64,000 nucleotides of DNA. It comes from Lentisphaeria bacterium. GTDB taxonomy: Bacteria > Verrucomicrobiota > Lentisphaeria > Oligosphaerales > Oligosphaeraceae. The stretch spans positions 15 through 64,014 of the forward strand of contig JAKSPB010000017.1 in the NCBI GenBank assembly GCA_024405215.1. Reading direction: 5' to 3'. How positions within the stretch are numbered: the stretch's first letter is position 1; the number at the start of each line of letters is the position of its first letter. The translations under genes and the position numbers were made by a program. Shown here in pieces: positions 1 to 64,000 of this stretch. The notes under the pieces were generated by a model. The model saw nothing but the letters and a program-made list of their open reading frames with translations. It made no database searches and was not told where the DNA came from.

Positions 1-108
1 GGAACGCTCTATCTGGAAATGATTCATTTTCTGTTTGCCTAGTTTTTCCCCGTCAAGAGATTGGTTTTACGTTTCGTTCCCCCACAAAAAACAAGGAGAC
101 AACAAAAG

Positions 109-981
109 ATGAAAAGAAACTCGTGTTTCACTTTGATCGAATTGCTTGTTGTGATCGCCATCATTGCGATCCTGGCTAGCATGCTTCTGCCGGCTCTTTC
201 CAAGGCCCGCGAGAAGGCCCGTGCCATCAGCTGTGTCAACAACCTGAAGCAGATTCAGCTGGGCAACATCCTTTACACCAACGACTACGATGATTTCCTG
301 CCGCCTCTTTGCTACAACTGGGCGACCGATGGAAACCGGAAATACGGTCTGACGGGCAACGACATCAAGTCCATCAAGACTTTTGTCTGCTGGTTCAGCG
401 TGAACCCCATGATTCCGGGTGCTCCCATGACGGGCTATGAATGGTACGAGAAGGACAAGGGCGCCGACCGTGTCGCACGCACCGAGGACAAGAGCGATTG
501 GCACAAGGTCATGCTGTGCCCTTCCTGCCCGCCGGATGAACGTCCTACCGGCAACATCGGCTACCAGGCGAACATGGGCTTGGGCTATGCAAACCGTCTG
601 GCTGAAGAGAACTGGGGACGCGACAGCTCCTACGGCGGCGACGGCAAGGCCTGGCAGTCCGCCACCTGGCATCGCATCGCCTCCATTAAGTGCCCCAGCA
701 TCTACGTCAATATCGTTGACGGCACCACCAAAGGCCCTATGAGCGTCACCAACACCAGCGGCTGCATGTTCACCTCTTCCGGCGGCATGACTTGGGCAGG
801 CGCCGAGCAGAAGATGGCCTACTGCCGTCATAGCATGGCCTGCAATTTCTCCTTCGGCGACGGTCACGTGGAACCCGTCAACATGGCGAAGTTCACCTTC
901 GGCGATGTGGATGGCGGCCTGGAGGACAACTTCTACTGGTATCCCGGCGTCAGCTGCTCCGGTGGCGATGCAAACCACTAA
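109..981 (+). CDS. Pseudopilin/type IV pilin-like protein with prepilin-type N-terminal methylation domain and C-terminal H-X9-DG motif
   Basis: ORF 61..981. The internal ATG at 109 follows aaggagac (93-100). N-terminus is [37 protein letters not shown] (FTLIE plus a hydrophobic helix). [12 protein letters not shown] near the C-terminus fits H-X9-DG. The residue before F is Cys, not the usual Gly. Confidence 0.85.
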
Positions 982-1019
982 TTCCTGAAGGCTTTTAAAA
1001 AGCCTCGTTGATATTAAAA

Positions 1020-1070
1020 GGGGCTGTTGCAAAACCTCAATCAGAGGATGTAACAGCCCTTCTTGTATTT
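1020..1070 (+). terminator. Stem-loop downstream of the pseudopilin-like gene (possible terminator)
   Basis: gggctgtt (1021-1028) pairs with aacagccc (1052-1059), followed by ttcttgtattt. The loop is long (23 nt), so this is weak. Confidence 0.35.
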
Positions 1071-1385
1071 ACACCCAGAACTTATACGTTATGGCCATGG
1101 TAGGAGTCAGGCATGGCCTATTTTACAACTAAGCTGTACCTTTCATTTTAGGGTGCCATGCATACTGCGTAATCAGCCTTGTGTTAAATGGCAACCGAAT
1201 TTAGGGGGACATTGTGTCCTGAATACAGCAAAATCACCTGGGAAACGAGGAAATGAGACAAAAATGAGTCAATGACAGCACCGTCACCAGACAAGATTCC
1301 CAGTCCATGGACCGGAAATCAGCTAAAACGTGTTCAGCTTTTTGTAAACAACGCTGAATCCATGAAAAAGGAACAGTCAAGAATT

Positions 1386-1514
1386 CTACTTCACGGATTC
1401 AAGGGCCTTTCTGCTCTTGTTGACCTGATAACGGGAGCACCAGTTGTCGGTGCCAGGTCGCTTGAAGATACCAGGGTAACCCTTCTCTTCCTTTTGGGAA
1501 TCTTTCTCTTTCAT
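1386..1514 (-). pseudogene. Possible remnant of a tyrosine integrase N-terminus (arm-type DNA-binding region), 42 codons
   Basis: Internal Met of ORF 1386..1607 gives MKEKDSQKEEKGYPGIFKRPGTDNWCSRYQVNKSRKALESVK. The core GIFKRxGxxxWxxRY resembles integrase N-termini. It lies just 3' of tRNA-Ser inside an A+T-richer non-coding stretch. No catalytic domain follows. Confidence 0.3.
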
Positions 1515-1605
1515 AGTTCTGCTTTCCACGTAAAACGATTGCTTTTTTTTCCCGTCATGTGACGAAGACGACGGGCCGCGACGACAATATAACTGTCCCG
1601 GACAC

Positions 1606-1626
1606 AAAAAAAGCCCTAAGTGGGCT
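1606..1626 (-). terminator. Intrinsic terminator downstream of tRNA-Ser
   Basis: The minus strand reads agccc-actta-gggct followed by ttttttt (reverse complement of aaaaaaagccctaagtgggct). Confidence 0.45.
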
Positions 1627-1664
1627 ACAGGTGGCTACACTTTTGGGCTTTTTACGTAGGAAAA

Positions 1665-1754
1665 TGGCGGAGAGAGAGGGATTTGAACCCCCGAACCTGT
1701 TGCCAGGTTAGCGGTTTTCGAGACCGCCCCGTTCGGCCACTCCGGCATCTCTCC
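1665..1754 (-). tRNA. tRNA-Ser (anticodon CGA), type II with long variable arm, CCA encoded
   Basis: Reverse complement is GGAGAGATGCCGGAGTGGCCGAACGGGGCGGTCTCGAAAACCGCTAACCTGGCAACAGGTTCGGGGGTTCAAATCCCTCTCTCTCCGCCA. Acceptor stem GGAGAGA/TCTCTCC. Anticodon stem GCGGT/ACCGC with loop CTCGAAA. Variable arm AACCTG-GCAA-CAGGTT. T-loop TTCAAAT. Confidence 0.92.
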
Positions 1755-1821
1755 GTTCAAGTGAAAACGTGCTTAATGTAGCCTTCTGAACGGAATCTGT
1801 ACGTTCAATGAGGGCAAAGCG

Positions 1822-2847
1822 TCAGATTTTTTCGCAGATGGCGAGGGTGAGTGCATCCAGGCAGAGGTCTTCGGGGAGATTTGCCCGGAGGGACTTGCGG
1901 AAAGTCTCCACGAATTTCAGATCTGCTTCCGCCTCGAGGGTATTTGGCATCTTGGGGGCGTTCGTCATCAGTTTCACGAACTCCTTCTGCGGTAGAAGGT
2001 GTTCCGGGGCGCCTGCTGCCAGGAGGTATCGCTGGCTGAACCAGGCCTGGAGGGAATCCAGGTAACTAGCCCGGAGGTGGGCGTATTCCGTGGCGATTCT
2101 GGCGGTCTTGAGTTCTTCCATTTCCTTCTTGAGGGCCTTGTCGTTCTTGGCCAGCTCATCCATGCTGGGGTCCCAGTTTTCGTCCACGGTCTTTTCGGCG
2201 GTTTCCTTGAGTCCGCCAAAGAGTGCCGCCAATTCACGGGAGGCTGCGAGGGCGGCATGGGTTCCGGCGCCGCGATAGAGCGTGGCGAGGATTTCCAGAT
2301 AGCGGGGGGCAACGAGTTTGGAATAGTCGATGCTGTTGGTGCGCAGAAGGATGTTCTGGCAGCGCGAGCGGATGGTTGGCAGCAGGAACTGGGGGCGGGT
2401 GGTGAGCAGAAGGAACATCACGTTTGCGGGCGGTTCCTCCAGGGTTTTCAGGAAGGCGTTTGCGGCTGCGGCCTGCATGGCGTCGGCTTCCGTGATGACG
2501 CCGAACTTGATCATCCCCTGGGGGACGGTCAGGATCATCTGGTGGTCGAAGGCGCGCAGGTCGTCCACCTTGATGATGGCGCTTTTGGATTCCGGCGAGA
2601 GGGTGAACAGTTCGGAGTAGCTACCTTCCTGGAAAAGCTTGCAGTTGCGGCATTTCCCGCAGGCGCTGCCGTCGGGGGCGTTGTTTGTGCAGGCTGCGGT
2701 CTGGGCCCAGCCCTTGGCGAAAGTCATCAGCTCATTCGTGGAATCGCCGATGAAGAGATACGCCTGGCCGCCGTGGCGGTGCGCTTTCGCGGCTTCCAAG
2801 GCGGCGGCCTGCTTGGGGAAGAGCTCTTTCCAAGAGTGTTCTGACAT
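1822..2847 (-). CDS. holB: DNA polymerase III subunit delta-prime
   Basis: AYLFIGDS..., zinc module CGKCRNC, FLKTLEEPPANVMFLLLTT and LPTIRSRCQ (SRC motif). The start overlaps the tmk stop by 1 nt. Confidence 0.85.
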   Translation of the reverse strand: MSEHSWKELFPKQAAALEAAKAHRHGGQAYLFIGDSTNELMTFAKGWAQTAACTNNAPDGSACGKCRNCKLFQEGSYSELFTLSPESKSAIIKVDDLRAFDHQMILTVPQGMIKFGVITEADAMQAAAANAFLKTLEEPPANVMFLLLTTRPQFLLPTIRSRCQNILLRTNSIDYSKLVAPRYLEILATLYRGAGTHAALAASRELAALFGGLKETAEKTVDENWDPSMDELAKNDKALKKEMEELKTARIATEYAHLRASYLDSLQAWFSQRYLLAAGAPEHLLPQKEFVKLMTNAPKMPNTLEAEADLKFVETFRKSLRANLPEDLCLDALTLAICEKI

Positions 2848-3479
2848 TACAGGAATCTCCTGCTCACAGCGGACCAGATTTCATCGGCCAGTTCCTCCAC
2901 GGGCTTGGCGGCGGAGAAGGTCACGAAGCGTCGGGGATTTTCCTTGGCGATTTGCAGGAAGCCATTGCGGACCGCCTCGTGGAAACGGCGTCCTTCGATT
3001 TCGAAGCGGTCGCTGTCGGCTGCCGTTGCCTTGAGGACGTTGTCCAGGCGTGCGAAACTTTCCTCCACGGTGAGGTCCAGGAGGATGGTGAGGTCCGGCC
3101 AGCGGTTTCCCAGGGCGAATTGGTTCAGCTGCCGGATGAACGCCAGGTCCATTCCGCGTGCATATCCCTGGTAGGCGGTGGTGGAGTCGGCGAAGCGGTC
3201 GCAGAGCACGACCTGGCCTTCTTCCAGCGCCGGCCAGATGCGTTCCCGCAGGAGTTGCGCGCGGCTGGCGGAGAAGAGTAGCAGTTCCGTTTCGTCGGCG
3301 ATGTTTTCCGCCCGGTTCTTCATGACCAGTTCGCGCACCTCTTCGCCCAGTGGCGTGCCGCCGGGTTCGCGGGTGCATAGGACCGCCTTTCCCATTTCCT
3401 GGAAACGTTTGGCGAGGAGGCGGATCTGCGTGGATTTTCCGGCCTTGTCCACGCCCTCGAATGTAATGAAGAAGCCCAT
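2847..3479 (-). CDS. tmk: Thymidylate kinase (dTMP kinase)
   Basis: N-terminal P-loop FITFEGVDKAGKSTQ, the DRF motif (LCDRFADST), and a length of 210 aa. Confidence 0.9.
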   Translation of the reverse strand: MGFFITFEGVDKAGKSTQIRLLAKRFQEMGKAVLCTREPGGTPLGEEVRELVMKNRAENIADETELLLFSASRAQLLRERIWPALEEGQVVLCDRFADSTTAYQGYARGMDLAFIRQLNQFALGNRWPDLTILLDLTVEESFARLDNVLKATAADSDRFEIEGRRFHEAVRNGFLQIAKENPRRFVTFSAAKPVEELADEIWSAVSRRFL

Positions 3480-3490
3480 GGTCTGGAGTG

Positions 3491-6400
3491 TTAGAATGGT
3501 AAGGAAGAGAGATATTTCACCATCGCGGCGTTGACGGAGGTGAAGCCCAGTTTTCTGGGGAGCGCCTTGAGGATGACTTCGGGAGCCGCGTCAATGTAAT
3601 CTTGTCGGATCTCCTCGTAGGCGGCCTTGAGTTCGCAGTAGGGAATTTCTTCCAGGGGACGACGGTCTTCCGGAGTGGCGGGAACGCGATAGCCGCGGAA
3701 GTTCTCGGCCTGCTGCGCGTCCATCCAGATGGTCTTTTCCTCGCCGTCGGTTGTGACATGGCATGGCAGCTGTTCCAGGACCTGCCGGATGAAGGAATCG
3801 TTGGTTTCGGTGCTCTTCAGGCCCTTCCACTGCTTGCGGATTCGCGGCAGGAGGAAGTCCTGCTTCAGCGGCGCTTCCGTGGCCAGGATTCCCGTTGCGT
3901 ATTCCTGGATCAGTTCCTTGGTGCGGCCATTGTCCTGGAAGAGCCTGGCGGCCAAAGGCTCCGGCACCTGCCAGCGCTGGAAGGACTGCGGTACAGGCAG
4001 CGAGACGACTTCTTGCTTTGGTTCAACAGGCTTGGAAGGGGGTTCAACAGGCTTGGCGGAGGGCTTTTCCGCCTGGTGCGCGGGTGTGGCGGGCTTTGCC
4101 GGGGATTGCGCCTGCCGGAGGGCCAGGAGCAGTGCGGCTTTCGCGCCTTCCGGGTCCTGCTGCCATTCGGCTGCCCAGGCGTGGCAGAGGTTCCAGCCAA
4201 GGCCCTTCAGGACGCCGGGACGGGTGGATTCCCGGTCGCGGCAGGTGAGGCCCTGCGCGTCTCGCTCGCTGTCGCAGAGAATGCCCAGGAGATATTCGCC
4301 CGGTTTCTCCGGGGACTTGACCGCCAGGTCGATGCGGAAGCGCGAGCAGCCCACGTTTCGCTCCACTTGGTATCCGGCGTCGGCCAGGACTTTCGCGATG
4401 GCCTCCTGGGACAGGCCGCCGGCCTCGCCCACGGCGGCTGCCGCGGTCTTGCTGCCGATGCCGTGTTCCGCGTATTCGAGGAACTCCTTCAGGTGCTGTG
4501 CGCCGTTGGCCGATGTGCGGTTCAGGTCCACCTGCGCAGCGTGGATGGAGGAGAAGACCACCACGCGCTCCTTGGCACGGGTGATGGCCACGTTCAGGCG
4601 TCGTTCGCCGCCTGCGCGGTTGAGGGGGCCGAAGTTCATGAGGAGCTTCCCGTCCGCATCGGGGGCGTATCCCACGCTGAAGAGGATGACATCCCGCTCG
4701 TCGCCCTGGACATTTTCCAGGTTCTTGACGAAGAAGGGTTCCGGCAGGGAGTCGTCGAAGGCCTCCTCCAGTTCAGGATGCGCGGCGCGGAACTGTTCGA
4801 AGCGGTCCTCGATGAGCGTACACTGGCTGATGTTGAAGGTGACCACGCCGATGGACTTCCTGCGCTGCGCGGGGTCCGCCAGCATTTTGCCGACGTATTT
4901 CACGATGGCGTCGGCTTCCATGGGGTTGCAGCGGTTCCGCCGGTCGAAGACCGCGTTCTCCTGGAACTCGAAGTGCACACCCAGGGCCGGGCTGTCCTTG
5001 GCGGCGGGGAAGGTGTTCAGGCGGTTCTCGTAGTAGTGCGCATTGCTGAAGGCGATGAGGGATTCGTGGCGGCTGCGGTAGTGCCAGTTCAGGTAGGAGG
5101 ACTCCACGCCGACGGCCAGGCATTCGTCCAGGATGCTCTCCAGTTCGGCCACGTCCTCGTCGTCCTCGAGGTCCTCGTCTGCCGCGGTCTTCTGGAAAAA
5201 GGCCGTTGGCGGCATCTGCATCCGGTCGCCGACGCAGATGAACTGCTTTCCGCGGGCGATGGCGCCGACGGCGTCCGCCACGGGAATCTGGGACGCCTCG
5301 TCGAAGACGACCAGGTCGAACTGGCTTTCCGGCGGCAGATACTGCGCCACGGAGAGCGGGCTCATCAGGAAGCAGGGCTTCAGCGTGGGAAGAAGCGGCG
5401 CGATGTTCTGCAAGATGGTGCGGACCGGACGGATGCGGCTCTTCTTCTCGCATTCGCGGCGCAGGAAGGCGATGGCGGTGCCTTCCAGGGGTTTCTCCGA
5501 TTTCAGGGCCTTGGGAAGCTTGTGGGTGAGCTTGGCGATGGCCAGCTTCGCCGCCAGGGACTGGTATTCCGCGTCCAGTTTCTGGAACTCCTCGATGCGG
5601 TGCTCCTGGCGTGTCCCGATGAAATCCGCCAGCAGCGGCTTGGTCGCAAGGGTCTGCGTCATCATGGCGTCCAGCAGTCGGTGCTTGACTGCGTCCAGGA
5701 GTTTCGTGGGGTGCAGGGCGTCCTCTTCCATGGCGTCAAGGAAAGGGGTCAGGCCGATGGCTTCCGCGTCCGTGCGGCTTTGGCGCCAGATGCGGTAGGG
5801 GCGCAACGAGGAGATGGCGTCAAGGGCGGAGCGGAGCGCCTCTGGGAGTTCGCCTGCGGGGATCTTCCGGGCGGGACGTTCGGCCATGGCGGCTGCGGCT
5901 TGAAGGACGGCGAGGGCCTTCCGGCAATCCACGTATGCCGCCTTGTAGGCACGGGCTGCTTCAGGAGGCGCGTCGCCTTCCTGCAAGGCAAGGCGGGAGG
6001 CGGAACGTGCGCCAAGCATTTCCAGTGCCTGCGCGATGTTCCGGACGGTCTCCAGCTGCTTCTCCAGTTTTGTCCAGTCTGGCGTGGCCTCCAGCCATCC
6101 AGGCTGATTCAGGGCGGTGCCGAACTCCTTGAAACGCGAGGCGTTGGTTTTCAGCAGCTCCTGGGCCCGGGCGAGCATGGGCACCTCCTTTGCGAGGTCG
6201 TCTGCGGAACGGCGCGGAGTGCCTGCCTGGCAGAAGGCTGCCGCCTCCTTTCCCAGGCTTCGGTTGGCGAAGATTCTAGCCAGGAAGAACTTCCCTGCAT
6301 TTTCCTGAAGGCGCTTTTGGAAATCGTCCACGGGGATGGCGGCAAGTTCCTGCCAGCGGTATTGCGGCAGTGCGTCCGCCAATTGTCGGAACTCCTTCGC

Positions 6401-8140
6401 CGCGGCTAGCAGTTCGGTCCATTCGGTCATTTTCTCCGTCGGGACTTCCTCGCGGAAGGCGGCGGGCAGAGCGCGGAAGGGGGCGAGTTTTTCAGCCAGG
6501 CATTTCAAAGCGTCACGACGTTGTGCGGGCGTGGCTTCCGGCAACTCGTCAGGCAGGGCCAGGGCGGTCCGCCAGGTTGCGTCGGCTTCTGCGAATGTTT
6601 TCGCCAAGGGAATTGCGGCAGCAAGGGCGTCGGCGGTCTTTGCCGTGTCCAGGCCGTTCCAGTCCAGCGGGCAGGCGAAGATCCGGAGCTGCCGGCAGAG
6701 TTCCGGATTGACGGCGGAGAAGCCATCCAGCGCGGTGCGGAGGGTGTCGGTCAAGTGCTGGAGGTCCTCCTTGGTCTGTGCGAGGAGATTTTCGGGGGGC
6801 TGCCATCGGATGGCTGGCGCGGGATCGTCCCGCAAGGCTTCCGCCGCACATTGGAAGGGAGTGATTCCGTTGAGGGCGGGGGTGTGGAGCGCCTGGATAT
6901 AGGCGTCCAGGTCCTTCCGGCGTTGCTGGAGCTGGGGAATCAGTGTCTGCCAGCGGTCCGGTTCCGGGGAATCGCCCAATTCCAGCGTAGAGCGGAGCTG
7001 GGCCAGCAATTCGGTCTTTCCGGCATGGTTGGAGTGCAGCTCCAGGCAGAAGGGCTGGAGCCCCAGCTTGGCCAGGCGGCGATAGACGACATCCAGTGCG
7101 GCCTTCTTTTCCGAGACGAAAAGGATCTTTTTCCCGTGGACCAAGTTATGGCAGATCAGGTTGGCGATGGACTGACTTTTTCCCGTGCCGGGAGGGCCGT
7201 GGAGGACGAAGCTCTTGCCGGCTGCCGCATAGAGGACTGCCGTCAGCTGGGAGGAATCCGCCGCCAAGGGGCAGTAAAGTTCCTGCCAGTTCGTGTTCGA
7301 ATCCACCTCTTCGGGCGGAAAGACGGAGATGCCGTCGTCGTAGACGCCGCGGGTGCCTTCGATGAGGTGGTTGACAAGCGGCTGTTTTGCCAGTTCCTCC
7401 GCACGGTTTGCCAGGTCATTCCACATCAAATACTTGGCGAAGGAAAAACGCCCCAGGTAGAGCTGTTCCTCCAGGGAGAAGTCCGGCAAGGCGGAGAGCT
7501 TCTGCGAGACGATGTCCAGAATCTTCCGGAGGTCGGTGCCGTGTTCGTCCTGCGGTAGAGGCTCCAGTTCGGGGAATTCCACCTTGAAGTCCCGCTTCAG
7601 ATACTCCAGAAGCGTGGTGTTCAGGCGGGTCTCCTCGTCCAGCTGCATGATGGAGAAATTCTTGACGGAAGCGCGTTCCAGGCGTACGGGGAGCAAGACA
7701 ATTGGTGCCAGATGGAAGACCTTCTCGCCCAATGGCTTGTATTTTATGACGCCGAAGGCCAGGAAGAGGGTGTTGATGTCGCCTTCCTCCTGGTCCAGCT
7801 TGCCTTTGCGGTAGAGTTCCAGCTGACGTCGCCCCAGCTCCCTTGCCGACAGCGCGGAGAGGAGGGTGGTTGGTTTCCTGTCCGCGGCCGCCAGCTGTTC
7901 CTGTGCGTCGTCAAAGGATCGGAGCTTTGCGAACTCTTCGGGGGAAAGACAATTCTCCAGGGAGTCCAAGGTGAGGGTTTCTCCGTCGGCGACCAGATTT
8001 TCCAAGGCGACCAGGTCCTTGCAGGCCAGGCGGATTGCCTGCTGGCCGTCCCGCAGGTTCAGCAGATGGTTTCGGAGGGAGAGGTCCAGGAGCTGCTGCT
8101 GCCAGCGATCCAGTCTTTTTTGCGCGGTAGGGGAGAACAT
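3491..8140 (-). CDS. Large SF1 (Upf1-like, COG1112-type) helicase with DUF4011-like N-terminus, REase-like domain and DUF3320-like C-terminus
   Basis: Walker A GPPGTGKSQSI; motif II VVFDEASQI; NWHYRSRHESLIAF; VQGDERDVILFS; RLNVAITRAKERVVVF. These are followed by FRIDLAVKSPEKPGEYLLGILCD (PD-(D/E)xK/DUF559-like), a Pro/Ala/Lys linker with repeated KPVEP, and a C-terminal domain. 1549 aa. Confidence 0.8.
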   Translation of the reverse strand: MFSPTAQKRLDRWQQQLLDLSLRNHLLNLRDGQQAIRLACKDLVALENLVADGETLTLDSLENCLSPEEFAKLRSFDDAQEQLAAADRKPTTLLSALSARELGRRQLELYRKGKLDQEEGDINTLFLAFGVIKYKPLGEKVFHLAPIVLLPVRLERASVKNFSIMQLDEETRLNTTLLEYLKRDFKVEFPELEPLPQDEHGTDLRKILDIVSQKLSALPDFSLEEQLYLGRFSFAKYLMWNDLANRAEELAKQPLVNHLIEGTRGVYDDGISVFPPEEVDSNTNWQELYCPLAADSSQLTAVLYAAAGKSFVLHGPPGTGKSQSIANLICHNLVHGKKILFVSEKKAALDVVYRRLAKLGLQPFCLELHSNHAGKTELLAQLRSTLELGDSPEPDRWQTLIPQLQQRRKDLDAYIQALHTPALNGITPFQCAAEALRDDPAPAIRWQPPENLLAQTKEDLQHLTDTLRTALDGFSAVNPELCRQLRIFACPLDWNGLDTAKTADALAAAIPLAKTFAEADATWRTALALPDELPEATPAQRRDALKCLAEKLAPFRALPAAFREEVPTEKMTEWTELLAAAKEFRQLADALPQYRWQELAAIPVDDFQKRLQENAGKFFLARIFANRSLGKEAAAFCQAGTPRRSADDLAKEVPMLARAQELLKTNASRFKEFGTALNQPGWLEATPDWTKLEKQLETVRNIAQALEMLGARSASRLALQEGDAPPEAARAYKAAYVDCRKALAVLQAAAAMAERPARKIPAGELPEALRSALDAISSLRPYRIWRQSRTDAEAIGLTPFLDAMEEDALHPTKLLDAVKHRLLDAMMTQTLATKPLLADFIGTRQEHRIEEFQKLDAEYQSLAAKLAIAKLTHKLPKALKSEKPLEGTAIAFLRRECEKKSRIRPVRTILQNIAPLLPTLKPCFLMSPLSVAQYLPPESQFDLVVFDEASQIPVADAVGAIARGKQFICVGDRMQMPPTAFFQKTAADEDLEDDEDVAELESILDECLAVGVESSYLNWHYRSRHESLIAFSNAHYYENRLNTFPAAKDSPALGVHFEFQENAVFDRRNRCNPMEADAIVKYVGKMLADPAQRRKSIGVVTFNISQCTLIEDRFEQFRAAHPELEEAFDDSLPEPFFVKNLENVQGDERDVILFSVGYAPDADGKLLMNFGPLNRAGGERRLNVAITRAKERVVVFSSIHAAQVDLNRTSANGAQHLKEFLEYAEHGIGSKTAAAAVGEAGGLSQEAIAKVLADAGYQVERNVGCSRFRIDLAVKSPEKPGEYLLGILCDSERDAQGLTCRDRESTRPGVLKGLGWNLCHAWAAEWQQDPEGAKAALLLALRQAQSPAKPATPAHQAEKPSAKPVEPPSKPVEPKQEVVSLPVPQSFQRWQVPEPLAARLFQDNGRTKELIQEYATGILATEAPLKQDFLLPRIRKQWKGLKSTETNDSFIRQVLEQLPCHVTTDGEEKTIWMDAQQAENFRGYRVPATPEDRRPLEEIPYCELKAAYEEIRQDYIDAAPEVILKALPRKLGFTSVNAAMVKYLSSLPF

Positions 8141-8142
8141 AG

Positions 8143-9852
8143 TTATTTGCAGAAATCGGCCAGATAGGGGAGTTCCATAGCCAGGAGGATCTGTCGGAGG
8201 TGGTCTTGCATTTCCAAGGTGCCGGGGGTGTCGTTCGCGTAGATGGGGATTGTGCCGATGGCCTGGTAGACTCGAACCATCAGGCGCAGGGCTTCAGGGT
8301 AGTTTCCCTGGCGGAAGCGCACCCAGGCCATGGAATCCAGGAAGGCCGCGTTCTGCGGCTCCCTGTCCAGTGCCTGCTGGATGAGCGTCGTTGCCTCTTC
8401 AAGGCGGATGCCACGTTCTGCGTAGGTGTATCCTAGGAAATTGGCGGCCTGGGCATTTTCGGGGTCCAGTTCCAGAGACTTGTGCAGCGCGGCGTAGAGT
8501 TCTTCGTCGGGACGGTGGCATTCATGCAGCGCCGTGGCGAGATTCAGATAAAAACCGGCATCAAGAGTCTCCGGATTCTCCTTTCGCTGACGCTCCAGGG
8601 CAGCCAGAGCTTCCTCGTAGTGTTCGGTGGCGACGCCCAGGGGGCCGAGGCGCCGGGTGTCTTCTGCCGTGGGAGCGGGAATTTGCCCCAGGAGCTCCCA
8701 GGCGCGCTGGAGGTTTCCGGCATCACAGTAATAGTCGGAAAGAATCCGGCAGGCGTTGTCGTTGTTCGGGGCGTCTTCCGGCATGTGGGACAGGATCATC
8801 TCGCCCAGGTCGATGTTCAGTTGGAGAAGGGGGAGGTTTCCCTTTGCGATGTCCTTGCATTCCTCGCTATGGGTCAGGTTGTGGATGGCATCGCCCAGGG
8901 CAAGGAGCAAGAGATAGTCGAAGGGCGGCTCGAGATTCATGTCAATGTATTCCAGGATCCTGTAGGCGGTGCCATAGTAGCCGCCGAGGGCGGTGCCCAG
9001 GAAGATCGCCTGGCAGAGGCGCTGCGCCTGTTCGCGTGGCATTTTCGCCTGGCATTTCAGGAAAATCTCGCCGCAGAGGATGGACATGGCGTTCCAGGCG
9101 GAGACCTGCGCCAGGTTCTGGCAGGCGTATTCGGCGTTTTCCGGATTTTCCAGAAACGCCTGGTCTTCCAGCAGTTCCTTGAAGAGTGCGTCGATCGTTT
9201 CGTTGTCTTGTTGCTCCTGGGGGATGAGGTATCGCAGATAGAGGATCCGCATCCGGTCGTCTTTTCGCAGGACGGCGTTGTTCTGCATCTTCGCGAAGAT
9301 TACTTCCAGGTCCTTCTGCCGTCTCCGGCGAAAGGCCAGATCTGTGGAGATGGCCTGGAAGAGGGCGGTCTCCGGATAGTCCGCGATGGCTTTTTCCAGC
9401 AAGGGCGAAAGCTCGTCGTATTTTTCGCAGTTCAATAGCGTCTGCAAATAGACCGTCAGGAGCTCCAGGGAGGGATGCGCCTCCAGGATCGGCTTCAGCT
9501 CTTCCAGAAGCTGCGGATTCTGGTCGAAGCTGCTGCGGAGGAATTGCAGGCGCTTCAGGACAGGCCCGCATTCCGGATAGACTGCCAGGACTTGCGCCAG
9601 GCGATCGCCTTGTTCATCGACAAAGGAAAGGATCTCTTCGTCGGACCAATCGCGGAGCTCTTCGGGAAGATAGCAGCTCATGGCGTAGGCCACATAGGCG
9701 CTTGCCTCCGTCAGGGCGTCTTCGCCCAGCGGCGGAAGCGGCTCGTGGAGCTCCGCGGGGTAGCGCGTCATGAAGTCCCGCCCGCCTTCCTTTTTGGCAA
9801 AAACGCAAGTGCTTGCGAATAAGAAAAATAGAATAAGGAAGATGTTTTTCAT
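8143..9852 (-). CDS. Exported TPR-repeat protein
   Basis: Signal peptide MKNIFLILFFLFASTCVFA. C-terminal TPR-like repeats (AANFLGYTYAERGIRLEEATTLIQQALDREPQNAAFLDSMAWVRFRQGNYPEALRL). The stop lies 2 nt before the helicase start. Confidence 0.7.
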   Translation of the reverse strand: MKNIFLILFFLFASTCVFAKKEGGRDFMTRYPAELHEPLPPLGEDALTEASAYVAYAMSCYLPEELRDWSDEEILSFVDEQGDRLAQVLAVYPECGPVLKRLQFLRSSFDQNPQLLEELKPILEAHPSLELLTVYLQTLLNCEKYDELSPLLEKAIADYPETALFQAISTDLAFRRRRQKDLEVIFAKMQNNAVLRKDDRMRILYLRYLIPQEQQDNETIDALFKELLEDQAFLENPENAEYACQNLAQVSAWNAMSILCGEIFLKCQAKMPREQAQRLCQAIFLGTALGGYYGTAYRILEYIDMNLEPPFDYLLLLALGDAIHNLTHSEECKDIAKGNLPLLQLNIDLGEMILSHMPEDAPNNDNACRILSDYYCDAGNLQRAWELLGQIPAPTAEDTRRLGPLGVATEHYEEALAALERQRKENPETLDAGFYLNLATALHECHRPDEELYAALHKSLELDPENAQAANFLGYTYAERGIRLEEATTLIQQALDREPQNAAFLDSMAWVRFRQGNYPEALRLMVRVYQAIGTIPIYANDTPGTLEMQDHLRQILLAMELPYLADFCK

Positions 9853-10091
9853 GGAATTTTTGTGCTGGAAATTTCGTCAATGTAACGGCGAAAGAGAGTT
9901 TTGCCCGAAATGCCCCAAAGGAAAGCAGCGGGGAGGAACGGCGGAAGAGCGGAACGGCTGTACGCCATGCGGAAGAGCCGGCGGTCTTTGAATGAGTGAA
10001 ATTCTTTTGGGGCTGTTACGCACCTGTCGGGGATAGACGTGGTAAATTTGCCCCATTCCCGTTTTCCATGATTCCTTAGATCTTTTTCACC

Positions 10092-12773
10092 ATGTCCAAT
10101 TCCTACGATTATCTGCGCAATTTCCACGACCTGTCCCTGCCGGACTGGGGGCCATACGCGCACGACCTCTTCACTTTGTCGCACATTACCAACAAGCAGA
10201 AGGGCTTTCGTCTGGATTTCGTGATGGTCCCGTCGCTTTACCGCCGTGCCATTTTTCCGCCGGAGACCCTCCGGGAATGCGGCTACTCTCCGTGGGAAGC
10301 CAGTGGTGATTTTGGTTATTACAGTGCGCGCCAGCAACTTGTGGCGAAAGACATGTTCTATTCGGAAACCAGCTATTCCCGCATAGACGACACCTCCCGC
10401 CTAGGACGCATCGCCTTCGTGAACAACACGGACGAACCGCAGCTCGCGTCGGTTTTCCTCTTCGCCCGCTTTGCCCCCGAGGCCACGCTGGAGCCGCAAC
10501 TCCCCGCCGGCGCAACGTGGCTGGACGCCATCGACTACGTCTCGCTGGAGTACGCACGTCGCCGTCCGGACCACAACCTGATCTTCAACGGCGACCGACG
10601 CGGCGTGGAGGGCATGGACGGCACCGTGGGCGGCTGCGCCCTTGGCAATCCCCATAACAACTGCGACCGGAGCAAGTGCTTCGGCTATTATGAAGGCGAC
10701 CGTGCGCAATGGAACTACGTCGCACAGGCGACTGCGGAAGGAAGGATTTTCCTGCGGGCGAAATTCACCGCAGGCATCAAGGCAGATCTTCTTTTTGCCG
10801 TGGACGGTGCGGAACGGCGGGTTGTCCTGGAAGGAACCGGCGATTTCGCGCTCTACGAAATCTACCGCGGCGCACTGAAGGGGCAGGGCGTCTTGGCGGT
10901 CCTCAGCAACGGCATTCCCGGCGAGGCCGACTGGGACGGCTTTGTATTCGGCGTTGCCTGCGAGGCGTCGGAGATTGCTTTCGTGCCCTGTTCCGCGACC
11001 CACCCCGTTGCGGAGAAGGGGCCGATTCCGCAGAGCGCGGTTCTGCGCGATGCCGACGGCAGCCATTTCTTCTGGTGGAGCCGTCCCGCAACGGAGCGTG
11101 AATACCAGCTTCCCGACTTGGCCGGACTCCTGAACTATTCCTTCGGCATCCGCCATCCCCTGTATACTCCTTCCGACATCCAAGGGGGCAAGCAAGGCGG
11201 GCAGTATTGCAAGGAAGCGTACATCCTTCCCGTCCTGGTTCCCGCCAAAGGCACGCAGGCCATCTACGCAGTCTATGCCGAAGGCGACGGGGAACCGGCG
11301 GGAATCGCGCTGGACGAGGCATCCCTGGAGGCCATCTATCTCCGGGAGAAGGCGAAGGCCTTTGCGTTGCCTTGCCGGGAGGAGGGCGCCGGCTACCGTT
11401 TCAGCCAGCAGCTCATGTCCGCCGCCTTGATGACCAACATCAAGTTCCCCCTGCGCTGCCGGGGGGACAACGTCCGCCACCACAGTCCCGACAAGTACTT
11501 CAACAGCCTCTACAGCTGGGATTCCGGCTTCATCGGGCTGGGGCTTTTGGAGCTGGACAAGCGTCGTGCCATTGAGAACCTGAACGTCTATGTGACGGAA
11601 CCCGGCGAGGAGAACGCCTTCATTCTCCACGGCACGCCGCTGCCGGTGCAGTCATACCTCTATCACGAAATCTGGAACCGTTTCCAGGACGCGGAGATGC
11701 TGGAATACTTCTATCCGCGGCTGAAGCAGAATTACGACTTCTTGGCCGGACATGTCGCCACTTCGCCCTGTGACAAATACGCCACCCATCTGCTACAGAC
11801 CTGGGATTGCTTCTACAATTCCGGCGGCTGGGACGACTATCCGCCCCAGTGGCAGATGTTCAAGGACCGGGACTATCGCAACACCCCCGTCGTCACCACC
11901 AGCCATGTCATCCGCTTCGCCAAGACCCTCCGGGTCGCCGCCAGGCTTCTGGGGACGGACGACGATGCGTCGCTGACCGCCGACATCGAGCGCTTCTCCG
12001 ACGCCTTGCAGAGATACTCCTGGACGGAGGAGGACGGCGTCTTCAGCTACGTCACCCATGATGCGGAGGGCAAAGCCGCAGGCATCTACCGGGACCCCGA
12101 ATCCGGAGCCAACTTCAACTTCGGCTTTGACGGCGTGTCGCCGGTCATCGCCGGAATCTGCGACGAGAAGCAACGGGAACTCCTCTGGGCGCGTCTTTCC
12201 TCGCCGGAGCATCTCTGGACGCCATACGGCCTGACTGCCGTGGACCAGGCCGCGCCGTATCATCGGCTGGACGGCTACTGGAATGGCGCCATTTGGATGC
12301 CGCACCAGTGGTTCTTCTGGAAGGCCGCCCTGGACAATGGCCAGGCGGAGTTCGCCCGGCGCATCGCCAAGACGGGGCTGAATGTCTGGAAGCACGAGAC
12401 CGACCAGAGCTACTGCACCTTCGAGCATTTCAGCGCCATCAACGGCCGCGGCTGCGGCTGCCATCACTTCGGCGGTCTCTCCACGCCTGTCCTCAGCTGG
12501 TATGCCGCATACTACACGCCCGGAAGGCTCACCACGGGAATGGACTGCTGGGTCCTTTCCCAGCAGCACGGGCTGGACGGTTCCTTCGAGGCCGGCCTGC
12601 AGCTGGAGGGCGGCACGCCCGTCTCCACCGTCCTCTACGTTCCGCCGAAGGCCGGCGAATACGAGGTCACCTACGACGGCGCCATTCCCGCCTTCCGCAA
12701 CGTGGACGGCGTATTGGAGATCGACCTCCCGGCGCAGTCCGTGGGAATGCTCCGCATTGCGCCTGTGCGGTAA
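10092..12773 (+). CDS. Cytoplasmic glycoside hydrolase, GH63/MGH1-like (alpha/alpha)6-barrel C-terminal domain
   Basis: No signal peptide. C-terminal half carries YSWDSGFIGLGLLELD, GGWDDYPPQW and DGYWNGAIWMPHQWFFWKAAL, typical of GH63/GH37-like barrels. Confidence 0.55.
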   Translation: MSNSYDYLRNFHDLSLPDWGPYAHDLFTLSHITNKQKGFRLDFVMVPSLYRRAIFPPETLRECGYSPWEASGDFGYYSARQQLVAKDMFYSETSYSRIDDTSRLGRIAFVNNTDEPQLASVFLFARFAPEATLEPQLPAGATWLDAIDYVSLEYARRRPDHNLIFNGDRRGVEGMDGTVGGCALGNPHNNCDRSKCFGYYEGDRAQWNYVAQATAEGRIFLRAKFTAGIKADLLFAVDGAERRVVLEGTGDFALYEIYRGALKGQGVLAVLSNGIPGEADWDGFVFGVACEASEIAFVPCSATHPVAEKGPIPQSAVLRDADGSHFFWWSRPATEREYQLPDLAGLLNYSFGIRHPLYTPSDIQGGKQGGQYCKEAYILPVLVPAKGTQAIYAVYAEGDGEPAGIALDEASLEAIYLREKAKAFALPCREEGAGYRFSQQLMSAALMTNIKFPLRCRGDNVRHHSPDKYFNSLYSWDSGFIGLGLLELDKRRAIENLNVYVTEPGEENAFILHGTPLPVQSYLYHEIWNRFQDAEMLEYFYPRLKQNYDFLAGHVATSPCDKYATHLLQTWDCFYNSGGWDDYPPQWQMFKDRDYRNTPVVTTSHVIRFAKTLRVAARLLGTDDDASLTADIERFSDALQRYSWTEEDGVFSYVTHDAEGKAAGIYRDPESGANFNFGFDGVSPVIAGICDEKQRELLWARLSSPEHLWTPYGLTAVDQAAPYHRLDGYWNGAIWMPHQWFFWKAALDNGQAEFARRIAKTGLNVWKHETDQSYCTFEHFSAINGRGCGCHHFGGLSTPVLSWYAAYYTPGRLTTGMDCWVLSQQHGLDGSFEAGLQLEGGTPVSTVLYVPPKAGEYEVTYDGAIPAFRNVDGVLEIDLPAQSVGMLRIAPVR

Positions 12774-12903
12774 GGGGCGAGAGGCAAGCCATTCGGATTT
12801 CCGAATGGCTTTTGCACATCAAAAAGAAATAGGGGGGATACAGTATCATTATTTCCGTTTTCCCGTTTTTTGGCGGGACTTGTCTGGTCTATATTCTTTT
12901 CTG

Positions 12904-14190
12904 ATGATAATCGCTTTTCTCCTTGTCATTTTCCTTCTATGGGCCTCCGCCTTTTTTTCGGCGTCGGAGACCGCTTATTCTTCCGTCAACAAGGTCCGTC
13001 TGAAGACGATGGCGGACAAAGGGAACTACCTTGCCGGCCTGGCGTTGAATCTGGCCAACGACTTTGACCGCCTGCTTGCCTCGATTCTCATCGGCAACAA
13101 CTTGGTGAACATCGCCCTGACGGCGGTCCTGACCATGGCGCTGGTCAAGATCCATGGCGCCGGAAGGGGGGCGCTGCTTTCCACGGTCATCGCCACGCCG
13201 CTGGTCATCTTTTTCGGAGAGATTACGCCGAAAAGCATCGCCCGGGAATATCCGGAGAAGGTCGCCCTTTCCGCCGCATTTATCCTCTGGGCCGTCCGCT
13301 GGGTACTATGGCCGGTGAATATCCTCTTTTCCTTTTGGAAGGCCTTCCTGGCCAAGATGATGAACGAGCCAGGACAGCCGCGCATCTCGCAGGAGGAGCT
13401 GCTCATGCTGGTGGACGAGGCGCAGAGCGACGGCGGCATCGACAAGGACGAGGGGGTGCTCCTGAAGAACGCCCTCAAATTCACCGAATGCCCCGCCGAG
13501 GACATCATCACCCACCGCGTGGACATTGCCGCAGTGCCTGTCGACGCTACGCGGGAGGAGGTCGCGGCGAAGTTCATGGAGACGGAATATTCCCGCCTGC
13601 CGGTCTATTCCGAAAGCCTGGACAATATCGTGGGCATTCTGGGGCTCAAGGACTTCTTCGCCAGCATGACCAGGCAGGAACCATGGAATCTCAAGAACAT
13701 CGTCACGCCGCCTTTCTTTGTGCAGAAGACGGAGAAGATTGACGATGTGCTGAAGAAGCTCCAGAGCACGCGTTCCCAGATCGCCGTCGTGCTGGACGAG
13801 TTCGGCGGAACCCTGGGACTGCTCTCCGTGGAGGACATCGTGGAAGAACTGGTCGGCGAAATCTGGGACGAACATGACGAGGTGGTGGAGAAATTCAAGA
13901 AACTCTCCGAAGACGCCTATAGCGTGGATTGCACAGTGTCGCTGGACGACTTCCAGGAGTTCTTCCAGGTGAAGCTGGATTCCGACGAATCGCTCCTGGG
14001 CGGCTGGATTCTGGAACAACTTCATAAGCTGCCGCAGAAGGGCGACCACTGTGCCGTGGAGAATCTGGAGATCACGATTTCCTCCTGTACACGCTACCGC
14101 GTGCGCCGAGTTTATGTGAAAGTTCATCCACCCGTTCCGGAGTCGGGCGAAGAGGGAATGCCTGAAAGCGGTCTGCAGAGTCTTTCATGA
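12904..14190 (+). CDS. CNNM/CorC-HlyC family transporter (DUF21 - CBS pair - CorC_HlyC)
   Basis: MIIAFLLVIFLLWASAFFSASETAYSS (DUF21), CBS-type segments, and IAVVLDEFGGTLGLLSVEDIVEELVGEIWDEHD. ORF 12382..14190 extends upstream over the GH63-like gene. The start is probably 12904, alternatively 12805. Confidence 0.85.
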   Translation: MIIAFLLVIFLLWASAFFSASETAYSSVNKVRLKTMADKGNYLAGLALNLANDFDRLLASILIGNNLVNIALTAVLTMALVKIHGAGRGALLSTVIATPLVIFFGEITPKSIAREYPEKVALSAAFILWAVRWVLWPVNILFSFWKAFLAKMMNEPGQPRISQEELLMLVDEAQSDGGIDKDEGVLLKNALKFTECPAEDIITHRVDIAAVPVDATREEVAAKFMETEYSRLPVYSESLDNIVGILGLKDFFASMTRQEPWNLKNIVTPPFFVQKTEKIDDVLKKLQSTRSQIAVVLDEFGGTLGLLSVEDIVEELVGEIWDEHDEVVEKFKKLSEDAYSVDCTVSLDDFQEFFQVKLDSDESLLGGWILEQLHKLPQKGDHCAVENLEITISSCTRYRVRRVYVKVHPPVPESGEEGMPESGLQSLS

Positions 14191-16982
14191 AGATAACGAA
14201 CATGTCTCAAAAGGAAAACCATCTGGACAAGACAGCGCTTCTGGAAAGCGAAGACGCTGCTGGAGTGGAGAAGACGGCCGTCGTTTGCGAAGAGGCTTCG
14301 GCGGAAGGGGGGAAGAATGCTTCTTCTGCGCAGGGGAAAAAGGCGGGAAGCGCGTTCGGGAAGAGTTCCGACAATCCGGATGTCACCTGCCGGATCATTT
14401 CTACCTCTGAGATTCTTCAGGCGGGAAAGCGCCACGGGAAGAAGAAGGCCGATGTCGCATCGGCGAAGGCTTCTGCGGAGACGGCTGCGCCGGTCGCGAC
14501 CACGAGCGTCTTCGGGAACATGCTGGATTATATCCACCATAAGGTTTTTTCCGAGGAAAAGAAGCGCGAGATCACTCATTCCCAGACTTCCGTGAACTTG
14601 GGGGCCGTGGTTTCGCCGGAGGCCGGCGAGGCGAAGAAGGCGGAAGACAAGATTCCGGTGCTGGAGCAGAAATACGATGTGCTGCGCCAGTTCGCCGGCG
14701 GCGGGCAGGGCGTGCTTTCCCAGGCGCGGGACAAGATCCTGAAGCGCACGGTCGCCCTGAAGTCCCTTCGCCAGGAATATCTCTCCAATCCAACCGTCCG
14801 TCAGGCATTCGTCAACGAGGCGATCATCACGGGGCAGCTGGAGCATCCCGCCATCGTCTCCGTCTATGACCTTCTGAAGGACAACCAGAACGGCATCCAC
14901 CTGACCATGAAGCTGGTTCGCGGGCAGAACATGGACGAGCTGCTTCACGCGGACCAGGCGGAGTTCCGGAATGGTCGCATCAGCCGCTGGGGCTACCAGC
15001 CCACGCTAAACTACCACATCGAGCTTTTCCTGCGTGTCTGCGAGGCCATGGGATACGCCCATTCCCGCGGCGTCCTGCACTGCGACTTGAAGCCTGAGAA
15101 CATCATGCTCGGCGAATATGGCGAAATCTACGTGATGGACTGGGGAATCGCCAAGAAGATGAACCGGGAGGGGCTGTATGTCCTTCCCAAGGGGCAGGCG
15201 CTGGACGGAACGCCCCGGTTCATTCCTCCGGAATGCTTTGCGGGAATGCCCCGCGGCGCCCAGTCGGACATCTATGCGCTGGGGATGATCCTCTATGAAA
15301 TCGTGACCTTGCAACGGCCTTTCGAGTCCCGGGAGGTCAAGGATCTGATCCGGGAGATCAAGAGCGGGAAGCGGAAGCCTGTGGTCAACCAGTTCGGAGT
15401 GCCGCTCTCCGCGACGCTGGTGGCGATTGTGAACAAGGCCCTTGACCTGGATCTGGAAAAGCGCTACCAGTCCGTGACGGATTTGGAGTCCGACCTCCGG
15501 AATTACCTGGCTCACGAACCGGTCATGGCCTTGCCGGATACGCCGCTGATGAAGCTGGACCGTTTTTTGAGTCATCACATCCAGCCCCTGGTCGCGGTGA
15601 CCCTCCTGGGGCTTCTGGTCGCGTTTCTCATGGCGATGCACAACTTGCAGCTGACCGTTCGCCAGGCGGAACAAGAGCAGCGCGCCAGCGAGGAGAAGAT
15701 GCAGATCATGCGGAACATGAAGAACCGGGTGATGATCGACCAATGGGAGACATGGATGTTGGACAACGTGGTCCATGCTTCCATCTCCCTTTCCAATCAA
15801 ATGACGCGGATTGCGGACAAGCTGAATGCGGAAACGCAATTCATGAACATCTTCCTGGGAAACAGCGACTGGAAGGGCCTGCCCGAGATTCCGATTCGGA
15901 ACTATCGGGACTACCATGGGAAATTGGAGGGCGTCCGCGGGAGCACTCCTTCGCAATGGTATTACCAGGCCTTCATCAATCCGGACATCGCCTCCTACCA
16001 GGTGCCGCCCTTTTCTCCGGCGGAAAAATACGAGCCGCAGCTGAAATTCCTGGCGCCGATTGCGTTGCGCCTGCGCAACGTGGTTCTGGAGAGCCGGGGC
16101 GACCGTCTTACGCGGCAGAATCTTGATTCTCTCAAGCAGAAGATGCTCCATGATGGGACGCTGATCCGCCGGGCATTCGTGGGCTGGGACGACACTGCGT
16201 TGCAGGTGGCCTATCCCTTCCAACCGGAATACGAGGATACCTACGTGAACCGCAAGCGTTCCTGGTACGTCACGACGAAGAACGCCTGGGACAAGGAAGG
16301 CAAGAGAGATGTCGTCTGGGGGAAGCCCTACCGGGATGCGGGCGGCGGACGCTATCTGCTCTGTTGCTCCCAGGTGATTCTGGATGACAAGGACAACTTC
16401 CTGGGCGTGATGGCTTTCGATGTGCATTTCGAGTTCCTCTTGAATATCCTGCTGAACGACGGCAATGGAGAGCGTTTCGGTACGATGGAAAAATACCTTG
16501 TCGACCGGAAAGGCAATACCCTATGCTGCATTGACACGGCGATGTTGCGGAATACGCCGTTTGAGATGGCGGACGAGTTCGAACTCTTTGCCATGGAGAC
16601 CGGCGACTATCTGGAAGGCGAGGATAGGCCCCAACAGGAGAATGCCGAGGAAAACAAGGAGCAACTGGCACAGCGCTACGCCGAATTGGAGCAACAGCGC
16701 CGTGAGCGTCGCGCCAAGCAGTCGCAGACTGCCGCTGTCCTGGAGGATGCCAGCAGCTTCCTGGACGGCAAGAGGGAACTTTCCAAGGAGGTCTATTGGA
16801 ACATCCTGGCGCAGAAGGGCGGCTTGTCCGGATACTACAACGCCGTGGATAACGGCGAGGAGGTCGTCTATCTGTATGCATTCCTTCCCAATAGCGAGCT
16901 TTGCATTGTGGAGAAGGTCAACCTTGAGGTCGTCAAGATGCGCCTTGGCGTGGTGGATCTGAAGTCGCTCTGGGATTTCTAG
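14187..16982 (+). CDS. Membrane Ser/Thr protein kinase with large extracytoplasmic sensor-like C-terminal region
   Basis: Kinase motifs ALKSL, HCDLKPENIML, DWGIAKK and GTPRFIPPE. TM segment IQPLVAVTLLGLLVAFLMA. About 430-aa C-terminal region with a coiled-coil stretch. The ATG overlaps the upstream stop (ATGA). Confidence 0.85.
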   Translation: MKITNMSQKENHLDKTALLESEDAAGVEKTAVVCEEASAEGGKNASSAQGKKAGSAFGKSSDNPDVTCRIISTSEILQAGKRHGKKKADVASAKASAETAAPVATTSVFGNMLDYIHHKVFSEEKKREITHSQTSVNLGAVVSPEAGEAKKAEDKIPVLEQKYDVLRQFAGGGQGVLSQARDKILKRTVALKSLRQEYLSNPTVRQAFVNEAIITGQLEHPAIVSVYDLLKDNQNGIHLTMKLVRGQNMDELLHADQAEFRNGRISRWGYQPTLNYHIELFLRVCEAMGYAHSRGVLHCDLKPENIMLGEYGEIYVMDWGIAKKMNREGLYVLPKGQALDGTPRFIPPECFAGMPRGAQSDIYALGMILYEIVTLQRPFESREVKDLIREIKSGKRKPVVNQFGVPLSATLVAIVNKALDLDLEKRYQSVTDLESDLRNYLAHEPVMALPDTPLMKLDRFLSHHIQPLVAVTLLGLLVAFLMAMHNLQLTVRQAEQEQRASEEKMQIMRNMKNRVMIDQWETWMLDNVVHASISLSNQMTRIADKLNAETQFMNIFLGNSDWKGLPEIPIRNYRDYHGKLEGVRGSTPSQWYYQAFINPDIASYQVPPFSPAEKYEPQLKFLAPIALRLRNVVLESRGDRLTRQNLDSLKQKMLHDGTLIRRAFVGWDDTALQVAYPFQPEYEDTYVNRKRSWYVTTKNAWDKEGKRDVVWGKPYRDAGGGRYLLCCSQVILDDKDNFLGVMAFDVHFEFLLNILLNDGNGERFGTMEKYLVDRKGNTLCCIDTAMLRNTPFEMADEFELFAMETGDYLEGEDRPQQENAEENKEQLAQRYAELEQQRRERRAKQSQTAAVLEDASSFLDGKRELSKEVYWNILAQKGGLSGYYNAVDNGEEVVYLYAFLPNSELCIVEKVNLEVVKMRLGVVDLKSLWDF

Positions 16983-17157
16983 GGCGGTGTCCTTTCTTTG
17001 TTAGTGCCATTTTCTTGTCTTTTTATCCTTTGTGTCTGTAATTTGACAAGAATGGCTGTGGGCGTTTGAAATTGTGGCGCTAATTTATGTCTTTTCCTGT
17101 TCTCGCATAAATGCGGGGGTGAATTGTTAGCATTGAAGAGAGGATTTTGCGAAGACA

Positions 17158-18768
17158 ATGAGACGCGGTTGGATGGCGATGGTTTGCCTGACGCTCTGCC
17201 TTGCGGTCGGTTTCGGCTGCTCCACGGCGAAGCGGCTGGAAAATCTGGAGTCCGATGTGGACGGTCTGCTTGACGCGGCGCAGGGGGAGCTTTTCCCCGA
17301 CAAGGCGCCGGAGGAGATCCGTCTGGTGGGCAGCGAACCGGAATTGCCGGAGGACCTGGTCCGGGAAATCGAGGCGGGCGAGGTGAAAGTGGATTTGCGG
17401 CGGGCCTTGGAGCTGGCCGCGCATTTCAACCGCAGCTACGCCACGGCCAAGGAGACTCTCTATGCTTCCGCGCTTTCTCTGCGCAGCGCACAGCATGACT
17501 GGGACTGGACGCCATCTGCCAATGTGGCATCCATCTTCTCCGTGAATCAGCAGCCATCCTATACGACCTTGCAGAATACAGGGCGCCTTGGCTTCAGCAA
17601 GCGCCTGGCTGCCGGCGGTCGCCTGGCGGGAAGCCTGGCGGTCTCCACGATCCGCTATTTTTCCGGTGACCGTAGCCTGAGCATCAGCAGCCTTGCCGCG
17701 CTGACTCTCAGCCAGCCGCTGTTGCGTGGCAGCAGCACGGCCATCGCCCGGGAAGGGCTGACCCAGGCGGAACGGAATCTCATCTATGCGCTGCGGCGCT
17801 TTGTGATGACCCGCGAGGACCTGCAGATCTCTGTCGCCCGGAGGTACTATGAGGTCCTGAATGCGGAGGATGCGCTGGAGATCGCCCGTGCCAGCTGGAA
17901 CGGCTTCAAGACCTCCCAGGAACGTTCCGAAGCTATGGCGGACGCCAACCGCGTGAACCAGTTCGAGGTGGACCAGGCGCGCCAGAGGGTCCTGACCGCC
18001 GAGACCAGCGTGGTCTCCCGCGAGGAGGCTCTCCAGACCGCCCAGGACAACCTGAAGCTGGCGCTGGCCATCCCCTTGGAGGTCAAGCTGGTGGTGGAAC
18101 GCCAGGACTTGGACCGGTTGCTGAATCTGGAACTGCCGCGCCCTCCCATGACGCTGGACGAGGCGGTGGAGCTTGCCCTTTCCCAGCGGCTGGACTTCGC
18201 CACCGACCAGGACGAAGTGGAGGATGCGAAGCGCGGCTTGAATGTTGCCGAAGACAACATGCGCACCAAGTTGGACGTGACTTTGAGCGCCGAGGCAGCC
18301 AGCAAGGCAAAGAACCGCCTCTCTTCCATCCGTGCGCTCTCCGCCGACTACTCCGCCCAGGTGGATCTGGATCTGCCCTTTGACCGCTTGGACGAGACCA
18401 TCGCCTTGAAGCGTGCCATCATCGCCTATCAGCAGAAATTGCGGAATCTGGAGCAGTCCCGAGACGAGTTGGTGCTTCAGCTTCGCCTGGCCTGGCAGCA
18501 GTTGCAGACCTACGAGAAGAACATCGCCATCCAGAAGAACAGTGTTACGCTGGCCGAGCGTCGGGTGGAGAACACGCAGCTCCTCTTCGAGGGCGGTCGG
18601 ATCGAGATCCGCGAACTGCTGGATTCCCAGGACGACTTGAGTTCCGCCAAGACCGCCCTGACCTCCGCTCTGGTCAACCACCGGATTTGCTGGTTGACCC
18701 TTCTCTACCATCTGGGAAATCCCGGAGTGGATGCGGAGTCCTTCTGGAGCAAGGGCTTGGAGATGTAG
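17158..18768 (+). CDS. TolC-family outer membrane efflux protein
   Basis: Signal peptide with Cys (MVCLTLCLAVGFGCS). Two internal OEP-like repeats with coiled-coil segments. First gene of the efflux operon. Confidence 0.8.
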   Translation: MRRGWMAMVCLTLCLAVGFGCSTAKRLENLESDVDGLLDAAQGELFPDKAPEEIRLVGSEPELPEDLVREIEAGEVKVDLRRALELAAHFNRSYATAKETLYASALSLRSAQHDWDWTPSANVASIFSVNQQPSYTTLQNTGRLGFSKRLAAGGRLAGSLAVSTIRYFSGDRSLSISSLAALTLSQPLLRGSSTAIAREGLTQAERNLIYALRRFVMTREDLQISVARRYYEVLNAEDALEIARASWNGFKTSQERSEAMADANRVNQFEVDQARQRVLTAETSVVSREEALQTAQDNLKLALAIPLEVKLVVERQDLDRLLNLELPRPPMTLDEAVELALSQRLDFATDQDEVEDAKRGLNVAEDNMRTKLDVTLSAEAASKAKNRLSSIRALSADYSAQVDLDLPFDRLDETIALKRAIIAYQQKLRNLEQSRDELVLQLRLAWQQLQTYEKNIAIQKNSVTLAERRVENTQLLFEGGRIEIRELLDSQDDLSSAKTALTSALVNHRICWLTLLYHLGNPGVDAESFWSKGLEM

Positions 18769-18834
18769 ATTTTTCTGCCGTTCGAAAATCGGCGGCGTTT
18801 GATTGATCAATGCTTTCATAAAGGATAAGACAAG

Positions 18835-20391
18835 ATGTCCGGCAAGTTTTTCAAGGTGTGTCTCGCAGTGGCGGCGGCATTGGCGCTGAACAGCTGCTCC
18901 AAGAAGGACAGCGAAGGCGGAATGACCTTCTCCGTTCGCAGGAGCGGTTTTCCCATCACGGTGGTGGAAAGCGGCAATGTCGAGGCGGCCGTCTCCAACA
19001 ACATCGTCCAGAAGATCAACAAGACGGTGAAGATCCTCTCCATCGTGGAGGAGGGCACCACCCTGACGGAGCAGGACGTGGCGGACGGGCGGATCATCGT
19101 CCAGTTCGAGTCCCGTGATTTCGAGGATCTGGTCTATGACCGCCAGACCGCATTCGAGAATGCGGATGCCTCCGTGGTGAAGGCGGAAGAGGATCTGGCC
19201 ATTCAGCTGAGCACCAACGAGAGCTCCATTCGTTCTGCGGAACTGAACGTCATTTACGCGGAGAACGACCTGAAGAAGCTGGTTGGCGAGGAACTGGCGG
19301 GGCTCTATGCGACGAAGATGCCGGAGGATATTGGAAAATTGCTGGAGGACAAGCGTCTGGGCGGTCAGGCACTATTGGACCTGGTGACCTACAAGAGCGA
19401 CATCGAACTGGCGCAGATCAAGCTCAACCGGGCGGTGCAGACGCTGGAGTTCACCCAGAAGCTCTATGACAAGCAGTTCGTCAGCAAGAACGAGCTGGAG
19501 ACCGACGCCTTGGACGTGGAATCCCAGAAGAAGGCCCTGCAGACCACGAAGGGAAAATACGAGATTTTCCTGGCATACGATTTCATCAAGGATTTCTACA
19601 AGGCGCAGTCCACCCTGCTGGAGTCCCGCGATACGCTGGACCGCACCCGTGCGCAGGCCCGTTCCAAGCAGGTCTCTGCGGAATCCACCCTGCGCACCGC
19701 CCGCCAGACTTTGGCCCGTGCCACAAAGCGCCTGGAGGAGAGCAAGGCCGACCTGGAGCTGTGCACCATCCGCGCCACCTCTCCCGGCTTGGTCGTCTAC
19801 GAGCCTCAACCCCAGTGGTCCAACAGCGGCCCCATCCAGGCCGGTTCGGAAATCCGCCAGGGGCAGGTGGTGATCCAGCTGCCTGACCTGAGCAAGATGG
19901 TCGTCAAGGTTCGGATCCACGAATCCCAGATTGACACGGTGGCGGTTGGCCAGCGTGCGCAGGTGACCATTGACGCCATGCCGGGACAGGTTTTCATGGG
20001 CACCGTGACCAGGAAGTCCTTCCTGCCGGATTCCCAGCGTCGCTGGATGAACGAGGGCGTGAAGGTCTATGCCACGGAAATCACCCTGGACGAGACATCC
20101 GACAACCTCCGTCCCGGCATGAACGCCACGGCGGAGATCGTGGCCGAACGTGTGGAGGATGTCCTCTATGTCCCGTGCCAGTCGGTCTATACGGATGAAA
20201 AGGAGCGCCACTTCTGCTATCTGGCGGAAGAGAAGCGGCCTGTGCTGGTGACGCTGGGCCGCAGGAACCGGATTTTTGTGGAAATCACCTCCGGCCTTTC
20301 CGAGAACGACGTGATTCTCATGAATCCTCCTGAATTTTCCACGGAGAAGAACGAGGAAAAAGCGGAAAACGGGGAGGCCGACGGTGAGTGA
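18835..20391 (+). CDS. Efflux periplasmic adaptor (HlyD/MacA family)
   Basis: Signal peptide with LALNSC lipobox-like motif, a long coiled-coil hairpin region, and C-terminal beta-barrel segments (VKVRIHESQIDTVAVGQRAQVTIDAMPG). Confidence 0.8.
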   Translation: MSGKFFKVCLAVAAALALNSCSKKDSEGGMTFSVRRSGFPITVVESGNVEAAVSNNIVQKINKTVKILSIVEEGTTLTEQDVADGRIIVQFESRDFEDLVYDRQTAFENADASVVKAEEDLAIQLSTNESSIRSAELNVIYAENDLKKLVGEELAGLYATKMPEDIGKLLEDKRLGGQALLDLVTYKSDIELAQIKLNRAVQTLEFTQKLYDKQFVSKNELETDALDVESQKKALQTTKGKYEIFLAYDFIKDFYKAQSTLLESRDTLDRTRAQARSKQVSAESTLRTARQTLARATKRLEESKADLELCTIRATSPGLVVYEPQPQWSNSGPIQAGSEIRQGQVVIQLPDLSKMVVKVRIHESQIDTVAVGQRAQVTIDAMPGQVFMGTVTRKSFLPDSQRRWMNEGVKVYATEITLDETSDNLRPGMNATAEIVAERVEDVLYVPCQSVYTDEKERHFCYLAEEKRPVLVTLGRRNRIFVEITSGLSENDVILMNPPEFSTEKNEEKAENGEADGE

Positions 20392-21097
20392 CAAGAAAGA
20401 TAGCAGCGAGCTGTCGAAGAACGTCATCAGCCTCCAGGACCTGAAGAAGGTCTTCCAGGTGGGAGACACGACGGTCCATGCCCTCAAGGGCATCAGCTTT
20501 GATCTGGAGCGTGGCGGATACATGTCCATCATGGGCACTTCCGGCTCCGGGAAGTCCACGCTGCTGAACATCCTGGGGTGCCTGGACACCGCTTCCAGCG
20601 GAAACTACTTTCTGGACGGCGTGAACGTGGCCGGCATGAACGACGGGCAGCTCAGCGACATCCGCGGCCGCAAGTTCGGCTTCATCTTCCAGTCTTTCAA
20701 CCTGATCCCCCAGCTCTCCGTCCTGGAGAACATCGAGGTTCCGCTCTTCTACCAGGATTGGTCGGAGAAGAAGAGCCGCGAACGCTCCCTGATGCTGGCG
20801 GAGATGGTCGGCCTGGGACACCGCCTGCAACATCGCCCCACGGAGCTTTCCGGCGGCCAGCGCCAACGCGTGGCCATCGCCCGTGCCCTGGCCAATGAAC
20901 CTTCCGTGATTTTTGCTGACGAGCCAACCGGCAACCTGGACCAGGAGACGGGCCGGGAGATCATGCAGGTTCTGGACAAGCTGGCGGAAGAGGGCCGTTC
21001 CATCATCCTGGTGACCCATGAGCGCGCCATCGCGGAGCACGCCAGGCGGATGATCCGTCTGGTGGACGGACGGATCGTGAGCGACGAGACATTCTAG
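20384..21097 (+). CDS. ABC transporter ATP-binding protein (MacB/LolD-type)
   Basis: GTG start overlapping the adaptor stop. Walker A GTSGSGKST, signature LSGGQRQRVAIARAL, Walker B IFADEPTGNLD. Confidence 0.9.
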   Translation: MSDKKDSSELSKNVISLQDLKKVFQVGDTTVHALKGISFDLERGGYMSIMGTSGSGKSTLLNILGCLDTASSGNYFLDGVNVAGMNDGQLSDIRGRKFGFIFQSFNLIPQLSVLENIEVPLFYQDWSEKKSRERSLMLAEMVGLGHRLQHRPTELSGGQRQRVAIARALANEPSVIFADEPTGNLDQETGREIMQVLDKLAEEGRSIILVTHERAIAEHARRMIRLVDGRIVSDETF

Positions 21098-21112
21098 TGG
21101 CCGGATTCGGTT

Positions 21113-22408
21113 ATGATGCACTTTTTCTACAAGATCAAACGCGTTGGCAAGCTGGGCATGCGGAGCCTGGTGGAGCACAAGCTCCGCAGTCTGCTGACCG
21201 CGCTGGGAATCATTTTCGGCGTGGGAAGCGTCATCGCCATGCTGGCCATTGGCGAAGGCGCCAGCTACGCGGCCCGCGAGCAGATTCGCAGCATGGGCTC
21301 CACCAATATCATCATCCGGAGCAGAAAGCCCGAGGAATCCACCAACGCCTCCAACAATACGCAGTTCATGAGCATCTATGGACTGACATACGACGATGCC
21401 ATGCGTATCCGGACGCTCTTCCCGTCCATCGTGGTGGATGTCCCCGCCCGTGAAATTGTCACCCAGGTGCGCTATCTCTCCACCCAGCTTCCGGTGAAGG
21501 TGGTGGGGACCATCCCCTGGCATCTGAAGAATTCCACTTCCAAGTTGTTAAGCGGAAGGTTCATCGACGCATACGACATGAGCAAGTCCTCCAACAGCGT
21601 GGTCCTCAGCAAGGCCACCGCGCGGAAGCTTTTCCCCCTGGATTATCCAATAGGCCGGAGCGTCTATATCGACGGTTACGCCTATGTTGTGGTGGGGATT
21701 GTCTCCGACTGCAGCGATGGCGGAGACAAGCAGAAGGAGTCTTCCGGCAAGTCCGTTGCCGAACGGGAGGTCTTCGAGGCGTTCATCTCCATTACGGCGG
21801 CGCGGAATCGCTTTGGCGAGATCATTACCCGCCGGGAGACGGGCTCTACTTCTTTCGAGAAGGTGGAGATCCATCAGCTTACGGTAACCGCGCCGGGCGA
21901 CGAGTCCGTGAAGCCCTTGGCGGAGGCTATCCGGAAGTGCCTCCAGGAGACGCATAAGCAGGTGGACTTCGAGATGATCATCCCGCTGGAGCTGCTGACG
22001 CAGGCGGAGAATACCAAGCGTATCTTCAACATCGTCCTGGGAAGCATTGCCGCCTTGAGTCTGCTGGTCGGCGGCATCGGCATCATGAACATCATGCTGG
22101 CCAGCGTCACGGAGCGGACCCGGGAGATCGGCACGCGCCGCGCCCTGGGGGCCACGCGTCCGGATATCATCCTGCAGTTCCTGGTGGAGTCGGTGCTGCT
22201 TTCCGTCATCGGCGGATTCATCGGCGTGGGACTGGGGGTGGCCGTGCCCAAGATCGTCACCATGGTTGTGGGACTGGTCACCATCATCCAGCCGTATTCC
22301 ATTTTCATGGCCTTCTGTATTTCCGTCGCCACCGGCGTCATTTTCGGAATCTATCCCGCCATGCGGGCTGCGGCGCTGTCGCCGATCGAGGCACTGCGCC
22401 ACGAATAG
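21113..22408 (+). CDS. ABC transporter permease (MacB_PCD + FtsX domain)
   Basis: N-terminal TM, a large periplasmic domain, and C-terminal FtsX-type TMs with ERTREIGTRRALGATRPDIILQFLVESVLLSVIGG. Confidence 0.88.
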   Translation: MMHFFYKIKRVGKLGMRSLVEHKLRSLLTALGIIFGVGSVIAMLAIGEGASYAAREQIRSMGSTNIIIRSRKPEESTNASNNTQFMSIYGLTYDDAMRIRTLFPSIVVDVPAREIVTQVRYLSTQLPVKVVGTIPWHLKNSTSKLLSGRFIDAYDMSKSSNSVVLSKATARKLFPLDYPIGRSVYIDGYAYVVVGIVSDCSDGGDKQKESSGKSVAEREVFEAFISITAARNRFGEIITRRETGSTSFEKVEIHQLTVTAPGDESVKPLAEAIRKCLQETHKQVDFEMIIPLELLTQAENTKRIFNIVLGSIAALSLLVGGIGIMNIMLASVTERTREIGTRRALGATRPDIILQFLVESVLLSVIGGFIGVGLGVAVPKIVTMVVGLVTIIQPYSIFMAFCISVATGVIFGIYPAMRAAALSPIEALRHE

Positions 22409-22454
22409 AAACGGTCTTTGGGCGAGGGGGGATTGGCACTTTCTGACAATTTTG

Positions 22455-22487
22455 TGCCTGCCTTATTTTGAAAGAACCAGGCAGGCA
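22455..22487 (+). terminator. Stem-loop after the efflux operon
   Basis: tgcctgcc (22455-22462) pairs with ggcaggca (22480-22487), followed by ttatattat. Confidence 0.45.
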
Positions 22488-22655
22488 TTATATTATGAAA
22501 CAAAGTTTGCTTCCTGCGTGAACTGTGTATGTTCTTTAGGCGGTTTTTCTGTCAAAGGAGCATGGGAAGAGGAAGCGATCAGGAAAAGAACTGCCTTGTT
22601 GTCAAATGTTTTTTTTGACAAGGGAAGTTTTCCTTGGGGATTTTACGTTTTATCT

Positions 22656-22693
22656 GAGGTGATGGCAAAAGGCGAAACTTTTGCCATCACCTC
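22656..22693 (+). promoter_or_regulatory. Perfect 16-bp stem-loop in the marC leader
   Basis: gaggtgatggcaaaag (22656-22671), loop gcgaaa, cttttgccatcacctc (22678-22693). It ends 23 nt before the ATG at 22717. No T-run follows. Confidence 0.5.
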
Positions 22694-22716
22694 GTCTAAT
22701 TAAGGACTCTGTTTTC

Positions 22717-23334
22717 ATGTTGTATGTGATTCGTGCCGGTCTGGCCCTCTACCTCAAACTTTTCTTCCTGCTGACGCCATTCTTCGTCCTGGGGACCTTC
22801 ATCTCCCTGACGGACGGTATTTCGCAGACGCTGCGCACCAAGCTGGCCATTCGCATCACCTTGGGCGCTTCCGGTGTCACGCTGACTATCTTCCTGGTAG
22901 GCTTCTTCATCATGCGGGTCTTCGGCATTACCGTGGATGCCTTCCGTGCCGGTTCCGGCGTGTTGCTGTTATTGACTGCTGTGAGCTTGGTCCTGGGCAA
23001 GGATTCCGAGAAGAGGGAGATCCGAGCGGACAAGCTGCTGGACATGGCGGTGGTTCCCCTGGCCACGCCCATCACAGCCGGTCCTGCCACCTTGGGTACC
23101 CTGATGGTCATGGGCACTACCACGCCGGGCCTGGAGGGAAAGCTGATCACCTCCGTCGCCATCGTCATGGCGTGTTGCTCCATTGGCATCATGTTGCTGA
23201 TTTCCGACAAGATCAACCGTCTGCTGGGGCATGCCAACATCACGATCCTGAGCAAGATCACCGGTCTGATCCTGAGCGCCATTTCGTTGCAGATGATTGT
23301 CGTAGGTGTTAAGAATTTGTGGTTGATGGAATAA
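22717..23334 (+). CDS. MarC family (UPF0056) integral membrane protein
   Basis: MLYVIRAGLALYLKLFFLLTPFFVLGTFISL, about six hydrophobic segments, about 205 aa. The ORF track starts at a TTG at 22681; the ATG at 22717 is preferred. Confidence 0.75.
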   Translation: MLYVIRAGLALYLKLFFLLTPFFVLGTFISLTDGISQTLRTKLAIRITLGASGVTLTIFLVGFFIMRVFGITVDAFRAGSGVLLLLTAVSLVLGKDSEKREIRADKLLDMAVVPLATPITAGPATLGTLMVMGTTTPGLEGKLITSVAIVMACCSIGIMLLISDKINRLLGHANITILSKITGLILSAISLQMIVVGVKNLWLME

Positions 23335-23340
23335 AGACGA

Positions 23341-26300
23341 ATGATGAGCAAAAAAATTTCCCTTCTTGTCGTTCTGGCATCCGTATTGGCTTTTGGGTAT
23401 GAGATCAGCCTCAATGGTTTCTTCGAGAACCTGAATCCCGCGGGAATTCCCCATGGGTGGGTCCGGAATGGCTGGAAAGGCTACGAGCCCGCCTGCGCCG
23501 TGGCGTGTTTCCCCATGGAGGGAATTACAGGAAACGTTTTGCGCATCAGCGATGTGCAGAGCGAGAACGGCGCCGCCGTCAACACGGAGTTCTATCCCGG
23601 GCGCAGCGGCGACAGCATCCGGTTCAATTTCCTGGCGCGTGGCAAAGGCAAGGCGAGACTGCGGATGTATTTCAAGACCGTCGAGGGGGAATGGAATTTC
23701 GCCTCGCCCAGGGAATTTTCTTTTGAGCCGACTGCGGAGTGGACGAGATTTTCGGCGATGCTTCCCGTGTTGAATGGCGACAACGGGGAGACGGGGGCTT
23801 TTGACGTGTCGATGGAGACTTCCCAGCAGGGGGGAGAGCTGGAGCTGGCGGATTTTCACGCGGAATTGACCGAGGGCGTCTTCCGGGGCGAGAATCCCTT
23901 CCCGCAGAACTGGACGCTCTTCTGTCCCATGGATGCCAACTATGAACCGACCGTCGAAGAACTAGCCGCTATTCCTGAAAAGCTGAATGGCGTTGCGGGA
24001 CGGGAGTGCAGGATGGACGAGAATTGCACTCTGGATTGGGCGAAATTCATGGGCGCCGGCGAAAAGAAGTGTGGATGGGCCTTCGCGGAACTGGAGGCGC
24101 CATACGCGTGCGACTACACCATCGGCGCCGCCTGCGACTGGTGGATGCAGGTCTTCTGCAATGGCGAATGTGTCATCGACACCATGGCCAGCGGCAATGA
24201 ACTCTACCCCTATGAATTGGACAACCATGTGGCGACGGTTCGTCTGCGCAAGGGCCGGAATGTCTTCGCGGTGAGACAGATTACCGGGGCGACCAGCTCG
24301 GTGCTGAAGATCGGCGGACCGCTGAATCTGGGGAGACGTGACGTGCTGATTCGCCTGTCCAAGGTGGACTGGCAGGAGAATTTTGATGGAAAGGAGGTCT
24401 CCTGCACCGGCGAACCGGAGGTGATCCAGGGGCTTCCCACGCCGGGGCTGCTTGCCTATACGGGGCAGGGCGTCTTCCGGACCGCGGAGCACTTGTCCAT
24501 TCTGCCGCCGGAACAATTCTGGGCGATGCCGGAACGTCCGGAAGTCTATCGCGCCATGGGTGTCCGCATCCAGAATTTCGGACGCGAGGAATGCAGGAGT
24601 TCGCATCTGTCCCTTTGTTTTCTGGACAAGGATGCGGAGGCCATTTCGCTGCTGGTCGAAAATCGTCCAGGCCAGCCTCTGAAGTTGCAGCTTCTGCAGG
24701 GCTTTGAGATCCTTTGCGAGACGGAAGTCCAGCGCGGACAGCTTCCGGCGGATTTCCTGGTGGGCGTCAACAACCGGGGGCTTGTCTCGATCCGCGTTAC
24801 CAGTCTTTCTGATGGATCCACGGTTGCCATGACAGGTCAGCTCAAGAATTTCATGCCCCGGAAGGAGACGGTGCTTGGGATGACTTTCGAGGCCGATGGC
24901 GATCCGGCTGAAGTGGTTCTGGACAACTTTACGGTGGGCGAGGCCATGGTGGAGAGCAAGACCAGCACGGTGCCGTTCCAAGTGGAACCCCAGCCGGAGT
25001 TCGATCCCGTCAAGGCGGGATGGAAGATGGTCTTCGAGGAGAATTTCGACGGCGATTCATTGGATCTGACCAAATGGTTCTATCCCTTCAACAGCACAAA
25101 GGAGAATGTCCGCATCCATGACGGCGTCTGCCAGATTTTCGGTGACTGGGACGAGGCGCGCACAGGCATCCGCCGCGTGGGGAAGATTGCCACGAATCAG
25201 AGTTTCCTCTACGGATATTTTGAGGCGCGAGTCCGCTTCAAGAGCCAGCCCGGATGGTGGACGGCCTTCTGGCTCTACGGGCACAATGTCCGGAATCCTT
25301 TCTACGACGGTTTCGAGATTGATATCTACGAGGACTACTACCTGCACGGCAATCCTGGAACGCAGGCGCCGCGCGTCCTGGACCACAATCTCCATCTGCA
25401 GAACGGAAAGACCCTGAAGAGCTACAACTACAATTCCCCCAAGATGGGCTCTTTGGACGACTTCTATGTCATCGGATGCAAGTGGACGCCCTTTGAGATT
25501 TCCTATTACCTGGACGGGAAGCTGATCAAGAGCTCCGCCTCCCATAGTCCGTACAATTCCGTGACCTTCGATGCCTTCAATCACGGCACCGGTATCGTGC
25601 CGCTCTTCGTCACGCTTTCCGGCCAGGAGACAAAGTCCTTTGCCGGAGATCCCAAGGCGGGCGTCTTCCCGGACAGCTTCACTGCCGACTACGTGCGCGT
25701 CTATGAATTCCCCCAGGAGGACATTCCCCAGATTCATTGGACGGCCAAGCCCGACAGCACTCTGGCTTCCTACGGCGATACGCTGGAGTTCTCCGTGGAG
25801 GTGGCGCCCAATGCCGCTACGGGAAAGCCTGTCAAGGATGTCTATCTCTTTGACAGCGGCTATCTTCTGGAACACAAGAGCAGGCCGCCGTATGACTTCA
25901 AGGTGCTGCTGACCAAGGAGGCATACGAGGCCACGAACTACTGCAAGCCCGGACGCCAGGGGCTGGTGCCCGATTTCGCGGAGAACTTCCATGCGTACAG
26001 CGTCTTCGTGCAGGATGCGGCGGGCGCCGTCGCCCACACGGATGCCTTTACCCTCTATGGCATCGTTGAGGCTAAAGACAGCTTGCCCTATCAGGGGAAA
26101 GCGCAGGGCATTCCCGGCGTCGTGAGGGCGGAGCTCTTTGACGAGGGCGGACAGGGCGTGGCGTATTACGACACTTCCAAGGGAAATACCAACGCCCAGC
26201 GCGCCAAGGACGGCGGGTTCCGGCCTGACGAGGATGTGGATACCACTGGCGAGGTCATCGGATTCGTGGATATGGGCGAATGGGTGAACTACACGGTGGA

Positions 26301-26547
26301 TGTCCAGAAGACAGGCGACTATACGGTGGAACTGCTTTACGGAAGCGACAACCGGGGAGAGGATATGGCGGTGCGGCTTTATGTGGACGGCAAGGACGCC
26401 GCCGTGCTGCCCATCTTCCGGACGGGGCGATGGGCGACCGATACCATCAGTGCCGGCGAAATCCACCTGACTGAAGGCCGGCACGTCCTGAAGCTCTTCC
26501 TGGGCGCAGCGTTGAATTTCAAGAGCCTGACGTTCAAGGAAAAATAG
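23341..26547 (+). CDS. Exported multidomain glycoside hydrolase family 16-like enzyme with C-terminal CBM6/35-like module
   Basis: Signal peptide MMSKKISLLVVLASVLAFG. GH16 catalytic signature E-I-D-I-Y-E (DGFEIDIYEDYY) after WTAFWLYG. C-terminal GVAYYDTSKGN...GEWVNYTVDVQKTGDYTVELLYGS resembles a CBM6-type module. Confidence 0.7.
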   Translation: MMSKKISLLVVLASVLAFGYEISLNGFFENLNPAGIPHGWVRNGWKGYEPACAVACFPMEGITGNVLRISDVQSENGAAVNTEFYPGRSGDSIRFNFLARGKGKARLRMYFKTVEGEWNFASPREFSFEPTAEWTRFSAMLPVLNGDNGETGAFDVSMETSQQGGELELADFHAELTEGVFRGENPFPQNWTLFCPMDANYEPTVEELAAIPEKLNGVAGRECRMDENCTLDWAKFMGAGEKKCGWAFAELEAPYACDYTIGAACDWWMQVFCNGECVIDTMASGNELYPYELDNHVATVRLRKGRNVFAVRQITGATSSVLKIGGPLNLGRRDVLIRLSKVDWQENFDGKEVSCTGEPEVIQGLPTPGLLAYTGQGVFRTAEHLSILPPEQFWAMPERPEVYRAMGVRIQNFGREECRSSHLSLCFLDKDAEAISLLVENRPGQPLKLQLLQGFEILCETEVQRGQLPADFLVGVNNRGLVSIRVTSLSDGSTVAMTGQLKNFMPRKETVLGMTFEADGDPAEVVLDNFTVGEAMVESKTSTVPFQVEPQPEFDPVKAGWKMVFEENFDGDSLDLTKWFYPFNSTKENVRIHDGVCQIFGDWDEARTGIRRVGKIATNQSFLYGYFEARVRFKSQPGWWTAFWLYGHNVRNPFYDGFEIDIYEDYYLHGNPGTQAPRVLDHNLHLQNGKTLKSYNYNSPKMGSLDDFYVIGCKWTPFEISYYLDGKLIKSSASHSPYNSVTFDAFNHGTGIVPLFVTLSGQETKSFAGDPKAGVFPDSFTADYVRVYEFPQEDIPQIHWTAKPDSTLASYGDTLEFSVEVAPNAATGKPVKDVYLFDSGYLLEHKSRPPYDFKVLLTKEAYEATNYCKPGRQGLVPDFAENFHAYSVFVQDAAGAVAHTDAFTLYGIVEAKDSLPYQGKAQGIPGVVRAELFDEGGQGVAYYDTSKGNTNAQRAKDGGFRPDEDVDTTGEVIGFVDMGEWVNYTVDVQKTGDYTVELLYGSDNRGEDMAVRLYVDGKDAAVLPIFRTGRWATDTISAGEIHLTEGRHVLKLFLGAALNFKSLTFKEK

Positions 26548-26568
26548 CGTGAGGCTATAATATCATGA

Positions 26569-26647
26569 TTTAGAACAACGAATGAACACGAATCGTTGAA
26601 GCAGGCCGCCTTCTTTGACGGGACAGGTGTTCATTCGTGGTTCTAAA
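26569..26647. repeat. Structured palindromic intergenic element, copy A (family shared with 43401-43520)
   Basis: Arms tttagaacaacgaatgaacac and gtgttcattcgtggttctaaa (one mismatch). Core acacgaatcgttgaagcaggc matches 43416-43436 closely. Confidence 0.6.
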
Positions 26648-26966
26648 ACATCCTTCTGATTTCAATTTTTCCTATGGTTCACCCAGGCTGTGGAATGATG
26701 GGAGGGCTGTGACTACTTTTTCAAAAACAGGAAAAACACGGCGGCAACAATAAGAAAGTAGGCAAAAAAATACTTTCCCGTTCCTTCAAAACCCGTATGG
26801 GCAAACAAGGAAAAAGGGAAAAAACATAACGGAAGTAATTTTTGCATGGAAGATTTTCCATGACAAATGGAATATTTTCTTTTCATGTGATTCGCTACGA
26901 ATTATGATAAAAAAGCTGTAAAGTATGATTTCGGTGGAGCAAGGAGTTGTAAATCAGTTGGAATAG

Positions 26967-27245
26967 TTTTGCAAAAGCTCTGTTCCCCAAGAGGGTCGTT
27001 TGCCAACGAAGAGCTTCATGAGTTGTTTCCTCCTGGCAGTCCGCCTGCCGGCGGATGGAACACAAAACACACAAAAAAACTCATAACACACAAAAAGGGC
27101 TTTCTCCTCTTGAAAAAACATTCTGTGTGTTTTGTGTATTCTGTGTGTTTTGTGGCTTGCGCCGGAAGGCGCATCCAGCCGAAGCGGCGACTTGATTTTT
27201 CCCAAAAGGAAACCTACCTTCTTGGGGAACATAACGTTTGCAAAA
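26967..27245. mobile_element. MITE-like 279-bp element bounded by about 27-bp imperfect terminal inverted repeats
   Basis: Left end is ttttgcaaaagctctgttccccaagag (26967-26993). The reverse complement of the right end (27219-27245) is ttttgcaaacgttatgttccccaagaa; 23 of 27 positions match by hand count. The interior has an 18-bp tandem attctgtgtgttttgtgt/attctgtgtgttttgtgg (27120-27155) complementary to cacaaaacacaca (27061-27073). Confidence 0.4.
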
Positions 27246-27261
27246 GGCTCATTGATTTCGT

Positions 27262-29475
27262 TCAAATTCCGCGGATGTCGATTTCGGTAAAGCCGACGCA
27301 GCCATCGGCGAAAAGCAGTCCGGCGCCGCCGCTGGAAAGCTTGTCATCCGTCGCCTCAAGAACCTTTTCGCCATCCAGATATGCGGCAATGGCCGTTCCG
27401 CGGCATTCCAGTTTGAGGAGGCGAACAGTATCCAACGGCCAGTCCACAGGGCATTCCGCCAGAATCTCCTCGCCGTAGTATTGCCGTGCCAAGACCAGCT
27501 TGCCGTCGCGGTAAGCCAGGGAGATATAGCGCTGCATTCCCTGAATATGGGCGAGCAGGCCTGCGGAAGTTGCCATGTGGATGGAGATCCGTGCCTCAAT
27601 GGACATGTCTTTCCAATAGCGGTTTCCGGTGTAGGCATAGCCCATGCCCACGTTCTTGATGAAATATTGCAGTTTCTCCTTGTCGTTGGAGAAGCTTCTC
27701 CGCAAGAAATTGAAACTGGCAATCCATCCATCCACTTCGGTGTTCGGCCGGGCATATTCTTTCACGCTGCTGTGCTCTGACGGCAGAGTGGTCGCATGGA
27801 AGAAGAACTTTCCGGGAATCAGATCCACGTGGCGAATGGTCAGCGCACCGGCGCAGGTGTCGTTGTCGCGGATTTCCAGGCCCAGGGCGACGACGGGGAA
27901 GCCGTTGGTGTCCGGCACCGTGAGCGTCAAATGGCCGTCCGCATCGACAGGCTCGGAGTATGCCATTTCCTTTTCGCCTTTCGGCATTGCGTAGCGCACG
28001 AAGAGGCGCACATCCGACACGGTGCATTCGTGGGTGTCCAGCGTCATCTGCACCGTCATTCCCGAATAGATTTTCGGCGTGGCGACGATGTTGTAGCCGC
28101 CGCGCTGCGTCGGCAGCATGGGGGCGGAAATGCGTGCCACGCCGCCGGCGGGCATCTTGTAGCTGAAGCGTGCGCCGTTCGTGACGCCATCCGTACGCCA
28201 CGTGTGCTCCACAACGATTCCGCGCGTGGTTTCCTCCGGGGCGAAGCCCTGTGCGGCGCCGCGCTCTGAGAAGTCCAGCCAATGCGGGGAGGCGGGAAGT
28301 TCCGGCCAGCCCATCACTTTTCGTCCTATGGCGGCGAGCTTCCGTGCTTCCGTCAGGCAGTCGGAGACGCTGTTTGTGCCGTCCGCCGACGAAATGTAAA
28401 TTCTGTCCGCCATTTCCGTGCGGAAATCATAGCCCTCGCAGATGCCATCCAGTCCCGCGATGATGCCCATCAGGCAGCCTACGTTGCCAGAATTGCAGTC
28501 CGTGTCCTTTCCGCTGGTGTTCACGATGGCAAGAGCCTTCTGGAAATCCGACTGGCCGTATACCCATGCCATGACCATCAGCGCGTGGTTGGGAATCATG
28601 TGGCAGCCACCGCCGTAGATGGCGGAGCCGTATTTCTCTTCGATGCGCTGGTGAGTCTTGCGCCAGTCGCCGTCCTCCTTGCACCACTGCCGCACATCAC
28701 GATGCAGCTGCGCAATGAGACTGTCCTGCGGAATCTGCGCAACGCCGATGTCCAGCAGTTTGTCCATATCCTTTTCCACAAAAGCGGCCGCTTCCATAGC
28801 CGCCACGACAACCGCCGCGTTCACCGCCTCGCCATCGTGGGAGACGCCGGCGGCTTTCCGCGCAAGCTTCGCGGCCAGTTCAGGATTTCCAGGGCTGACC
28901 ATGCCGATGGGATCAATGAAAATCTGTCCACCAATCTGTTCGGAGACCACCTTGCCATTCAGCTTGGCGGAACCAGATTCTGGGGATTTCACGCCGGCCT
29001 TCAGGCGCAGATAGGCGGTCTGCTCCGTGGAGGCTCCCATGCCGTGCCACGAAAGGATCGTCTTGTCCTCCAACAGATAATTCAGCCACGTGTCGCCGTA
29101 GAAGCTGTCTGGCGTATCCGCATACAGACCGGAATCCTCCAGGGCGCGCACAAAAGTGAACGGCCCTGAAATGTCATCGTCAGCCGCAATCAGCGCTGCA
29201 CTCAGGTCTTTGTGGACGTAGTGATCCACATATCCCCACCTTTCTTCGATGACCTCCTTCTGCCAGCCCTCGATGGGGCGTCCTAGATAGACGCCGATGA
29301 CTTTTCCCAGAACGGCGGCATAGACTTGCTCTTCGTAATTCTGAACCATGAGCGTATCTTCTGGTTGTTGAGTATTCATGGATTTGGTCTGAACCGTGTC
29401 TTGCGCAAGAGTTTTGCTGTCCAAAAGACAGCCGCAAACTGCTGCCAGCAGAAAATACGCGAAAAATCTCTTCAT
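27262..29475 (-). CDS. Exported ADP-ribosylglycohydrolase-fold protein with C-terminal beta-sandwich (DUF1080/LamG-like) domain
   Basis: Preferred start gives MKRFFAYFLLAAVCGCLL (signal peptide). ARH-family blocks are GKVIGVYLGRPIEGW, DDDISGPFTF and GKDTDCNSGNVGCLMGIIAG. The C-terminal end is ...AAYLDGEKVLEATDDKLSSGGAGLLFADGCVGFTEIDIRGI. Confidence 0.7.
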   Translation of the reverse strand: MKRFFAYFLLAAVCGCLLDSKTLAQDTVQTKSMNTQQPEDTLMVQNYEEQVYAAVLGKVIGVYLGRPIEGWQKEVIEERWGYVDHYVHKDLSAALIAADDDISGPFTFVRALEDSGLYADTPDSFYGDTWLNYLLEDKTILSWHGMGASTEQTAYLRLKAGVKSPESGSAKLNGKVVSEQIGGQIFIDPIGMVSPGNPELAAKLARKAAGVSHDGEAVNAAVVVAAMEAAAFVEKDMDKLLDIGVAQIPQDSLIAQLHRDVRQWCKEDGDWRKTHQRIEEKYGSAIYGGGCHMIPNHALMVMAWVYGQSDFQKALAIVNTSGKDTDCNSGNVGCLMGIIAGLDGICEGYDFRTEMADRIYISSADGTNSVSDCLTEARKLAAIGRKVMGWPELPASPHWLDFSERGAAQGFAPEETTRGIVVEHTWRTDGVTNGARFSYKMPAGGVARISAPMLPTQRGGYNIVATPKIYSGMTVQMTLDTHECTVSDVRLFVRYAMPKGEKEMAYSEPVDADGHLTLTVPDTNGFPVVALGLEIRDNDTCAGALTIRHVDLIPGKFFFHATTLPSEHSSVKEYARPNTEVDGWIASFNFLRRSFSNDKEKLQYFIKNVGMGYAYTGNRYWKDMSIEARISIHMATSAGLLAHIQGMQRYISLAYRDGKLVLARQYYGEEILAECPVDWPLDTVRLLKLECRGTAIAAYLDGEKVLEATDDKLSSGGAGLLFADGCVGFTEIDIRGI

Positions 29476-29656
29476 GTTTTGTGGTAAAAGTAAAGGTTGT
29501 TGTGGAAACAACATAGGATGTTGTAATATTGGTAATATAATCGTTTTTTTGCTATGGCGTAATTATGGTAGAAATTACGTAACGATTCAGAAGGGATGTG
29601 TTTTGCTTAACCTTCCCTTCAGGGATGGGTCCCCCCCTAGTGGCGTGAAGGGAAGA

Positions 29657-29676
29657 CCGCCGCAAAGGTGCGGCGG
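29657..29676 (-). terminator. Stem-loop downstream of the DUF4091 gene
   Basis: ccgccgca (29657-29664) and tgcggcgg (29669-29676) with a 4-nt loop. The minus strand continues tcttcccttc. Confidence 0.45.
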
Positions 29677-29719
29677 CGCAGTCTCCGTAAGGTGCGGCGC
29701 GTGGGAAAACCGCGCAGGG

Positions 29720-32701
29720 CTAATGGTTTAGCCGTTCGATGGCCATGCCCAGTTTGATGCGATGGCGTTTCAGGGCGGCGGGATTGGCGGCGAAGAGCGT
29801 CATGTCGGAAGTGACCTCCGCCGGGACTTCCAGGAGCTTCTGATAGAGCGCCCTGGTGGAGGGGTCTAAAGTGCTGCCCTTTTCCTCCAGGAGTTTCTTC
29901 AGCATGACGAAGTATTCGTAGTCGTCGATGCCGTCGCGGAGCATTTCCAGGCGGAAGGAGGCGACGGGGGGATCCAGGACGGTCTGTGGCTGCGAGCCGT
30001 CCTGTGCGGCTTCGGGAGGATAGAGGAGCCGTCCGTCGCCATTTCCCCAGGGGATTTTGGCGCCGGCGGGTGTGTCGTATCCGGAGACCCAGCTCATGGG
30101 GTCGAGATAGGGATTCTGGAGGGAGTCCGGGTATGCGCACGGGCTGGTCCAGTAGTTTGAGGCCCAGATGAGGATTCCCTCGACCTGGCGCTGCCAGCTC
30201 TGCCAGAGCCAGACACGCATTTCAATGCCGGGGTGGTCGATGAAGAGGGTGGCGTAGGGGGCTTTGGGACCAGTGCAGACATACCACCAGTTATGTTCGC
30301 CGGCTGCGCGGCGTGCCGCGGCGTCTTCCGCATTCAAGGCGCTGGAATGCGGGCACCAGAGATTGGGGCCGCCTTCCAGGGCCGGATCAAAGGGTTCGGT
30401 GAGCATCCGGCGGACGCCAGGGGCGAAGTCCTTCAGCTTCTTGAAGCCGTTCATGACAAATGCGTAGTCCTTGGCATCCGGTTCGTCGAACCAGTAGACG
30501 TATGCTTTGTCCAGCCAGCCTTTTTCCAGCAGATGCTCCTGGAGCTTCCGGAGGTAGCTGCTATGGAGCTGCTGATATTGGGGGGTGTTTTCCGCATAGC
30601 CATAGAAGGTGGGTTCCTGGCGGGAGTGGAATGTCCCGGACCCCAGTCCTTCGACGGGAAGCTGGAAGGTGTTGAAGTGGTAGGTTTCCATGGCCTCGGA
30701 CATCTCCTGGTCCCAGGCATTCCAGTCGAATTCCACCGACTGGCCTTCCGCCGTCTCCACAAGATGGTGGCTGGGGGCGTAGGTTTGCGTGGGGTTGTAG
30801 GGGCTGATGTGATGGCGGGAAAGCAGTTCCAGGTAGCTTCGCCAGACGGTGCGCTTGTCCTCGGCGGATTCCACCTTCTGGTAGCGGAAGCAGTTCCACA
30901 AATCAAAGCCGAAGGCGCTTTCGCAGGTCATCTCCTCGGGAAGAGTGAAGCCGAAGACGCGGACTTCCACCGGGACGACGGCTTTCCAGCCTGCATCGTC
31001 CGTGACGGCGACACTGCCGCGGTAGGTTCCTTCCCTGGTGTCGGCGGGGACGTTCACCCGGAGCCAGAAGGGTTGGTGGACGTTGGCGGCGAGAGCCAGA
31101 TTGGCTTTTACGGGAGGAAGCGGATCCGGCCAGTAGCCCAGAATGCTCGTGGGATCGGTCTTCATCTCCACCTTGAGATAATGGACACGCAGGATGTCCA
31201 GGCAGGAAGAGGGAAGGATGGCGCCATCGGGGCCCTGCAGATCGGAAACGGCGAGGTTCACGCCAGTCAGGTCATGGTTTGGTGTGACGACGAGCTGGAC
31301 GGCCTCCGATTCGTTGCGGGCGGCGAAGAGGGAGAGCTTCTGGCCTTTTGCGGTGGGAAGCGGGCGGTGCAGGGGGATCTTCCATTCCGATTCGGCCGAC
31401 CAGAGTGCCGCGGTGCCATCGGCGGAGAGGAGTGCGCCGTAGGTGTAGTCGAAGAAGTCGGAGACCCGGAATTCCAGCATGAGGCGGTATGGCGATTCCG
31501 GACCAAGATTCGCCAGGAGAATCCAGTCCCCGGAAGAGGAGAGCTCGTAGGGGATGGCGATTTCGCTTGCGGCATTGGGTTGCAGGAGCTCTTTTGCGCC
31601 ATAAGTGGGAGGCTGGGAGACGCCACGTTGGGAGAGGATGGCTTCGGGGGCCAGGGCAATGGCCTGGGAAGTGAGATTCTTCACCTGGAGGCGGATGGCG
31701 TTGGCGCCGCCGGGCAGGAGATCGCCCAGGGACAGGATGGATGCCTCCAGGCGGGGATCCTGCTGCAGGAGTTCCACATATTGCGTGCTGCCTTGCATTT
31801 CCACGGGGGTGCCGTCGATGGTTGCCTCGAACTTGTAGAGATTGACTTGGAAGGAGCCGGGATCGGCGTTCATGACATCATACGGATGGTCGCTGACAGA
31901 GGAAAGGCGGACGAAGATTTCCTTCGCAGGGAAGAGCTCCGCCGGCAGAACGAATTCGCGGCTGTCGACTGCATTCAGACTGCCCAGTTCTGTCCAATGC
32001 TGGTCGTCCGTACTTGCGCTGACGAAGAGCGTCCCTTGTACGTGATAATGAAGATTGACTGTGACTTTCGCCGTCAGGAGATTCCTGCCGGAAATGTCAT
32101 GGCGATAGACGATCTCCTGGCCGGGGGCGAATACCAGACGATTGGTGTTGAAGTGGCAGCTGTGGCGAAGAAGTGGGCGGGATTCCGTGTGCCCTTTGCC
32201 GGTGTAGGTGGTCAGGAAAGTGTAGTTGTTGGTTTCCAGACGTTCGTCTTCCCCCAGCTGGATGCCGTTGCTCTGACTATGGATGGGGAAAAGTTCGGAG
32301 AGACGGATGTCCTTGAAATACAGCTCGCCGGGAAAATGCCATTGGCCGAGGCGAATACGCTTGTCCTGTGTTCCTTGGGGAAAGGCGAAGACGCGCTTGA
32401 AGGTCGTCCAGTCGTTCTGGAGGTCGCTTTCATCAATGTTGCAGCTGACGGGGCCGGAAACCAGGCAGCCGCCGCTACCGGAGTTGCTTCGGGCGTCGAA
32501 GGTCAGTTGATAGACGTGGCCGCCCTGGAAGTCGCAGGGATCCGATAGAAAATAGGTGCAGGTGTTGTCCTCTCCTGCAAGATGGAGAATCCCTTCCGGG
32601 GAAAGGGAACCGCCTTCGGTGGAAAATTTCCAGCCGGAAGGCACGGCGGCGGAGAGCAGGGCGGAGAGGCTGAGCAGAAAAAGAAGAAGTTTGGAGGACA
32701 T
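29720..32701 (-). CDS. Exported DUF4091-type (GH123-like) putative glycoside hydrolase
   Basis: Preferred start at 32701 gives MSSKLLLFLLSLSALLSAAVPSG (signal peptide). The C-terminal block WWYVCTGPKAPYATLFIDHPGIEMRVWLWQSWQRQVEGILIWASNYW is characteristic of DUF4091. The ORF track extends to 32965 across a non-coding tandem repeat. Confidence 0.6.
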   Translation of the reverse strand: MSSKLLLFLLSLSALLSAAVPSGWKFSTEGGSLSPEGILHLAGEDNTCTYFLSDPCDFQGGHVYQLTFDARSNSGSGGCLVSGPVSCNIDESDLQNDWTTFKRVFAFPQGTQDKRIRLGQWHFPGELYFKDIRLSELFPIHSQSNGIQLGEDERLETNNYTFLTTYTGKGHTESRPLLRHSCHFNTNRLVFAPGQEIVYRHDISGRNLLTAKVTVNLHYHVQGTLFVSASTDDQHWTELGSLNAVDSREFVLPAELFPAKEIFVRLSSVSDHPYDVMNADPGSFQVNLYKFEATIDGTPVEMQGSTQYVELLQQDPRLEASILSLGDLLPGGANAIRLQVKNLTSQAIALAPEAILSQRGVSQPPTYGAKELLQPNAASEIAIPYELSSSGDWILLANLGPESPYRLMLEFRVSDFFDYTYGALLSADGTAALWSAESEWKIPLHRPLPTAKGQKLSLFAARNESEAVQLVVTPNHDLTGVNLAVSDLQGPDGAILPSSCLDILRVHYLKVEMKTDPTSILGYWPDPLPPVKANLALAANVHQPFWLRVNVPADTREGTYRGSVAVTDDAGWKAVVPVEVRVFGFTLPEEMTCESAFGFDLWNCFRYQKVESAEDKRTVWRSYLELLSRHHISPYNPTQTYAPSHHLVETAEGQSVEFDWNAWDQEMSEAMETYHFNTFQLPVEGLGSGTFHSRQEPTFYGYAENTPQYQQLHSSYLRKLQEHLLEKGWLDKAYVYWFDEPDAKDYAFVMNGFKKLKDFAPGVRRMLTEPFDPALEGGPNLWCPHSSALNAEDAAARRAAGEHNWWYVCTGPKAPYATLFIDHPGIEMRVWLWQSWQRQVEGILIWASNYWTSPCAYPDSLQNPYLDPMSWVSGYDTPAGAKIPWGNGDGRLLYPPEAAQDGSQPQTVLDPPVASFRLEMLRDGIDDYEYFVMLKKLLEEKGSTLDPSTRALYQKLLEVPAEVTSDMTLFAANPAALKRHRIKLGMAIERLNH

Positions 32702-32776
32702 GGCGCAGGAGGAAGAACGACTTGCCGATATGACGAAAGATTTTGAGGACATATACTCTCGTTTTGGGGTATTTCC

Positions 32777-32821
32777 CGGCGTGTCCGGCGTGCCCGGCGT
32801 GTCCGGCGTGTCCGGCGTGCC
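32777..32821. repeat. Five tandem 9-bp units (cggcgtgtc / cggcgtgcc) in a divergent promoter region
   Basis: cggcgtgtc cggcgtgcc cggcgtgtc cggcgtgtc cggcgtgcc, read directly. It translates as PDTPG or ACP repeats in spurious ORF extensions. Confidence 0.9.
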
Positions 32822-32895
32822 CGATTTTTCTTGAAAAAATGCGTGTCCATTCTCGCAAAATACGCGCGTGCCGCTATATTTATGCGCGTTTGTTT

Positions 32896-32944
32896 TGCGC
32901 ATTTGCGCAAGCGAAGCCCTGTTATTTGCGCATAAAATTGCGCA
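32896..32944 (+). promoter_or_regulatory. Array of four TTGCGCA boxes upstream of the DeoR-family gene (candidate operator sites)
   Basis: The TGCGCA palindrome occurs at 32896-32901, 32904-32909, 32927-32932 and 32939-32944, each preceded by T-rich sequence. The array ends 24 nt before the ATG at 32968. Confidence 0.4.
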
Positions 32945-32967
32945 TTTTTGTAAAAATCCCGTCAAAA

Positions 32968-33744
32968 ATGGTCAGCCGTCATCGTTCAACTCCGACAACC
33001 GATCGCGAACAGCAGATTCTGGATTTGCTGAAAAGCGCGGAATCTCTGTCGGTTGGCGAGTTGGCTCGTGCCCTTGGGGTAAGTGACGCGACCATGCGCC
33101 GGGATCTTTCCTCCATGTCCAGCCGCGGGTTGCTCTTCCGTTTCCATGGCGGTGCCACGTTGAGTTCGACGACAGTGAACGAGCAGGTCTTCAGCGACAA
33201 GGAGAACCAGCTGAGCGAGGAGAAGCGCCGCATTGCCCAGGCCGCTCTGGCCTTGATTGACGACCGGGACAAGATTTACCTGGATGGCGGCAGCACCACG
33301 CTTTATCTTGCCAAGTTATTGGAGCGCAAACGTGATTTGACCATCGTGACAAATTCCCTGATGGCGGCTGCGCTGTTGATGGAGTCTGGACATCGAATGG
33401 TCCTGGTGGGCGGCGAGTTCCGTGCCATCTCCCGGACCCTGGTCGGTCCGCTGACTGCCTCGATTCTGGAGAGTATCTCCGTGGACAAGGCGTTCATGGG
33501 GACCATGGGGCTGACTTTGACCGAAGGGCTGTCCACCAGCGACGCCGGCGAGGCCTTTACCAAGCGTCTGGTGATGAAGCGGGCCGGACAGGTCATCCTG
33601 CTGGTTGACCACTCCAAGCTGGGCACGAATTCTTTCATCAACACTGGCGACGTCGGGGATGTTGATACCCTGGTCACTGACGCCATCAGTGAAAATTTCC
33701 GCAATCGTTTAGAAGAACTGGGTACCAAAGTAATCATTGCCTGA
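32968..33744 (+). CDS. DeoR/GlpR family transcriptional regulator
   Basis: MVSRHRSTPTTDREQQILDLLKSAESLSVGELARALGVSDATMRRDLSSM (HTH_DeoR). The sugar-binding C-domain has KIYLDGGSTTLYLA and DLTIVTNS. Confidence 0.88.
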   Translation: MVSRHRSTPTTDREQQILDLLKSAESLSVGELARALGVSDATMRRDLSSMSSRGLLFRFHGGATLSSTTVNEQVFSDKENQLSEEKRRIAQAALALIDDRDKIYLDGGSTTLYLAKLLERKRDLTIVTNSLMAAALLMESGHRMVLVGGEFRAISRTLVGPLTASILESISVDKAFMGTMGLTLTEGLSTSDAGEAFTKRLVMKRAGQVILLVDHSKLGTNSFINTGDVGDVDTLVTDAISENFRNRLEELGTKVIIA

Positions 33745-33759
33745 ATAAGGAGAATCCAA

Positions 33760-35511
33760 ATGGCAACTGCAATCGTCATGCCGAAAGCCGGCAATTCCGT
33801 TGAAGAGTGCATCCTTGGCGAGTGGAAAGTCAAGGTCGGTGACACCATCAAGAAGGGGGATATCATCGCTTCCGCCGAGACTGACAAGACCTCCATCGAT
33901 GTGGAGGCCACTGCTGACGGTACCATTTTGGCGCTGTTTGCCGAACCCGGCCAGCTGGTTCCCGTCCTGACCAACATCTGCGCCGTCGGCGCAGCCGGCG
34001 AGGACGCTTCCGCCCTGGCTCCCAATGGCGCTCCCGCCGCCGCAGCCCCCGCCGCCGCAGCAGCCCCTGCCGCCGCAGCCCCCGCCGCCGCAGCAGCTTC
34101 TGCCGAACTGCCCGCCGGCGTGTCCGCCATCGTGATGCCCAAGGCCGGCAACTCCGTGGAGGAGTGCATCCTCGGCGAGTGGAAGATCAAGGTCGGCGAC
34201 ACCATCAAGAAGGGCGATATCATCGCTTCCGCCGAGACCGACAAGACCTCCATTGACGTGGAAGCCACGGCCGACGGGACCGTCCTGGCTCTCATCGGCA
34301 ATGCGGGCGACCTGATTCCCGTCCTGAAGAACATCTGCCTGGTCGGTCCTGCCGGCACGGATGTCTCCGCCTGCCTGAATGCCGGTGCTGCCGCTCCTGC
34401 CGCAGCACCTGCTGCTGCCCCCGTGGCCGCCGCCGCTCCCGTCGCACAGGCTCCCGCCGCTGTTCCTGCCGTGGCCGGCGCTCCTCTCTCCCCCCGCGCC
34501 AAGAAGTTCGTCGCCGAGCATCCTTTCGTGATGGGTGCCGTAGCCGGCAGCGGCGCCCAGGGCCGCATCATGGAGGCCGACGTGATGGCCGCCTACCAGA
34601 CCAGCCCGCACTTGACTCCCGCCGCCGCCGCCATGGTCGCCGCCGGCGCCAAGGCTCCTGCCACCGGCACGGGCTGCAATGGTGAAATCACCGCCGAGGA
34701 CATCGAGAACTTCGCCAAGGGCGTTGCCCCCGCCGCCGCCGCTGCTCCCGCCCCCGCCGCTGCCGCAGCCGCGGCCCCCGTGGCCGCCGCCGCTCCCGCC
34801 GCAGGCGAGGACATCATCACCGAGAAGCCCTTCAGCCGCATCCGTGGCGTCATCGCCAAGCGTCTGCAGGAGTCCCTCACCTCCATGGCCCAGTATACTC
34901 TTAACTGCGAGGCGGATGTCACTGGCCTGCTGAACCTGCGCAAGAAGATCAAGGCAGCCGGCGAGAAGCTTGGCCTGGCCAACATCAACATCGGCGACAT
35001 GGTGATGTATGCTGTCATCAAGACCCTGCAGCAGGTTCCCGAGATGAACGGCGAGTTCGCCAACAACGTGGTCAAGCTTCACAGCGCGGTCCACATGGGC
35101 TTCGCCTGCGACACTCCCAAGGGCCTGCTGGTGCCCGTCCTGCATCATTCCGACAAGATGAGCCTTGCCGAGATGTGCAAGGAAGTCAAGGCCTTGGCCA
35201 AGGCAGCCAACGCCGGCAACCTGGCTCCCGACCTGATGCAAGGCGCCACCTTCACCGTTTCCAACCTGGGGTCCTTCGGCATCATCAACTTCACGCCCGT
35301 GATCTCCGCTCCCCAGATCGCCATGCTGGGCGTCGGCAAGACCCTGCTGCGTCCCGTCCGTCAGGCCGACGGCACCATTGCCTATCGCGACTACATGCAG
35401 TTCTCCCTGACCATGAACCACATGGTCATCGATGGCGCTCCCGGCGCGCGTTTCCTGCAGACCCTGTGCGCCAACATCGAGAACTTCGAGCTCATCTGCA
35501 TCGCAAAATAG
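33760..35511 (+). CDS. 2-oxoacid dehydrogenase E2 (dihydrolipoamide acyltransferase) with two lipoyl domains
   Basis: Two near-identical lipoyl domains (AIVMPKAGNSVEECILGEWK[VI]KVGDTIKKGDIIASAETDKTSIDVEATADGT). Ala/Pro linkers and a subunit-binding domain (LSPRAKKFVAEH). The catalytic motif is MNHMVIDGAPGARFL. Confidence 0.92.
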   Translation: MATAIVMPKAGNSVEECILGEWKVKVGDTIKKGDIIASAETDKTSIDVEATADGTILALFAEPGQLVPVLTNICAVGAAGEDASALAPNGAPAAAAPAAAAAPAAAAPAAAAASAELPAGVSAIVMPKAGNSVEECILGEWKIKVGDTIKKGDIIASAETDKTSIDVEATADGTVLALIGNAGDLIPVLKNICLVGPAGTDVSACLNAGAAAPAAAPAAAPVAAAAPVAQAPAAVPAVAGAPLSPRAKKFVAEHPFVMGAVAGSGAQGRIMEADVMAAYQTSPHLTPAAAAMVAAGAKAPATGTGCNGEITAEDIENFAKGVAPAAAAAPAPAAAAAAAPVAAAAPAAGEDIITEKPFSRIRGVIAKRLQESLTSMAQYTLNCEADVTGLLNLRKKIKAAGEKLGLANINIGDMVMYAVIKTLQQVPEMNGEFANNVVKLHSAVHMGFACDTPKGLLVPVLHHSDKMSLAEMCKEVKALAKAANAGNLAPDLMQGATFTVSNLGSFGIINFTPVISAPQIAMLGVGKTLLRPVRQADGTIAYRDYMQFSLTMNHMVIDGAPGARFLQTLCANIENFELICIAK

Positions 35512-35592
35512 TTCTTTCCCATCGGACGGGAAGGATGACTTCCTGTCCGGCTTGAAATTTCCCCTATCTACAAACAACTGTAAGGTAAGACA

Positions 35593-36939
35593 ATGTACGA
35601 TTTGATGGTCATCGGCGCCGGCCCCGGCGGATACGAGGCGGCTGCATACGCTGCAAAGCATTTTGGAAAAAAGGTCGTCCTCTTCGAGAAGCAGGAATTG
35701 GGCGGCACCTGCCTGAACGTGGGTTGCATCCCCACCAAGACCTTCATGCGCTCCATCAAGACTCTGGAGGAGTGCGAAGACGCCAAGACCTACGGCATCG
35801 CGGTAGAAGGCGCCGCCAAGCTTGACATGGCCGCCGTCCAGGCCCGCAAGCAGAAGGTGGTCGGCCAGCTGGTGAAGGGTGTCACCGCCATGGAGAAGGG
35901 CGCCGGCGTCGAGGTGGTCAAGGCCGAGGCCAAGATCGTCGGCATCGGCAAGGTGGAGGCTGACGGCAAGCTCTACGAGGGCGCCAACATCCTCATCGCC
36001 ACCGGCTCCGTTCCCGCCTGCCCCCCGATCCCCGGCCTGCGCGACAATCCCCTCGTGCTGGATTCCACCGGCATCCTGGCCCTGGACAAGCTTCCCAAGG
36101 CCCTCGTGGTCATCGGCGGCGGCGTCATCGGCCTGGAGTTCGCCAACTTCTTCCATTCCGCAGGCACGGAAGTCACCATCGTCGAGATGATGCCCAAGAT
36201 CGCCCCTGTGGTGGATGACGAGATCGGCCAGCAACTCCACAAGGAGCTGGTGCGTTCCGGCATCAAGATCAACCTGAACTGCAAGGTGGTCAAGATCGAA
36301 GGCTCCACGCTTTTCTATCTGGATCCCGATGGCAAGGAACAGCAGGTCACTGGCGACTATGTCCTGAATTCCACCGGCCGTCGCGCGGTTCTGCCCGCCG
36401 GCATCGAGGCCCTGAAGATGGATACCACCCGCAAGGGCATCGTCACCGACGATTTCGGCAAGACCAGCGTCTCCGGCATCTGGGCCTGCGGCGACGTCAC
36501 CGGTCGCTGCCTGCTGGCTCACGCCGCCACTCGCGAGGGCATCGTGGCCGTCAACAACATGTTCGGCGTCGCGGATCGCATGAGCTACAAGGCCATCCCC
36601 TCCGTCATCTTCACCCATCCCGAGGTTGCCCAGGTGGGCGCCACGGAGCAGGAGCTGAAGGCCAAGGGCATCGCCTACCGCAAGGTCGTCCAGCCCATGG
36701 CCATGGCCGGTCGTTTCATTGTTGACTATGCCGGCAAGAACGGCACCGTGAAGGTCCTGGTCAGCGAGAAGTACGGCCAGATCCTGGGCGTCCACGCCAT
36801 CGGCGGCTGCGCCGGCGAGTTCATCTGCGCCGCCAGCACCTGGGTCGCCAACGAGATGACCGTGGACACCGTCCTGCGGACCATCTTCCCGCACCCGACC
36901 GTTTCCGAGTCCATCCGCGAGGCCGCCATCCACGCATAA
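35593..36939 (+). CDS. lpdA: Dihydrolipoyl dehydrogenase (E3)
   Basis: GAGPGGYEAAAYAA, the redox-active GGTCLNVGCIPTK, the NAD site VVIGGGVIGLEFA, and the C-terminal dimerization motif FPHPTVSE. Confidence 0.92.
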   Translation: MYDLMVIGAGPGGYEAAAYAAKHFGKKVVLFEKQELGGTCLNVGCIPTKTFMRSIKTLEECEDAKTYGIAVEGAAKLDMAAVQARKQKVVGQLVKGVTAMEKGAGVEVVKAEAKIVGIGKVEADGKLYEGANILIATGSVPACPPIPGLRDNPLVLDSTGILALDKLPKALVVIGGGVIGLEFANFFHSAGTEVTIVEMMPKIAPVVDDEIGQQLHKELVRSGIKINLNCKVVKIEGSTLFYLDPDGKEQQVTGDYVLNSTGRRAVLPAGIEALKMDTTRKGIVTDDFGKTSVSGIWACGDVTGRCLLAHAATREGIVAVNNMFGVADRMSYKAIPSVIFTHPEVAQVGATEQELKAKGIAYRKVVQPMAMAGRFIVDYAGKNGTVKVLVSEKYGQILGVHAIGGCAGEFICAASTWVANEMTVDTVLRTIFPHPTVSESIREAAIHA

Positions 36940-37045
36940 GGACAAGTTTCGGTTCTCCCTGTCCGGTCGCCTTTGATTCCGGCCATGGAGAATGGATGAG
37001 ATTTTTTCCCTGTTTTGAACCAAAAGAATTAGGAGATTCACAAAA

Positions 37046-39541
37046 ATGACGAAGTGCTTAGACATCAAGCCGGAGAATTGGCTGAAACCCGGTAAGATTT
37101 CCTTCAAGGACATCCCTGTCTGCCAGTACAACAAGACCATCGCCCAGGAGAAGAAAGAATACTCCAAGGACGACTTCCTGGCCATCTATCACGACATGCT
37201 GGTGTGCCACACCTTCGAGACCGTGATCAACGAGATCAAGCTGCAGGGCAAGTTCGAGGATGTGGAATACAAGCATCCCGGTCCCGCCCACCTGTCCCTG
37301 GGCCAGGCCGCCACTGCCGTCGGCGCCGCCTTCAACCTGGACACGAACGACTTCACCTTCGGCAGCCATCGTTCCCACTCCGAGATCCTGGCCAAGGGCC
37401 TCTCCGCCATCCGCAAGCTGGATGACGCCGCCCTGCAGAAGGTCATCGAAGACTTCTTCGGCGGAATCACCCTGGATGTCGTCAAGAAGCACTGCAAGTG
37501 CACTACCGTGAAGGAGCTGGCCAAGTACTTCCTGGTCTACGGCGCCTACGCGGAGATCTTCGCGCGCGTGACTGGTTTCAACAAGGGCTGGGGCGGCTCC
37601 ATGCACTGCTTCTTCACCCCCTTCGGCATCTATCCCAACAACGCCATCGTCGGCGGATCCGGCCCCGTGGCTCCTGGCGCCGCTCTCTTCAAGCTGGTCA
37701 ACGACAAGCCCGGCATCGTCCTTTGCAACATCGGCGATGCTTCCTTCGGCTGCGGTCCTGTCTGGGAAGGCATGATGTTCTCCGCCATGGGTCAGTTCAA
37801 GACCCTGTGGAAGGAAAAGGGCTTCAAGGGCATGCCCATCCTCTTCAACTGCTCCAACAACGGCTACGGCATGGGCGGCCAGACCTCTTCCTCCGAGACC
37901 AAGGACTTCCTGGGCGAGACCATGCCCTACGGTGTCCTGGCCCGTATCGGCGCCGGTATCGATCCCGACCAGATGTTCGCCGAGCGTGTCAACGGCTACG
38001 ACCCCATGGCCGTCGCCGACGCCGTCAAGCGCCAGAAGGAGCACCTGCTCAAGGGCGAAGGCCCCGCGCTGCTGGATGTCGCCACCTATCGTATCGGCGG
38101 TCACTCCCCCTCCGACGCCTCCAGCTATCGTACCAAGGAAGAGCTGGACATCTGGAAGGACTTCAGCGCCATCGACGCTTTCCGCAAGAAGTACGTTGAC
38201 GGCAAGGTCTTCACCGAGCAGGAAGCCGCTCAGATCGAGAAGAGCGTCCACGACCTGGTGAAGGAGTGCTTCGTCATGGCCATCGACAAGGAGATTTCCC
38301 CCTACGAGGCCATGGATTCCATGTTCATCGAGAACGTCATGTTCTCCAACAAGAAGCTGGAGAGCTGCGACGAGAGCCGCAAGGGCGATGCAGACTTCCT
38401 GCAGCCCCTGGCCGAGAACGAGCAGTTCAAGAAGATCCAGAAGAAGCAGCGCTTCTATGCCGACGAGACGGGCAAGCCCTACAGCAAGATGCTGGTCTAC
38501 AACATCTGCGACGCCGTCTTCGAGGCCATGACCAACCGCTTCTCCAAGGATCCCACCCTGGTGGCCTTCGGCGAAGACAACCGTGATTGGGGCGGTGCAT
38601 ACGCCTGCTACCGCGGCCTGACCGAGCTGCTGCCGTACCACCGCTTCTTCAACAGCCCTATCTCCGAGGCCGCCATCATCGGCTCCGCCGTGGGTTACGC
38701 GCTGGCCGGTGGCCGTGCCGTCGCCGAAATCATGTATTGCGACTTCATCGGCCGCTGCGGTGACGAGCTCTTCAACCAGCTCTCCAAGTGGCAGGCCATG
38801 TCCGGCGGCGTGCTCCGCATGCCCGTCGTGGTCCGCATCTCCGTCGGTTTCAAGTACGGTGCGCAGCACTCCCAGGATTGGAGCAGTATCTTCAACCACA
38901 TTCCCGGCCTGAAGGTCTGCTATCCCGTCACTCCTTACGACGCCAAGGGTCTGCTCAACAGCGCCCTGGCCGGCACAGACCCCGTCATCTTCCTGGAGTC
39001 CCAGCAGTGCTACGCGAAGGGCGAGATGTTCCACAAGGGCGGCGTGCCTGCCGACTACTACGAGATTCCCATCGGCGAGCCCGATGTCAAGAAGGCCGGT
39101 AAGGACCTGACCATCATCACCCTGGGCCCGGCTCTCTACAAGGCCCTGGATGCCGCCAAGGAACTGGAGAAATACGGCGTGGACGCCGAGGTCATCGACC
39201 TGCGCGCCGTCAATCCGCTGAACTACGACAAGCTGGTCGAGTCCGTGAAGAAGACCGGCAAGGTCGTCATGGTCAACGAGGCCGTCGAGCGCGGCAATGT
39301 GATGCAGAACGTGGCCGCCAACCTGACGCAGCTGGCCTTCGACTACCTTGATGCCCCCATCGCCGTGGTCGGCAGCCGCAACTGGGTCTCCCCCGCAGCC
39401 GAGTTGGAATCCAAGTTCTTCCCGCAGATCGGCTGGATCCTGGACACCATCCACGAGCGCATCATGCCTCTGAAGGGCTACGTCCCCAGCGTCAACCGCT
39501 CTCTCGGCGAGCTGGCGCGCACTGCCCGTCTTGGCGTGTAA
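37046..39541 (+). CDS. Fused E1 alpha-beta subunit of a TPP-dependent 2-oxoacid dehydrogenase
   Basis: The alpha part carries the TPP motif GDASFGCGPVWEGMMFSA...NCSNNGYGMG. The beta part carries FGEDNRDWGGAYACYRGL and FNSPISEAAIIGSAVGYALAGGRAVAEIMYCDF. 831 aa in a single ORF. Confidence 0.85.
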   Translation: MTKCLDIKPENWLKPGKISFKDIPVCQYNKTIAQEKKEYSKDDFLAIYHDMLVCHTFETVINEIKLQGKFEDVEYKHPGPAHLSLGQAATAVGAAFNLDTNDFTFGSHRSHSEILAKGLSAIRKLDDAALQKVIEDFFGGITLDVVKKHCKCTTVKELAKYFLVYGAYAEIFARVTGFNKGWGGSMHCFFTPFGIYPNNAIVGGSGPVAPGAALFKLVNDKPGIVLCNIGDASFGCGPVWEGMMFSAMGQFKTLWKEKGFKGMPILFNCSNNGYGMGGQTSSSETKDFLGETMPYGVLARIGAGIDPDQMFAERVNGYDPMAVADAVKRQKEHLLKGEGPALLDVATYRIGGHSPSDASSYRTKEELDIWKDFSAIDAFRKKYVDGKVFTEQEAAQIEKSVHDLVKECFVMAIDKEISPYEAMDSMFIENVMFSNKKLESCDESRKGDADFLQPLAENEQFKKIQKKQRFYADETGKPYSKMLVYNICDAVFEAMTNRFSKDPTLVAFGEDNRDWGGAYACYRGLTELLPYHRFFNSPISEAAIIGSAVGYALAGGRAVAEIMYCDFIGRCGDELFNQLSKWQAMSGGVLRMPVVVRISVGFKYGAQHSQDWSSIFNHIPGLKVCYPVTPYDAKGLLNSALAGTDPVIFLESQQCYAKGEMFHKGGVPADYYEIPIGEPDVKKAGKDLTIITLGPALYKALDAAKELEKYGVDAEVIDLRAVNPLNYDKLVESVKKTGKVVMVNEAVERGNVMQNVAANLTQLAFDYLDAPIAVVGSRNWVSPAAELESKFFPQIGWILDTIHERIMPLKGYVPSVNRSLGELARTARLGV

Positions 39542-39571
39542 TCCATAAATCGGCTGCATAGCTGATATCGA

Positions 39572-39618
39572 CGAAAGGCCGGAAGAGTCTGCGCAAGCAA
39601 GGCCCTTCCGGCCTTTCG
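39572..39618 (+). terminator. 14-bp perfect stem-loop after the dehydrogenase operon
   Basis: cgaaaggccggaag (39572-39585) pairs with cttccggcctttcg (39605-39618). There is no clear T-run. Confidence 0.5.
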
Positions 39619-39796
39619 GGTGCCAGAGGGGCACGGAATGGCGTTGACAAATAACGCAAAGGCGGAAAAGAACATAAAAATCATCGGGAAAAACGTCCGG
39701 TCTTTTGATTGTACATTATCTTGAGCGAGGATTCTTTTCTGAAAATACCACTCCTTCTTCATATATGAAGTTTGTTTCCTTGAAGCAATAGATATT

Positions 39797-41152
39797 ATGG
39801 CAGACAAGCATATCATGAATATGTGTGAAGGTGGGCTCTTCGGGAAGATCATCCTCTTTGCGTTGCCCCTGTGCGGCACGTTCTTGCTGCAGCTGATGTT
39901 CAACGCCGCGGATTTGATCGTGGTGGGGCGGTTTGCTTCCCACCAGGCGCTGGCTGCCGTCGGGTCCACGGGATCCGTGCTCATGTTGATGCTGAATCTT
40001 CTTTTTGGCATTTCGGCGGGCACGAGCGTCCTGGCCGCGAATTTCTTCGGCGCCAAGGACCGGCAGAATCTCTGCAAGACCATCCATACGTCCATGCTGT
40101 TTTCCCTGGTCTCCGGCGTGGTCTTCGGCGTGATCGGTTTTTACGTGGCCCGCTTCCTGTTGAAATTGATGGCAACGCCGGACGATGTGCTGGATGGCGC
40201 GACCCTGTATATGCAAATTATCTTCCTAGGCTTGCCCTTCCGCATGACGAACGTCTTTGGGAACAGCCTGTTGCGCTCTCTGGGGGATACCAAGCGCCCG
40301 CTGATCTATCTGGTTTACGCAGGTCTTGCCAATGTGGCGCTGAATCTTCTGATGGTTGTGAAATTCCATAAGGCGGTGGAGGGCGTCGCCTGGGCGACAG
40401 TCGTTTCCGAACTGATTTCCGCCGTGCTCGTCTGGGAGGCGCTGGCGCATTTGGATGACGACATCGCATTGAGGTTCCGGAAACTCGCCTTGCACGGGAA
40501 GACCATGATCAAGTTGCTGAAGATCGGCATTCCCGCAGGAATCCAGGGCAGCTGCTATTCCCTGTCCAATGTGGTGATTCAATCCACCGTGAATTCCTTC
40601 GGTTCCCTTGCCATGGCCGGCAATGCCGCCACGGTTTCCCTGGAAGGGATCATCTATACGGGATCGGGCAGTTTCTATCATACCGCGCTCAGCTTTGCCG
40701 GACAGAATTACGGCGCGAAGAAATATGACCGCATCGTCCGTTCGGTGGCGCTGTGTCTGATGCTGAGCGGATTGATTACGACCGTCCTGGGCTGGACGTT
40801 CATCTTCTTCCGGCAGCAGTTGCTTTCCATTTACGTCACGGATCCGGAGGTGCTGGAATATGGCTACGAGCGGATGAAGGTCTCCTTCGTCCTGTATGCC
40901 TTCATGGGCTTCCTGGATGTCTTCTCCGGAGGATTGCGCGGCGTGGGCCGGTCCGTCGTCAATACGGCGATAACGATGGTGTGTGTCTGCGGATTGCGGC
41001 TTCTCTGGATCTTCTGGATCCTTCCCAAGCACAGGACCTTTCCTTTCCTCTTCGTCTCCTATCCCCTCTCCTGGGGGATTACCGCGGCCATCATGGGAGT
41101 CTATTTCTTTCTGGTCATCCGCAAGATCAAGGCTGAGGCAGCCGTTTCATGA
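39797..41152 (+). CDS. MATE family efflux transporter
   Basis: The N-terminus (LFGKIILFALPLCGTFLLQLMFNAADLIVVGRF) is typical of NorM/DinF-type MATE proteins. About 12 hydrophobic segments, 451 aa. Confidence 0.85.
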   Translation: MADKHIMNMCEGGLFGKIILFALPLCGTFLLQLMFNAADLIVVGRFASHQALAAVGSTGSVLMLMLNLLFGISAGTSVLAANFFGAKDRQNLCKTIHTSMLFSLVSGVVFGVIGFYVARFLLKLMATPDDVLDGATLYMQIIFLGLPFRMTNVFGNSLLRSLGDTKRPLIYLVYAGLANVALNLLMVVKFHKAVEGVAWATVVSELISAVLVWEALAHLDDDIALRFRKLALHGKTMIKLLKIGIPAGIQGSCYSLSNVVIQSTVNSFGSLAMAGNAATVSLEGIIYTGSGSFYHTALSFAGQNYGAKKYDRIVRSVALCLMLSGLITTVLGWTFIFFRQQLLSIYVTDPEVLEYGYERMKVSFVLYAFMGFLDVFSGGLRGVGRSVVNTAITMVCVCGLRLLWIFWILPKHRTFPFLFVSYPLSWGITAAIMGVYFFLVIRKIKAEAAVS

Positions 41153-43351
41153 TACTAGCACTTCCTGGAATTTATCGGCCAGGGAAACGAGCTTTTCCGC
41201 ATAGAAGGCGACATTTTCGTCACGGACCAGGGGATCGATCTCCTCTTCCAGTTTGCTATTGGAGACGACCTGGACGCTTTTCTTGGCACCAGTGACATAG
41301 TATCGGACGGAGTCGCCCGGCTTGAGCTCCTTCTGGGAGCGGGCGGCCAGCTCATAGACGGCGGAGCGCTTGCCTTTCCCCGAGGACAATGCGGCCTGGT
41401 AGCTCTCCACCGTCTGCGTCAGATTCTCCTTGCGGAGAAAATCGGTCAGCGGCCAGGCGTGGTTCCGGAGCTCTTCCAGATAACGTTCCTTCAACGGGGT
41501 CAGGTCCTTGCTTCTCTTCAGCAGGATCTCCTCCAGGGCTTCCTGGATAAAGCGGCGCTGGAATGGCTCCAGGCCACGGGAACGAAGGGCCGCGCCGTGC
41601 AGGCTGATGCGATTGTTCGCCTCCAGTAGCGCATAGTTCTTGCTCTTGTAGGAGAACATGGCTTGGAAGATGCCGTCCAGCTCGATTTCAATGCCCTGCG
41701 GCAGTTCCTGCTGGATTTTTTCCCGCATCTGCTGGGGCGAGATTCCCTCTGGCGGCACGAAGTAGATGCCGTCGGTGTCCATTTCCAGAATGGCGGCGCC
41801 GGCCGCTTCCAGGTGCATGCGCATCTGCGTCAGGATGCCTCGTCCTGTGGAAGTGACCTTTTCCGCCAGGGCGAAGTCATTGAAGGTCCCTTGGGCGAAT
41901 CCGAGGTATCCGTAGAAGGAGTTGATAAGGATCTTGAAGGAGTTCTGGAGGGCTTGGAACTCGTCGCGGCGGGCCTGCGTCTCCGCGCTCCTTGCCGCGT
42001 CCTTGGCCTGAAGACGGAAGGCGCGGAAGTTTTCCAGAAGATTGGCGAAGACGCCGCGGTGGTCGCTGGCGGGGGACCAGTGGTCCATCATGAGGATGGA
42101 GGGATACAGGGAGCGTACGTCCAGGTGCCAGGCGGGACGGTATGCGCCGGTGCGCCCCACGGCGGTCAGGGCGCCCTCGAAGGGGATGGCGTTCTGCGGG
42201 GAGGGCAGGGCGGCGCCTGCGTTCAGGTAGGCGGCGCAAAGCATGGCGTCGATGCGCGTGGCATTGCCGCGCAGGATGCAGTTCTGGTAGCCGATGGGGA
42301 GCAACTGCGTCTGGTAGAAGTAGCTGGGGGAGATGATGCGGGATAGACCGTCGGTTTCCCGGACGTCGTCCAGGTTGTATTCCGCTACCTCGAGGGGATT
42401 TTCATCGTAGCGCTGCGTCAGCTGGTCGCCAGGGATATAGACGCGGCCTTCCCGGGCGATGCCGTAGTATTTGGCGCAGTATTTCAGCCCGTAGGATTCC
42501 AGGTCCCGCTTGGAGACGTCCGCCAGCATTGCCAGGTGCCAGGTGTCCACGATATGCCGTCCGTAGGCATCGTAGCGCCGGAAGTTGATGATGCGCTCCG
42601 CGATGGTCAGGCGGCTGGGACGGCTCTTGGCGACGCGTCCGCCGCGCCCCAGGGCGAAGGGGATCTTGTGGCGCTTGCAGCGCTTCTCCAGATAATCCAG
42701 GTCGAAGAGGAAGATGTTGTGTCCTTCGATGACATCGGGATCCCGTTGCTGGATGGTCTCCAGGACGGTTTTGAGAAGGTTCGCCTCGCCGCCGCATTCC
42801 GCCGTGGAGAAGCAATGCTCGAAACCCGCCGTGTCTTTCAAGGCGATCATGTAGATCTCGTCTGCGGCGACCTTCGCGTCGCAGAATTTCCCCGGGACAC
42901 TGCATCGGCACTCGATGTCCAGCTGCATCCGTCGCAGTTCGTGAAACTCCATTCCTCGGAAGAGGCGGATCTGGCGGTCGATGAGAGCCTGCTGGACATC
43001 GTCGGAGAAGACCCGGTAGGGCGCCAGGGGAGAAGATGGCGTCTGGCCGGTGAGTTGCTTCAGCTGTTTCAGCGCCGCGTCATACTTCTCCCAGTTGTCG
43101 AATCGGACCCGGCATTTCTGTGCGCCCGGGCCTTCCAGGTGGTCAAGGGCCGCCGTGTCCGCCAGGCTCTGCCCCAGTTCCATGCCCGCAGTCAGAAGCC
43201 AGGGCTGGTAGGGCGTCTTCTGGCTGGTCACGGTGGCGCCGTCTTCGCTGCGCTGGAATAGCTCCAGTGCGCCATCCTCGGCGATTTCCGCGGCGACGAC
43301 GCGCTGCAGGCGGGCGGGAATCAGTTCTTCCAGGGCGGACAGATCGTTCAT
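41147..43351 (-). CDS. polB: Family B DNA polymerase (Pol II-like) with intact 3'-5' exonuclease motifs
   Basis: ExoI QLDIE, ExoII GHNIFLFDLDYL, ExoIII YNLDDVRET. Pol motif A DVRSLYPSIL, motif B KILINSFYGYLG, motif C EMDTDGIYF. Confidence 0.88.
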   Translation of the reverse strand: MNDLSALEELIPARLQRVVAAEIAEDGALELFQRSEDGATVTSQKTPYQPWLLTAGMELGQSLADTAALDHLEGPGAQKCRVRFDNWEKYDAALKQLKQLTGQTPSSPLAPYRVFSDDVQQALIDRQIRLFRGMEFHELRRMQLDIECRCSVPGKFCDAKVAADEIYMIALKDTAGFEHCFSTAECGGEANLLKTVLETIQQRDPDVIEGHNIFLFDLDYLEKRCKRHKIPFALGRGGRVAKSRPSRLTIAERIINFRRYDAYGRHIVDTWHLAMLADVSKRDLESYGLKYCAKYYGIAREGRVYIPGDQLTQRYDENPLEVAEYNLDDVRETDGLSRIISPSYFYQTQLLPIGYQNCILRGNATRIDAMLCAAYLNAGAALPSPQNAIPFEGALTAVGRTGAYRPAWHLDVRSLYPSILMMDHWSPASDHRGVFANLLENFRAFRLQAKDAARSAETQARRDEFQALQNSFKILINSFYGYLGFAQGTFNDFALAEKVTSTGRGILTQMRMHLEAAGAAILEMDTDGIYFVPPEGISPQQMREKIQQELPQGIEIELDGIFQAMFSYKSKNYALLEANNRISLHGAALRSRGLEPFQRRFIQEALEEILLKRSKDLTPLKERYLEELRNHAWPLTDFLRKENLTQTVESYQAALSSGKGKRSAVYELAARSQKELKPGDSVRYYVTGAKKSVQVVSNSKLEEEIDPLVRDENVAFYAEKLVSLADKFQEVLVS

Positions 43352-43400
43352 GGTTTCAAAAAAGCAAGGCTGAAAAGGCGTTCCAAGTCAGGAGGGGAGG

Positions 43401-43520
43401 GGAAACCACGAAGCGACACGAATGGCTGAAGCAGGCAGGCGGTCCCGGGGGAAACTGACGCTTAGTAGCGTCGCCTGACTGCAAGAACAATGTTTCTGTT
43501 CGTGTTCATTCATGGTTCAA
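43401..43520. repeat. Structured palindromic intergenic element, copy B (family shared with 26569-26647)
   Basis: Arms ggaaaccacgaagcgacacg and cgtgttcattcatggttcaa. Nested stems caggcg/cgcctg and gacgct/agcgtc. The core acacgaatggctgaagcaggc is at 43416-43436. Confidence 0.55.
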
Positions 43521-43686
43521 AGCGTCCTTTCCGCACGGACAGAAAGGGGCTTTCCCACGGTTCTTTCCCTCAATGTAGCACCTTTTTTGCGAAAAGAGAA
43601 ATCTATCGTTGATTTTTTAGGTTGTTTTTCTAAAAATACACAAAAAAGTTTTTGATGGAAATTTTCCTTTTCGGCTTGCAAAGTCG

Positions 43687-45003
43687 ATGGGATGGATTAT
43701 CATAAAGGGCATGACTGCATTGCATAACATTTTACGGGATGACAACCTCTCCGGTTCGCATGGCTGGTTGAAGGCGGACTACCTAGCCCTGGGAATACAG
43801 CTGGCCTTGCTTGCCATCGGCGTGGCGTTCATCTACGGCGCAGGCCTGGAGGTGGGCGGCGACCTGGCGGACAAGTGGCATCGGCAAATCGCCTGGATCG
43901 TCCTGGGCGGAGTGCTTTATGCCGTAACCGCCTCCGTGGACTACCATTTCTGGTGCCGGAAGAGCTTCTATTCCTATCTCCTTGGCGTGTTGATGCTCCT
44001 GGTGGTGCTGGTTTTCGGGCGGACCCTGAACAACACCCGCGGCTGGCTTCGGGTGCCCGGCGTGGGCTTTCTTCAGCCCGTGGAGCTGGCGAAGCCGCTG
44101 ACATTGCTTTTCCTGGCCTGGCTTGGGACACGGCCCGCGCTTCGCACCAGCCGCCTTGGGGAATGGCTGCCGCCGTTGGCGCTCTTCGGCGTCGTGATGA
44201 TTCCGGTGCTGCTGATCTGTCTTCAGCCGGACGTGGGGACCGCCATGGTTTTTTTCCCCGTGACCTTGGCGCTTGTCTTTCTCACGGGGTTCCGAAAACG
44301 ATGGTTCTTCCTGGGAGCCGGAATCTTCCTGCTTGCCCTGCCGATGGTTTTCATGACGTTGAAGCCCTATCAGAAGGACCGGGTGAAGGTCTTTCTGGCC
44401 GACCCCGCCCAGAAGACCGTCTCGTTTTTGGGCGCGGTGTTGCCGAAGAGCACGGGCGAGCGTCTTCAGGCGAAGCTGACCGCTTTTCTGGCCGTCCAGG
44501 AAGGCGGTAGGAAACGGGATGACTGGAATGCAGTACAGAGTCTTCTGGCCGTGGGCTCCGGCGGTCTTTCCGGAAAGGGATATCTCAAAGGGACGCAGCA
44601 TGTGCTGGGATATCTCCCCAAGACCATCGCTCCTACGGATTTCATCTTCTCCGTCATCGCGGAGGAGACCGGATTTCTGGGAGGAAGCCTGCTGATTGCT
44701 CTCTTCGCCATCTACATCCTCTGCCTCTGCCGGACCGCGCTGCTGGCGCGGGACCGGCTCGGATGCTTTTTGGCGCTGGGGACGGCGGTGATTTTCACGA
44801 CGCATATCTTCATCAACATCTCCATGACCATCGGAGCCGCCCCCATCGTGGGAATTCCCCTGCCGTTTGTCAGCTACGGCGGCTCTTTCATGTTGGGGAC
44901 GATGCTCTTGGCGGGATTGGCGCAAAGCGTCCAGATTCATCGGGATCCTTTGCCGGAGGAGATGTCCAGCATGGCGTCTGGAGAGGACAACGAGGAGGAA
45001 TAG
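43687..45003 (+). CDS. FtsW/RodA/SpoVE family peptidoglycan glycosyltransferase
   Basis: PVELAKPLTLLFLAW, QPDVGTAMVF, TDFIFSVIAEETGFLGG and PLPFVSYGGSFML. An alternative start is at 43711. Confidence 0.88.
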   Translation: MGWIIIKGMTALHNILRDDNLSGSHGWLKADYLALGIQLALLAIGVAFIYGAGLEVGGDLADKWHRQIAWIVLGGVLYAVTASVDYHFWCRKSFYSYLLGVLMLLVVLVFGRTLNNTRGWLRVPGVGFLQPVELAKPLTLLFLAWLGTRPALRTSRLGEWLPPLALFGVVMIPVLLICLQPDVGTAMVFFPVTLALVFLTGFRKRWFFLGAGIFLLALPMVFMTLKPYQKDRVKVFLADPAQKTVSFLGAVLPKSTGERLQAKLTAFLAVQEGGRKRDDWNAVQSLLAVGSGGLSGKGYLKGTQHVLGYLPKTIAPTDFIFSVIAEETGFLGGSLLIALFAIYILCLCRTALLARDRLGCFLALGTAVIFTTHIFINISMTIGAAPIVGIPLPFVSYGGSFMLGTMLLAGLAQSVQIHRDPLPEEMSSMASGEDNEEE

Positions 45004-45005
45004 CG

Positions 45006-45530
45006 ATGTTTTTCAATGGCGAAGACGATGGGGAGCGCTCTTTTTGGGACCGCTTCCTTTTTCCCCGGTTCAACCGGAAGTTCCTGGTTCGGCTCCTCTG
45101 CGTGGCAACCATGACCTTCGTGGTCTTCCGTTTTATGGTGATGCCTGCGTGGACGGACGGCCAGAGCATGATCCCCACCTACGCGGAACGGCAGTTCCTG
45201 CCCATCAACCGGATGGCCTATCTGCGGAAGGCGCCGCAGCCCGGAGACGTGGTGGCGGTACGTTACATCGGCGAGAAGGTGATGTTCCTGAAGCGTGTCG
45301 TGGCGGTGGAAGGACAGGTGGTGGAGTTCCGTCAGGGATACTTGTTCGTCAACGGCCGGAAATGCGAGGCCTCCTGGGCGCACCTGACGGATTGCGACTG
45401 GGAGCTGGAGCCGCGAATCGTCGGCGAAGGCGAGGTCTATGTCATTGGGGATAACCGTTCCATGCCCATGGAACAGCATATCTTCGGACATGTGCCAGTG
45501 GACAAGATTGTGGGAAAGCCGCTTTTCTGA
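45006..45530 (+). CDS. lepB: Signal peptidase I (S26 family)
   Basis: The ATG at 45006 gives MFFNGEDDGE...; TM LVRLLCVATMTFVVFRFMV; catalytic Ser box GQSMIPTY; Lys box FLKRVVAVEGQ; GDNRSMPMEQHIFG. The ORF track start (44763) overlaps the upstream gene. Confidence 0.85.
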   Translation: MFFNGEDDGERSFWDRFLFPRFNRKFLVRLLCVATMTFVVFRFMVMPAWTDGQSMIPTYAERQFLPINRMAYLRKAPQPGDVVAVRYIGEKVMFLKRVVAVEGQVVEFRQGYLFVNGRKCEASWAHLTDCDWELEPRIVGEGEVYVIGDNRSMPMEQHIFGHVPVDKIVGKPLF

Positions 45531-45539
45531 TGGTGAAAG

Positions 45540-45932
45540 GTGATGAAAAGAGACGTTGAACCGAAATACTGGTCATACGACCTTGGTGATGGATGGATCG
45601 CCATGGCTGGAAAGACGGATGTGGACAATGACCTGGTGAGTTTCCGGGTCGCCAGGCAGACGGACCATTGGTTTCATCTTAGCGGCGCGCCGGGAAGCCA
45701 CGTGCTTTTGCGGGGACCGGAAGGCGCGGCGCCGACCCGGGAGCTGCTGGAGGCGGCTGCGGCCATTGCCGCCTACCATAGCAAGGCCCGCAATGCGGGG
45801 AAGGTCACCGTGGATTGCTGTCTGGTCAGGGACGTGAGCAAACCGAAGCACGTTCCCGCCGGCACGGTGGAAATCTCCCATGCCAAGGGCATCAAGGTCC
45901 GTCCCGCTCTCCCGCCGGGATATACGGTCTAG
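45540..45932 (+). CDS. Stand-alone NFACT-R (DUF814) domain protein
   Basis: HWFHLSGAPGSHVLLRGPEG...AAAIAAYHSKARNAGKVTVDCCLVRDVSKPKHVPAGTVEISHAKGIKV matches the DUF814/NFACT RNA-binding pattern. GTG at 45540 or ATG at 45543. Confidence 0.75.
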   Translation: MMKRDVEPKYWSYDLGDGWIAMAGKTDVDNDLVSFRVARQTDHWFHLSGAPGSHVLLRGPEGAAPTRELLEAAAAIAAYHSKARNAGKVTVDCCLVRDVSKPKHVPAGTVEISHAKGIKVRPALPPGYTV

Positions 45933-45983
45933 TAGTCTGTAACACTTAAGAATGAGGTAGGCCGACCGCTTTGCCTGCTGGCT

Positions 45984-48900
45984 TTACTTCACCTGGAGGG
46001 TGGTTTCGGCGGCGTGTCCGGCGGCAAGCTCCGTGACCTGGATCTTCCAGGTGCCTGGGGCGTCGTTGGAAGCCGGGGCGATGGTGACGGTCAGCTTGCC
46101 GTCCTTTGCGGCATAGTATCCGCTGCCCTCGATAGTCGGGAAGCGTTCGTTGGAGGCGCTTTCGGGGGAGGTGACGGTGACTTTCACGGGAAGCACGGCA
46201 TCGGGATGATTGCCTTGTTCATCCGTGATGTCGATCTGGAAGGAGAACTCCTGCCCAAGTCGCGCGCTTTCCGGCGCGGAGACTGAGAGTTTCTGGACGG
46301 GGATGTCCGTCACCAGGAAGAGCTTTCCTTCGCCGGGGCCGAGCCGCACGGGGAAGGACTGCCCCTTTTCCGTGGACGCCGTGTCGGCCAGACGATGCTC
46401 CAGCAGATCATAGACGTATCCTTTGCGGAAGATATCCACGGTTCCTTCGTTGGGCATGCCGTCTTCCATGCAGAGCCTGTATTGTCCGATGTAGTTCCCG
46501 TATGTGCGTTTGTCATTGATGACGAAGAGGTAATCCGAAGTGCCGCATTGTCGCATCCGGCCTACGAGATCCGGATTGGAGGTCCGGAAAGGCGTGTCGA
46601 GATAGGGATCCAGGGCTTTCCGCAGTTCGGCGCCCATTGCTTGCAGGTGAGCCTTGTCCACGTCGTTGCCTTTCGTGCGCACGTAGGTGGGCATGACATA
46701 GTCGGGCAGGATGGCGGGGCAGAGCGTCTCGTCGGCGACGACGATTCCGCCGCGCTTCTGGAAGCGATGGATCTCCTCTACGACCTTCTTCGTGAGGACG
46801 GCGCAGTTCGGCATGACCAGCACATCGTACTGGTCCAGGCCGTTCTTGCGGATGGTCTCATCGAAGACGACCCGCGGCTGGTATCCGGCCCATTGGAGGA
46901 CCAGATGCGTGTCCGCCTCCCAGGAATCGCTCCATCCCCAGGAGCCGCAGAGCGTGAATACCTGCGAGGCGAAGCTCTCCAGGAAGGCGATGTTCGCCTT
47001 ACGGTCGCCGACCTCCAGGAGCATGGGCCCGAAGGGCTGGACGACCCGGCGGGTTAGCTGGGCCAGGCGGATTTTAGTGTCCGGATTGGTGTAGCGGTAG
47101 ACGCTGGGAAAACGGGCTTCCGTCAGGCTGCCCCAGCCGTGATACATGATGCCGCGGACAGGACGCGCCAGCATGGACCAAAGGGCGATGCCCAGGTGGT
47201 CCGGGGCGATGGAGATGAATTTCGCCTCCGGCTCCCGTCGTTCCCATTCCGTGCGCCGGGCGGGATCCTGCGGCATCTTCTCGACGGGCGCGGTGCGGTA
47301 GCGGTACCAGATGATCTGGGTCATTTTCATCACCTTCTGGCCGGGCTTTCCCTCGGCCATGGCGAAGAGTTCGTCCGTGGCGTGTCCGATCTTGATGGGG
47401 TCTGGGTAGGAGTACGTCCATTGGGAGACCACGTCCACGTCGCCGCCGTTTCCCCAGAGGGACGGGGAGCGCACGGCGGGATCGAAGAAGGTCCAGATGT
47501 CGTCCCGTCCTTTGGATTTCAGGCCTTCGTTGACCAGCGAGTGGAGTTTGTTCCAGCCGTCGCCTTCCTTCCAGAACCAGGAGTAGAATTTCAGGTAGAT
47601 GTTGTCGTCGTCGACCACGCGGTTTTCCGGAAAATCCGGAATGAGGCGATAGTCAGTGCCGTTTTTTCCTTGAAGCGGAACGGGTAGGGAGGCTCCGATG
47701 GCCGCTTCCGCAGCCTTGATGGCCTCCTCTCGATAGGAGATGGCGCTGTTGTCCCGGACTTCAGAGTGAATGAGCGCGGAATCGGCGGAGAGCCATTCGC
47801 TGAACTGCCGGGCGACGGTGATTCCCGTATTCCTGACGAAGTTCTGGACACGCGGGTTGGTGGCGTCGATGTTGAGTCCCTTGGTGATGGGATTTCCCGT
47901 CTTGTCCAGGCGGAAATACTGCGGGGCAGTCAATTTCTGCCCTGCCCAGTTTGCGGGCTGGAGCCAGAGGGTGGTGTGGAGGCCGGCGCGGGCGCGTTCG
48001 TTGAGGAATTTCGCCTCCAGCGGAAAGCGCGTGTTCTCCTCCCGTGCGACGGGTGCGCCGGTATTCCAGTTGGCGTCATAACAGCCAACTAGTTCCAATT
48101 CATGGGTGAAGCCCATCTCCAGCAGGGCGTCGTAGTCTCTGGCGGTATTCCAGGAGACCACGGGCATGTAGGGGATGTCCCGGGGCATGACATCGTAGCG
48201 GTAAGTGCATTCAATGTCATGCTGGATTCCATCAAGTTCGTATGTCGCGCGGAAGGGGATTTCGTAGACGCCGGGCTTGCCGGTGGCATCCACGTCGAAT
48301 TCCCAGAGCTGGAAAGCGCCTTTCTCCAGGGATTCCAGATCGGCGATTTCCTTGCCGTCCTGGAAGAGTCGTAGATTGGTCATGGTGGTTCCGGAGGCGT
48401 TGTCGAAGCGGAGCCTGGCCTGGGGGAATTTGTCGAAGCGGTAGAAGACGCTCTTCCCTGGGGCGGCTTCCAGGATGGCGCGGATGGCGTAACGTTCGGG
48501 GATGCCCTGGTAGAGGGTGGCCTCCGTCAATTTTCCCGCCAGCGGGTTGTAGTTCCCGCAGGAGCGGTCGCCCAGGGTCAGTGCCGTGCTGTTCTGGGCG
48601 AGCGGGCCGCGGTCGGGCTGGTAGTCGTAGTGGATGCGCTGACCGTCCAGGTACATCGTGGTCTGTCCATCGCCATTGTAGGTGAAGGCGACTTGGTGCC
48701 AGGTGTCCGCCGGCAGAAGCTGTGGCTGGGTGACGAACTCGCGTGAGTTCTCTCCGAAGCCAAGCCACAGATGGAGCGCGTAGCTGTCCGTGCCCCGGCG
48801 TTCCCAATAGAGGCAGTATCCTGCATTGCCCTCCGGCTTGTCTGTTTCATACATGTAGATTTTCTTGTCCACCAGGAAGAAGAGCTTTCGTTGCATGGTG

Positions 48901-49241
48901 TTGGCGACACCATCAAAGGCGAACCATGTCTCGAAGGCGAAGGGCATCTGGGGAATCAGTTCGGGAGAGGAATTGACGCGAAGGCCGCCTGCGACGTTTG
49001 GGGCGGTGTCGCCAGTGCAGGACGCAAGGGCGGCCTTTCCCGGTGCGTATTCTTCCACCGTCGCGTTGGTCTGGAAGGCACCTTTCAAGGCGGACGGACC
49101 GTCGTCTTGTGCAGGGGCCTTTCCGTCAAGATCCCAGTGGGCGATGACGGTGGCGCCATCGGGCTGCGGGGGCAGGGGGAGTTGCTGGGCCCTCAGGGCG
49201 GCGACGGTCAGAAGAGGGAGAATCAAAAGAGCGCATTTCAT
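45984..49241 (-). CDS. Exported LamG (concanavalin A-like) domain protein, putative glycan-active enzyme
   Basis: Signal peptide MKCALLILPLLTVAALRAQ. LamG-like region FAFETWFAFDG...WHQVAFTYNGDGQTTMYLDG...LAGKLTEATLYQG. The large C-terminal region has no motif I can name. Confidence 0.55.
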   Translation of the reverse strand: MKCALLILPLLTVAALRAQQLPLPPQPDGATVIAHWDLDGKAPAQDDGPSALKGAFQTNATVEEYAPGKAALASCTGDTAPNVAGGLRVNSSPELIPQMPFAFETWFAFDGVANTMQRKLFFLVDKKIYMYETDKPEGNAGYCLYWERRGTDSYALHLWLGFGENSREFVTQPQLLPADTWHQVAFTYNGDGQTTMYLDGQRIHYDYQPDRGPLAQNSTALTLGDRSCGNYNPLAGKLTEATLYQGIPERYAIRAILEAAPGKSVFYRFDKFPQARLRFDNASGTTMTNLRLFQDGKEIADLESLEKGAFQLWEFDVDATGKPGVYEIPFRATYELDGIQHDIECTYRYDVMPRDIPYMPVVSWNTARDYDALLEMGFTHELELVGCYDANWNTGAPVAREENTRFPLEAKFLNERARAGLHTTLWLQPANWAGQKLTAPQYFRLDKTGNPITKGLNIDATNPRVQNFVRNTGITVARQFSEWLSADSALIHSEVRDNSAISYREEAIKAAEAAIGASLPVPLQGKNGTDYRLIPDFPENRVVDDDNIYLKFYSWFWKEGDGWNKLHSLVNEGLKSKGRDDIWTFFDPAVRSPSLWGNGGDVDVVSQWTYSYPDPIKIGHATDELFAMAEGKPGQKVMKMTQIIWYRYRTAPVEKMPQDPARRTEWERREPEAKFISIAPDHLGIALWSMLARPVRGIMYHGWGSLTEARFPSVYRYTNPDTKIRLAQLTRRVVQPFGPMLLEVGDRKANIAFLESFASQVFTLCGSWGWSDSWEADTHLVLQWAGYQPRVVFDETIRKNGLDQYDVLVMPNCAVLTKKVVEEIHRFQKRGGIVVADETLCPAILPDYVMPTYVRTKGNDVDKAHLQAMGAELRKALDPYLDTPFRTSNPDLVGRMRQCGTSDYLFVINDKRTYGNYIGQYRLCMEDGMPNEGTVDIFRKGYVYDLLEHRLADTASTEKGQSFPVRLGPGEGKLFLVTDIPVQKLSVSAPESARLGQEFSFQIDITDEQGNHPDAVLPVKVTVTSPESASNERFPTIEGSGYYAAKDGKLTVTIAPASNDAPGTWKIQVTELAAGHAAETTLQVK

Positions 49242-49256
49242 ATTTTTATATCCTTC

Positions 49257-50261
49257 TTACTCCATGATCTGCAGCTGGATGGGGAGATAGATCCCACCTG
49301 CGAAGGCATCGTCGCGGACGCGGATGGTGACTTGGTTGGGTTCGCCCCAGCGGATTTCTTCGGTCACATCCAGGGAGAAGGGGATGTTCCAGCCGTCTGC
49401 CCCCAGGTCGTGATCTCCGATGAAGACGCCGTTGAGCCACACCCATGCGCATTCGTCCACGCCCTCGAAATGAAGTTCCGCTGCATTGAATTTCTCGGGT
49501 CTTTCCGGGGCCTGGAAGGTGCTGCGGTACCAGGCGTAGCCGTCATACTGGTGTCCCTGCTCCTCCCAGCTTTTCCCGATGGCGATGTCCATCCATTGGC
49601 TGTCGTCGAACTCCTTCCGGTGGCATCCGTTTCCCAGATGAAGATCCGCTGCCGGATCCAGCTGGAATTTCCAGCCATCCAGGGGCAGGGGATGTTCCGC
49701 CGTCATGGTCACTTCGTGATCCCAGTCCTTGCGGTCTTTCAGCAGGACGTTCTTCCGGTGGAAAGGCCAGATCGCCTGGGTGAGGAGCTGACGCATCTTC
49801 TTGTCCTTCTCCGTTTTCAGTAGGGTCTGCGCCAGGAGAGGGCGTTCCGGCGTCAAGGCTGGCGGCGAAAAATAGAAATCCGCCGCCAGCAGCCGGACGG
49901 CCGTTTTCTCGGAGTTCAGGCAGCGGGCCAGGAATGCCGCGTCCAACTTGCTTCCCTCACGCTGCCGGAGAGCCAGCAGCGCATTCTGGCAGACAAGGGA
50001 ATCCGGGTCCTGGAGGGTCAGCTCCTGAAGAAGCGCCGTCGCCTCTTCCCCTTGTTCTGCCAGAAGCCGGACGGCCGTCCTGCGGAGAATCGGGTCGTTC
50101 TCCGGGGAGAGCGCCTTCTGGAGCATCTCCATGGTGCAGGCGCCCTCGGAGGCTGCTTCGACCAGGGCTGCGCGAGTTTCGGCCACGGTTTCCGCTTGCA
50201 TGGCGCATGGAGCCAGAAGCATCGCGGTTGTCAGGAGATTCAGTAGGATTTTGGGGATCAT
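49257..50261 (-). CDS. Exported HEAT-repeat protein with C-terminal GH2-N-like galactose-binding domain
   Basis: Signal peptide MIPKILLNLLTTAMLLAPCAMQA. HEAT-like LRRTAVRLLAEQGEEATALL / LVCQNALLALRQ. The C-terminus WYRSTFQAPERPEKFNAAELHFEGVDECAWVWLNGVFIGDH resembles the GH2 sugar-binding domain. Confidence 0.55.
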   Translation of the reverse strand: MIPKILLNLLTTAMLLAPCAMQAETVAETRAALVEAASEGACTMEMLQKALSPENDPILRRTAVRLLAEQGEEATALLQELTLQDPDSLVCQNALLALRQREGSKLDAAFLARCLNSEKTAVRLLAADFYFSPPALTPERPLLAQTLLKTEKDKKMRQLLTQAIWPFHRKNVLLKDRKDWDHEVTMTAEHPLPLDGWKFQLDPAADLHLGNGCHRKEFDDSQWMDIAIGKSWEEQGHQYDGYAWYRSTFQAPERPEKFNAAELHFEGVDECAWVWLNGVFIGDHDLGADGWNIPFSLDVTEEIRWGEPNQVTIRVRDDAFAGGIYLPIQLQIME

Positions 50262-50702
50262 GAGGGAAAAGGGAGATACGATAGGGGATGGTTCACAAAG
50301 GGGGGCTTGAACCGGAAATGAACATTATCGGCGTCCAATCCGGCGATTCTGCATCGTCGCCAGCCTGGGCGGATAAGTGGAGGATTAGGATTATGGAATC
50401 CCGTTCTGAATGCGGGGGACGAAAGAGACTTTTGCAATTGCCTCAAGCGGGGAAAGCTTATGGTCGGGATGTAATGTAAACCAACATTCGCGAAGTTCCG
50501 ACATCCCGGAAGACTTCCTGTCGTTTCGGATGCCGCGGTGATGGGCTTGCTTGTGCGCCGCGGACAATCCACTGGCGGGAGAAACGCGTATGGCAATGAT
50601 TTTGACGCCGTTTCTTTCAACCTGGCCGTTTATGTCGTGGGGCGGTTGTGAAAATAACCTGTGATTTTGAATCTACAGCGACAAGTACTTGCATTTGTGG
50701 GT

Positions 50703-50729
50703 GAAAAGACAGGGAGAATGCCTGTCCCA
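50703..50729 (-). terminator. Intrinsic terminator after the GNAT gene
   Basis: The minus strand reads gggacagg-cattctc-cctgtc followed by ttttcac. Stems are at 50708-50713 and 50721-50726. Confidence 0.55.
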
Positions 50730-50737
50730 AAGGAAAG

Positions 50738-51706
50738 TCATTCTCCGTTTGTCTTTTTGAAGCGTGGTCCCTCGACGCCCATGCCGCATGGAATGAAATC
50801 AAGTCTTGCCAAGATTTTCTGAGAGGCGATATTGCCAGGGGCTGTTTCCGCGTCAACCGTCGTGACCTCGGAAAAGGAAAACGCCCATTGAATGACGGTT
50901 CGGACGGCTTCCGTCATGTAGCCGTGCCCTTCAAAGCCTGGTTCCAGTCCATAGCCGATTTCGACTGCGCCATCCACGGCAGGTCCTCTGAAGCCAAGTT
51001 CGCCGATGATTTCCGTCGGTTTGTCCGCCAACGAGATTTTCCATGGCGCATACCAGACGCGGTGCTCAGGTTCTTTGAGACAGGCGTCCATCATTTCCTG
51101 AAATGCCTGACGCAGTTCTGGAACTTCCTGCTTCCGGATAGTTTCCTGCAGTTCATCCAGTTGCATTGGCGCAATGATCAGGCGTTCGGATTTCAGAGAA
51201 AATGAATCCTGTTCGTGCACATACATTCTTGACGGCTTCTCTGCTCCATCTCCCCATACCAGGCAATGGAATTTCCAACCATGGCGTTCGTAAAAGCCCG
51301 TATGGTCTGTAAGGAGGTAAAGCGTATCAACTCCATGTGAATGCATATCTTCGCAGACAAGGTCGAGCAGTTTTCCTGCGATGCCGCGGCTGCGGTACTC
51401 GGGTTCGGTATAGACGGCGCAGACATTCGGCCTCAGATCCTTTCGTTCATGGAAGTCATTTGCAATGACGCCCATTCCAGCCACGATTCTGCCGTTTTCC
51501 AGACAGACATACCAGCTTGGAACAATTGCGGCAAATGAACTCTCAATGCTCTCCAGATAGGATTCCAATGGCACATCCCATTTGGAGGCAAACCATTCTG
51601 CCGCCTTTCCCTTCAACTCTCTGCGTTGGGAAAGCTTGACGAATTCACAGGACATGGTATTCATTTCTTCTTGAACGTAACGGGAGGATATGACGTTTGC
51701 ATTCAT
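50738..51706 (-). CDS. Tandem-domain GNAT family N-acyltransferase
   Basis: First GNAT domain VCAVYTEPEYRSRGIAGKLLDLV...FYERHGWKF. Second, RimJ/RimL-like domain VEIGYGLEPGFEGHGYMTEAVRTVIQWAF...NIASQKILARLDF. An alternative start is at 51664. Confidence 0.8.
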   Translation of the reverse strand: MNANVISSRYVQEEMNTMSCEFVKLSQRRELKGKAAEWFASKWDVPLESYLESIESSFAAIVPSWYVCLENGRIVAGMGVIANDFHERKDLRPNVCAVYTEPEYRSRGIAGKLLDLVCEDMHSHGVDTLYLLTDHTGFYERHGWKFHCLVWGDGAEKPSRMYVHEQDSFSLKSERLIIAPMQLDELQETIRKQEVPELRQAFQEMMDACLKEPEHRVWYAPWKISLADKPTEIIGELGFRGPAVDGAVEIGYGLEPGFEGHGYMTEAVRTVIQWAFSFSEVTTVDAETAPGNIASQKILARLDFIPCGMGVEGPRFKKTNGE

Positions 51707-51857
51707 TTGCTTGCCTGCGTCGAATTCCGCCCGTTTTCAGCGACGGAAAGCCTCCAGGTCCTCTTCGTGGCGGCAGGACAAGCTGGCATCGGGAGACAAT
51801 CAGTCGCTGGTTCATTCCTGCAGGAGCATATTCCACCTGCGAGGCATCGGCGGCCTA

Positions 51858-53012
51858 TCATTCCTTCAGTTTTGCGGAGACTTCCTTGAAGATGTCGATC
51901 ATTTTTTCTTCATAGATGACATCCAGCACCGGCGGCTCGAAATTCAGCACCGCTTCGTATTCCTGGCTGGCATCATTGATCAGCTGGAGGATTCCCGTGC
52001 CGGTCTTGACGGTATTGTAGGTATTCTGGGCTACCGCGATTTTGCTTGCGACCTTTTCCTGGGATTGGGCCAGTTCGTCCTTTTTCGTCAGCAGAATGCG
52101 ATTGCAGGTGTCTGCGACGCGGATAGTATTGTCGTTGATGCGGATGTTCGCCTCAAGTCCGGCGCGCTCATTGGGATTGGTCTTGATCAGTTGCTGGGCC
52201 TCCTCCTGGTTCTTGACAGCCTGTGCGCGCAGCTTCTGCAATTTCGGCAGATAGTTTTTGGAGATGTTGTCCAAAGCGACCTCATGTGCTTCATTCCATG
52301 CCATCAGCAGCACAAGATAGATGCCGGTATATTGTTCGATCTGCGCTCCGTTGCCAGAACCGCCGCGTTCAAGTTGCTGCTTGATGGCAAACTGAATCTG
52401 CTTGAGGATATTGGCGGTGTTGATAAGCTGAAGGACATTTTCGCCCTCGGCGGAAACGATGAGGTAATCCAAGTACTTCTCGTCGATGATTTCGCCGTAG
52501 CGGTTCAGATCTCTTCGCAGTTCAATTGCTTTGGTCTTGATTGCGCGTTCGTATTCCCCGTTGCGTTGAGTGAGTTCGGCGATTTTCTTGTCGCATTTGT
52601 CGCGAGTCATGGCGAAGGGATTCGATGAGTCGTTGGGATAGCCAAGACGGTTGGCGTTCAAATTGTCGATTTCCGTCTGATTAGCGGCTGTCTTGTTCTG
52701 CAAATCCTTGATTTCATTGAACTTCTGCAATCCGGCATCAGAGGCGATGATTTCAAAGGCCTTTCTTGCAAAGGATTTTGTGTGGCGCTTGAAGAAGGTC
52801 TCGTCGTGGCCGGCAACGACATCAGGGAACTCCTGACGCAAATTCGAGAGTTTCTGCCAGCATTTTCCAAAGGCATCGCCGTCGATATCGTAGGCGAGTC
52901 GTGCCTCCGGAGCAGCGGGGGCAACCGGAGTGGCCGCATTGACGGAATCTGTGAGCATGCAGCCGTTCATGAGTAATCCGGCAATGGTCAAAAGGCAAAG
53001 AAGTTTTTTCAT
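51858..53012 (-). CDS. Exported (possibly lipid-anchored) coiled-coil protein of unknown function
   Basis: Signal peptide MKKLLCLLTIAGLLMNGC. The rest is Lys/Glu/Gln-rich with heptad-like stretches. No recognisable catalytic motif. A+T-richer than the window average. Confidence 0.6.
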   Translation of the reverse strand: MKKLLCLLTIAGLLMNGCMLTDSVNAATPVAPAAPEARLAYDIDGDAFGKCWQKLSNLRQEFPDVVAGHDETFFKRHTKSFARKAFEIIASDAGLQKFNEIKDLQNKTAANQTEIDNLNANRLGYPNDSSNPFAMTRDKCDKKIAELTQRNGEYERAIKTKAIELRRDLNRYGEIIDEKYLDYLIVSAEGENVLQLINTANILKQIQFAIKQQLERGGSGNGAQIEQYTGIYLVLLMAWNEAHEVALDNISKNYLPKLQKLRAQAVKNQEEAQQLIKTNPNERAGLEANIRINDNTIRVADTCNRILLTKKDELAQSQEKVASKIAVAQNTYNTVKTGTGILQLINDASQEYEAVLNFEPPVLDVIYEEKMIDIFKEVSAKLKE

Positions 53013-53526
53013 GGTGGCAGATGTATGGGAAGTGTATTGTAGAAATCAACCAGGGGAGGAATACGATATTCCGTTGGAAAAACATTCGCGGAAGTTTTGC
53101 ATCGGTTTGCCTGGCGGAATTCTTGGCGGCAAATCGTCAGGTTGCCATAGGGAGTGCAAATAATTTCCTGGAAGTCGTTCATTCCGATCGCAACGGAACT
53201 GTCACGGGCATAAAATAATCTGCGAATCAAATTCTTGCCACGGCAAGTCCTGCTCTTTATGGATGGTTCGGAAAATGTTCGGCGAGATAGAAGGCTCCCG
53301 TGCACATGCGCAATATGCTTATGTCATTTTTGCATCAACGACTTACATGGCGATTCCAGGAAATGTCCTTTCATATGCCCCGGCAGCCGTTGTAGAAATT
53401 ATGCAGAGTCCTGTATCTTTTCCCTTCCTGGCAAAGGGGCACGTTTCCGGACATGCTGGAACTATCTGCGACACATTTCCAGAAAAGCTTTGCAGCCTCC
53501 ATGCCTCCGTCCATCCGTTTTGCCAT

Positions 53527-56037
53527 TCATTTTGCCTCCTGCATTGAAAGCAATGCCTCTTGCACTTGTTCTGCTGTATTTTTGCACAGTTGTCTCTCTT
53601 CTGTCCTGCCGTCCGGGACCAAAGGAGCAAGGAAGCGGACGGCCACTTTTTTTCCGAACCTTGGTATTTTCGCCCACCTTGGCAGAACATCGTAGGCGCC
53701 CCGGATGGCGACGGGGACGACGGGAACGCCCGTTTTAAGAGCCAGTTGCGCAAACATCGGGCGGAACTCGCCGAGGCTTCCGTCCATGGTGCGGGTTCCT
53801 TCGGGGAAAATGACGACGGACTTGCCAGCGCGCAGAATCGCCTCCAGCTGTTCCAGCGACTGATGGAGATTGCCGTTGATTTCCATGGGGATCAAATTAT
53901 GCCGTGCGGCGAACCAGCGTTTGAAAGTGCCGTCGAAGTATTTTGAAATGGCAAAGAAATAGGTATTCCTGAACTGGCTGCCGGTCATTGCGCTGGCAAG
54001 GTAGAAGCCGTCAAGCAGGCTTTCGTGATTCGGGGCGAAGATGCAAGGCTTTGCGAGAATGTTCTCGGTTCCCTCAATGACCAGCCGTGAAAGAATGCGC
54101 ATGCCTGCCGAAATGATCAAGCGCATTCCGCCGTGAGTCCAGGCTGCGGAATGACAGGGAACTGCCCGTGCGGTATGTTGTTGATAGCCTGTGTCTCCGT
54201 GCATGGAATCCAATGCTTCAGCAAGCAAGCGCCCCGTGGGATATTTGGCGAGCAGGCTCATGTCTATTTCCCTGCCAAGTTCTTTGCCCAATGCAGAGGC
54301 AGTCGCCACCTTGCCCAGGGAATCCAGATTCAGTTCCAGTTCGAAATGCTCGTCAGGGCCGACTGCGGGGCGTCCGATGACTTCCGCCAGGCATTGGCAG
54401 ATTTTCCTTTCAAGCGTAGAGGAGAAAACGACTTGTTTCTGTTCGACGCGTCTGTCCTTTTCCTGCCCCTGCAATCCGTTTTGCAGGAACTGGCGTATGA
54501 CATGCCGCCGAAGTTTGCCGAGACGCGTGCGCGGAAGCGGCCGGTCGCTCAATTCCAGCCGCGCGATTCGCTTATAGGACGGAACAGCTTCGTTATAGGG
54601 TTCGATGACCTTGTCCATGAATGTCTGCTTGATGTTGAGCACCCCGCGGGCGGCCAGGGCCTCCGTGTCCGGAACGAGAATGGCGACAAGATGATGATTG
54701 TCGTCGGAGACCGCGCACTCGGTGAACATCCCGTCTGCATATTCCATTAGCTTCTGCTCCAGCTCGGCCGGATTGATGTTCTTGCCGTTGCCGAGGATGA
54801 TCAGCTCCTTGCTGCGCCCGGTAAGGAACAGAAAACCGTCCTTGTCCACATATCCGAGATCTCCAGTATGCAGCCAGCCCTCCGAATCGATGATTTGCGC
54901 AGTTTCCTCCGGACGGTTGTAGTACCCCTTCATGACGTTTTTGCCCCGGACCAGAACCTCGCCGTTCTGTATGCGGATTTCATTGCAGGGGATGGGCTTT
55001 CCCGGAGAACCTGGCTTGTGGCGGTCAGGCGGCGTGAAGGAAATCATGGGAGCTGTCTCCGTCATGCCGTATCCCTCCAGCAGATGGAAGCCCATGGCAT
55101 AGAAATCGCGTGTGACCTGGGGATCTGCCGCTGCGCCTCCCGATGCGATGTATCGGATATGCCCGCCAAAGGCCTCCTGTATCTTTTTGAACAGGAACCT
55201 GGAAAAACGAAGCGAACCGATGGCTGCCGACAGGGACAGCATGAAACGTCCGAAGCGCACATCCTGAATCTTCTTCAGCATGGAATTGCGGAAGATTTCA
55301 AGCAGGCGCGGAACACCGATGATGAACGTGCACTGGTTTTGACGAAGAGCGGAAATGATGGCGTTGCCGGTCAGGCTTGAAGCGAAGACCGCCGTTGCCC
55401 CGATGGTCATGGGCATGACAAGGCTTCCCATCAGCGGATAGGAATGATGAAGCGGCAATGCCACAAGCACTTTGTCCTCGGGGATGAAGACTTCTGTCTG
55501 AACCGTGCAGGCTTCCGCGTTTGCCCTCAGATTGCCGAAGGTCAGCATAACACCCTTGGGGGTGCCTGTCGTGCCGGACGTGTAGATGATCAATGCCGTG
55601 TCTTCATCTGGGGATTCTTCAGAGAATGGGAATGGAAAAGCCTCCGCAGGGGGCTCGAGAAAATGCCGTTGCTGCTCAAGAATCAGAAACGACGGCGATG
55701 CAGTTTCAGTTAAATTGGTCGCCTCCTGCACTTTTGCCTCGGAGGCGGCGTCCGTAAAGACCGCAATTGGAGAACAATCCTGAAAGATATACGCAATTTC
55801 CTCTGACGTAGACATATAGTCGATAGGAACCGCGACAAGCCCCGCATGCCAGACGGCATAGAGGGCAAGAACCCATTCCGGCGAATTGGCACCGATGACG
55901 GCTATGCGTTCACCCGGAGCATGCTCTTTGCGCAGCGCGTCGCCAAGAGAAGATATGCCATGCAGCAGATTTTTGTAGTGAATGCGCCTGTCATTACACA
56001 CCAGGGCGGTCTTGTCAAAATACTTCAGCCATTTCAT
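53527..56037 (-). CDS. Tri-domain fusion: acyl-AMP ligase (adenylation) - phosphopantetheine carrier - PlsC-type lysophospholipid acyltransferase
   Basis: IYTSGTTGTPKGVMLT and GWLHTGDLGYVDKDGFLFLTGRSKELI (AMP-binding). ELELNLDSLGKVA (carrier Ser). FAPNHESLLDG (HX4D) and VIFPEGTRT (LPLAT blocks). RBS aggagac lies before the ATG. Confidence 0.85.
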   Translation of the reverse strand: MKWLKYFDKTALVCNDRRIHYKNLLHGISSLGDALRKEHAPGERIAVIGANSPEWVLALYAVWHAGLVAVPIDYMSTSEEIAYIFQDCSPIAVFTDAASEAKVQEATNLTETASPSFLILEQQRHFLEPPAEAFPFPFSEESPDEDTALIIYTSGTTGTPKGVMLTFGNLRANAEACTVQTEVFIPEDKVLVALPLHHSYPLMGSLVMPMTIGATAVFASSLTGNAIISALRQNQCTFIIGVPRLLEIFRNSMLKKIQDVRFGRFMLSLSAAIGSLRFSRFLFKKIQEAFGGHIRYIASGGAAADPQVTRDFYAMGFHLLEGYGMTETAPMISFTPPDRHKPGSPGKPIPCNEIRIQNGEVLVRGKNVMKGYYNRPEETAQIIDSEGWLHTGDLGYVDKDGFLFLTGRSKELIILGNGKNINPAELEQKLMEYADGMFTECAVSDDNHHLVAILVPDTEALAARGVLNIKQTFMDKVIEPYNEAVPSYKRIARLELSDRPLPRTRLGKLRRHVIRQFLQNGLQGQEKDRRVEQKQVVFSSTLERKICQCLAEVIGRPAVGPDEHFELELNLDSLGKVATASALGKELGREIDMSLLAKYPTGRLLAEALDSMHGDTGYQQHTARAVPCHSAAWTHGGMRLIISAGMRILSRLVIEGTENILAKPCIFAPNHESLLDGFYLASAMTGSQFRNTYFFAISKYFDGTFKRWFAARHNLIPMEINGNLHQSLEQLEAILRAGKSVVIFPEGTRTMDGSLGEFRPMFAQLALKTGVPVVPVAIRGAYDVLPRWAKIPRFGKKVAVRFLAPLVPDGRTEERQLCKNTAEQVQEALLSMQEAK

Positions 56038-56091
56038 TCTTGAAAGTCTCCTGTCTGCTTAGGGTGCGGGATTGACGGAATAATTTTTCAT

Positions 56092-56107
56092 AGCAAATTC
56101 TGTTCCA
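56092..56107 (-). promoter_or_regulatory. Candidate sigma-54 (-24/-12) promoter for the fusion gene
   Basis: The minus strand reads TGGAAC-agaat-TTGCT. The consensus is TGGCAC-N5-TTGCW, so the GG and GC dinucleotides are correctly spaced with one mismatch. It sits about 55 nt upstream of the ATG at 56037, with an enhancer-binding-protein (EBP) gene adjacent and divergent. Confidence 0.55.
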
Positions 56108-56211
56108 TTTTCATTTCTGGGGAAAATCCGTGGACGAAGTGGAAAAATGAGCATAAATGTATATATTAAACGAGCAAAAATCAACACCATTTGCAGGATA
56201 AGGAATGATAT

Positions 56212-57720
56212 ATGTTTACTGATGCAGAGCGAAGCCAAATCAGGCTTATTGGTGATCTGATATACACCAATCCGTTTGGTGAACGTCGGCAGGAGATAGA
56301 GCATCGGCTTCTCGGCAGGAAGCATATCCAGCGGTTCCGTGTCTGGCATAGTTTGGACGGTGATTTCTCCACCAACCTCAACCTGCCGGAATTGGAAAAA
56401 CTTTGCGGAAGGCTGGTGGAGCGCGGTCTGTCTTTTCTAAAGGGAGAGGGGTTGCCTGTCCAGGATGATGTCCTCACGGAGTGGGATCTGCTGGTCATCT
56501 ACTGGCTGTTTTCCCGCTACAGCGCCAGCATGAGCGGAAATATCTATCTTCCAAGCGGCAGCGAGGAGGCCAGCGCGAAACTCTATGGGAATTTCCTGGA
56601 TGACTACAATAATCTGGTTCAGAACATACGGCGCGGGCGTCCTTCCGCCTATCAGCCGGAAAAGATCTTCGCCATGTTCCACCAGGTTCACCGGGCGTTC
56701 AACTATATCTTCGACTATATTGGCGGCGGAACCGAAGCTGCGGCGCGTCTTAGGTGCGCCATCTGGGAATCCATATTCTCCCACGATATGAACCGCTATT
56801 ACCGCCAGCTTCATTCGAAGATGAACGGCATCACGACGCTGATTACCGGCGAATCTGGAACCGGAAAGGAACTTGCCGCACAGGCAATTGCCTATTCGCA
56901 ATACATTCCGTTCGACGGGGGAAAACAACGTTTCGCGCGGTCTTACAGAGATTGTTTTCGCGCTGTCCAGCTCTCCGCGCTGCCGCCGACCCTGATAGAA
57001 TCAGAGCTGTTCGGCCATGTCCGCGGCGCTTTCACGAACGCCATTCACGACAGGAAGGGATGCTTTGAAAACTGTCTGGAGGGTATGGCCGTTTTTTTGG
57101 ATGAAATCGGCGATATTTCTCTCGAAGTGCAAGTCAAACTTCTAAGGCTGCTACAGACCAGGCAGTTCTGCCGCATAGGTGATTCCGAACCACGTGAATT
57201 CAGTGGCAAGGTGATTGCCGCCACCAATGCCGATCTCTCTGAAAAATGCGCGGATGGGCAGTTCCGTCAGGATTTTCTCTTCCGTATCTGTTCGGATGTC
57301 ATACGGACATCTCCCCTCAGAACGCTTCTGGACGGACGCGAAGAGGAACTGCGACAGATGGTTCTGATTCTCTCCAGGCGTCTCCTTGACGCACAGGAAG
57401 CCGTTTCCTTCGCACAGGAAAGTTCCGACTGGATCATAGCTCATCTGGGCGTGGACTACACTTGGCCTGGCAACGTTCGCGAACTGGAACAGTGCCTGCG
57501 GAATCTTCTTTTGCGCGGCAGCTATTCGCCGCTGGTCAAAGAGGAGGCTGATAACGACGATATCGGCACGAGGATGATGAAAAGCGGCTGTACCTTGGAT
57601 GAGTTGACGCACCGCTACGTTAATGCGCTCTATCAAAGGGAGGGTTCCGTCGCCGGAGTGGCGCGCCAATCCGGCATGGACCGCCGCACCATCAGAAAAC
57701 TCCTTGACAGAGAAAAGTAA
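56212..57720 (+). CDS. Sigma-54-dependent transcriptional activator (enhancer-binding protein, EBP) with uncharacterised N-terminal domain and no receiver domain
   Basis: Walker A GESGTGKELAAQAIA, ESELFGHVRGAFTNA (a GAFTGA-loop variant), Walker B VFLDEIGD, RQDFLFRI, and a C-terminal Fis-type HTH VAGVARQSGMDRRTIRKLL. Confidence 0.85.
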   Translation: MFTDAERSQIRLIGDLIYTNPFGERRQEIEHRLLGRKHIQRFRVWHSLDGDFSTNLNLPELEKLCGRLVERGLSFLKGEGLPVQDDVLTEWDLLVIYWLFSRYSASMSGNIYLPSGSEEASAKLYGNFLDDYNNLVQNIRRGRPSAYQPEKIFAMFHQVHRAFNYIFDYIGGGTEAAARLRCAIWESIFSHDMNRYYRQLHSKMNGITTLITGESGTGKELAAQAIAYSQYIPFDGGKQRFARSYRDCFRAVQLSALPPTLIESELFGHVRGAFTNAIHDRKGCFENCLEGMAVFLDEIGDISLEVQVKLLRLLQTRQFCRIGDSEPREFSGKVIAATNADLSEKCADGQFRQDFLFRICSDVIRTSPLRTLLDGREEELRQMVLILSRRLLDAQEAVSFAQESSDWIIAHLGVDYTWPGNVRELEQCLRNLLLRGSYSPLVKEEADNDDIGTRMMKSGCTLDELTHRYVNALYQREGSVAGVARQSGMDRRTIRKLLDREK

Positions 57721-57881
57721 AGGCACGGGAACACCAGGAGATTCCTGGAACGTTTTCAGAGATTTCCAACGGGTATCTCTTGATGGCTTTTGTGCTCAAA
57801 GCCTACTTTGTAATCTGCCGTCTTGCTCCCCTATGTTGGTGTGTCACCGCCAGATTACAAAAAGTCGGCAAAAATGGGGCT

Positions 57882-57895
57882 GTGTCACGTGACAC
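57882..57895. promoter_or_regulatory. Perfect 14-bp palindrome GTGTCACGTGACAC, with an extra GTGTCAC half-site at 57841-57847
   Basis: Read directly. It lies in the 508-bp non-coding gap downstream of both convergent genes. The extra half-site sits in the loop of an 11-bp inverted repeat tttgtaatctg/cagattacaaa (57807-57861). Confidence 0.4.
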
Positions 57896-58228
57896 CACAG
57901 ACTTTTGGTGTTTTTTCATCCTCTGTCGTCCGGATTTAAGGCATTTTACTCACAAACGAATATTTGGACCAGACGGGGGGGGCGCAGCGCGGAGCGTCTG
58001 CAAGGGCAAAGTGCTTTTTGTGGCAGGCGTGACGCTGAAATCCCCGGTTTTCGTTTAATGACGAAATGGCTGAACGGCCTGGTAGCCTATAACATCTAAG
58101 TCTTTATCATCCTTCGCTCTTTTCGTGCCTTTGCCCCGGTCTGCTCCTTGCATAGCGACTATGCGCGGTCGCTGGCCGAAAAAGGCTCGAGAATACCTGT
58201 CGTCTGGATGACTTTCAGGCGTTGCAGA

Positions 58229-58729
58229 CTACGTGTCTTCCGTTTCCGCGCCGTCTGACGGCTTCAGGCCAAAGCCGGACGCCAGCCACTTCCCGGCGGT
58301 GACCCGTGACACTTTCACGCCGAACTTCGCCTTCACCAGTTCGGCCACGGCCGCGAAGGTCCATCGCCGGAAAGGGAGTTGATAGTCGACAGGGTGGGCG
58401 GCCGCGACGGCGTCCCGCAGTTCGGCCATCTGGCGCTCGTCCAGAAGCCTTCCGCTACCCACGCCGCCCCCGCGCACTTTTTCGCCGTGGAAGATGCGCA
58501 GGTCTCCGGACCGGAACGCCTTGAGCCAGCGTTTGACCGTCACGACGTTCACGCCGAGCATCCGCGCAACAGTCCCTGTCTTATGCCCGCAGCGGAAAAG
58601 GCTGTACGCACTGGCGCGGACGGCCATGCGCGTCTCCAGGCTGCTGGACTTCAGGTCGAGCATGGTCTTCGTGACACGGACAACGCCGTTTTCCGGAAGA
58701 ATGATCATCTTCGCATCCGTATTCATCAT
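58229..58729 (-). CDS. IS630-type transposase N-terminal DNA-binding module only (HTH + winged HTH), no DDE domain
   Basis: Start MMNTDAKM at 58729/58726. GHKTGTVARMLGVNVVTVKRWLKAF (HTH) and RWTFAAVAELVKAKFGVKVSRVTAGKWLASGFGLKP (the pattern of the IS630 wHTH). The protein ends 13 aa later. The start lies 8 nt after the upstream stop. Confidence 0.65.
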   Translation of the reverse strand: MMNTDAKMIILPENGVVRVTKTMLDLKSSSLETRMAVRASAYSLFRCGHKTGTVARMLGVNVVTVKRWLKAFRSGDLRIFHGEKVRGGGVGSGRLLDERQMAELRDAVAAAHPVDYQLPFRRWTFAAVAELVKAKFGVKVSRVTAGKWLASGFGLKPSDGAETEDT

Positions 58730-58737
58730 CGTGTTAG

Positions 58738-60531
58738 TTATACTGGGCGCGCTTCCAGTCCAAGGGACCGGGCGTATTGTCCGACATCGCCTCCGAATTT
58801 CAGCGTCACGTCGCAAGCGGCGACTTCTCCTTGCAGTCTGACGAAATTTCCATCTGCCGAGTAGCACAGTTTTTCCGCATCCCAGAAACGGGCATCCCCC
58901 TCCGCGAACCAGAGAGTGACCCTGCAGCCTTCGCCGACTTCCACCGTGTCGTTCCCCCATTTGCCGTCAAAGACGAAGACGGCGTCGTCCCGCCGGGACA
59001 CGAGGACGTCGTCGCCGTCGCCTCCGACGAAGACCGCTGCCGCGCTCCCGCCCCAGAGGACGTCGTCGCCGTCGCCTCCGTGCAGCAGGCACGGAACGCC
59101 ATCCTCATTGAAGTCCCGGCAGGTCAGATCCACGATGTCGTCGCCGCCGCCGGCATAGATTGCGGTGACATTCTGGATCCTGCTTTCGGCCAGGCGTTCC
59201 CAGCCGCTGTACACGTCCTCCGCGAAAACGGCATCATCACCGTCCGTGAGGACAAGAACGGCATCTGCGGATGGCTGCCCAGCGAACACATCCGAGAAAC
59301 GGTTCTTCCCCTGGATGGAGATGCTTTCGCCAGTATGCGTGTTGAAGGCCAGAAAGTCGGCGTCCCATTTTCCCGAAGGCTCCGCGAGGAAGACCGCCGG
59401 GAGTCCATCCCCGGCGGCGGCGATCCTGGCCGGCCCGTCATGAACCGTCTCGTGCGCAATCTGCGCCGGCGCGTAGTCTTCCGCGAAGAAATCCCTGGTC
59501 GTGACGGAGGCTTCGTCCGTACGTGAATAGACATGGACTGCCGGTCCGGCGGTCCACAGGCCCGAACAGGCCGCCACGACTCCGTCCCTGAGGATTCTCA
59601 TGTCCTGCCGGTTGGCCACGGTGAGGACAAGCCCGCCGTCGGCAAGGGCGAAGTCATATCTGGCGTCCGTCGTCGCGGAAACGCCGTCGCCGTCCGTCGC
59701 GCCGCCGCCGTCCGCGCATATTGAAATCGCCAATTCGGAATCGAAACCGTCCGCGCGCTCCGCGAGGCGGTAGTTTCCGGACGCCTGATGCTCTTGGACG
59801 AGGATCCTGACTTTTCCAGGCGCGCAATCCGCCTTCCATTCGTCGAGCAGGGCCGGTTCCTGCGGCATTCGCCCCGCAAGAAGAAAATCCAGGGACGCGT
59901 CGGACAGGTCTGCGCCGAACAGTCCCGCGCACCTTCCTTCGACGGAAACCGTTCCGGACAGTTTCGTCCCGTTCCCGAAACGGCAGACCGCGTCTTCCGT
60001 CAGACGGCAGTTCGCGATTTCTCCCGGCGTCCTTGAAACCATGGTTCCGCCCGCGACGGCGACGTCCCTGGCGGTTCCTCCGGAGAGCTCCATTCTTCCG
60101 CCTGGCAAGATCTCGACGCCTTCGAGGAGGCAGCCGTTCGCGTAGACGTACCCTCCGGCAACCGTCAGCCCGTACGCCGAACTCCCGGCGTACATGTACA
60201 GCGCTCCGTCCACGGTGACGGCGGCGCCGTCCAGGACGGTGGCGTTGTACAACCTGACGGTTCCGTCAATTTCCGCATTTGAGAGAAATCCGTCATACGC
60301 GGAGACGCTTCCATGGCCGGAATCTCCCGAGCAAACGGTGAAATTCCCGACATGGCCGCCGTCCTGCACAGTAAGGGCGCAGCCGCCTCCGACGACGACG
60401 TTCCATGCGGCCCCGCCGCCCAGGACGAACATGTCATACCCGCCGCCGTCGGCAAGCACGACGCCGTCCAGGCTTTCGCCGCTTTCCGTCAGTCTGCCGT
60501 TTTTGTAGATCTGCACGCTTAATTCCGACAT
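58738..60531 (-). CDS. Leaderless beta-helix repeat protein (AIDA-like GG-x-A-x-x-T-V repeats) with RTX-type calcium-binding nonapeptides
   Basis: The preferred start MSELSVQIYKNG (60531) has no signal peptide. Repeats include VVVGGGCALTVQDGGHV and ELSGGTARDVAVAGGTMV. The C-terminal third has GGDGDDVLW and GGDGDDVLV (GGxGxDxUx) plus GGGDDIVDL. In-frame upstream ATGs exist at 60729 and 60630. Confidence 0.65.
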   Translation of the reverse strand: MSELSVQIYKNGRLTESGESLDGVVLADGGGYDMFVLGGGAAWNVVVGGGCALTVQDGGHVGNFTVCSGDSGHGSVSAYDGFLSNAEIDGTVRLYNATVLDGAAVTVDGALYMYAGSSAYGLTVAGGYVYANGCLLEGVEILPGGRMELSGGTARDVAVAGGTMVSRTPGEIANCRLTEDAVCRFGNGTKLSGTVSVEGRCAGLFGADLSDASLDFLLAGRMPQEPALLDEWKADCAPGKVRILVQEHQASGNYRLAERADGFDSELAISICADGGGATDGDGVSATTDARYDFALADGGLVLTVANRQDMRILRDGVVAACSGLWTAGPAVHVYSRTDEASVTTRDFFAEDYAPAQIAHETVHDGPARIAAAGDGLPAVFLAEPSGKWDADFLAFNTHTGESISIQGKNRFSDVFAGQPSADAVLVLTDGDDAVFAEDVYSGWERLAESRIQNVTAIYAGGGDDIVDLTCRDFNEDGVPCLLHGGDGDDVLWGGSAAAVFVGGDGDDVLVSRRDDAVFVFDGKWGNDTVEVGEGCRVTLWFAEGDARFWDAEKLCYSADGNFVRLQGEVAACDVTLKFGGDVGQYARSLGLEARPV

Positions 60532-60740
60532 ACGGAGCCCTTGTGTTTTCGATAGCCTTTCCCGCGGTCCGCGCATGCCATTCCGGACGGACGACGCATC
60601 GCATTTCCGCAGGCGGGAATCAAGATTCATTCCTGTAATTGCAGACGCGGACCCCAGGGCCGCGCGCCTGCGCCGGCGAAGCGGATGGTCGCCTCCCCCC
60701 CGGGGAATCAGGAAGGGGAGACGGCGCATTCCCGGACTTG

Positions 60741-60914
60741 TCAGTCCTCGTATTCCTCTTCGCCCGTCCCGCCGTCGTCGTAGCCGCTTTCTCCGCGGAC
60801 CGCGCCGCCCGCCATGGACATCTCGACGAGAACCGGCGAATCGTACGGCAGTTTCCCGGGATTCCGTTTTTTTTCCTCCTGGGCGGTTGTCGGTTCAACT
60901 GTTTTTTCTGTCAT
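60741..60914 (-). CDS. 57-aa highly acidic small protein (P1), paralogous to 63880..63948
   Basis: MTEKTVEPTTAQEEKKRNPGKLPYDSPVLVEMSMAGGAVRGESGYDDGGTGEEEYED. The ATG is preceded by gggagacaggaaa. It starts 17 nt after the upstream stop. A conserved paralogue lies upstream of the neighbouring beta-helix gene. Confidence 0.5.
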   Translation of the reverse strand: MTEKTVEPTTAQEEKKRNPGKLPYDSPVLVEMSMAGGAVRGESGYDDGGTGEEEYED

Positions 60915-60931
60915 TTTCCTGTCTCCCTGGG

Positions 60932-63820
60932 TTATGCAATTGCAAGCAAAAGTCTGTGTTCTGCATCTTCGTACAGCCTGTAGTCGACTCCGGCACAGCT
61001 TCCGGTGAAGATCCCGTCGCCGTCGTCGTCGGTCATGGCGCTGCCTCCAAGCGTGATTTCCGCCTTCTTCCAGCCGTTGAGCGTCCCCGCGTCGCCGGCC
61101 AGCAGCACGGCGGGCGTCGAATCCTGCACGTAGCCGTCCGCGAACGAGAGGCTGATCGAGTCGCCCGCGAAGTCGTTCATGCCGCCCTGCCACGAGAGGA
61201 TCGTCCCGTCTCCGCCGATTTCGAAGTCCCACGCCTTCGTGTAGCGCAGGTCCACGTTGCCGGCCGTGAAGCCGATGCCGGACGAGCCGTTCACGAAGGA
61301 CACGTTGGAGAATCCGTTGTTCATGTTGGCGCCGAAGTCTCCGGAGAAGCCGTCGAAGACAAGGAAGCGCGCGTCGCGGTCGGCGTTGCCCTTGACGAAC
61401 GTCTTCTGGGCGTATGCATAGTGGTACGCGAGCTTGCTTCCGCCGCTGACGTAGGAACTTTCGGAGAACGAGAGGTTCTCCCCGTTCCCTTTGAAGGTCA
61501 TCGTCGTGGTCCCGAGAATCGCGCCTTCGCCCATGCTTCCCGCGTAGAGGTTGCCTCCGAAGGAGACGCGGTCGCCGGCCGACGCGTCGACGGTGACCGT
61601 CACGCTGCCGGTGACGATAGTCTTCGTGCCGTTTTCGTTGCTGTTCGCCCCGTTGCCGCCGAAGACGCTTTTGGCGAACGTCCCGCCGCTGATTTCAAGC
61701 GTCGAGCTGCCGACGGTCACGCCGTTGCCGTTGGAATATCCGCCGGCGTAGACCAGGTTGGTGAAGGAGCCGCCCGTGATGGACAGGCTCGTCTTCGTGA
61801 TCTGCGTGTTCACGGTGCCGTCCGCGCCGCCGCCGACAGTCTTGCAGCCGTTGCCGACGTAGCTGAGGAACCTCCCGCCGCCGATCTCCGTGCTCACCGT
61901 GCCGGCGGCGAAACTGCCGCCGTTCTCCAGCAGCGCGCCGCCCCAGAGTGCGCCCATGTCGCCGGTGACGTCGCAGTTGATGTTGACGTCGCCTACGGAC
62001 ATCTGATTCCCCGACGCGTGCCCGCCGGCGTAGATGTACGCCTTCTCCCGCGTCCCTGTGCCGGTGAAGCTCAGGTTCACCGTCTTGGAGCCCATGCCAA
62101 TGTCGGCGGATACGCATTCCCCCGCGCCGAACACCAGGGAGCCGGCCGACATGGCCACGTCGTGGAAGTTCAGATTCACCTCTTCGACCGCCTTGTCGAC
62201 CTTTCCGCCGATCATCGTCGCGTCCAGGGCCACGCCGTCCCACGATGTCGTGTATCCCTGCGCGATGTAGCGCTGCGCGACCGTGCCGCCGCCGTGCAGG
62301 ACGGTGTCCTCGCCGGAATAGCTGACGCCGGCTGTTCCGCCGCTCAGTTGCGCGTTCAGCGTATTGGTGCCGTAGAGCTCCACCGTGGCGTCGTTGTAGA
62401 TGCCGTCGGTTTCCGTCACAAAACTGCTGTCGGCAATTTCTGCATAACCGATATTGTATATTGCGCCGCCACACGTTCCGGCCGTGTTGCCGGAGAATGT
62501 GGAGGCGCTTATGGACGCAGTGCCCATATTGCACACTGCGCCGCCTTCGACTCCGGCCGTGTTGCCGGAGAATGTGGAGGCGCTTATGGACGCAGTGCCC
62601 ATATTGCACACTGCGCCGCCTTCGACTTCGGCCGTGTTGCCGATGAACTTCATGTTCGTCAGCGTGATGTCCGCATCCATGTAGGCTCCGCCACCTGCGT
62701 TTCCGGCCACGTTCCCTGAAACGACGGTATCTTCCACTCCACCCCAAGATGAAACGTGGAAGGCGCCTCCGTCGTGTGCTGCCGTGTTCTGGCAGAACTC
62801 CGATTTCGCAACGCTGAGTTTCCTGTTGCCTCTGCTGGAAACATATATCCCGCCGCCGTCGGACGCCCTGTTCCCGGTAACGCTGGAGGATTCCATCTCC
62901 ATCTCGAAATTCTGGTAAATCGCTCCGCCGTACCTCGTCGCTTCGTTGTCGGTGAATGTAGTGCCGGTGATTATGCCTGTTCCTGGCAAACTGGTCGAGG
63001 AACCGATTGCTCCGCCATCCGTGCCTGCCTTGTTGCCGTCAAAAAAGGAATCGCGAACTTCCAGCTGACAGCGTTCAGCGGTTACGTATGCGTAGAAATA
63101 CAAGGCTCCTCCAATCTTGCCTGATGTATTTGATGTAAATGTCACATTATCCAGCAAGGTAAATTGGGAACTTTGAAGATAAAGCCCCCCTCCCGACCCA
63201 GTAATGGCCTTATTGCCTGTAAAATTGACTCCAGTGCATGTGGTGGTGGCCCCGCCAAGCACGCATCCTCCTCCTTGTAGATACGCGACATTATTCTCGA
63301 AATCTGTTGCAGAAATACTATTGACAGGGTTATAGAGTACTCCGCTAGCATTTACCGATGCGCTATGAATCGCGCCGCCATTCGGGGTGGAATACTGACT
63401 GGCGCCTTCTCGCAGAATGCATTCGTTACCGATGAACTTGCAATCTTCAATCGTGATAGTTACACATGCATCCGTGTTGATCACGGAATTCTCTAGAGCC
63501 GTGTTGTCAGCGATTGTGCAGTTTCTAAAAGTCACGTTTGAGCCTTCTCGGCTAGACACTAGAGAGCCATTGCTGCCGGCGACATATTTTTCATCCCTGA
63601 TTTCCGAATTGGAGATTGTAAGGGTAGTCCCTACGCCTGCTTTAATCGCAGCACAGGAGACCAGGGGGCTGCCCTGGAAGACGACGCCGTCGCCTGAAAG
63701 CACACCATGGTCTCCGACAGCCACCGCATAGTCATTCTCGACCGTAAACACAGTATCGCCGGGAAGCGTATATGTACCGTATGAAGGTACAACGGTTTGT
63801 TGAGTTATCACGTTCTGCAT
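60932..63820 (-). CDS. Leaderless polymorphic-membrane-protein (Pmp)-type repeat beta-helix protein, 962 aa
   Basis: More than ten GGA[ILV]/FxxN-type repeats, e.g. FTSNTSGKIGGALYF, FFDGNKAGTDGGAIGS, FTDNEATRYGGAIYQ and FSGNTAGVEGGAVCN. The N-terminus MQNVITQQTVVPSYG has no signal peptide. No recognisable autotransporter barrel at the C-terminus (...YRLYEDAEHRLLLAIA). Confidence 0.75.
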   Translation of the reverse strand: MQNVITQQTVVPSYGTYTLPGDTVFTVENDYAVAVGDHGVLSGDGVVFQGSPLVSCAAIKAGVGTTLTISNSEIRDEKYVAGSNGSLVSSREGSNVTFRNCTIADNTALENSVINTDACVTITIEDCKFIGNECILREGASQYSTPNGGAIHSASVNASGVLYNPVNSISATDFENNVAYLQGGGCVLGGATTTCTGVNFTGNKAITGSGGGLYLQSSQFTLLDNVTFTSNTSGKIGGALYFYAYVTAERCQLEVRDSFFDGNKAGTDGGAIGSSTSLPGTGIITGTTFTDNEATRYGGAIYQNFEMEMESSSVTGNRASDGGGIYVSSRGNRKLSVAKSEFCQNTAAHDGGAFHVSSWGGVEDTVVSGNVAGNAGGGAYMDADITLTNMKFIGNTAEVEGGAVCNMGTASISASTFSGNTAGVEGGAVCNMGTASISASTFSGNTAGTCGGAIYNIGYAEIADSSFVTETDGIYNDATVELYGTNTLNAQLSGGTAGVSYSGEDTVLHGGGTVAQRYIAQGYTTSWDGVALDATMIGGKVDKAVEEVNLNFHDVAMSAGSLVFGAGECVSADIGMGSKTVNLSFTGTGTREKAYIYAGGHASGNQMSVGDVNINCDVTGDMGALWGGALLENGGSFAAGTVSTEIGGGRFLSYVGNGCKTVGGGADGTVNTQITKTSLSITGGSFTNLVYAGGYSNGNGVTVGSSTLEISGGTFAKSVFGGNGANSNENGTKTIVTGSVTVTVDASAGDRVSFGGNLYAGSMGEGAILGTTTMTFKGNGENLSFSESSYVSGGSKLAYHYAYAQKTFVKGNADRDARFLVFDGFSGDFGANMNNGFSNVSFVNGSSGIGFTAGNVDLRYTKAWDFEIGGDGTILSWQGGMNDFAGDSISLSFADGYVQDSTPAVLLAGDAGTLNGWKKAEITLGGSAMTDDDGDGIFTGSCAGVDYRLYEDAEHRLLLAIA
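62492..62641. repeat. Near-perfect 75-bp tandem duplication inside the Pmp-repeat gene
   Basis: ggagaatgtggaggcgcttatggacgcagtgcccatattgcacactgcgccgccttcgac[t/c]tc... occurs twice (62492-62566 and 62567-62641) with one c/t difference. It encodes FSGNTAGVEGGAVCNMGTASISAST twice. Confidence 0.9.
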
Positions 63821-63857
63821 GTTTTATTTATTCCTTCTTTTTGATGTATGATCCAAT

Positions 63858-63884
63858 GCATGGCGTCAGAAGCATGGCGTCAGA
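63858..63884. repeat. 13-bp direct repeat gcatggcgtcaga x2 immediately upstream of the Pmp-repeat gene
   Basis: Copies at 63858-63870 and 63872-63884, separated by 1 nt. The second copy overlaps the stop of the small ORF P2. Confidence 0.85.
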
Positions 63885-63948
63885 CCTTGTATTCCTCGTT
63901 GTCTGCCTGAAAATCAATTTCAGGCATCTCGACGCTGAAATCGCGCAT
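63880..63948 (-). CDS. 22-codon acidic small ORF (P2), truncated or frameshifted paralogue of P1
   Basis: MRDFSVEMPEIDFQADNEEYKV. It shares the 10-mer catctcgacg (encoding VEM) and the 3' end with P1. Similarity continues upstream of its ATG (…SNYE) with no start codon there. The window ends at 64000. Confidence 0.3.
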   Translation of the reverse strand: MRDFSVEMPEIDFQADNEEYKV

Positions 63949-64000
63949 TTCGTAGTTAGAGACTACTTGCTTTTGGGGTAATCATTGTCTGTTCTTCTCC

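Follow-up and report, generated by a model that had tools for sequence, protein, structure and literature searches.

A reductase-less ElbD-like fusion protein with a candidate sigma-54 promoter and a divergently encoded activator in a Lentisphaeria bacterium

The window, a stretch of 64,000 nucleotides from a Lentisphaeria bacterium (GenBank assembly GCA_024405215.1, contig JAKSPB010000017.1), carries a gene for an 836-aa protein with three domains and, divergent from it, a gene for a sigma-54 enhancer-binding protein. The host is described as a gut-type Victivallales bacterium. The fusion gene and its parts are as follows:

53527 to 56037, minus strand: fusion gene for an 836-aa tri-domain enzyme (adenylation, carrier, LPLAT; reductase-less ElbD-like), from the open reading frame, Pfam, and full-length homologues
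54496 to 56022, minus strand: adenylate-forming (acyl-AMP ligase) domain, residues 6 to 514 (PF00501, 254.7 bits; PF23562)
54211 to 54408, minus strand: in-cis phosphopantetheine carrier domain, residues 544 to 609 (PF00550, 36 bits)
53704 to 54084, minus strand: PlsC/LPLAT-type acyltransferase domain, residues 652 to 778 (PF01553, 88.1 bits)
56048 to 56051, minus strand: GGAG, the ribosome-binding site of the fusion gene, 10 nt before the ATG, read from the sequence

The domain anatomy is seen directly and is the "activate-load-transfer" arrangement within one polypeptide that the initial annotation had described; the HMM scan it had proposed recovered AMP-binding (residues 6 to 373, followed by AMP-binding_C_3 at residues 412 to 514), PP-binding, and Acyltransferase PF01553 in Pfam. 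The motifs IYTSGTTGTPKG, NLDSLG, NHESLLDG, and FPEGTRT are each found in the translated open reading frame, and alignment of 17 homologues from several phyla showed their key residues to be invariant. This holds for the YTSGTTGxPKG motif of the adenylation domain, whose A10 lysine is K508; for D572, S573, and L574 of the carrier, where the attachment serine S573 (codon 54319 to 54321) sits in D-S-L; and for the acyltransferase motifs NH671xxxxD676 and F744-P-E-G-x-R749. An AcpS-type transferase is encoded in the same genome. The closest PDB sequences to the adenylation domain are fatty-acyl-CoA synthases and MenE; no NCBIfam model reached its cut-off for this domain, whose fatty-acid substrate is thus an inference. 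The acyltransferase domain finds its best family matches in Aas-type and AGPAT models, the top NCBIfam match being the Aas-type model NF006386, and scores 63 bits against TIGR00530, under the cut-off of 102.95.

Homology and domain order identify the fusion protein as a reductase-less member of the ElbD superfamily. Residues 14 to 807 are about 30% identical to Myxococcota proteins of ElbD architecture (NAD_binding_4, Sterile, AMP-binding, PP-binding, and Acyltransferase, with an epimerase gene next), and all three domains align; in the tree, the fusion falls in a reductase-less clade that is split from the Myxococcota clade at 100/100 support. Full-length collinear homologues of about 820 aa with the same domain order and 39 to 69% identity occur in many phyla. 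When the carrier and acyltransferase module was used as a query against 1.84 billion representatives, the best 150 matches were mostly 810 to 850 aa long, with the module at residues 530 to 820. The fusion is common in Lentisphaerota, Opitutales, Bacteroidota, Ignavibacteria, Spirochaetes, and Desulfobulbus; the survey of domain order suggested in the initial annotation thus shows a widespread architecture, and the label "undescribed type" given there has to be dropped. The order of adenylation, carrier, and LPLAT domains is the ElbD core, and abundant homologues without the FAR1 domain, from anaerobes and other phyla, have already been recorded, the architecture having been noted since 2014 (PMC9131029). 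Such members are annotated merely as "AMP-binding protein" or "long-chain acyl-CoA synthetase." The fusion architecture itself is therefore not new. Adenylation and carrier loading by ElbD have been demonstrated in vitro; acyltransferase activity was not detected with the purified protein and has been shown for no superfamily member (PMC9131029). Unexpectedly, no stand-alone PlsC was seen in the high-quality genomes of the window's genus, so the fusion may be the main lysophosphatidate acyltransferase.

The activator gene and the intergenic region contain these features:

56212 to 57720, plus strand: gene for a 502-aa sigma-54 enhancer-binding protein, divergent from the fusion gene (PF00158, 150.9 bits)
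56212 to 56796, plus strand: all-helical N-terminal domain of the activator, residues 1 to 195, presumed sensor, from models and cross-phyla conservation
57025 to 57042, plus strand: GAFTNA loop, residues 272 to 277, a variant of the GAFTGA sigma-54 contact motif, from alignment
57595 to 57708, plus strand: C-terminal three-helix DNA-binding region, residues ~462 to 499 (helices 462 to 477, 480 to 487, and 491 to 499 in the model)
56092 to 56107, minus strand: candidate sigma-54 promoter, -24/-12 element TGGAACAGAATTTGCT, 54 nt upstream of the fusion ATG
56174 to 56182, minus strand: candidate upstream activator site 1, GATTTTTGC, paired with site 2 and conserved in relatives
56151 to 56160, minus strand: candidate upstream activator site 2, ACATTTATGC, 43 nt upstream of the -24 element
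56140 to 56167, plus strand: sigma-70-like match TGGAAA-16-TATATT (consensus scan, 9/12 positions), which could serve the activator gene

The divergent gene encodes, as proposed, a sigma-54 activator without a receiver domain: Sigma54_activat covers residues 197 to 360 (150.9 bits in Pfam), no receiver was matched, and residues 1 to 195 have no family match in Pfam or NCBIfam. AlphaFold models give this N-terminal domain eight helices (pLDDT 88.9 and 83.9), for which a Foldseek search of the PDB returned nothing below E = 0.45. The sensor region had been called novel, which is right in that it matches no described family, but the region is also found elsewhere: full-length relatives of the activator with 40 to 45% identity occur in several phyla, and the domain is conserved across them, with N20, P21, F22, W45, Q158, and W185 invariant. 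The C-terminal region has no HTH_8 match in Pfam; D490, R492, and T493 are invariant there. Against a family consensus of GAFTGA, both this activator and its closest homologue have GAFTNA. By analogy with NorR G266N, the equivalent change, which is active and constitutive (PMC2941729), GAFTNA appears compatible with activator activity. Orthologues in relatives (52 to 76% identity) adjoin the fusion gene or sit at most 10 kb away. The genome encodes four true sigma-54 activators, and rpoN, whose presence the initial annotation had wanted confirmed, was found by profile search (349.9 bits, cut-off 277).

The element TGGAACAGAATTTGCT has the correct GG-N10-GC spacing. On its own the match is not statistically unusual, since a stretch of 64 kb would be expected to hold one by chance (one match with at most one mismatch seen, 2.4 expected); its weight comes from position and conservation. 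The element lies upstream of the fusion in 11 of the 11 examined related loci whose genome has an orthologous activator, whereas it is absent from all nine examined loci without one (G012, G014, G015, G019, G020, G022, two Opitutales, and one Bacteroidales). No member of the activator family was found in G014, G019, G020, and G022, and no orthologue in G015. Across the 11 loci, conservation covers the element and the two upstream sites but not the sequence around them, which has diverged; the element is always correctly oriented, 54 to 248 nt from the start. In the closest relative the element is a perfect TGGCAC-N5-TTGCT; that of the window is off consensus (TGGAAC), with upstream sites more degenerate than at any other locus of the set, and most relatives in the genus have the unusual -12 sequence TTTCT rather than TTGCT. 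The two candidate activator sites are AT-rich, 9 to 11 bp long, and 22 bp apart from start to start; pairs of the type [G/A]CA-W5-6-TGC were found in G009, G010, G011, G001, G005, and L132, and the strict motif occurs 20 times in the whole 2.98-Mb genome. The -10 hexamer of the sigma-70-like match falls between the two sites; the region is no richer in such matches than shuffled sequence, which leaves a weak candidate for the promoter of the activator gene. Given rpoN and the directly observed co-occurrence of promoter, site pair, and activator, the sigma-54 reading of the fusion promoter is well supported on comparative grounds.

Our combined results make it reasonably probable that the locus encodes a fatty-acid-to-phospholipid fusion enzyme, expressed as a single-gene unit from a sigma-54 promoter that is opened by the divergent activator. 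The N-terminal domain would most likely adenylate a long-chain fatty acid, and the in-cis carrier domain would then receive the acyl group on its Ser573-bound phosphopantetheine arm. The PlsC-type domain (His671/Asp676, FPEGTR) would then acylate a glycerol-phosphate-type acceptor, lysophosphatidate or a lysophospholipid, as suggested by motifs common to OlsA-type enzymes; the net effect would be an Aas-like pathway, contained in one protein, by which free fatty acids enter membrane phospholipid. In the Victivallales subclade, the gene would be read, from a presumed transcription start, under the promoter at 56092 to 56107, with the activator acting through putative binding at the two AT-rich sites, centred ~50 and ~72 nt upstream of the -24 GG. 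Three features downstream of the fusion bear on its extent as a unit:

51858 to 53012, minus strand: gene for a 384-aa secreted or lipoprotein-like (coiled-coil) protein, not in the unit; no Pfam match, signal/lipoprotein-like N terminus
50738 to 51706, minus strand: gene for a 322-aa double-GNAT protein, not in the unit (Acetyltransf_1 at residues 63 to 144, Acetyltransf_3 at 196 to 304)
~50705 to 50728, minus strand: terminator-like hairpin past the GNAT gene, GGGACAGG-loop-CCTGTC then TTTT, read from the sequence

Both proteins are as first described, one of exported type and one with two GNAT domains, but the proposal that their genes form an operon with the fusion, co-transcribed to make an N-acyl amino acid or aminolipid by OlsB/OlsA- or GlsB/GlsA-like logic, is very improbable. 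The three genes share a strand, and the sole terminator-like hairpin follows the GNAT gene; the terminator placed at 50703 to 50729 does exist as a hairpin with TTTT but, with four T only, is under the threshold of the terminator scan and unlisted by it. The intergenic gaps are 514 nt (fusion to coiled-coil gene) and 151 nt (51707 to 51857). G002 has the coiled-coil gene, with no fusion gene found there, and in G012 it lies on a different contig from the fusion; no double-GNAT orthologue adjoins the fusion in relatives, with partial matches only elsewhere, and in the closest relative a convergent hydrolase gene follows instead. A different, single-domain GNAT comes after the fusion in G009, but it is unlike that of the window. 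The window's GNATs are of the Acetyltransf_1/3 type, and a search of the genome for Acetyltransf_5 (OlsB/GlsB-type) genes came back empty, the Bacteroides control being positive. The coiled-coil and double-GNAT genes are thus unrelated to the fusion and unlinked to it in every relative examined; overall, what the initial annotation observed is confirmed and its interpretation partly supported. Little probability attaches to a fortuitous -24/-12 match, with the fusion read from a sigma-70 promoter and the activator controlling something else. Chance expectation for 64 kb and the atypical -12 in most relatives fit such a case, as does the occurrence of distant activator-family members beside unrelated genes; the distribution over loci with and without the activator, the constant orientation in diverged intergenic DNA, and the perfect element of the closest relative argue against it.

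A role in ether-lipid (alkylglycerol or plasmalogen) synthesis, like that of ElbD in Myxococcus, is suggested by homology to the ACS-ACP-acyltransferase core of ElbD-type proteins and by an ElbE-like 3-beta-HSD/epimerase gene after the fusion in the more distant Lentisphaeria relatives L025 and L026. It is nevertheless unlikely: the fusion has no reductase domain and lies outside the Myxococcota clade, the genome's best NAD_binding_4 match reaches at most 31 bits against 160 to 170 bits in ElbD-type proteins, and ElbB, ElbC, and ElbE neighbours were not found in the window's subclade. Pontiella, moreover, has ElbD homologues yet made no ether lipids (PMC11868695). We likewise give a low probability to a specialised-metabolite enzyme whose acceptor is not a glycerolipid but, for instance, a protein, a lipid A precursor, or a lipid of polyketide- or aryl-polyene-like type. 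The acceptor is not readable from sequence, and clusters of the aryl-polyene type, of which this genome has one (C45), do include LPLAT domains; the fusion, however, is solitary, with biosynthetic neighbours absent in the ~20 contexts examined, its FPEGTR motif is invariant, and its acyltransferase domain best matches Aas-type and AGPAT models.

The proposed fatty-acid-to-phospholipid enzyme is most readily compared with ElbD (MXAN_1528) of Myxococcus xanthus, which acts in ether lipid biosynthesis (Lorenzen et al. 2014, via PMC9131029) and with which it shares a collinear acyl-activating, carrier, and AGPAT-like core. It differs in the missing N-terminal FAR1-like reductase (NAD_binding_4 and Sterile), in a gene context without elbB, elbC, or elbE, in its separate, well-supported clade, and in its origin from a host-associated lineage of anaerobes that shows no sign of ether lipids. 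The FAR1-less ElbD-like homologues are its own family, identical in domain order and with all catalytic residues invariant; compared with the other members examined, sigma-54 control and a dedicated activator appear specific to the window's subclade. E. coli Aas (2-acyl-GPE acyltransferase/acyl-ACP synthetase) and the LplT-Aas fusions likewise join fatty-acid activation to LPLAT-type transfer, for phospholipid re-acylation. Aas uses free ACP, whereas the window fusion has the reversed domain order and a built-in carrier. The window's genome also encodes, at G000:C8:50171-52828, a distinct Aas-like protein that has the E. coli domain order and, in addition, a PP-binding domain. For the activator, the closest parallel is provided by the G266N/D bypass variants of E. 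coli NorR, in which Asn at the second Gly of GAFTGA leaves open-complex formation intact (PMC2941729). In NorR the substitution was made in the laboratory and removes GAF-domain repression; here the Asn is natural, occurring in two close homologues, and the protein's regulatory domain has an unrelated, all-helical fold.

The fusion gene lies on contig C9 of a 2.98-Mb genome assembly (82 contigs, 96.8% complete), and the named database relatives of the proteins in the window come from Victivallales and Lentisphaeria. The gene and the Pfam domains of its product are as follows:

53527-56037, minus strand: fusion gene (ORF), 836 aa
fusion residues 6-373: AMP-binding domain, 254.7 bits
fusion residues 412-514: AMP-binding_C_3 domain
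fusion residues 544-609: PP-binding carrier domain
fusion residues 652-778: Acyltransferase domain (PF01553), 88.1 bits

These matches, together with the recovery of all four quoted motifs, bear out the three-domain anatomy (AMP-binding, PP-binding, and Acyltransferase) given in the initial annotation. Across 17 aligned homologues (Lentisphaerota, Bacteroidota, Ignavibacteria, Spirochaetes, and Desulfobulbus), the catalytic residues did not vary: Y152-G158 and K161 (YTSGTTGxPKG) and the A10 lysine K508 in the adenylation part, D572-S573-L574 in the carrier, and N670-H671, D676, F744-G747, and R749 (F744-P-E-G-x-R749) in the acyltransferase; this invariance suggests that all three domains are active. 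Both PlsC/AGPAT motifs, HX4D as NHESLLD and FPEGTR as FPEGTRT, are among the invariant positions, and the protein scored 63 to 63.8 bits against the curated TIGR00530 (PlsC/AGPAT) model, below the cut-off of 102.95.

The proposal that the locus is of an undescribed type had to be given up, as the architecture has already been described and is abundant, both as the core of ElbD and in reductase-less ElbD-like homologues (PMC9131029). The ether-lipid enzyme ElbD of Myxococcus xanthus consists of a FAR1-like reductase, an acyl-CoA-synthetase-like domain, an ACP, and an AGPAT-like acyltransferase; the "ElbD-like homologues" of anaerobes and other phyla, for which there are no lipid data, lack the reductase in almost all cases (PMC9131029). 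Full-length collinear homologues of the fusion (39-69% identity, 96-100% coverage, with PF00501, PF00550, and PF01553 in the matches) were found, the reductase-less ones being named merely "AMP-binding protein" or "long-chain acyl-CoA synthetase." When the carrier and acyltransferase module alone was compared with 1.84 billion representatives, 92 clusters matched at E < 1e-30, and the best 150 matches were mostly proteins of 810-850 aa carrying the module at residues 530-820. Loci from Myxococcales and Polyangiaceae were recovered by a pattern scan with an alignment; the same scan with a single protein returned none. In three Myxococcota loci (L035, L036, and L042), the large ORF combines NAD_binding_4, Sterile, AMP-binding, PP-binding, and Acyltransferase domains and is followed by an epimerase gene. 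The NAD_binding_4 and Sterile reductase scored 160-170 bits there, and no strong ElbD-type reductase was found in the genome of the window. The ElbD-type Myxococcota core aligned with the fusion across all three domains (29.7% identity over 815 columns, E = 1e-83, tblastn). A maximum-likelihood tree separated the reductase-bearing Myxococcota proteins from a reductase-less clade of Lentisphaeria, Opitutales, Bacteroidota, Ignavibacteria, Spirochaetes, and Desulfobulbus with 100/100 support; the fusion is nested in Lentisphaeria, past a long branch (0.77) leading to an activator-linked subclade. Pontiella, another PVC bacterium, has ElbD homologues, yet made no ether lipids (PMC11868695). On the strength of the homology, the tree, the missing reductase, and the Pontiella result, we classify the fusion from its sequence as a reductase-less member of the ElbD superfamily (an ~820-aa family with AMP-binding, carrier, and acyltransferase domains) and not as ElbD. 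Its substrate and acceptor are inferred, and we favor a role in the acylation of ester lipids over one in ether-lipid synthesis. In two more distant Lentisphaeria relatives (~42% identity), a 3-beta-HSD/epimerase (ElbE-like) gene follows the fusion gene (L025:10824-11924 and L026:7142-8209), recalling the Myxococcus elbD-elbE pair; this adjacency is limited to these two loci.

The region between the fusion gene and the divergent activator gene contains the following features:

10 nt before the fusion start: ribosome-binding site GGAG
56092-56107, minus strand: candidate sigma-54 element TGGAACAGAATTTGCT, 54 nt before the fusion ATG
56160-56151: candidate upstream activator site 2, ACATTTATGC
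56182-56174: candidate upstream activator site 1, GATTTTTGC
56212-57720, plus strand: activator gene, 502 aa
activator residues 197-360: Sigma54_activat (PF00158, Pfam), 150.9 bits

Compared with GG-N10-GC with flanks near TGGCAC-N5-TTGCW, TGGAACAGAATTTGCT has one mismatch, and it is the single match at ≤1 mismatch within the window, where 2.4 are expected by chance. The -24/-12 element is thus not significant on its own; it gains weight when relatives are compared. The element was present at 11 of 11 loci with an orthologous activator and at none of the nine loci without one. In five relatives (G008, G009, G010, G011, and G017) and in L132, the closest metagenomic relative, the fusion gene has an activator orthologue (52-76% identity) as its divergent neighbor; in G004 and G005 the two genes share a contig at a distance of 7-9 kb, and in the fragmented assemblies G001 and G006 they are on separate contigs. 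At all of these loci, TGGCAY-N5-TT[G/T]CT precedes the fusion gene by 54-248 nt in DNA that has otherwise diverged, and L132 carries a perfect element, TGGCACGCGCTTTGCT. For the orthologues of G012, G014, G015, G019, G020, and G022, and for those at two Opitutales loci and one Bacteroidales locus, the best match in the upstream region reached 6 of 11 consensus positions. The activator family was not found in G014, G019, G020, and G022, G015 has no orthologue, and the sole family member of G012 is 35% identical and located elsewhere. The genome encodes RpoN (349.9 bits, contig C67), as the initial annotation required, along with four true sigma-54 activators; with the conservation of the element across orthologous upstream regions, this supports the sigma-54 promoter proposed for the fusion gene. 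A degenerate sigma-54 pattern occurs 42 times genome-wide, with only about six occurrences intergenic and well placed. Promoter and terminator consensus scans of the region returned no more matches than shuffled sequences and provide only weak annotation.

Two AT-rich sites of the form [G/A]CA-W5-6-TGC (often GCATTTTTTGC), spaced 22 bp start to start, are conserved as a pair ~45-85 nt upstream of the -24 element. The strict motif occurs merely 20 times genome-wide, and the two sites are the probable binding sites of the activator. On contig C12, outside the window (G000:C12:55226-55360), a gene for a 3038-aa secreted Laminin_G_3/TSP3 protein is preceded at 66 nt by a perfect sigma-54 element, TGGCACGTTCCTTGCT; two sites with a spacing of 20 nt, GCAAAAAATGC and GCATTTTGC, lie ~97 nt before that element; as the site motif is the same as that upstream of the fusion gene in relatives, this gene may be a second target of the activator. 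G012, whose locus has no sigma-54 element, carries six tandem TTGCTAA copies (…TTGCTAATTGCTAATTGCTAA…) ~20-70 nt upstream of the orthologue start (L020/L027), which could be a slippage-prone promoter region.

The divergent neighbor is indeed a sigma-54 activator without a receiver domain. It carries the Walker A and B motifs GESGTGKE and FLDEIG, and a Foldseek search with the full-length model returned AAA+ matches only (top matches FleQ, NtrC1, and ZraR). Residues 1-195 have no family match, so the description of the N-terminal sensor region as novel holds with respect to described families; it does not hold as a peculiarity of this locus, since Planctomycetota, Nitrospirota, Acidobacteriota, and others have full-length relatives (40-45% identity) in which this domain is conserved and NPF, W45, Q158, R181, and W185 are invariant. 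The domain is modeled with confidence as a bundle of eight helices (pLDDT 88.9 within the full-length protein and 83.9 alone), and a PDB fold search with the domain modeled alone gave no significant match; the best PDB match, FasR (E = 0.45, TM 0.21), was treated as noise and not taken to point to acyl-CoA binding. The C terminus forms three modeled helices with a conserved DRRT motif and has no HTH_8 match. In the loop with the family consensus GAFTGA, the activator has GAFTNA, keeping the F and T; the closest homologue also has GAFTNA, and one close homologue has GAFTTA. The identical change in NorR (G266N) retains open-complex formation and renders the protein fully constitutive by bypassing its regulatory domain (PMC2941729), so that GAFTNA need not speak against activator function; by analogy, it may relax regulation in the lineage of the window. 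Distant members of the activator family in other phyla sit among unrelated genes, none linked to a fusion gene, and the pairing is thus lineage specific. In two Thermoanaerobaculia loci (L120:3811-8788 and L121:1155-6132), a 41%-identical member is immediately followed by genes for a lanthipeptide-dehydratase-like protein and glycosyltransferases. Targets of the activator family are varied.

An operon of the fusion gene with the coiled-coil gene (51858-53012, minus strand) and the double-GNAT gene (50738-51706, minus strand) had also been proposed, following the logic of aminolipid synthesis by OlsB/OlsA and GlsB/GlsA. The gaps of 514 nt after the fusion gene and 151 nt before the GNAT gene, the unlinked neighbors, and the lack of an OlsB/GlsB-type Acetyltransf_5 match in the genome (with a positive Bacteroides thetaiotaomicron control) leave both ideas unsupported. 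Neither neighbor was present in ~20 fusion-gene contexts, and the next gene in L132 is convergent. G002, in which no fusion gene was found, has a coiled-coil orthologue of 82% identity, and in G012 the orthologue is on another contig than the fusion gene; double-GNAT matches in relatives are partial and unlinked. By these comparisons, the conserved unit is confined to the fusion gene with its promoter and activator. The 514-nt gap contains a 98-codon ORF (53009-53305, minus strand) of only putative coding status, whose stop overlaps the coiled-coil gene start. Positions 50300-58200 of the window have 49-56% G+C, versus 59-65% in the flanks, and the coiled-coil and GNAT genes (~51% G+C) may well be accessory. 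This A+T-richer composition might mean that the fusion and activator genes were acquired recently by transfer, a reading that we rejected: their identity to the "genus" relatives is 50-58%, at or above the 37-61% of RpoN, and the fusion-activator pairing is found across the subclade.

PlsX and PlsY are present in the genome, and merely three proteins match PF01553, none of which reaches the AGPAT cut-off. In addition to the fusion, these are a 256-aa protein in an aryl-polyene-like lipid cluster (G000:C45:5300-9852, outside the window), which also comprises a ketosynthase, an ACP, a PaaK-like AMP-ligase, and a LolA-like protein (labeled from its sequence, with no Pfam match), and an 885-aa protein (G000:C8:50171-52828, outside the window) with the mirror-image order of acyltransferase, PP-binding, and AMP-binding. 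The latter matches Aas-type models (NF006386, 405 bits; PRK08043, 232 bits) and is predicted to be an Aas-like enzyme with a built-in carrier, a type (weak PF01553 match, ~880-1000-aa frame) that recurs in nearly all family relatives searched. In the five best genus genomes (94-95% complete; G004 and G008-G011), the PF01553 matches comprise the fusion and Aas-like proteins only, with no stand-alone PlsC; other families of the order have stand-alone enzymes of 250-300 aa. The fusion might therefore supply the PlsC function in the genus, a proposal that we regard as rather improbable, since a PlsC could be missing from view in draft genomes or belong to a divergent acyltransferase family. In its fullest form, which we put forward as speculation with the odds against it, the fusion would have replaced PlsC as the lysophosphatidate acyltransferase of this Victivallales genus, so that free host or dietary fatty acids, activated in cis, could provide every phospholipid with its second acyl chain; this step would be under sigma-54 control exerted by an activator whose all-helical sensor is new, and the natural GAFTNA "bypass" loop would lead to constitutive expression in the lineage of the window.

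To our knowledge, no member of the reductase-less ElbD-like family has a demonstrated reaction, and no member has biochemistry for the acyltransferase step. Such fusions are common in anaerobic and host-associated bacteria and are routinely scored as "ether-lipid potential" in metagenome surveys; the locus provides a clean case of a single gene under tight regulation, whose defined promoter, candidate operator sites, and dedicated activator could all be rebuilt in Escherichia coli. If the fusion were the only lysophosphatidate acyltransferase of the clade, it would represent a new route to phosphatidic acid straight from scavenged fatty acids and would caution against the use of ElbD homologues as ether-lipid markers. 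As the activator family is widespread and its sensor domain uncharacterized, finding the ligand would be useful beyond this locus.

Among known systems, OlsB/OlsA and GlsB/GlsA differ from the locus in that its neighboring GNAT is of the Acetyltransf_1/3 type and the linkage of N- and O-acyltransferase genes is not conserved. Aas of the E. coli type has an N-terminal acyltransferase and a C-terminal acyl-ACP synthetase and uses free ACP as the carrier, whereas the fusion has the reversed domain order and an internal carrier domain. In contrast to ElbD, the fusion lacks the N-terminal FAR1-like reductase (NAD_binding_4 and Sterile), its AMP-binding domain beginning at residue 6, and is adjoined by the activator and unrelated genes instead of an elb operon (HAD-like ElbB, ElbC, and the epimerase ElbE); it nevertheless has the same collinear core of acyl-activating, carrier, and AGPAT-like acyltransferase domains.

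Follow-up and report, generated by a model that had tools for sequence, protein, structure and literature searches.

Genes at the locus

The window, by which we mean the whole 64-kb stretch of DNA that was analyzed, carries a series of minus-strand ORFs in which a tiny ORF (P2), a large beta-helix gene, a second small ORF (P1), a 597-aa ORF and an HTH gene follow one another. When we rechecked the ORF coordinates, the gene order, lengths and spacers were as stated in an earlier note on this DNA, and the features are as follows.

63948..63880, minus strand: P2, a 22-aa ORF, 59 nt before the 962-aa ORF
63820..60932, minus strand: 962-aa Pmp-repeat beta-helix ORF, 17 nt before P1
60935..61903, minus strand: C-terminal domain (C-dom) of the 962-aa protein, ~320 aa, ending ..DYRLYEDAEHRLLLAIA; the region whose presence tracks the small ORF
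60915..60931, minus strand: 17-nt spacer between the 962-aa gene and P1, with an SD-like GGGAGA 8–9 nt before the P1 ATG
60914..60741, minus strand: P1 (MCQ2403132.1, annotated 'hypothetical protein'), a 57-aa precursor-like peptide, MTEKTVEPTTAQEEKKRNPGKLPYDSPVLVEMSMAGGAVR followed by GESGYDDGGTGEEEYED; 209 nt before the 597-aa ORF
60795..60914, minus strand: predicted P1 leader, aa 1–40, from alignments, with a putative cleavage site at its end
60828–60845, minus strand: YDSPVL motif of the P1 leader (Tyr at -17, Pro at -14, Leu at -12)
60744..60794, minus strand: predicted P1 core, 17 aa, GESGYDDGGTGEEEYED, with Gly1, Ser3, Asp6/Asp7 and an acidic tail
60685..60729, minus strand: GC-rich hairpin 3′ of the P1 stop codon (GCCGTCTCCCC...GGGGGGAGGC), a possible transcript end
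60531..58738, minus strand: 597-aa ORF, 5 nt after its stop codon to the HTH ORF (8 nt counting the stop)
58732..58229, minus strand: 167-aa HTH ORF, the last in the series

The NCBI annotation (MJ202_05350) covers no more than the C-terminal 737 aa of the 962-aa protein, whose start is pinned down by an in-frame stop lying one codon before its ATG (ORF label 63823). Its description as a Pmp-repeat protein held, with Pfam PF02415 (Chlam_PMP) matching in six stretches (E=8.8e-19) and TIGR01376 matching with E=5.8e-16; the GGA[ILV]/FxxN repeats occupy the N-terminal half. As the earlier note had also reported, no signal peptide was seen, the N terminus (MQNVITQQTVVPSYGT..) having no hydrophobic segment as judged by eye, and no autotransporter barrel (PF03797) was found, no barrel family being among the Pfam and NCBIfam matches. 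An AF2 model of the last 323 aa was all-beta, consisting of a solenoid and a terminal sandwich (pLDDT 78, pTM 0.83); it had no significant fold match in the PDB, its weak top matches being the autotransporter passengers UpaB, pertactin and Ag43. Homologues of the C-dom in loci L008–L017 are 27–65% identical.

The spacer upstream of P1 is invariant in five contigs. The stem of the hairpin on the other side of P1 is retained in locus L006 despite diverged flanks; because its energy is no better than that of shuffled sequences (z=-0.56) and it has no T-run, it is a weak candidate for a transcript end.

The 597-aa and HTH genes had been placed in the same operon as P1. Strains that are otherwise almost identical carry different DNA beyond P1, with the 597-aa gene replaced by other genes in loci L001 and L006, and neither that gene nor the IS630-derived HTH gene therefore belongs to the conserved unit. 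The 597-aa protein is Gly-rich and has one RTX-like block near residues 482–531, with partial matches to the RTX regions of NCBIfam models (best E=3e-8) and a PF00353 score of 15.2 bits that falls below the Pfam cut-off of 23. Its description as AIDA-like was not reproduced. It is without the C-dom that goes with P1, and the nearest HlyD-like and MacB-like genes are ~38–40 kb away. The transposase origin of the HTH was borne out, the 167-aa protein corresponding to the DNA-binding region at the N terminus of IS630 transposases (positions 3–112 of the 299 in the IS630 model; 56 bits against a cut-off of 100); the IS630 DDE domain does not follow, 57721–58228 containing no ORF of useful size.

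The small ORFs and the linked C-terminal domain

P1 belongs to a family of 35 clusters and 50 distinct sequences, all of 36–59 aa, in whose alignment the Tyr, Pro and Leu of the leader motif and Gly1 are invariant. Across the family dN/dS was 0.11–0.30 at dS>0.4, with values of 0.21–0.68 within the subfamily of P1 and 0.11–0.30 in the other subfamilies. Between the window and L006 the motif codons show synonymous and conservative changes, and the predicted core is invariant among close relatives, at the DNA level too. P1 is a genuine coding gene under purifying selection. If P1 were an ORF by chance alone, or part of a 3′ UTR conserved for some reason other than translation, this would suit its small size, its failure to match any Pfam or NCBIfam family and the DNA identity of its final 60 nt among close relatives, but we regard this explanation as extremely improbable: dN/dS is far under 1 and synonymous changes between subfamilies are numerous, frame, length and start/SD are maintained in 50 distinct sequences, there is no Rfam match, and the hairpin energy does not exceed background.

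The hosts of the family are Lentisphaeria/Victivallales gut bacteria, including the cultured human-gut species Victivallis vadensis (WP_277348724.1), and family members also turn up in numerous contigs from gut metagenomes, a single variant being indexed in 59 blocks of the contig collection. In 27 of the 27 loci with upstream DNA, which represent three divergent subfamilies (a, b and c), a C-dom gene ends 13–20 nt before the ATG of a P1-type ORF of 40–59 aa, and this linkage holds over C-dom identities of 27–65%, P1 and the 962-aa gene type co-diverging across that range (with a spacer of 17 nt here). The peptide gene is obligatorily linked to the C-dom gene. The N-terminal repeat type of the partner varies, being Chlam_PMP here, AIDA in subfamily b and of no recognized type in subfamily c, and all of the large partners are without a signal peptide. 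The earlier note was thus right to tie a small ORF to a beta-helix gene, the linkage being tight and specific, but the partner of P1 is the upstream 962-aa gene rather than the downstream 597-aa gene, and in all 27 loci the P1-type ORF comes after the beta-helix gene, not in front of it. We found no published description of this arrangement of a conserved small acidic gene with a beta-helix gene, as the note had surmised. The peptide gene is absent where the C-dom protein is a more remote homologue, which indicates that the C-dom does not need the peptide. For annotation, the conserved pair is a beta-helix protein with a C-dom and then a peptide, rather than the module proposed before.

In that proposal P1 and P2 were paralogues, and a module of a small ORF followed by a beta-helix gene had been duplicated within one operon. 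The DNA observations behind it were accurate: the 10-mer CATCTCGACG is present at 60819–60828 and 63925–63934 (and a third time in the window, at 36180), and a recount of the 3′ ends again gave 19 matches in 24. The 3′ ends also match at 17 of 19 positions (shuffle p~0.0015), with order and frame the same, and an SD-like GGAG precedes an out-of-frame ATG at 63985, for which reason P2 could be what a frameshift has left of a P1-type gene behind a C-dom gene beyond the window end. Against the duplication, the best local protein alignment of P1 and P2 was EEY(E/K), with a score of 18 (shuffle p=0.40–0.78), tblastn with P1 did not find P2 at E<=100, and an HMM built from 13 peptides of the family and run with filters off on the 1640 stop-to-stop ORFs of the window found P1 (E=8e-19) but left P2 outside the top 25. 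A gapped DNA chain over the whole region scored 19.1, a value also attained by 3% of segments drawn at random from the window. In the motif claimed for P2, the 'Y[DE]' lies upstream of its ATG and outside the ORF, with no in-frame ATG, GTG or TTG between it and the stop at 63984–63982, and P2 is without the family's invariant Pro, Leu and Gly1 and without Ser3. Weighing further against a second module, the 962-aa and 597-aa proteins are not paralogues (BLASTP E of at least 0.13), the latter has no C-dom, and the genes downstream of P1 differ between strains. The window holds a single module, and duplication, which we consider very unlikely, is already largely refuted. A 14-nt direct repeat overlaps the P2 stop codon. 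On sequence comparison P2 is not demonstrable as a gene or as a paralogue of P1, and this ORF, which lies in the 5′ region of the 962-aa gene, may have arisen by decay of a copy or by chance.

Predicted leader and core of the P1 family and candidate modifying enzymes

Peptides of the P1 family share Y(-17)xxP(-14)xL(-12) and Val(-2) in the predicted leader and Gly1, Ser/Thr3 and an acidic tail in the predicted core, with the Tyr at precisely -17 relative to Gly1 in both subfamily a and subfamily c and at -16 in subfamily b. P1 itself has Tyr at -17, Pro at -14, Leu at -12, Val at -2, Gly1 and Asp7, and in the alignments its predicted leader ends with Arg at -1. The YxxPxL of lasso leaders spans -17 to -12, Ile/Val(-2) accompanies phosphorylated lasso peptides, and Ser3 is phosphorylated by BsfK with the RRE BsfB1 (PMC10368454). 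BsfA, a characterized lasso precursor phosphorylated at Ser3, scored 13.5 bits against the P1-family HMM (E=2.7e-6 for a single comparison), the best of 2000 shuffles reaching 6.8 bits; by this measure, the leader/core signature of the family is significantly similar to BsfA.

At the single Victivallis locus a constant leader is followed by variable cores (GATGVDPDPDPGEIV, GDITGVDPDHPGID, GEPSGVDPDPGPGEIV and GASADPDPGDIV). In subfamily c, the Victivallis-type subfamily, the conserved [ST]-G-V-D stands at differing distances from Gly1, which would give ring sizes of 6–9, and one variant has no Asp/Glu at positions 7–9; both observations argue against a regular lasso ring. The cores of subfamily b (GDSSCTDG...ACPS...) always have Asp7 and a pair of Cys, of which the first lies in the putative ring region and the second in the tail.

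An ScmC/HPr-kinase-like gene directly follows the peptide gene in L013, L015–L021 and L029–L032, all of subfamily c. It matches TIGR04249 (E=8e-12) and PF27840 (ScmC) and retains the His, the GxSxxGK[ST]T P-loop and the DD motif. A PqqD RRE gene (PF05402; TIGR04248, E=1e-7) follows it with a GTGA overlap. Both ScmC/ScmD scores are below the NCBIfam cut-offs (45 bits against 125 and 32 bits against 100), and the similarity to the bsf proteins is remote (BLASTP E=0.009 for the kinase against BsfK and E=0.06 for the RRE against BsfB1). Neither a kinase, a PqqD protein, a lasso cyclase nor a B2 protease was found in the 64-kb window by Pfam searches of 30 large ORFs and by tblastn, the best tblastn match to the L013 RRE having E=0.34, and none adjoins the subfamily b peptides. 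In subfamily c, 10 kb around the peptide genes contained neither a lasso cyclase nor a leader protease. Searches for the Asn-synthetase-like cyclase (PF00733) were negative in 30 large window ORFs, in the neighbors in L011–L013 and L016, and in the precomputed annotations of L018–L024 and L029–L032, as were those for the transglutaminase-like B2 leader peptidase (PF13471) in the same ORFs and loci, and there were no radical-SAM genes in the subfamily c loci.

Readings of P1 function and comparison with known systems

We favor, with some confidence, the reading that P1 encodes a precursor of the lasso/BsfA lineage from which a RiPP is made, RRE-dependent, probably phosphorylated and co-expressed with the beta-helix gene. 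P1 would be transcribed together with, and directly behind, the Pmp-type beta-helix gene; the YxxPxL strand of its leader (aa 1–40) would be the binding element for PqqD-type RREs, and the RRE would present the core (GESGYDDGGTGEEEYED) to an HPr-kinase-like enzyme that phosphorylates Ser/Thr3, with the enzymes presumably acting in trans in the genome of the window. Removal of the leader after Val-Arg and closure of a Gly1–Asp7 ring may or may not follow. Because peptide gene and C-dom are passed on together, the acidic peptide, presumably in modified form, probably acts with or on the beta-helix protein and may be physically linked to it.

A bona fide lasso peptide, cleaved after Val-Arg and cyclized between Gly1 and Asp7 by a B2 protease and a cyclase encoded elsewhere, with its position behind the beta-helix gene reflecting only co-regulation, would account for the exact lasso leader geometry, the Gly1, Asp7 and 17-aa core, the class III-like invariant Asp7 and two Cys of subfamily b, and the similarity to BsfA. 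We think it rather unlikely: no cyclase or protease was found in any of the ~30 loci, 20-kb views included, and the Gly1-to-Asp spacing is variable in subfamily c. Lasso precursor genes are normally located inside their biosynthetic cluster. None of the papers in the literature library that was searched connects Victivallis with lasso peptides. The earlier note had instead pictured P1 as a dedicated partner of the beta-helix protein, whether chaperone, adaptor for export, inhibitor or a protein secreted along with it. On this reading a small acidic protein would bind directly and without modification, and its YExPxL strand might, for instance, extend the terminal beta-sandwich that the AF2 model exposes in the all-beta C-dom. 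The 13–20 nt linkage and C-dom co-divergence in 27 of 27 loci, and the restriction of kinase and RRE to one subfamily, would sit well with such direct binding, as would the large partners, which, all being without signal peptides, need some unconventional handling. Even so, an unmodified partner appears unlikely to us, given that more distant C-dom proteins have no peptide and that three features are typical of a RiPP precursor: a division into leader and core, a core that is hypervariable while its leader stays constant, and the kinase and RRE genes of subfamily c. The idea of a conserved small acidic gene linked to a beta-helix gene stands, and the RiPP anatomy together with the kinase and PqqD genes of one subfamily speaks for a peptide that is modified after translation and less for a simple chaperone, although such a modified peptide may yet serve the beta-helix protein as partner, adaptor or inhibitor.

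The precursor reading that we prefer could be taken further, as a tentative possibility that we hold to be less likely than not: a lasso-precursor lineage of the Victivallales/Lentisphaeria may have been co-opted into a cyclase-less system of RRE-guided, HPr-kinase-like phosphorylation, in which the peptide would be a dedicated partner (a cap, an export or anchoring cofactor, or a regulator) of the C-dom in giant signal-peptide-less beta-helix surface proteins. If so, it would couple a RiPP to an adhesin, and might belong to a pathway, so far undescribed, by which such proteins are handled. Should the kinase and RRE alone modify the peptides, they would form a cyclase-independent offshoot of lasso biosynthesis, and if the beta-helix proteins are their targets, the peptides would give a way into the question of how PVC bacteria treat giant Pmp/AIDA-like proteins that have neither signal peptide nor barrel. 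RiPP genome mining begins with enzymes (cyclase, protease), so precursor-like genes that lie away from them, the P1 family included, stay 'hypothetical protein'.

The closest known counterpart is BsfA of the bsf cluster of Bradymonas sediminis (PMC10368454), with which the P1 family shares a K-L-x-Y-x-x-P-x-L leader whose Tyr is at -17 and whose last two residues are a hydrophobic Ile/Val (-2) and Arg (-1), and a core that begins G-x-S-G, with an Asp a few residues on and a C-terminal Asp (compare, with the slash between leader and core, ...KLIYKKPQLTYHSTLAAIIR/GTSGNEVDG... with ...KLPYDSPVLVEMSMAGGAVR/GESGYDDGG...). As in bsf, HPr-kinase-like and PqqD RRE genes adjoin the precursor in subfamily c, although there they are only remotely similar to BsfK and BsfB1. 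Unlike in bsf, no B2 protease, cyclase or exporter is near the loci, P1 in the window has no such enzyme nearby at all, the ring-acceptor spacing is irregular in subfamily c, and the precursor gene is fixed at the 3′ end of a giant beta-helix gene. The SynChlorMet families ScmC (HPr-kinase-like) and ScmD (PqqD-like) are the best families for the two subfamily c genes 3′ of the peptide. The SynChlorMet cassette includes two radical-SAM/SPASM genes; the subfamily c loci differ in having no radical-SAM gene and scores far below the equivalog cut-offs, and the window has neither gene. The subfamily b cores, with one Cys in the putative ring, one in the tail and Asp7, resemble class III lasso peptides such as BI-32169, a likeness limited to that subfamily. 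Cys is absent from P1, and the searches detected no cyclase. The 962-aa protein, for its part, is like the chlamydial Pmp and AIDA autotransporter passengers in the Pmp repeats of its N-terminal half, in the beta-solenoid of its C-terminal part with its weak matches to UpaB, pertactin and Ag43, and in its modular build of a variable passenger-like part and a conserved C-terminal module. Unlike Pmp proteins and other type Va autotransporters, it has neither a Sec signal peptide nor a C-terminal beta-barrel translocator, and ends instead in the ~320-aa all-beta C-dom, behind which stands a separate small gene.

The conserved gene pair

The gene order, sizes and spacers that the earlier note had read on the minus strand of the window, which covers nearly all of a 64,517-nt contig from a Lentisphaeria MAG, were right to the base:

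63948..63880, minus strand: P2, a 22-aa ORF; 59 nt to the next feature
63820..60932, minus strand: 962-aa ORF for a Pmp-repeat beta-helix protein; 17 nt to the next feature
60914..60741, minus strand: P1, a 57-aa ORF; 209 nt to the next feature
60531..58738, minus strand: 597-aa ORF for a Gly-rich protein; 5 nt, counted after the stop, to the next feature
58732..58229, minus strand: HTH ORF, 167 aa, the last of the set

P1 is labeled at NCBI as hypothetical protein MJ202_05345 / MCQ2403132.1. The 962-aa protein contains Chlam_PMP repeats (Pfam E=9e-19; also TIGR01376), and the 167-aa HTH protein is indeed transposase-derived: it covers positions 3-112 of 299 in the IS630 transposase model, the N-terminal third. 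For the 597-aa protein, to which RTX nonapeptides had been ascribed, the RTX match stayed below threshold (15.2 bits vs a cut-off of 23), and NCBIfam models were matched in part over their RTX regions. PDB sequence searches with the 962-aa and 597-aa proteins returned zero matches, as did an Rfam search of window positions 57700-64000.

The closely related peptides, 91% and 65% identical to P1, all begin 17 nt past the same C-terminus, ..YRLYEDAEHRLLLAIA followed by a stop, whereas the gene 3′ of P1 is the 597-aa gene in L003 and L007, a different Pmp-like gene in L006 and yet another ORF in L001. Near-identical strains that have P1 and the conserved ~320-aa C-terminal domain of the 962-aa protein (C-dom) in common diverge abruptly, L006 directly after the P1 stop and L001 ~120 nt later (window ~60621 and 60741). 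Because three different genes lie downstream of P1 among these strains and an IS630 remnant sits at 58229-58732, this region looks like a recombination hot spot.

A HMMER search of 1.84 billion representatives with the profile of subfamily a (the one of three P1 subfamilies that includes P1) yielded a single new relative, the more distant peptide P0124, which lies after a sequence homologous (65% identity) to the final ~320 aa of the 962-aa protein. With C-dom as the query, metagenomes gave 9 loci at 27-45% identity, each of the nine with a 40-51-aa ORF beginning 13-19 nt past the C-dom stop. Searching with a profile of all these peptides returned 35 clusters comprising 50 distinct sequences; the family has a member in Victivallis vadensis (WP_277348724.1). 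In every locus with usable upstream DNA (27/27), the C-dom gene ended 13-20 nt ahead of the peptide start, the reverse of the earlier proposal that a small ORF stands in front of each of two beta-helix genes. The partner proteins differ in their N-terminal parts, which are made of Pmp repeats in the window and of AIDA repeats in subfamily b and match no recognised family in the Victivallis-type subfamily c, whose proteins measure 2000-3400 aa; a signal peptide was visible in none of these large C-dom proteins. Because linkage to C-dom is conserved while the downstream genes change, the conserved unit is a beta-helix protein with C-dom followed by the small ORF, with the 597-aa and HTH genes as variable neighbours. 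The window holds one copy rather than a repeated module: it has one C-dom and one family peptide, and the 597-aa protein lacks C-dom and is unrelated to the 962-aa protein. No small ORF was found after the more distant C-dom proteins P0008 and P0020, and scans of GTDB species genomes with the P1 and C-dom alignments, using back-translated patterns specific to subfamily a, found zero.

An AF2 model of C-dom built from a 4-sequence alignment (pLDDT 78, pTM 0.83) was all-beta, with a solenoid that passes into a terminal sandwich. Foldseek found nothing in the PDB under E=0.07, the weak top matches being autotransporter passengers, UpaB, pertactin and Ag43 among them, and the predicted fold showed no sign of an enzyme or barrel. 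Co-expression is the minimum conclusion from the joining of the peptide gene to the C-dom gene; a direct partner role of the peptide towards the beta-helix protein, as first suggested, is possible.

Several features of the surroundings were also recorded. In its Pmp-repeat region, the 962-aa gene contains a 75-nt unit (window 62477-62642; 2.2 copies, 98% identity) that duplicates the 25-aa unit ..EGGAVCNMGTASISASTFSGNTAG.. and is possibly a recent in-frame expansion or an assembly-collapse point. The G+C of this gene is ~0.65 in its 3′ two-thirds (60932-62400) versus ~0.48-0.52 in its 5′ third (62850-63820) and the P2 region, and NCBI calls just a 737-aa C-terminal part that begins at a GTG (P0004), which together suggest that the gene is recombinant (mosaic) or that its true start is uncertain. 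The downstream flank encodes an 836-aa AMP-binding/PP-binding/acyltransferase fusion (Aas-like) and a divergent sigma-54 enhancer-binding protein (53527-56037 and 56212-57720), with no link of either to the peptide seen. A ~1530-1550-aa DUF4011/SF1 helicase/MTES_1575 endonuclease protein (window 3491-8140) has a counterpart in Victivallales contigs (L022-L024, ~3190-7770), where it lies convergently beside the peptide locus of subfamily b; as synteny of a conserved gene, this is probably a coincidence. In the 90% cluster to which the 42-aa peptide P0125 belongs, a 1586-aa 'OmpA family protein' of Vibrio lentus is listed as well, almost certainly a clustering artefact.

P1 as a gene, and its relation to P2

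P1 is taken here as a real gene on the strength of its codon-level conservation and start region. In L006, the motif codons differ from those of the window by synonymous changes (CTG to TTA, CCG to CCT, GAG to GAA) and conservative ones (D/E, V/I, M/L), Nei-Gojobori dN/dS is 0.11-0.30 in all three subfamilies (pairs with dS>0.4), and a Shine-Dalgarno-like GGGAGA precedes the P1 ATG. We rejected the notion that P1 extends the 962-aa protein by read-through or frameshift, since the 17-nt spacer places it in another frame with its own Shine-Dalgarno sequence and ATG; the spacers of 13, 15 and 19 nt in other subfamilies also count against it.

The claimed paralogy of P1 and P2 did not survive at the protein level, where the best local alignment was EEY(E/K) alone, which shuffled sequences equaled (p=0.40-0.78). 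A tblastn search of the window with P1 left P2 unreported even at E=100, and an HMM of 13 family members, run with filters off on all 1640 stop-to-stop window ORFs, recovered P1 at E=8e-19 and placed P2 outside its top 25. The DNA similarities are themselves genuine: the common 10-mer is present in both, and the 3′ ends match at 17/19 (19/24) positions. A gapped DNA chain over the whole P1/P2 region scored 19.1, which 3% of random window segments equaled. In the 'Y[DE]x5/6VEM' motif that had been read in P2, the Tyr falls 5′ of the P2 start codon, and there are zero alternative in-frame starts. Given an out-of-frame ATG at 63985, preceded by GGAG, P2 may be what is left of a frameshifted gene. 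A 14-nt direct repeat (GCATGGCGTCAGAA, 1.9 copies; window 63858-63884) overlaps the P2 stop codon and contains the CTGAC that is part of the 3′-end match.

Predicted leader and core, and candidate modifying enzymes

The family alignment has invariant Y, P, L and one Gly and follows the pattern [K]-[LIF]-x-Y-[ED]-x-P-x-L-x-[EP]-[LM]-x5/6-[VIF]-[RQH]-G-x(1,2)-[ST]-[GC]..D.., then an acidic tail, with the Tyr precisely 17 residues ahead of the invariant Gly in subfamilies a and c. This predicted leader geometry is that of lasso peptides, whose leader YxxPxL spans -17 to -12, with Ile/Val in place of Thr at -2 reported for a subgroup of phosphorylated lasso peptides (PMC10368454). Subfamily b, the one with AIDA-repeat partners, looks more lasso-like, with an invariant Asp7 and two invariant Cys. 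A regular macrolactam ring would fit subfamily c poorly, where the distance between Gly1 and the conserved [ST]-G-V-D differs by as many as 3 residues and positions 7-9 of one variant lack an acidic residue. Two other peptide classes were discarded: a double-glycine bacteriocin leader (..MAGG), because the GG is not conserved (P0003 has ND), and a PqqA-like Glu/Tyr crosslink motif, because both residues are absent from P0124.

Independent support for reading the family as lasso-type precursors comes from the genes of subfamily c, which is a single locus in Victivallis-like genomes. Its core varies between strains while its leader is constant, as is usual in RiPP precursors. A ~290-aa ScmC/HPr-kinase-like gene lies 3′ of the peptide (TIGR04249 E=8e-12; precomputed PF27840), followed, with a GTGA overlap, by one for an 85-aa PqqD protein (PF05402; TIGR04248 E=1e-7; lasso PqqD model E=0.0075). 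The kinase-like gene retains the His, GxSxxGK[ST]T P-loop and DD motif found important in BsfK, the HPr-kinase-like enzyme that, aided by the PqqD-type recognition element (RRE) BsfB1, phosphorylates core Ser3 of the lasso precursor BsfA (PMC10368454).

Between metagenomes, the upstream giant protein of this Victivallis-type locus (L013, L016, L018-L021, L029-L032; gene ending ~9981) ranges from 2028 to >3380 aa and has no Pfam family at all, while C-dom, the peptide leader, the kinase and the PqqD gene are constant. Just upstream of the giant gene, one contig (L032 1-2662, minus strand) carries ThiF/E1, Prok-E2_D and Prok_Ub, a prokaryotic ubiquitin-like set that is possibly a defence island.

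Comparison with lasso systems

No locus, including 20-kb views and the whole 64-kb window, contained a lasso cyclase, B2 protease or exporter, and no lasso, kinase or RRE/PqqD genes were found in the 64-kb window; a weak tblastn match (E=8.2) between the kinase P-loop region and the RTX block in the 597-aa protein was judged low-complexity noise. We lean, with some reserve, towards P1 being an RRE-dependent precursor peptide, probably phosphorylated at Ser3, whose gene would be co-transcribed with that of a Pmp-type beta-helix protein and whose modifying enzymes would act in trans in this genome, with cyclisation uncertain. The earlier observation is confirmed in part; its interpretation is partly supported in spirit but had the orientation, the copy number and the likely biochemistry wrong. 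The searchable literature gave no description of this beta-helix/peptide coupling; among its papers, none connects Victivallis with lasso peptides and none mentions SynChlorMet.

The closest characterised counterpart is BsfA. Translation of the bsfA gene printed in PMC10368454 gives ...KLIYKKPQLTYHSTLAAIIR before the predicted cleavage site and GTSGNEVDG...D after it, which aligns with ...KLPYDSPVLVEMSMAGGAVR and GESGYDDGG...D in P1, and against the family HMM BsfA reaches 13.5 bits (E=2.7e-6, single comparison; best of 2000 shuffles, 6.8 bits). With no cyclase, B2 protease or exporter nearby and with the irregular spacing of subfamily c, we do not file the P1 loci as a lasso cluster; the P1 family consists of lasso-type precursors, set in unusual genomic surroundings that contain no cyclase.
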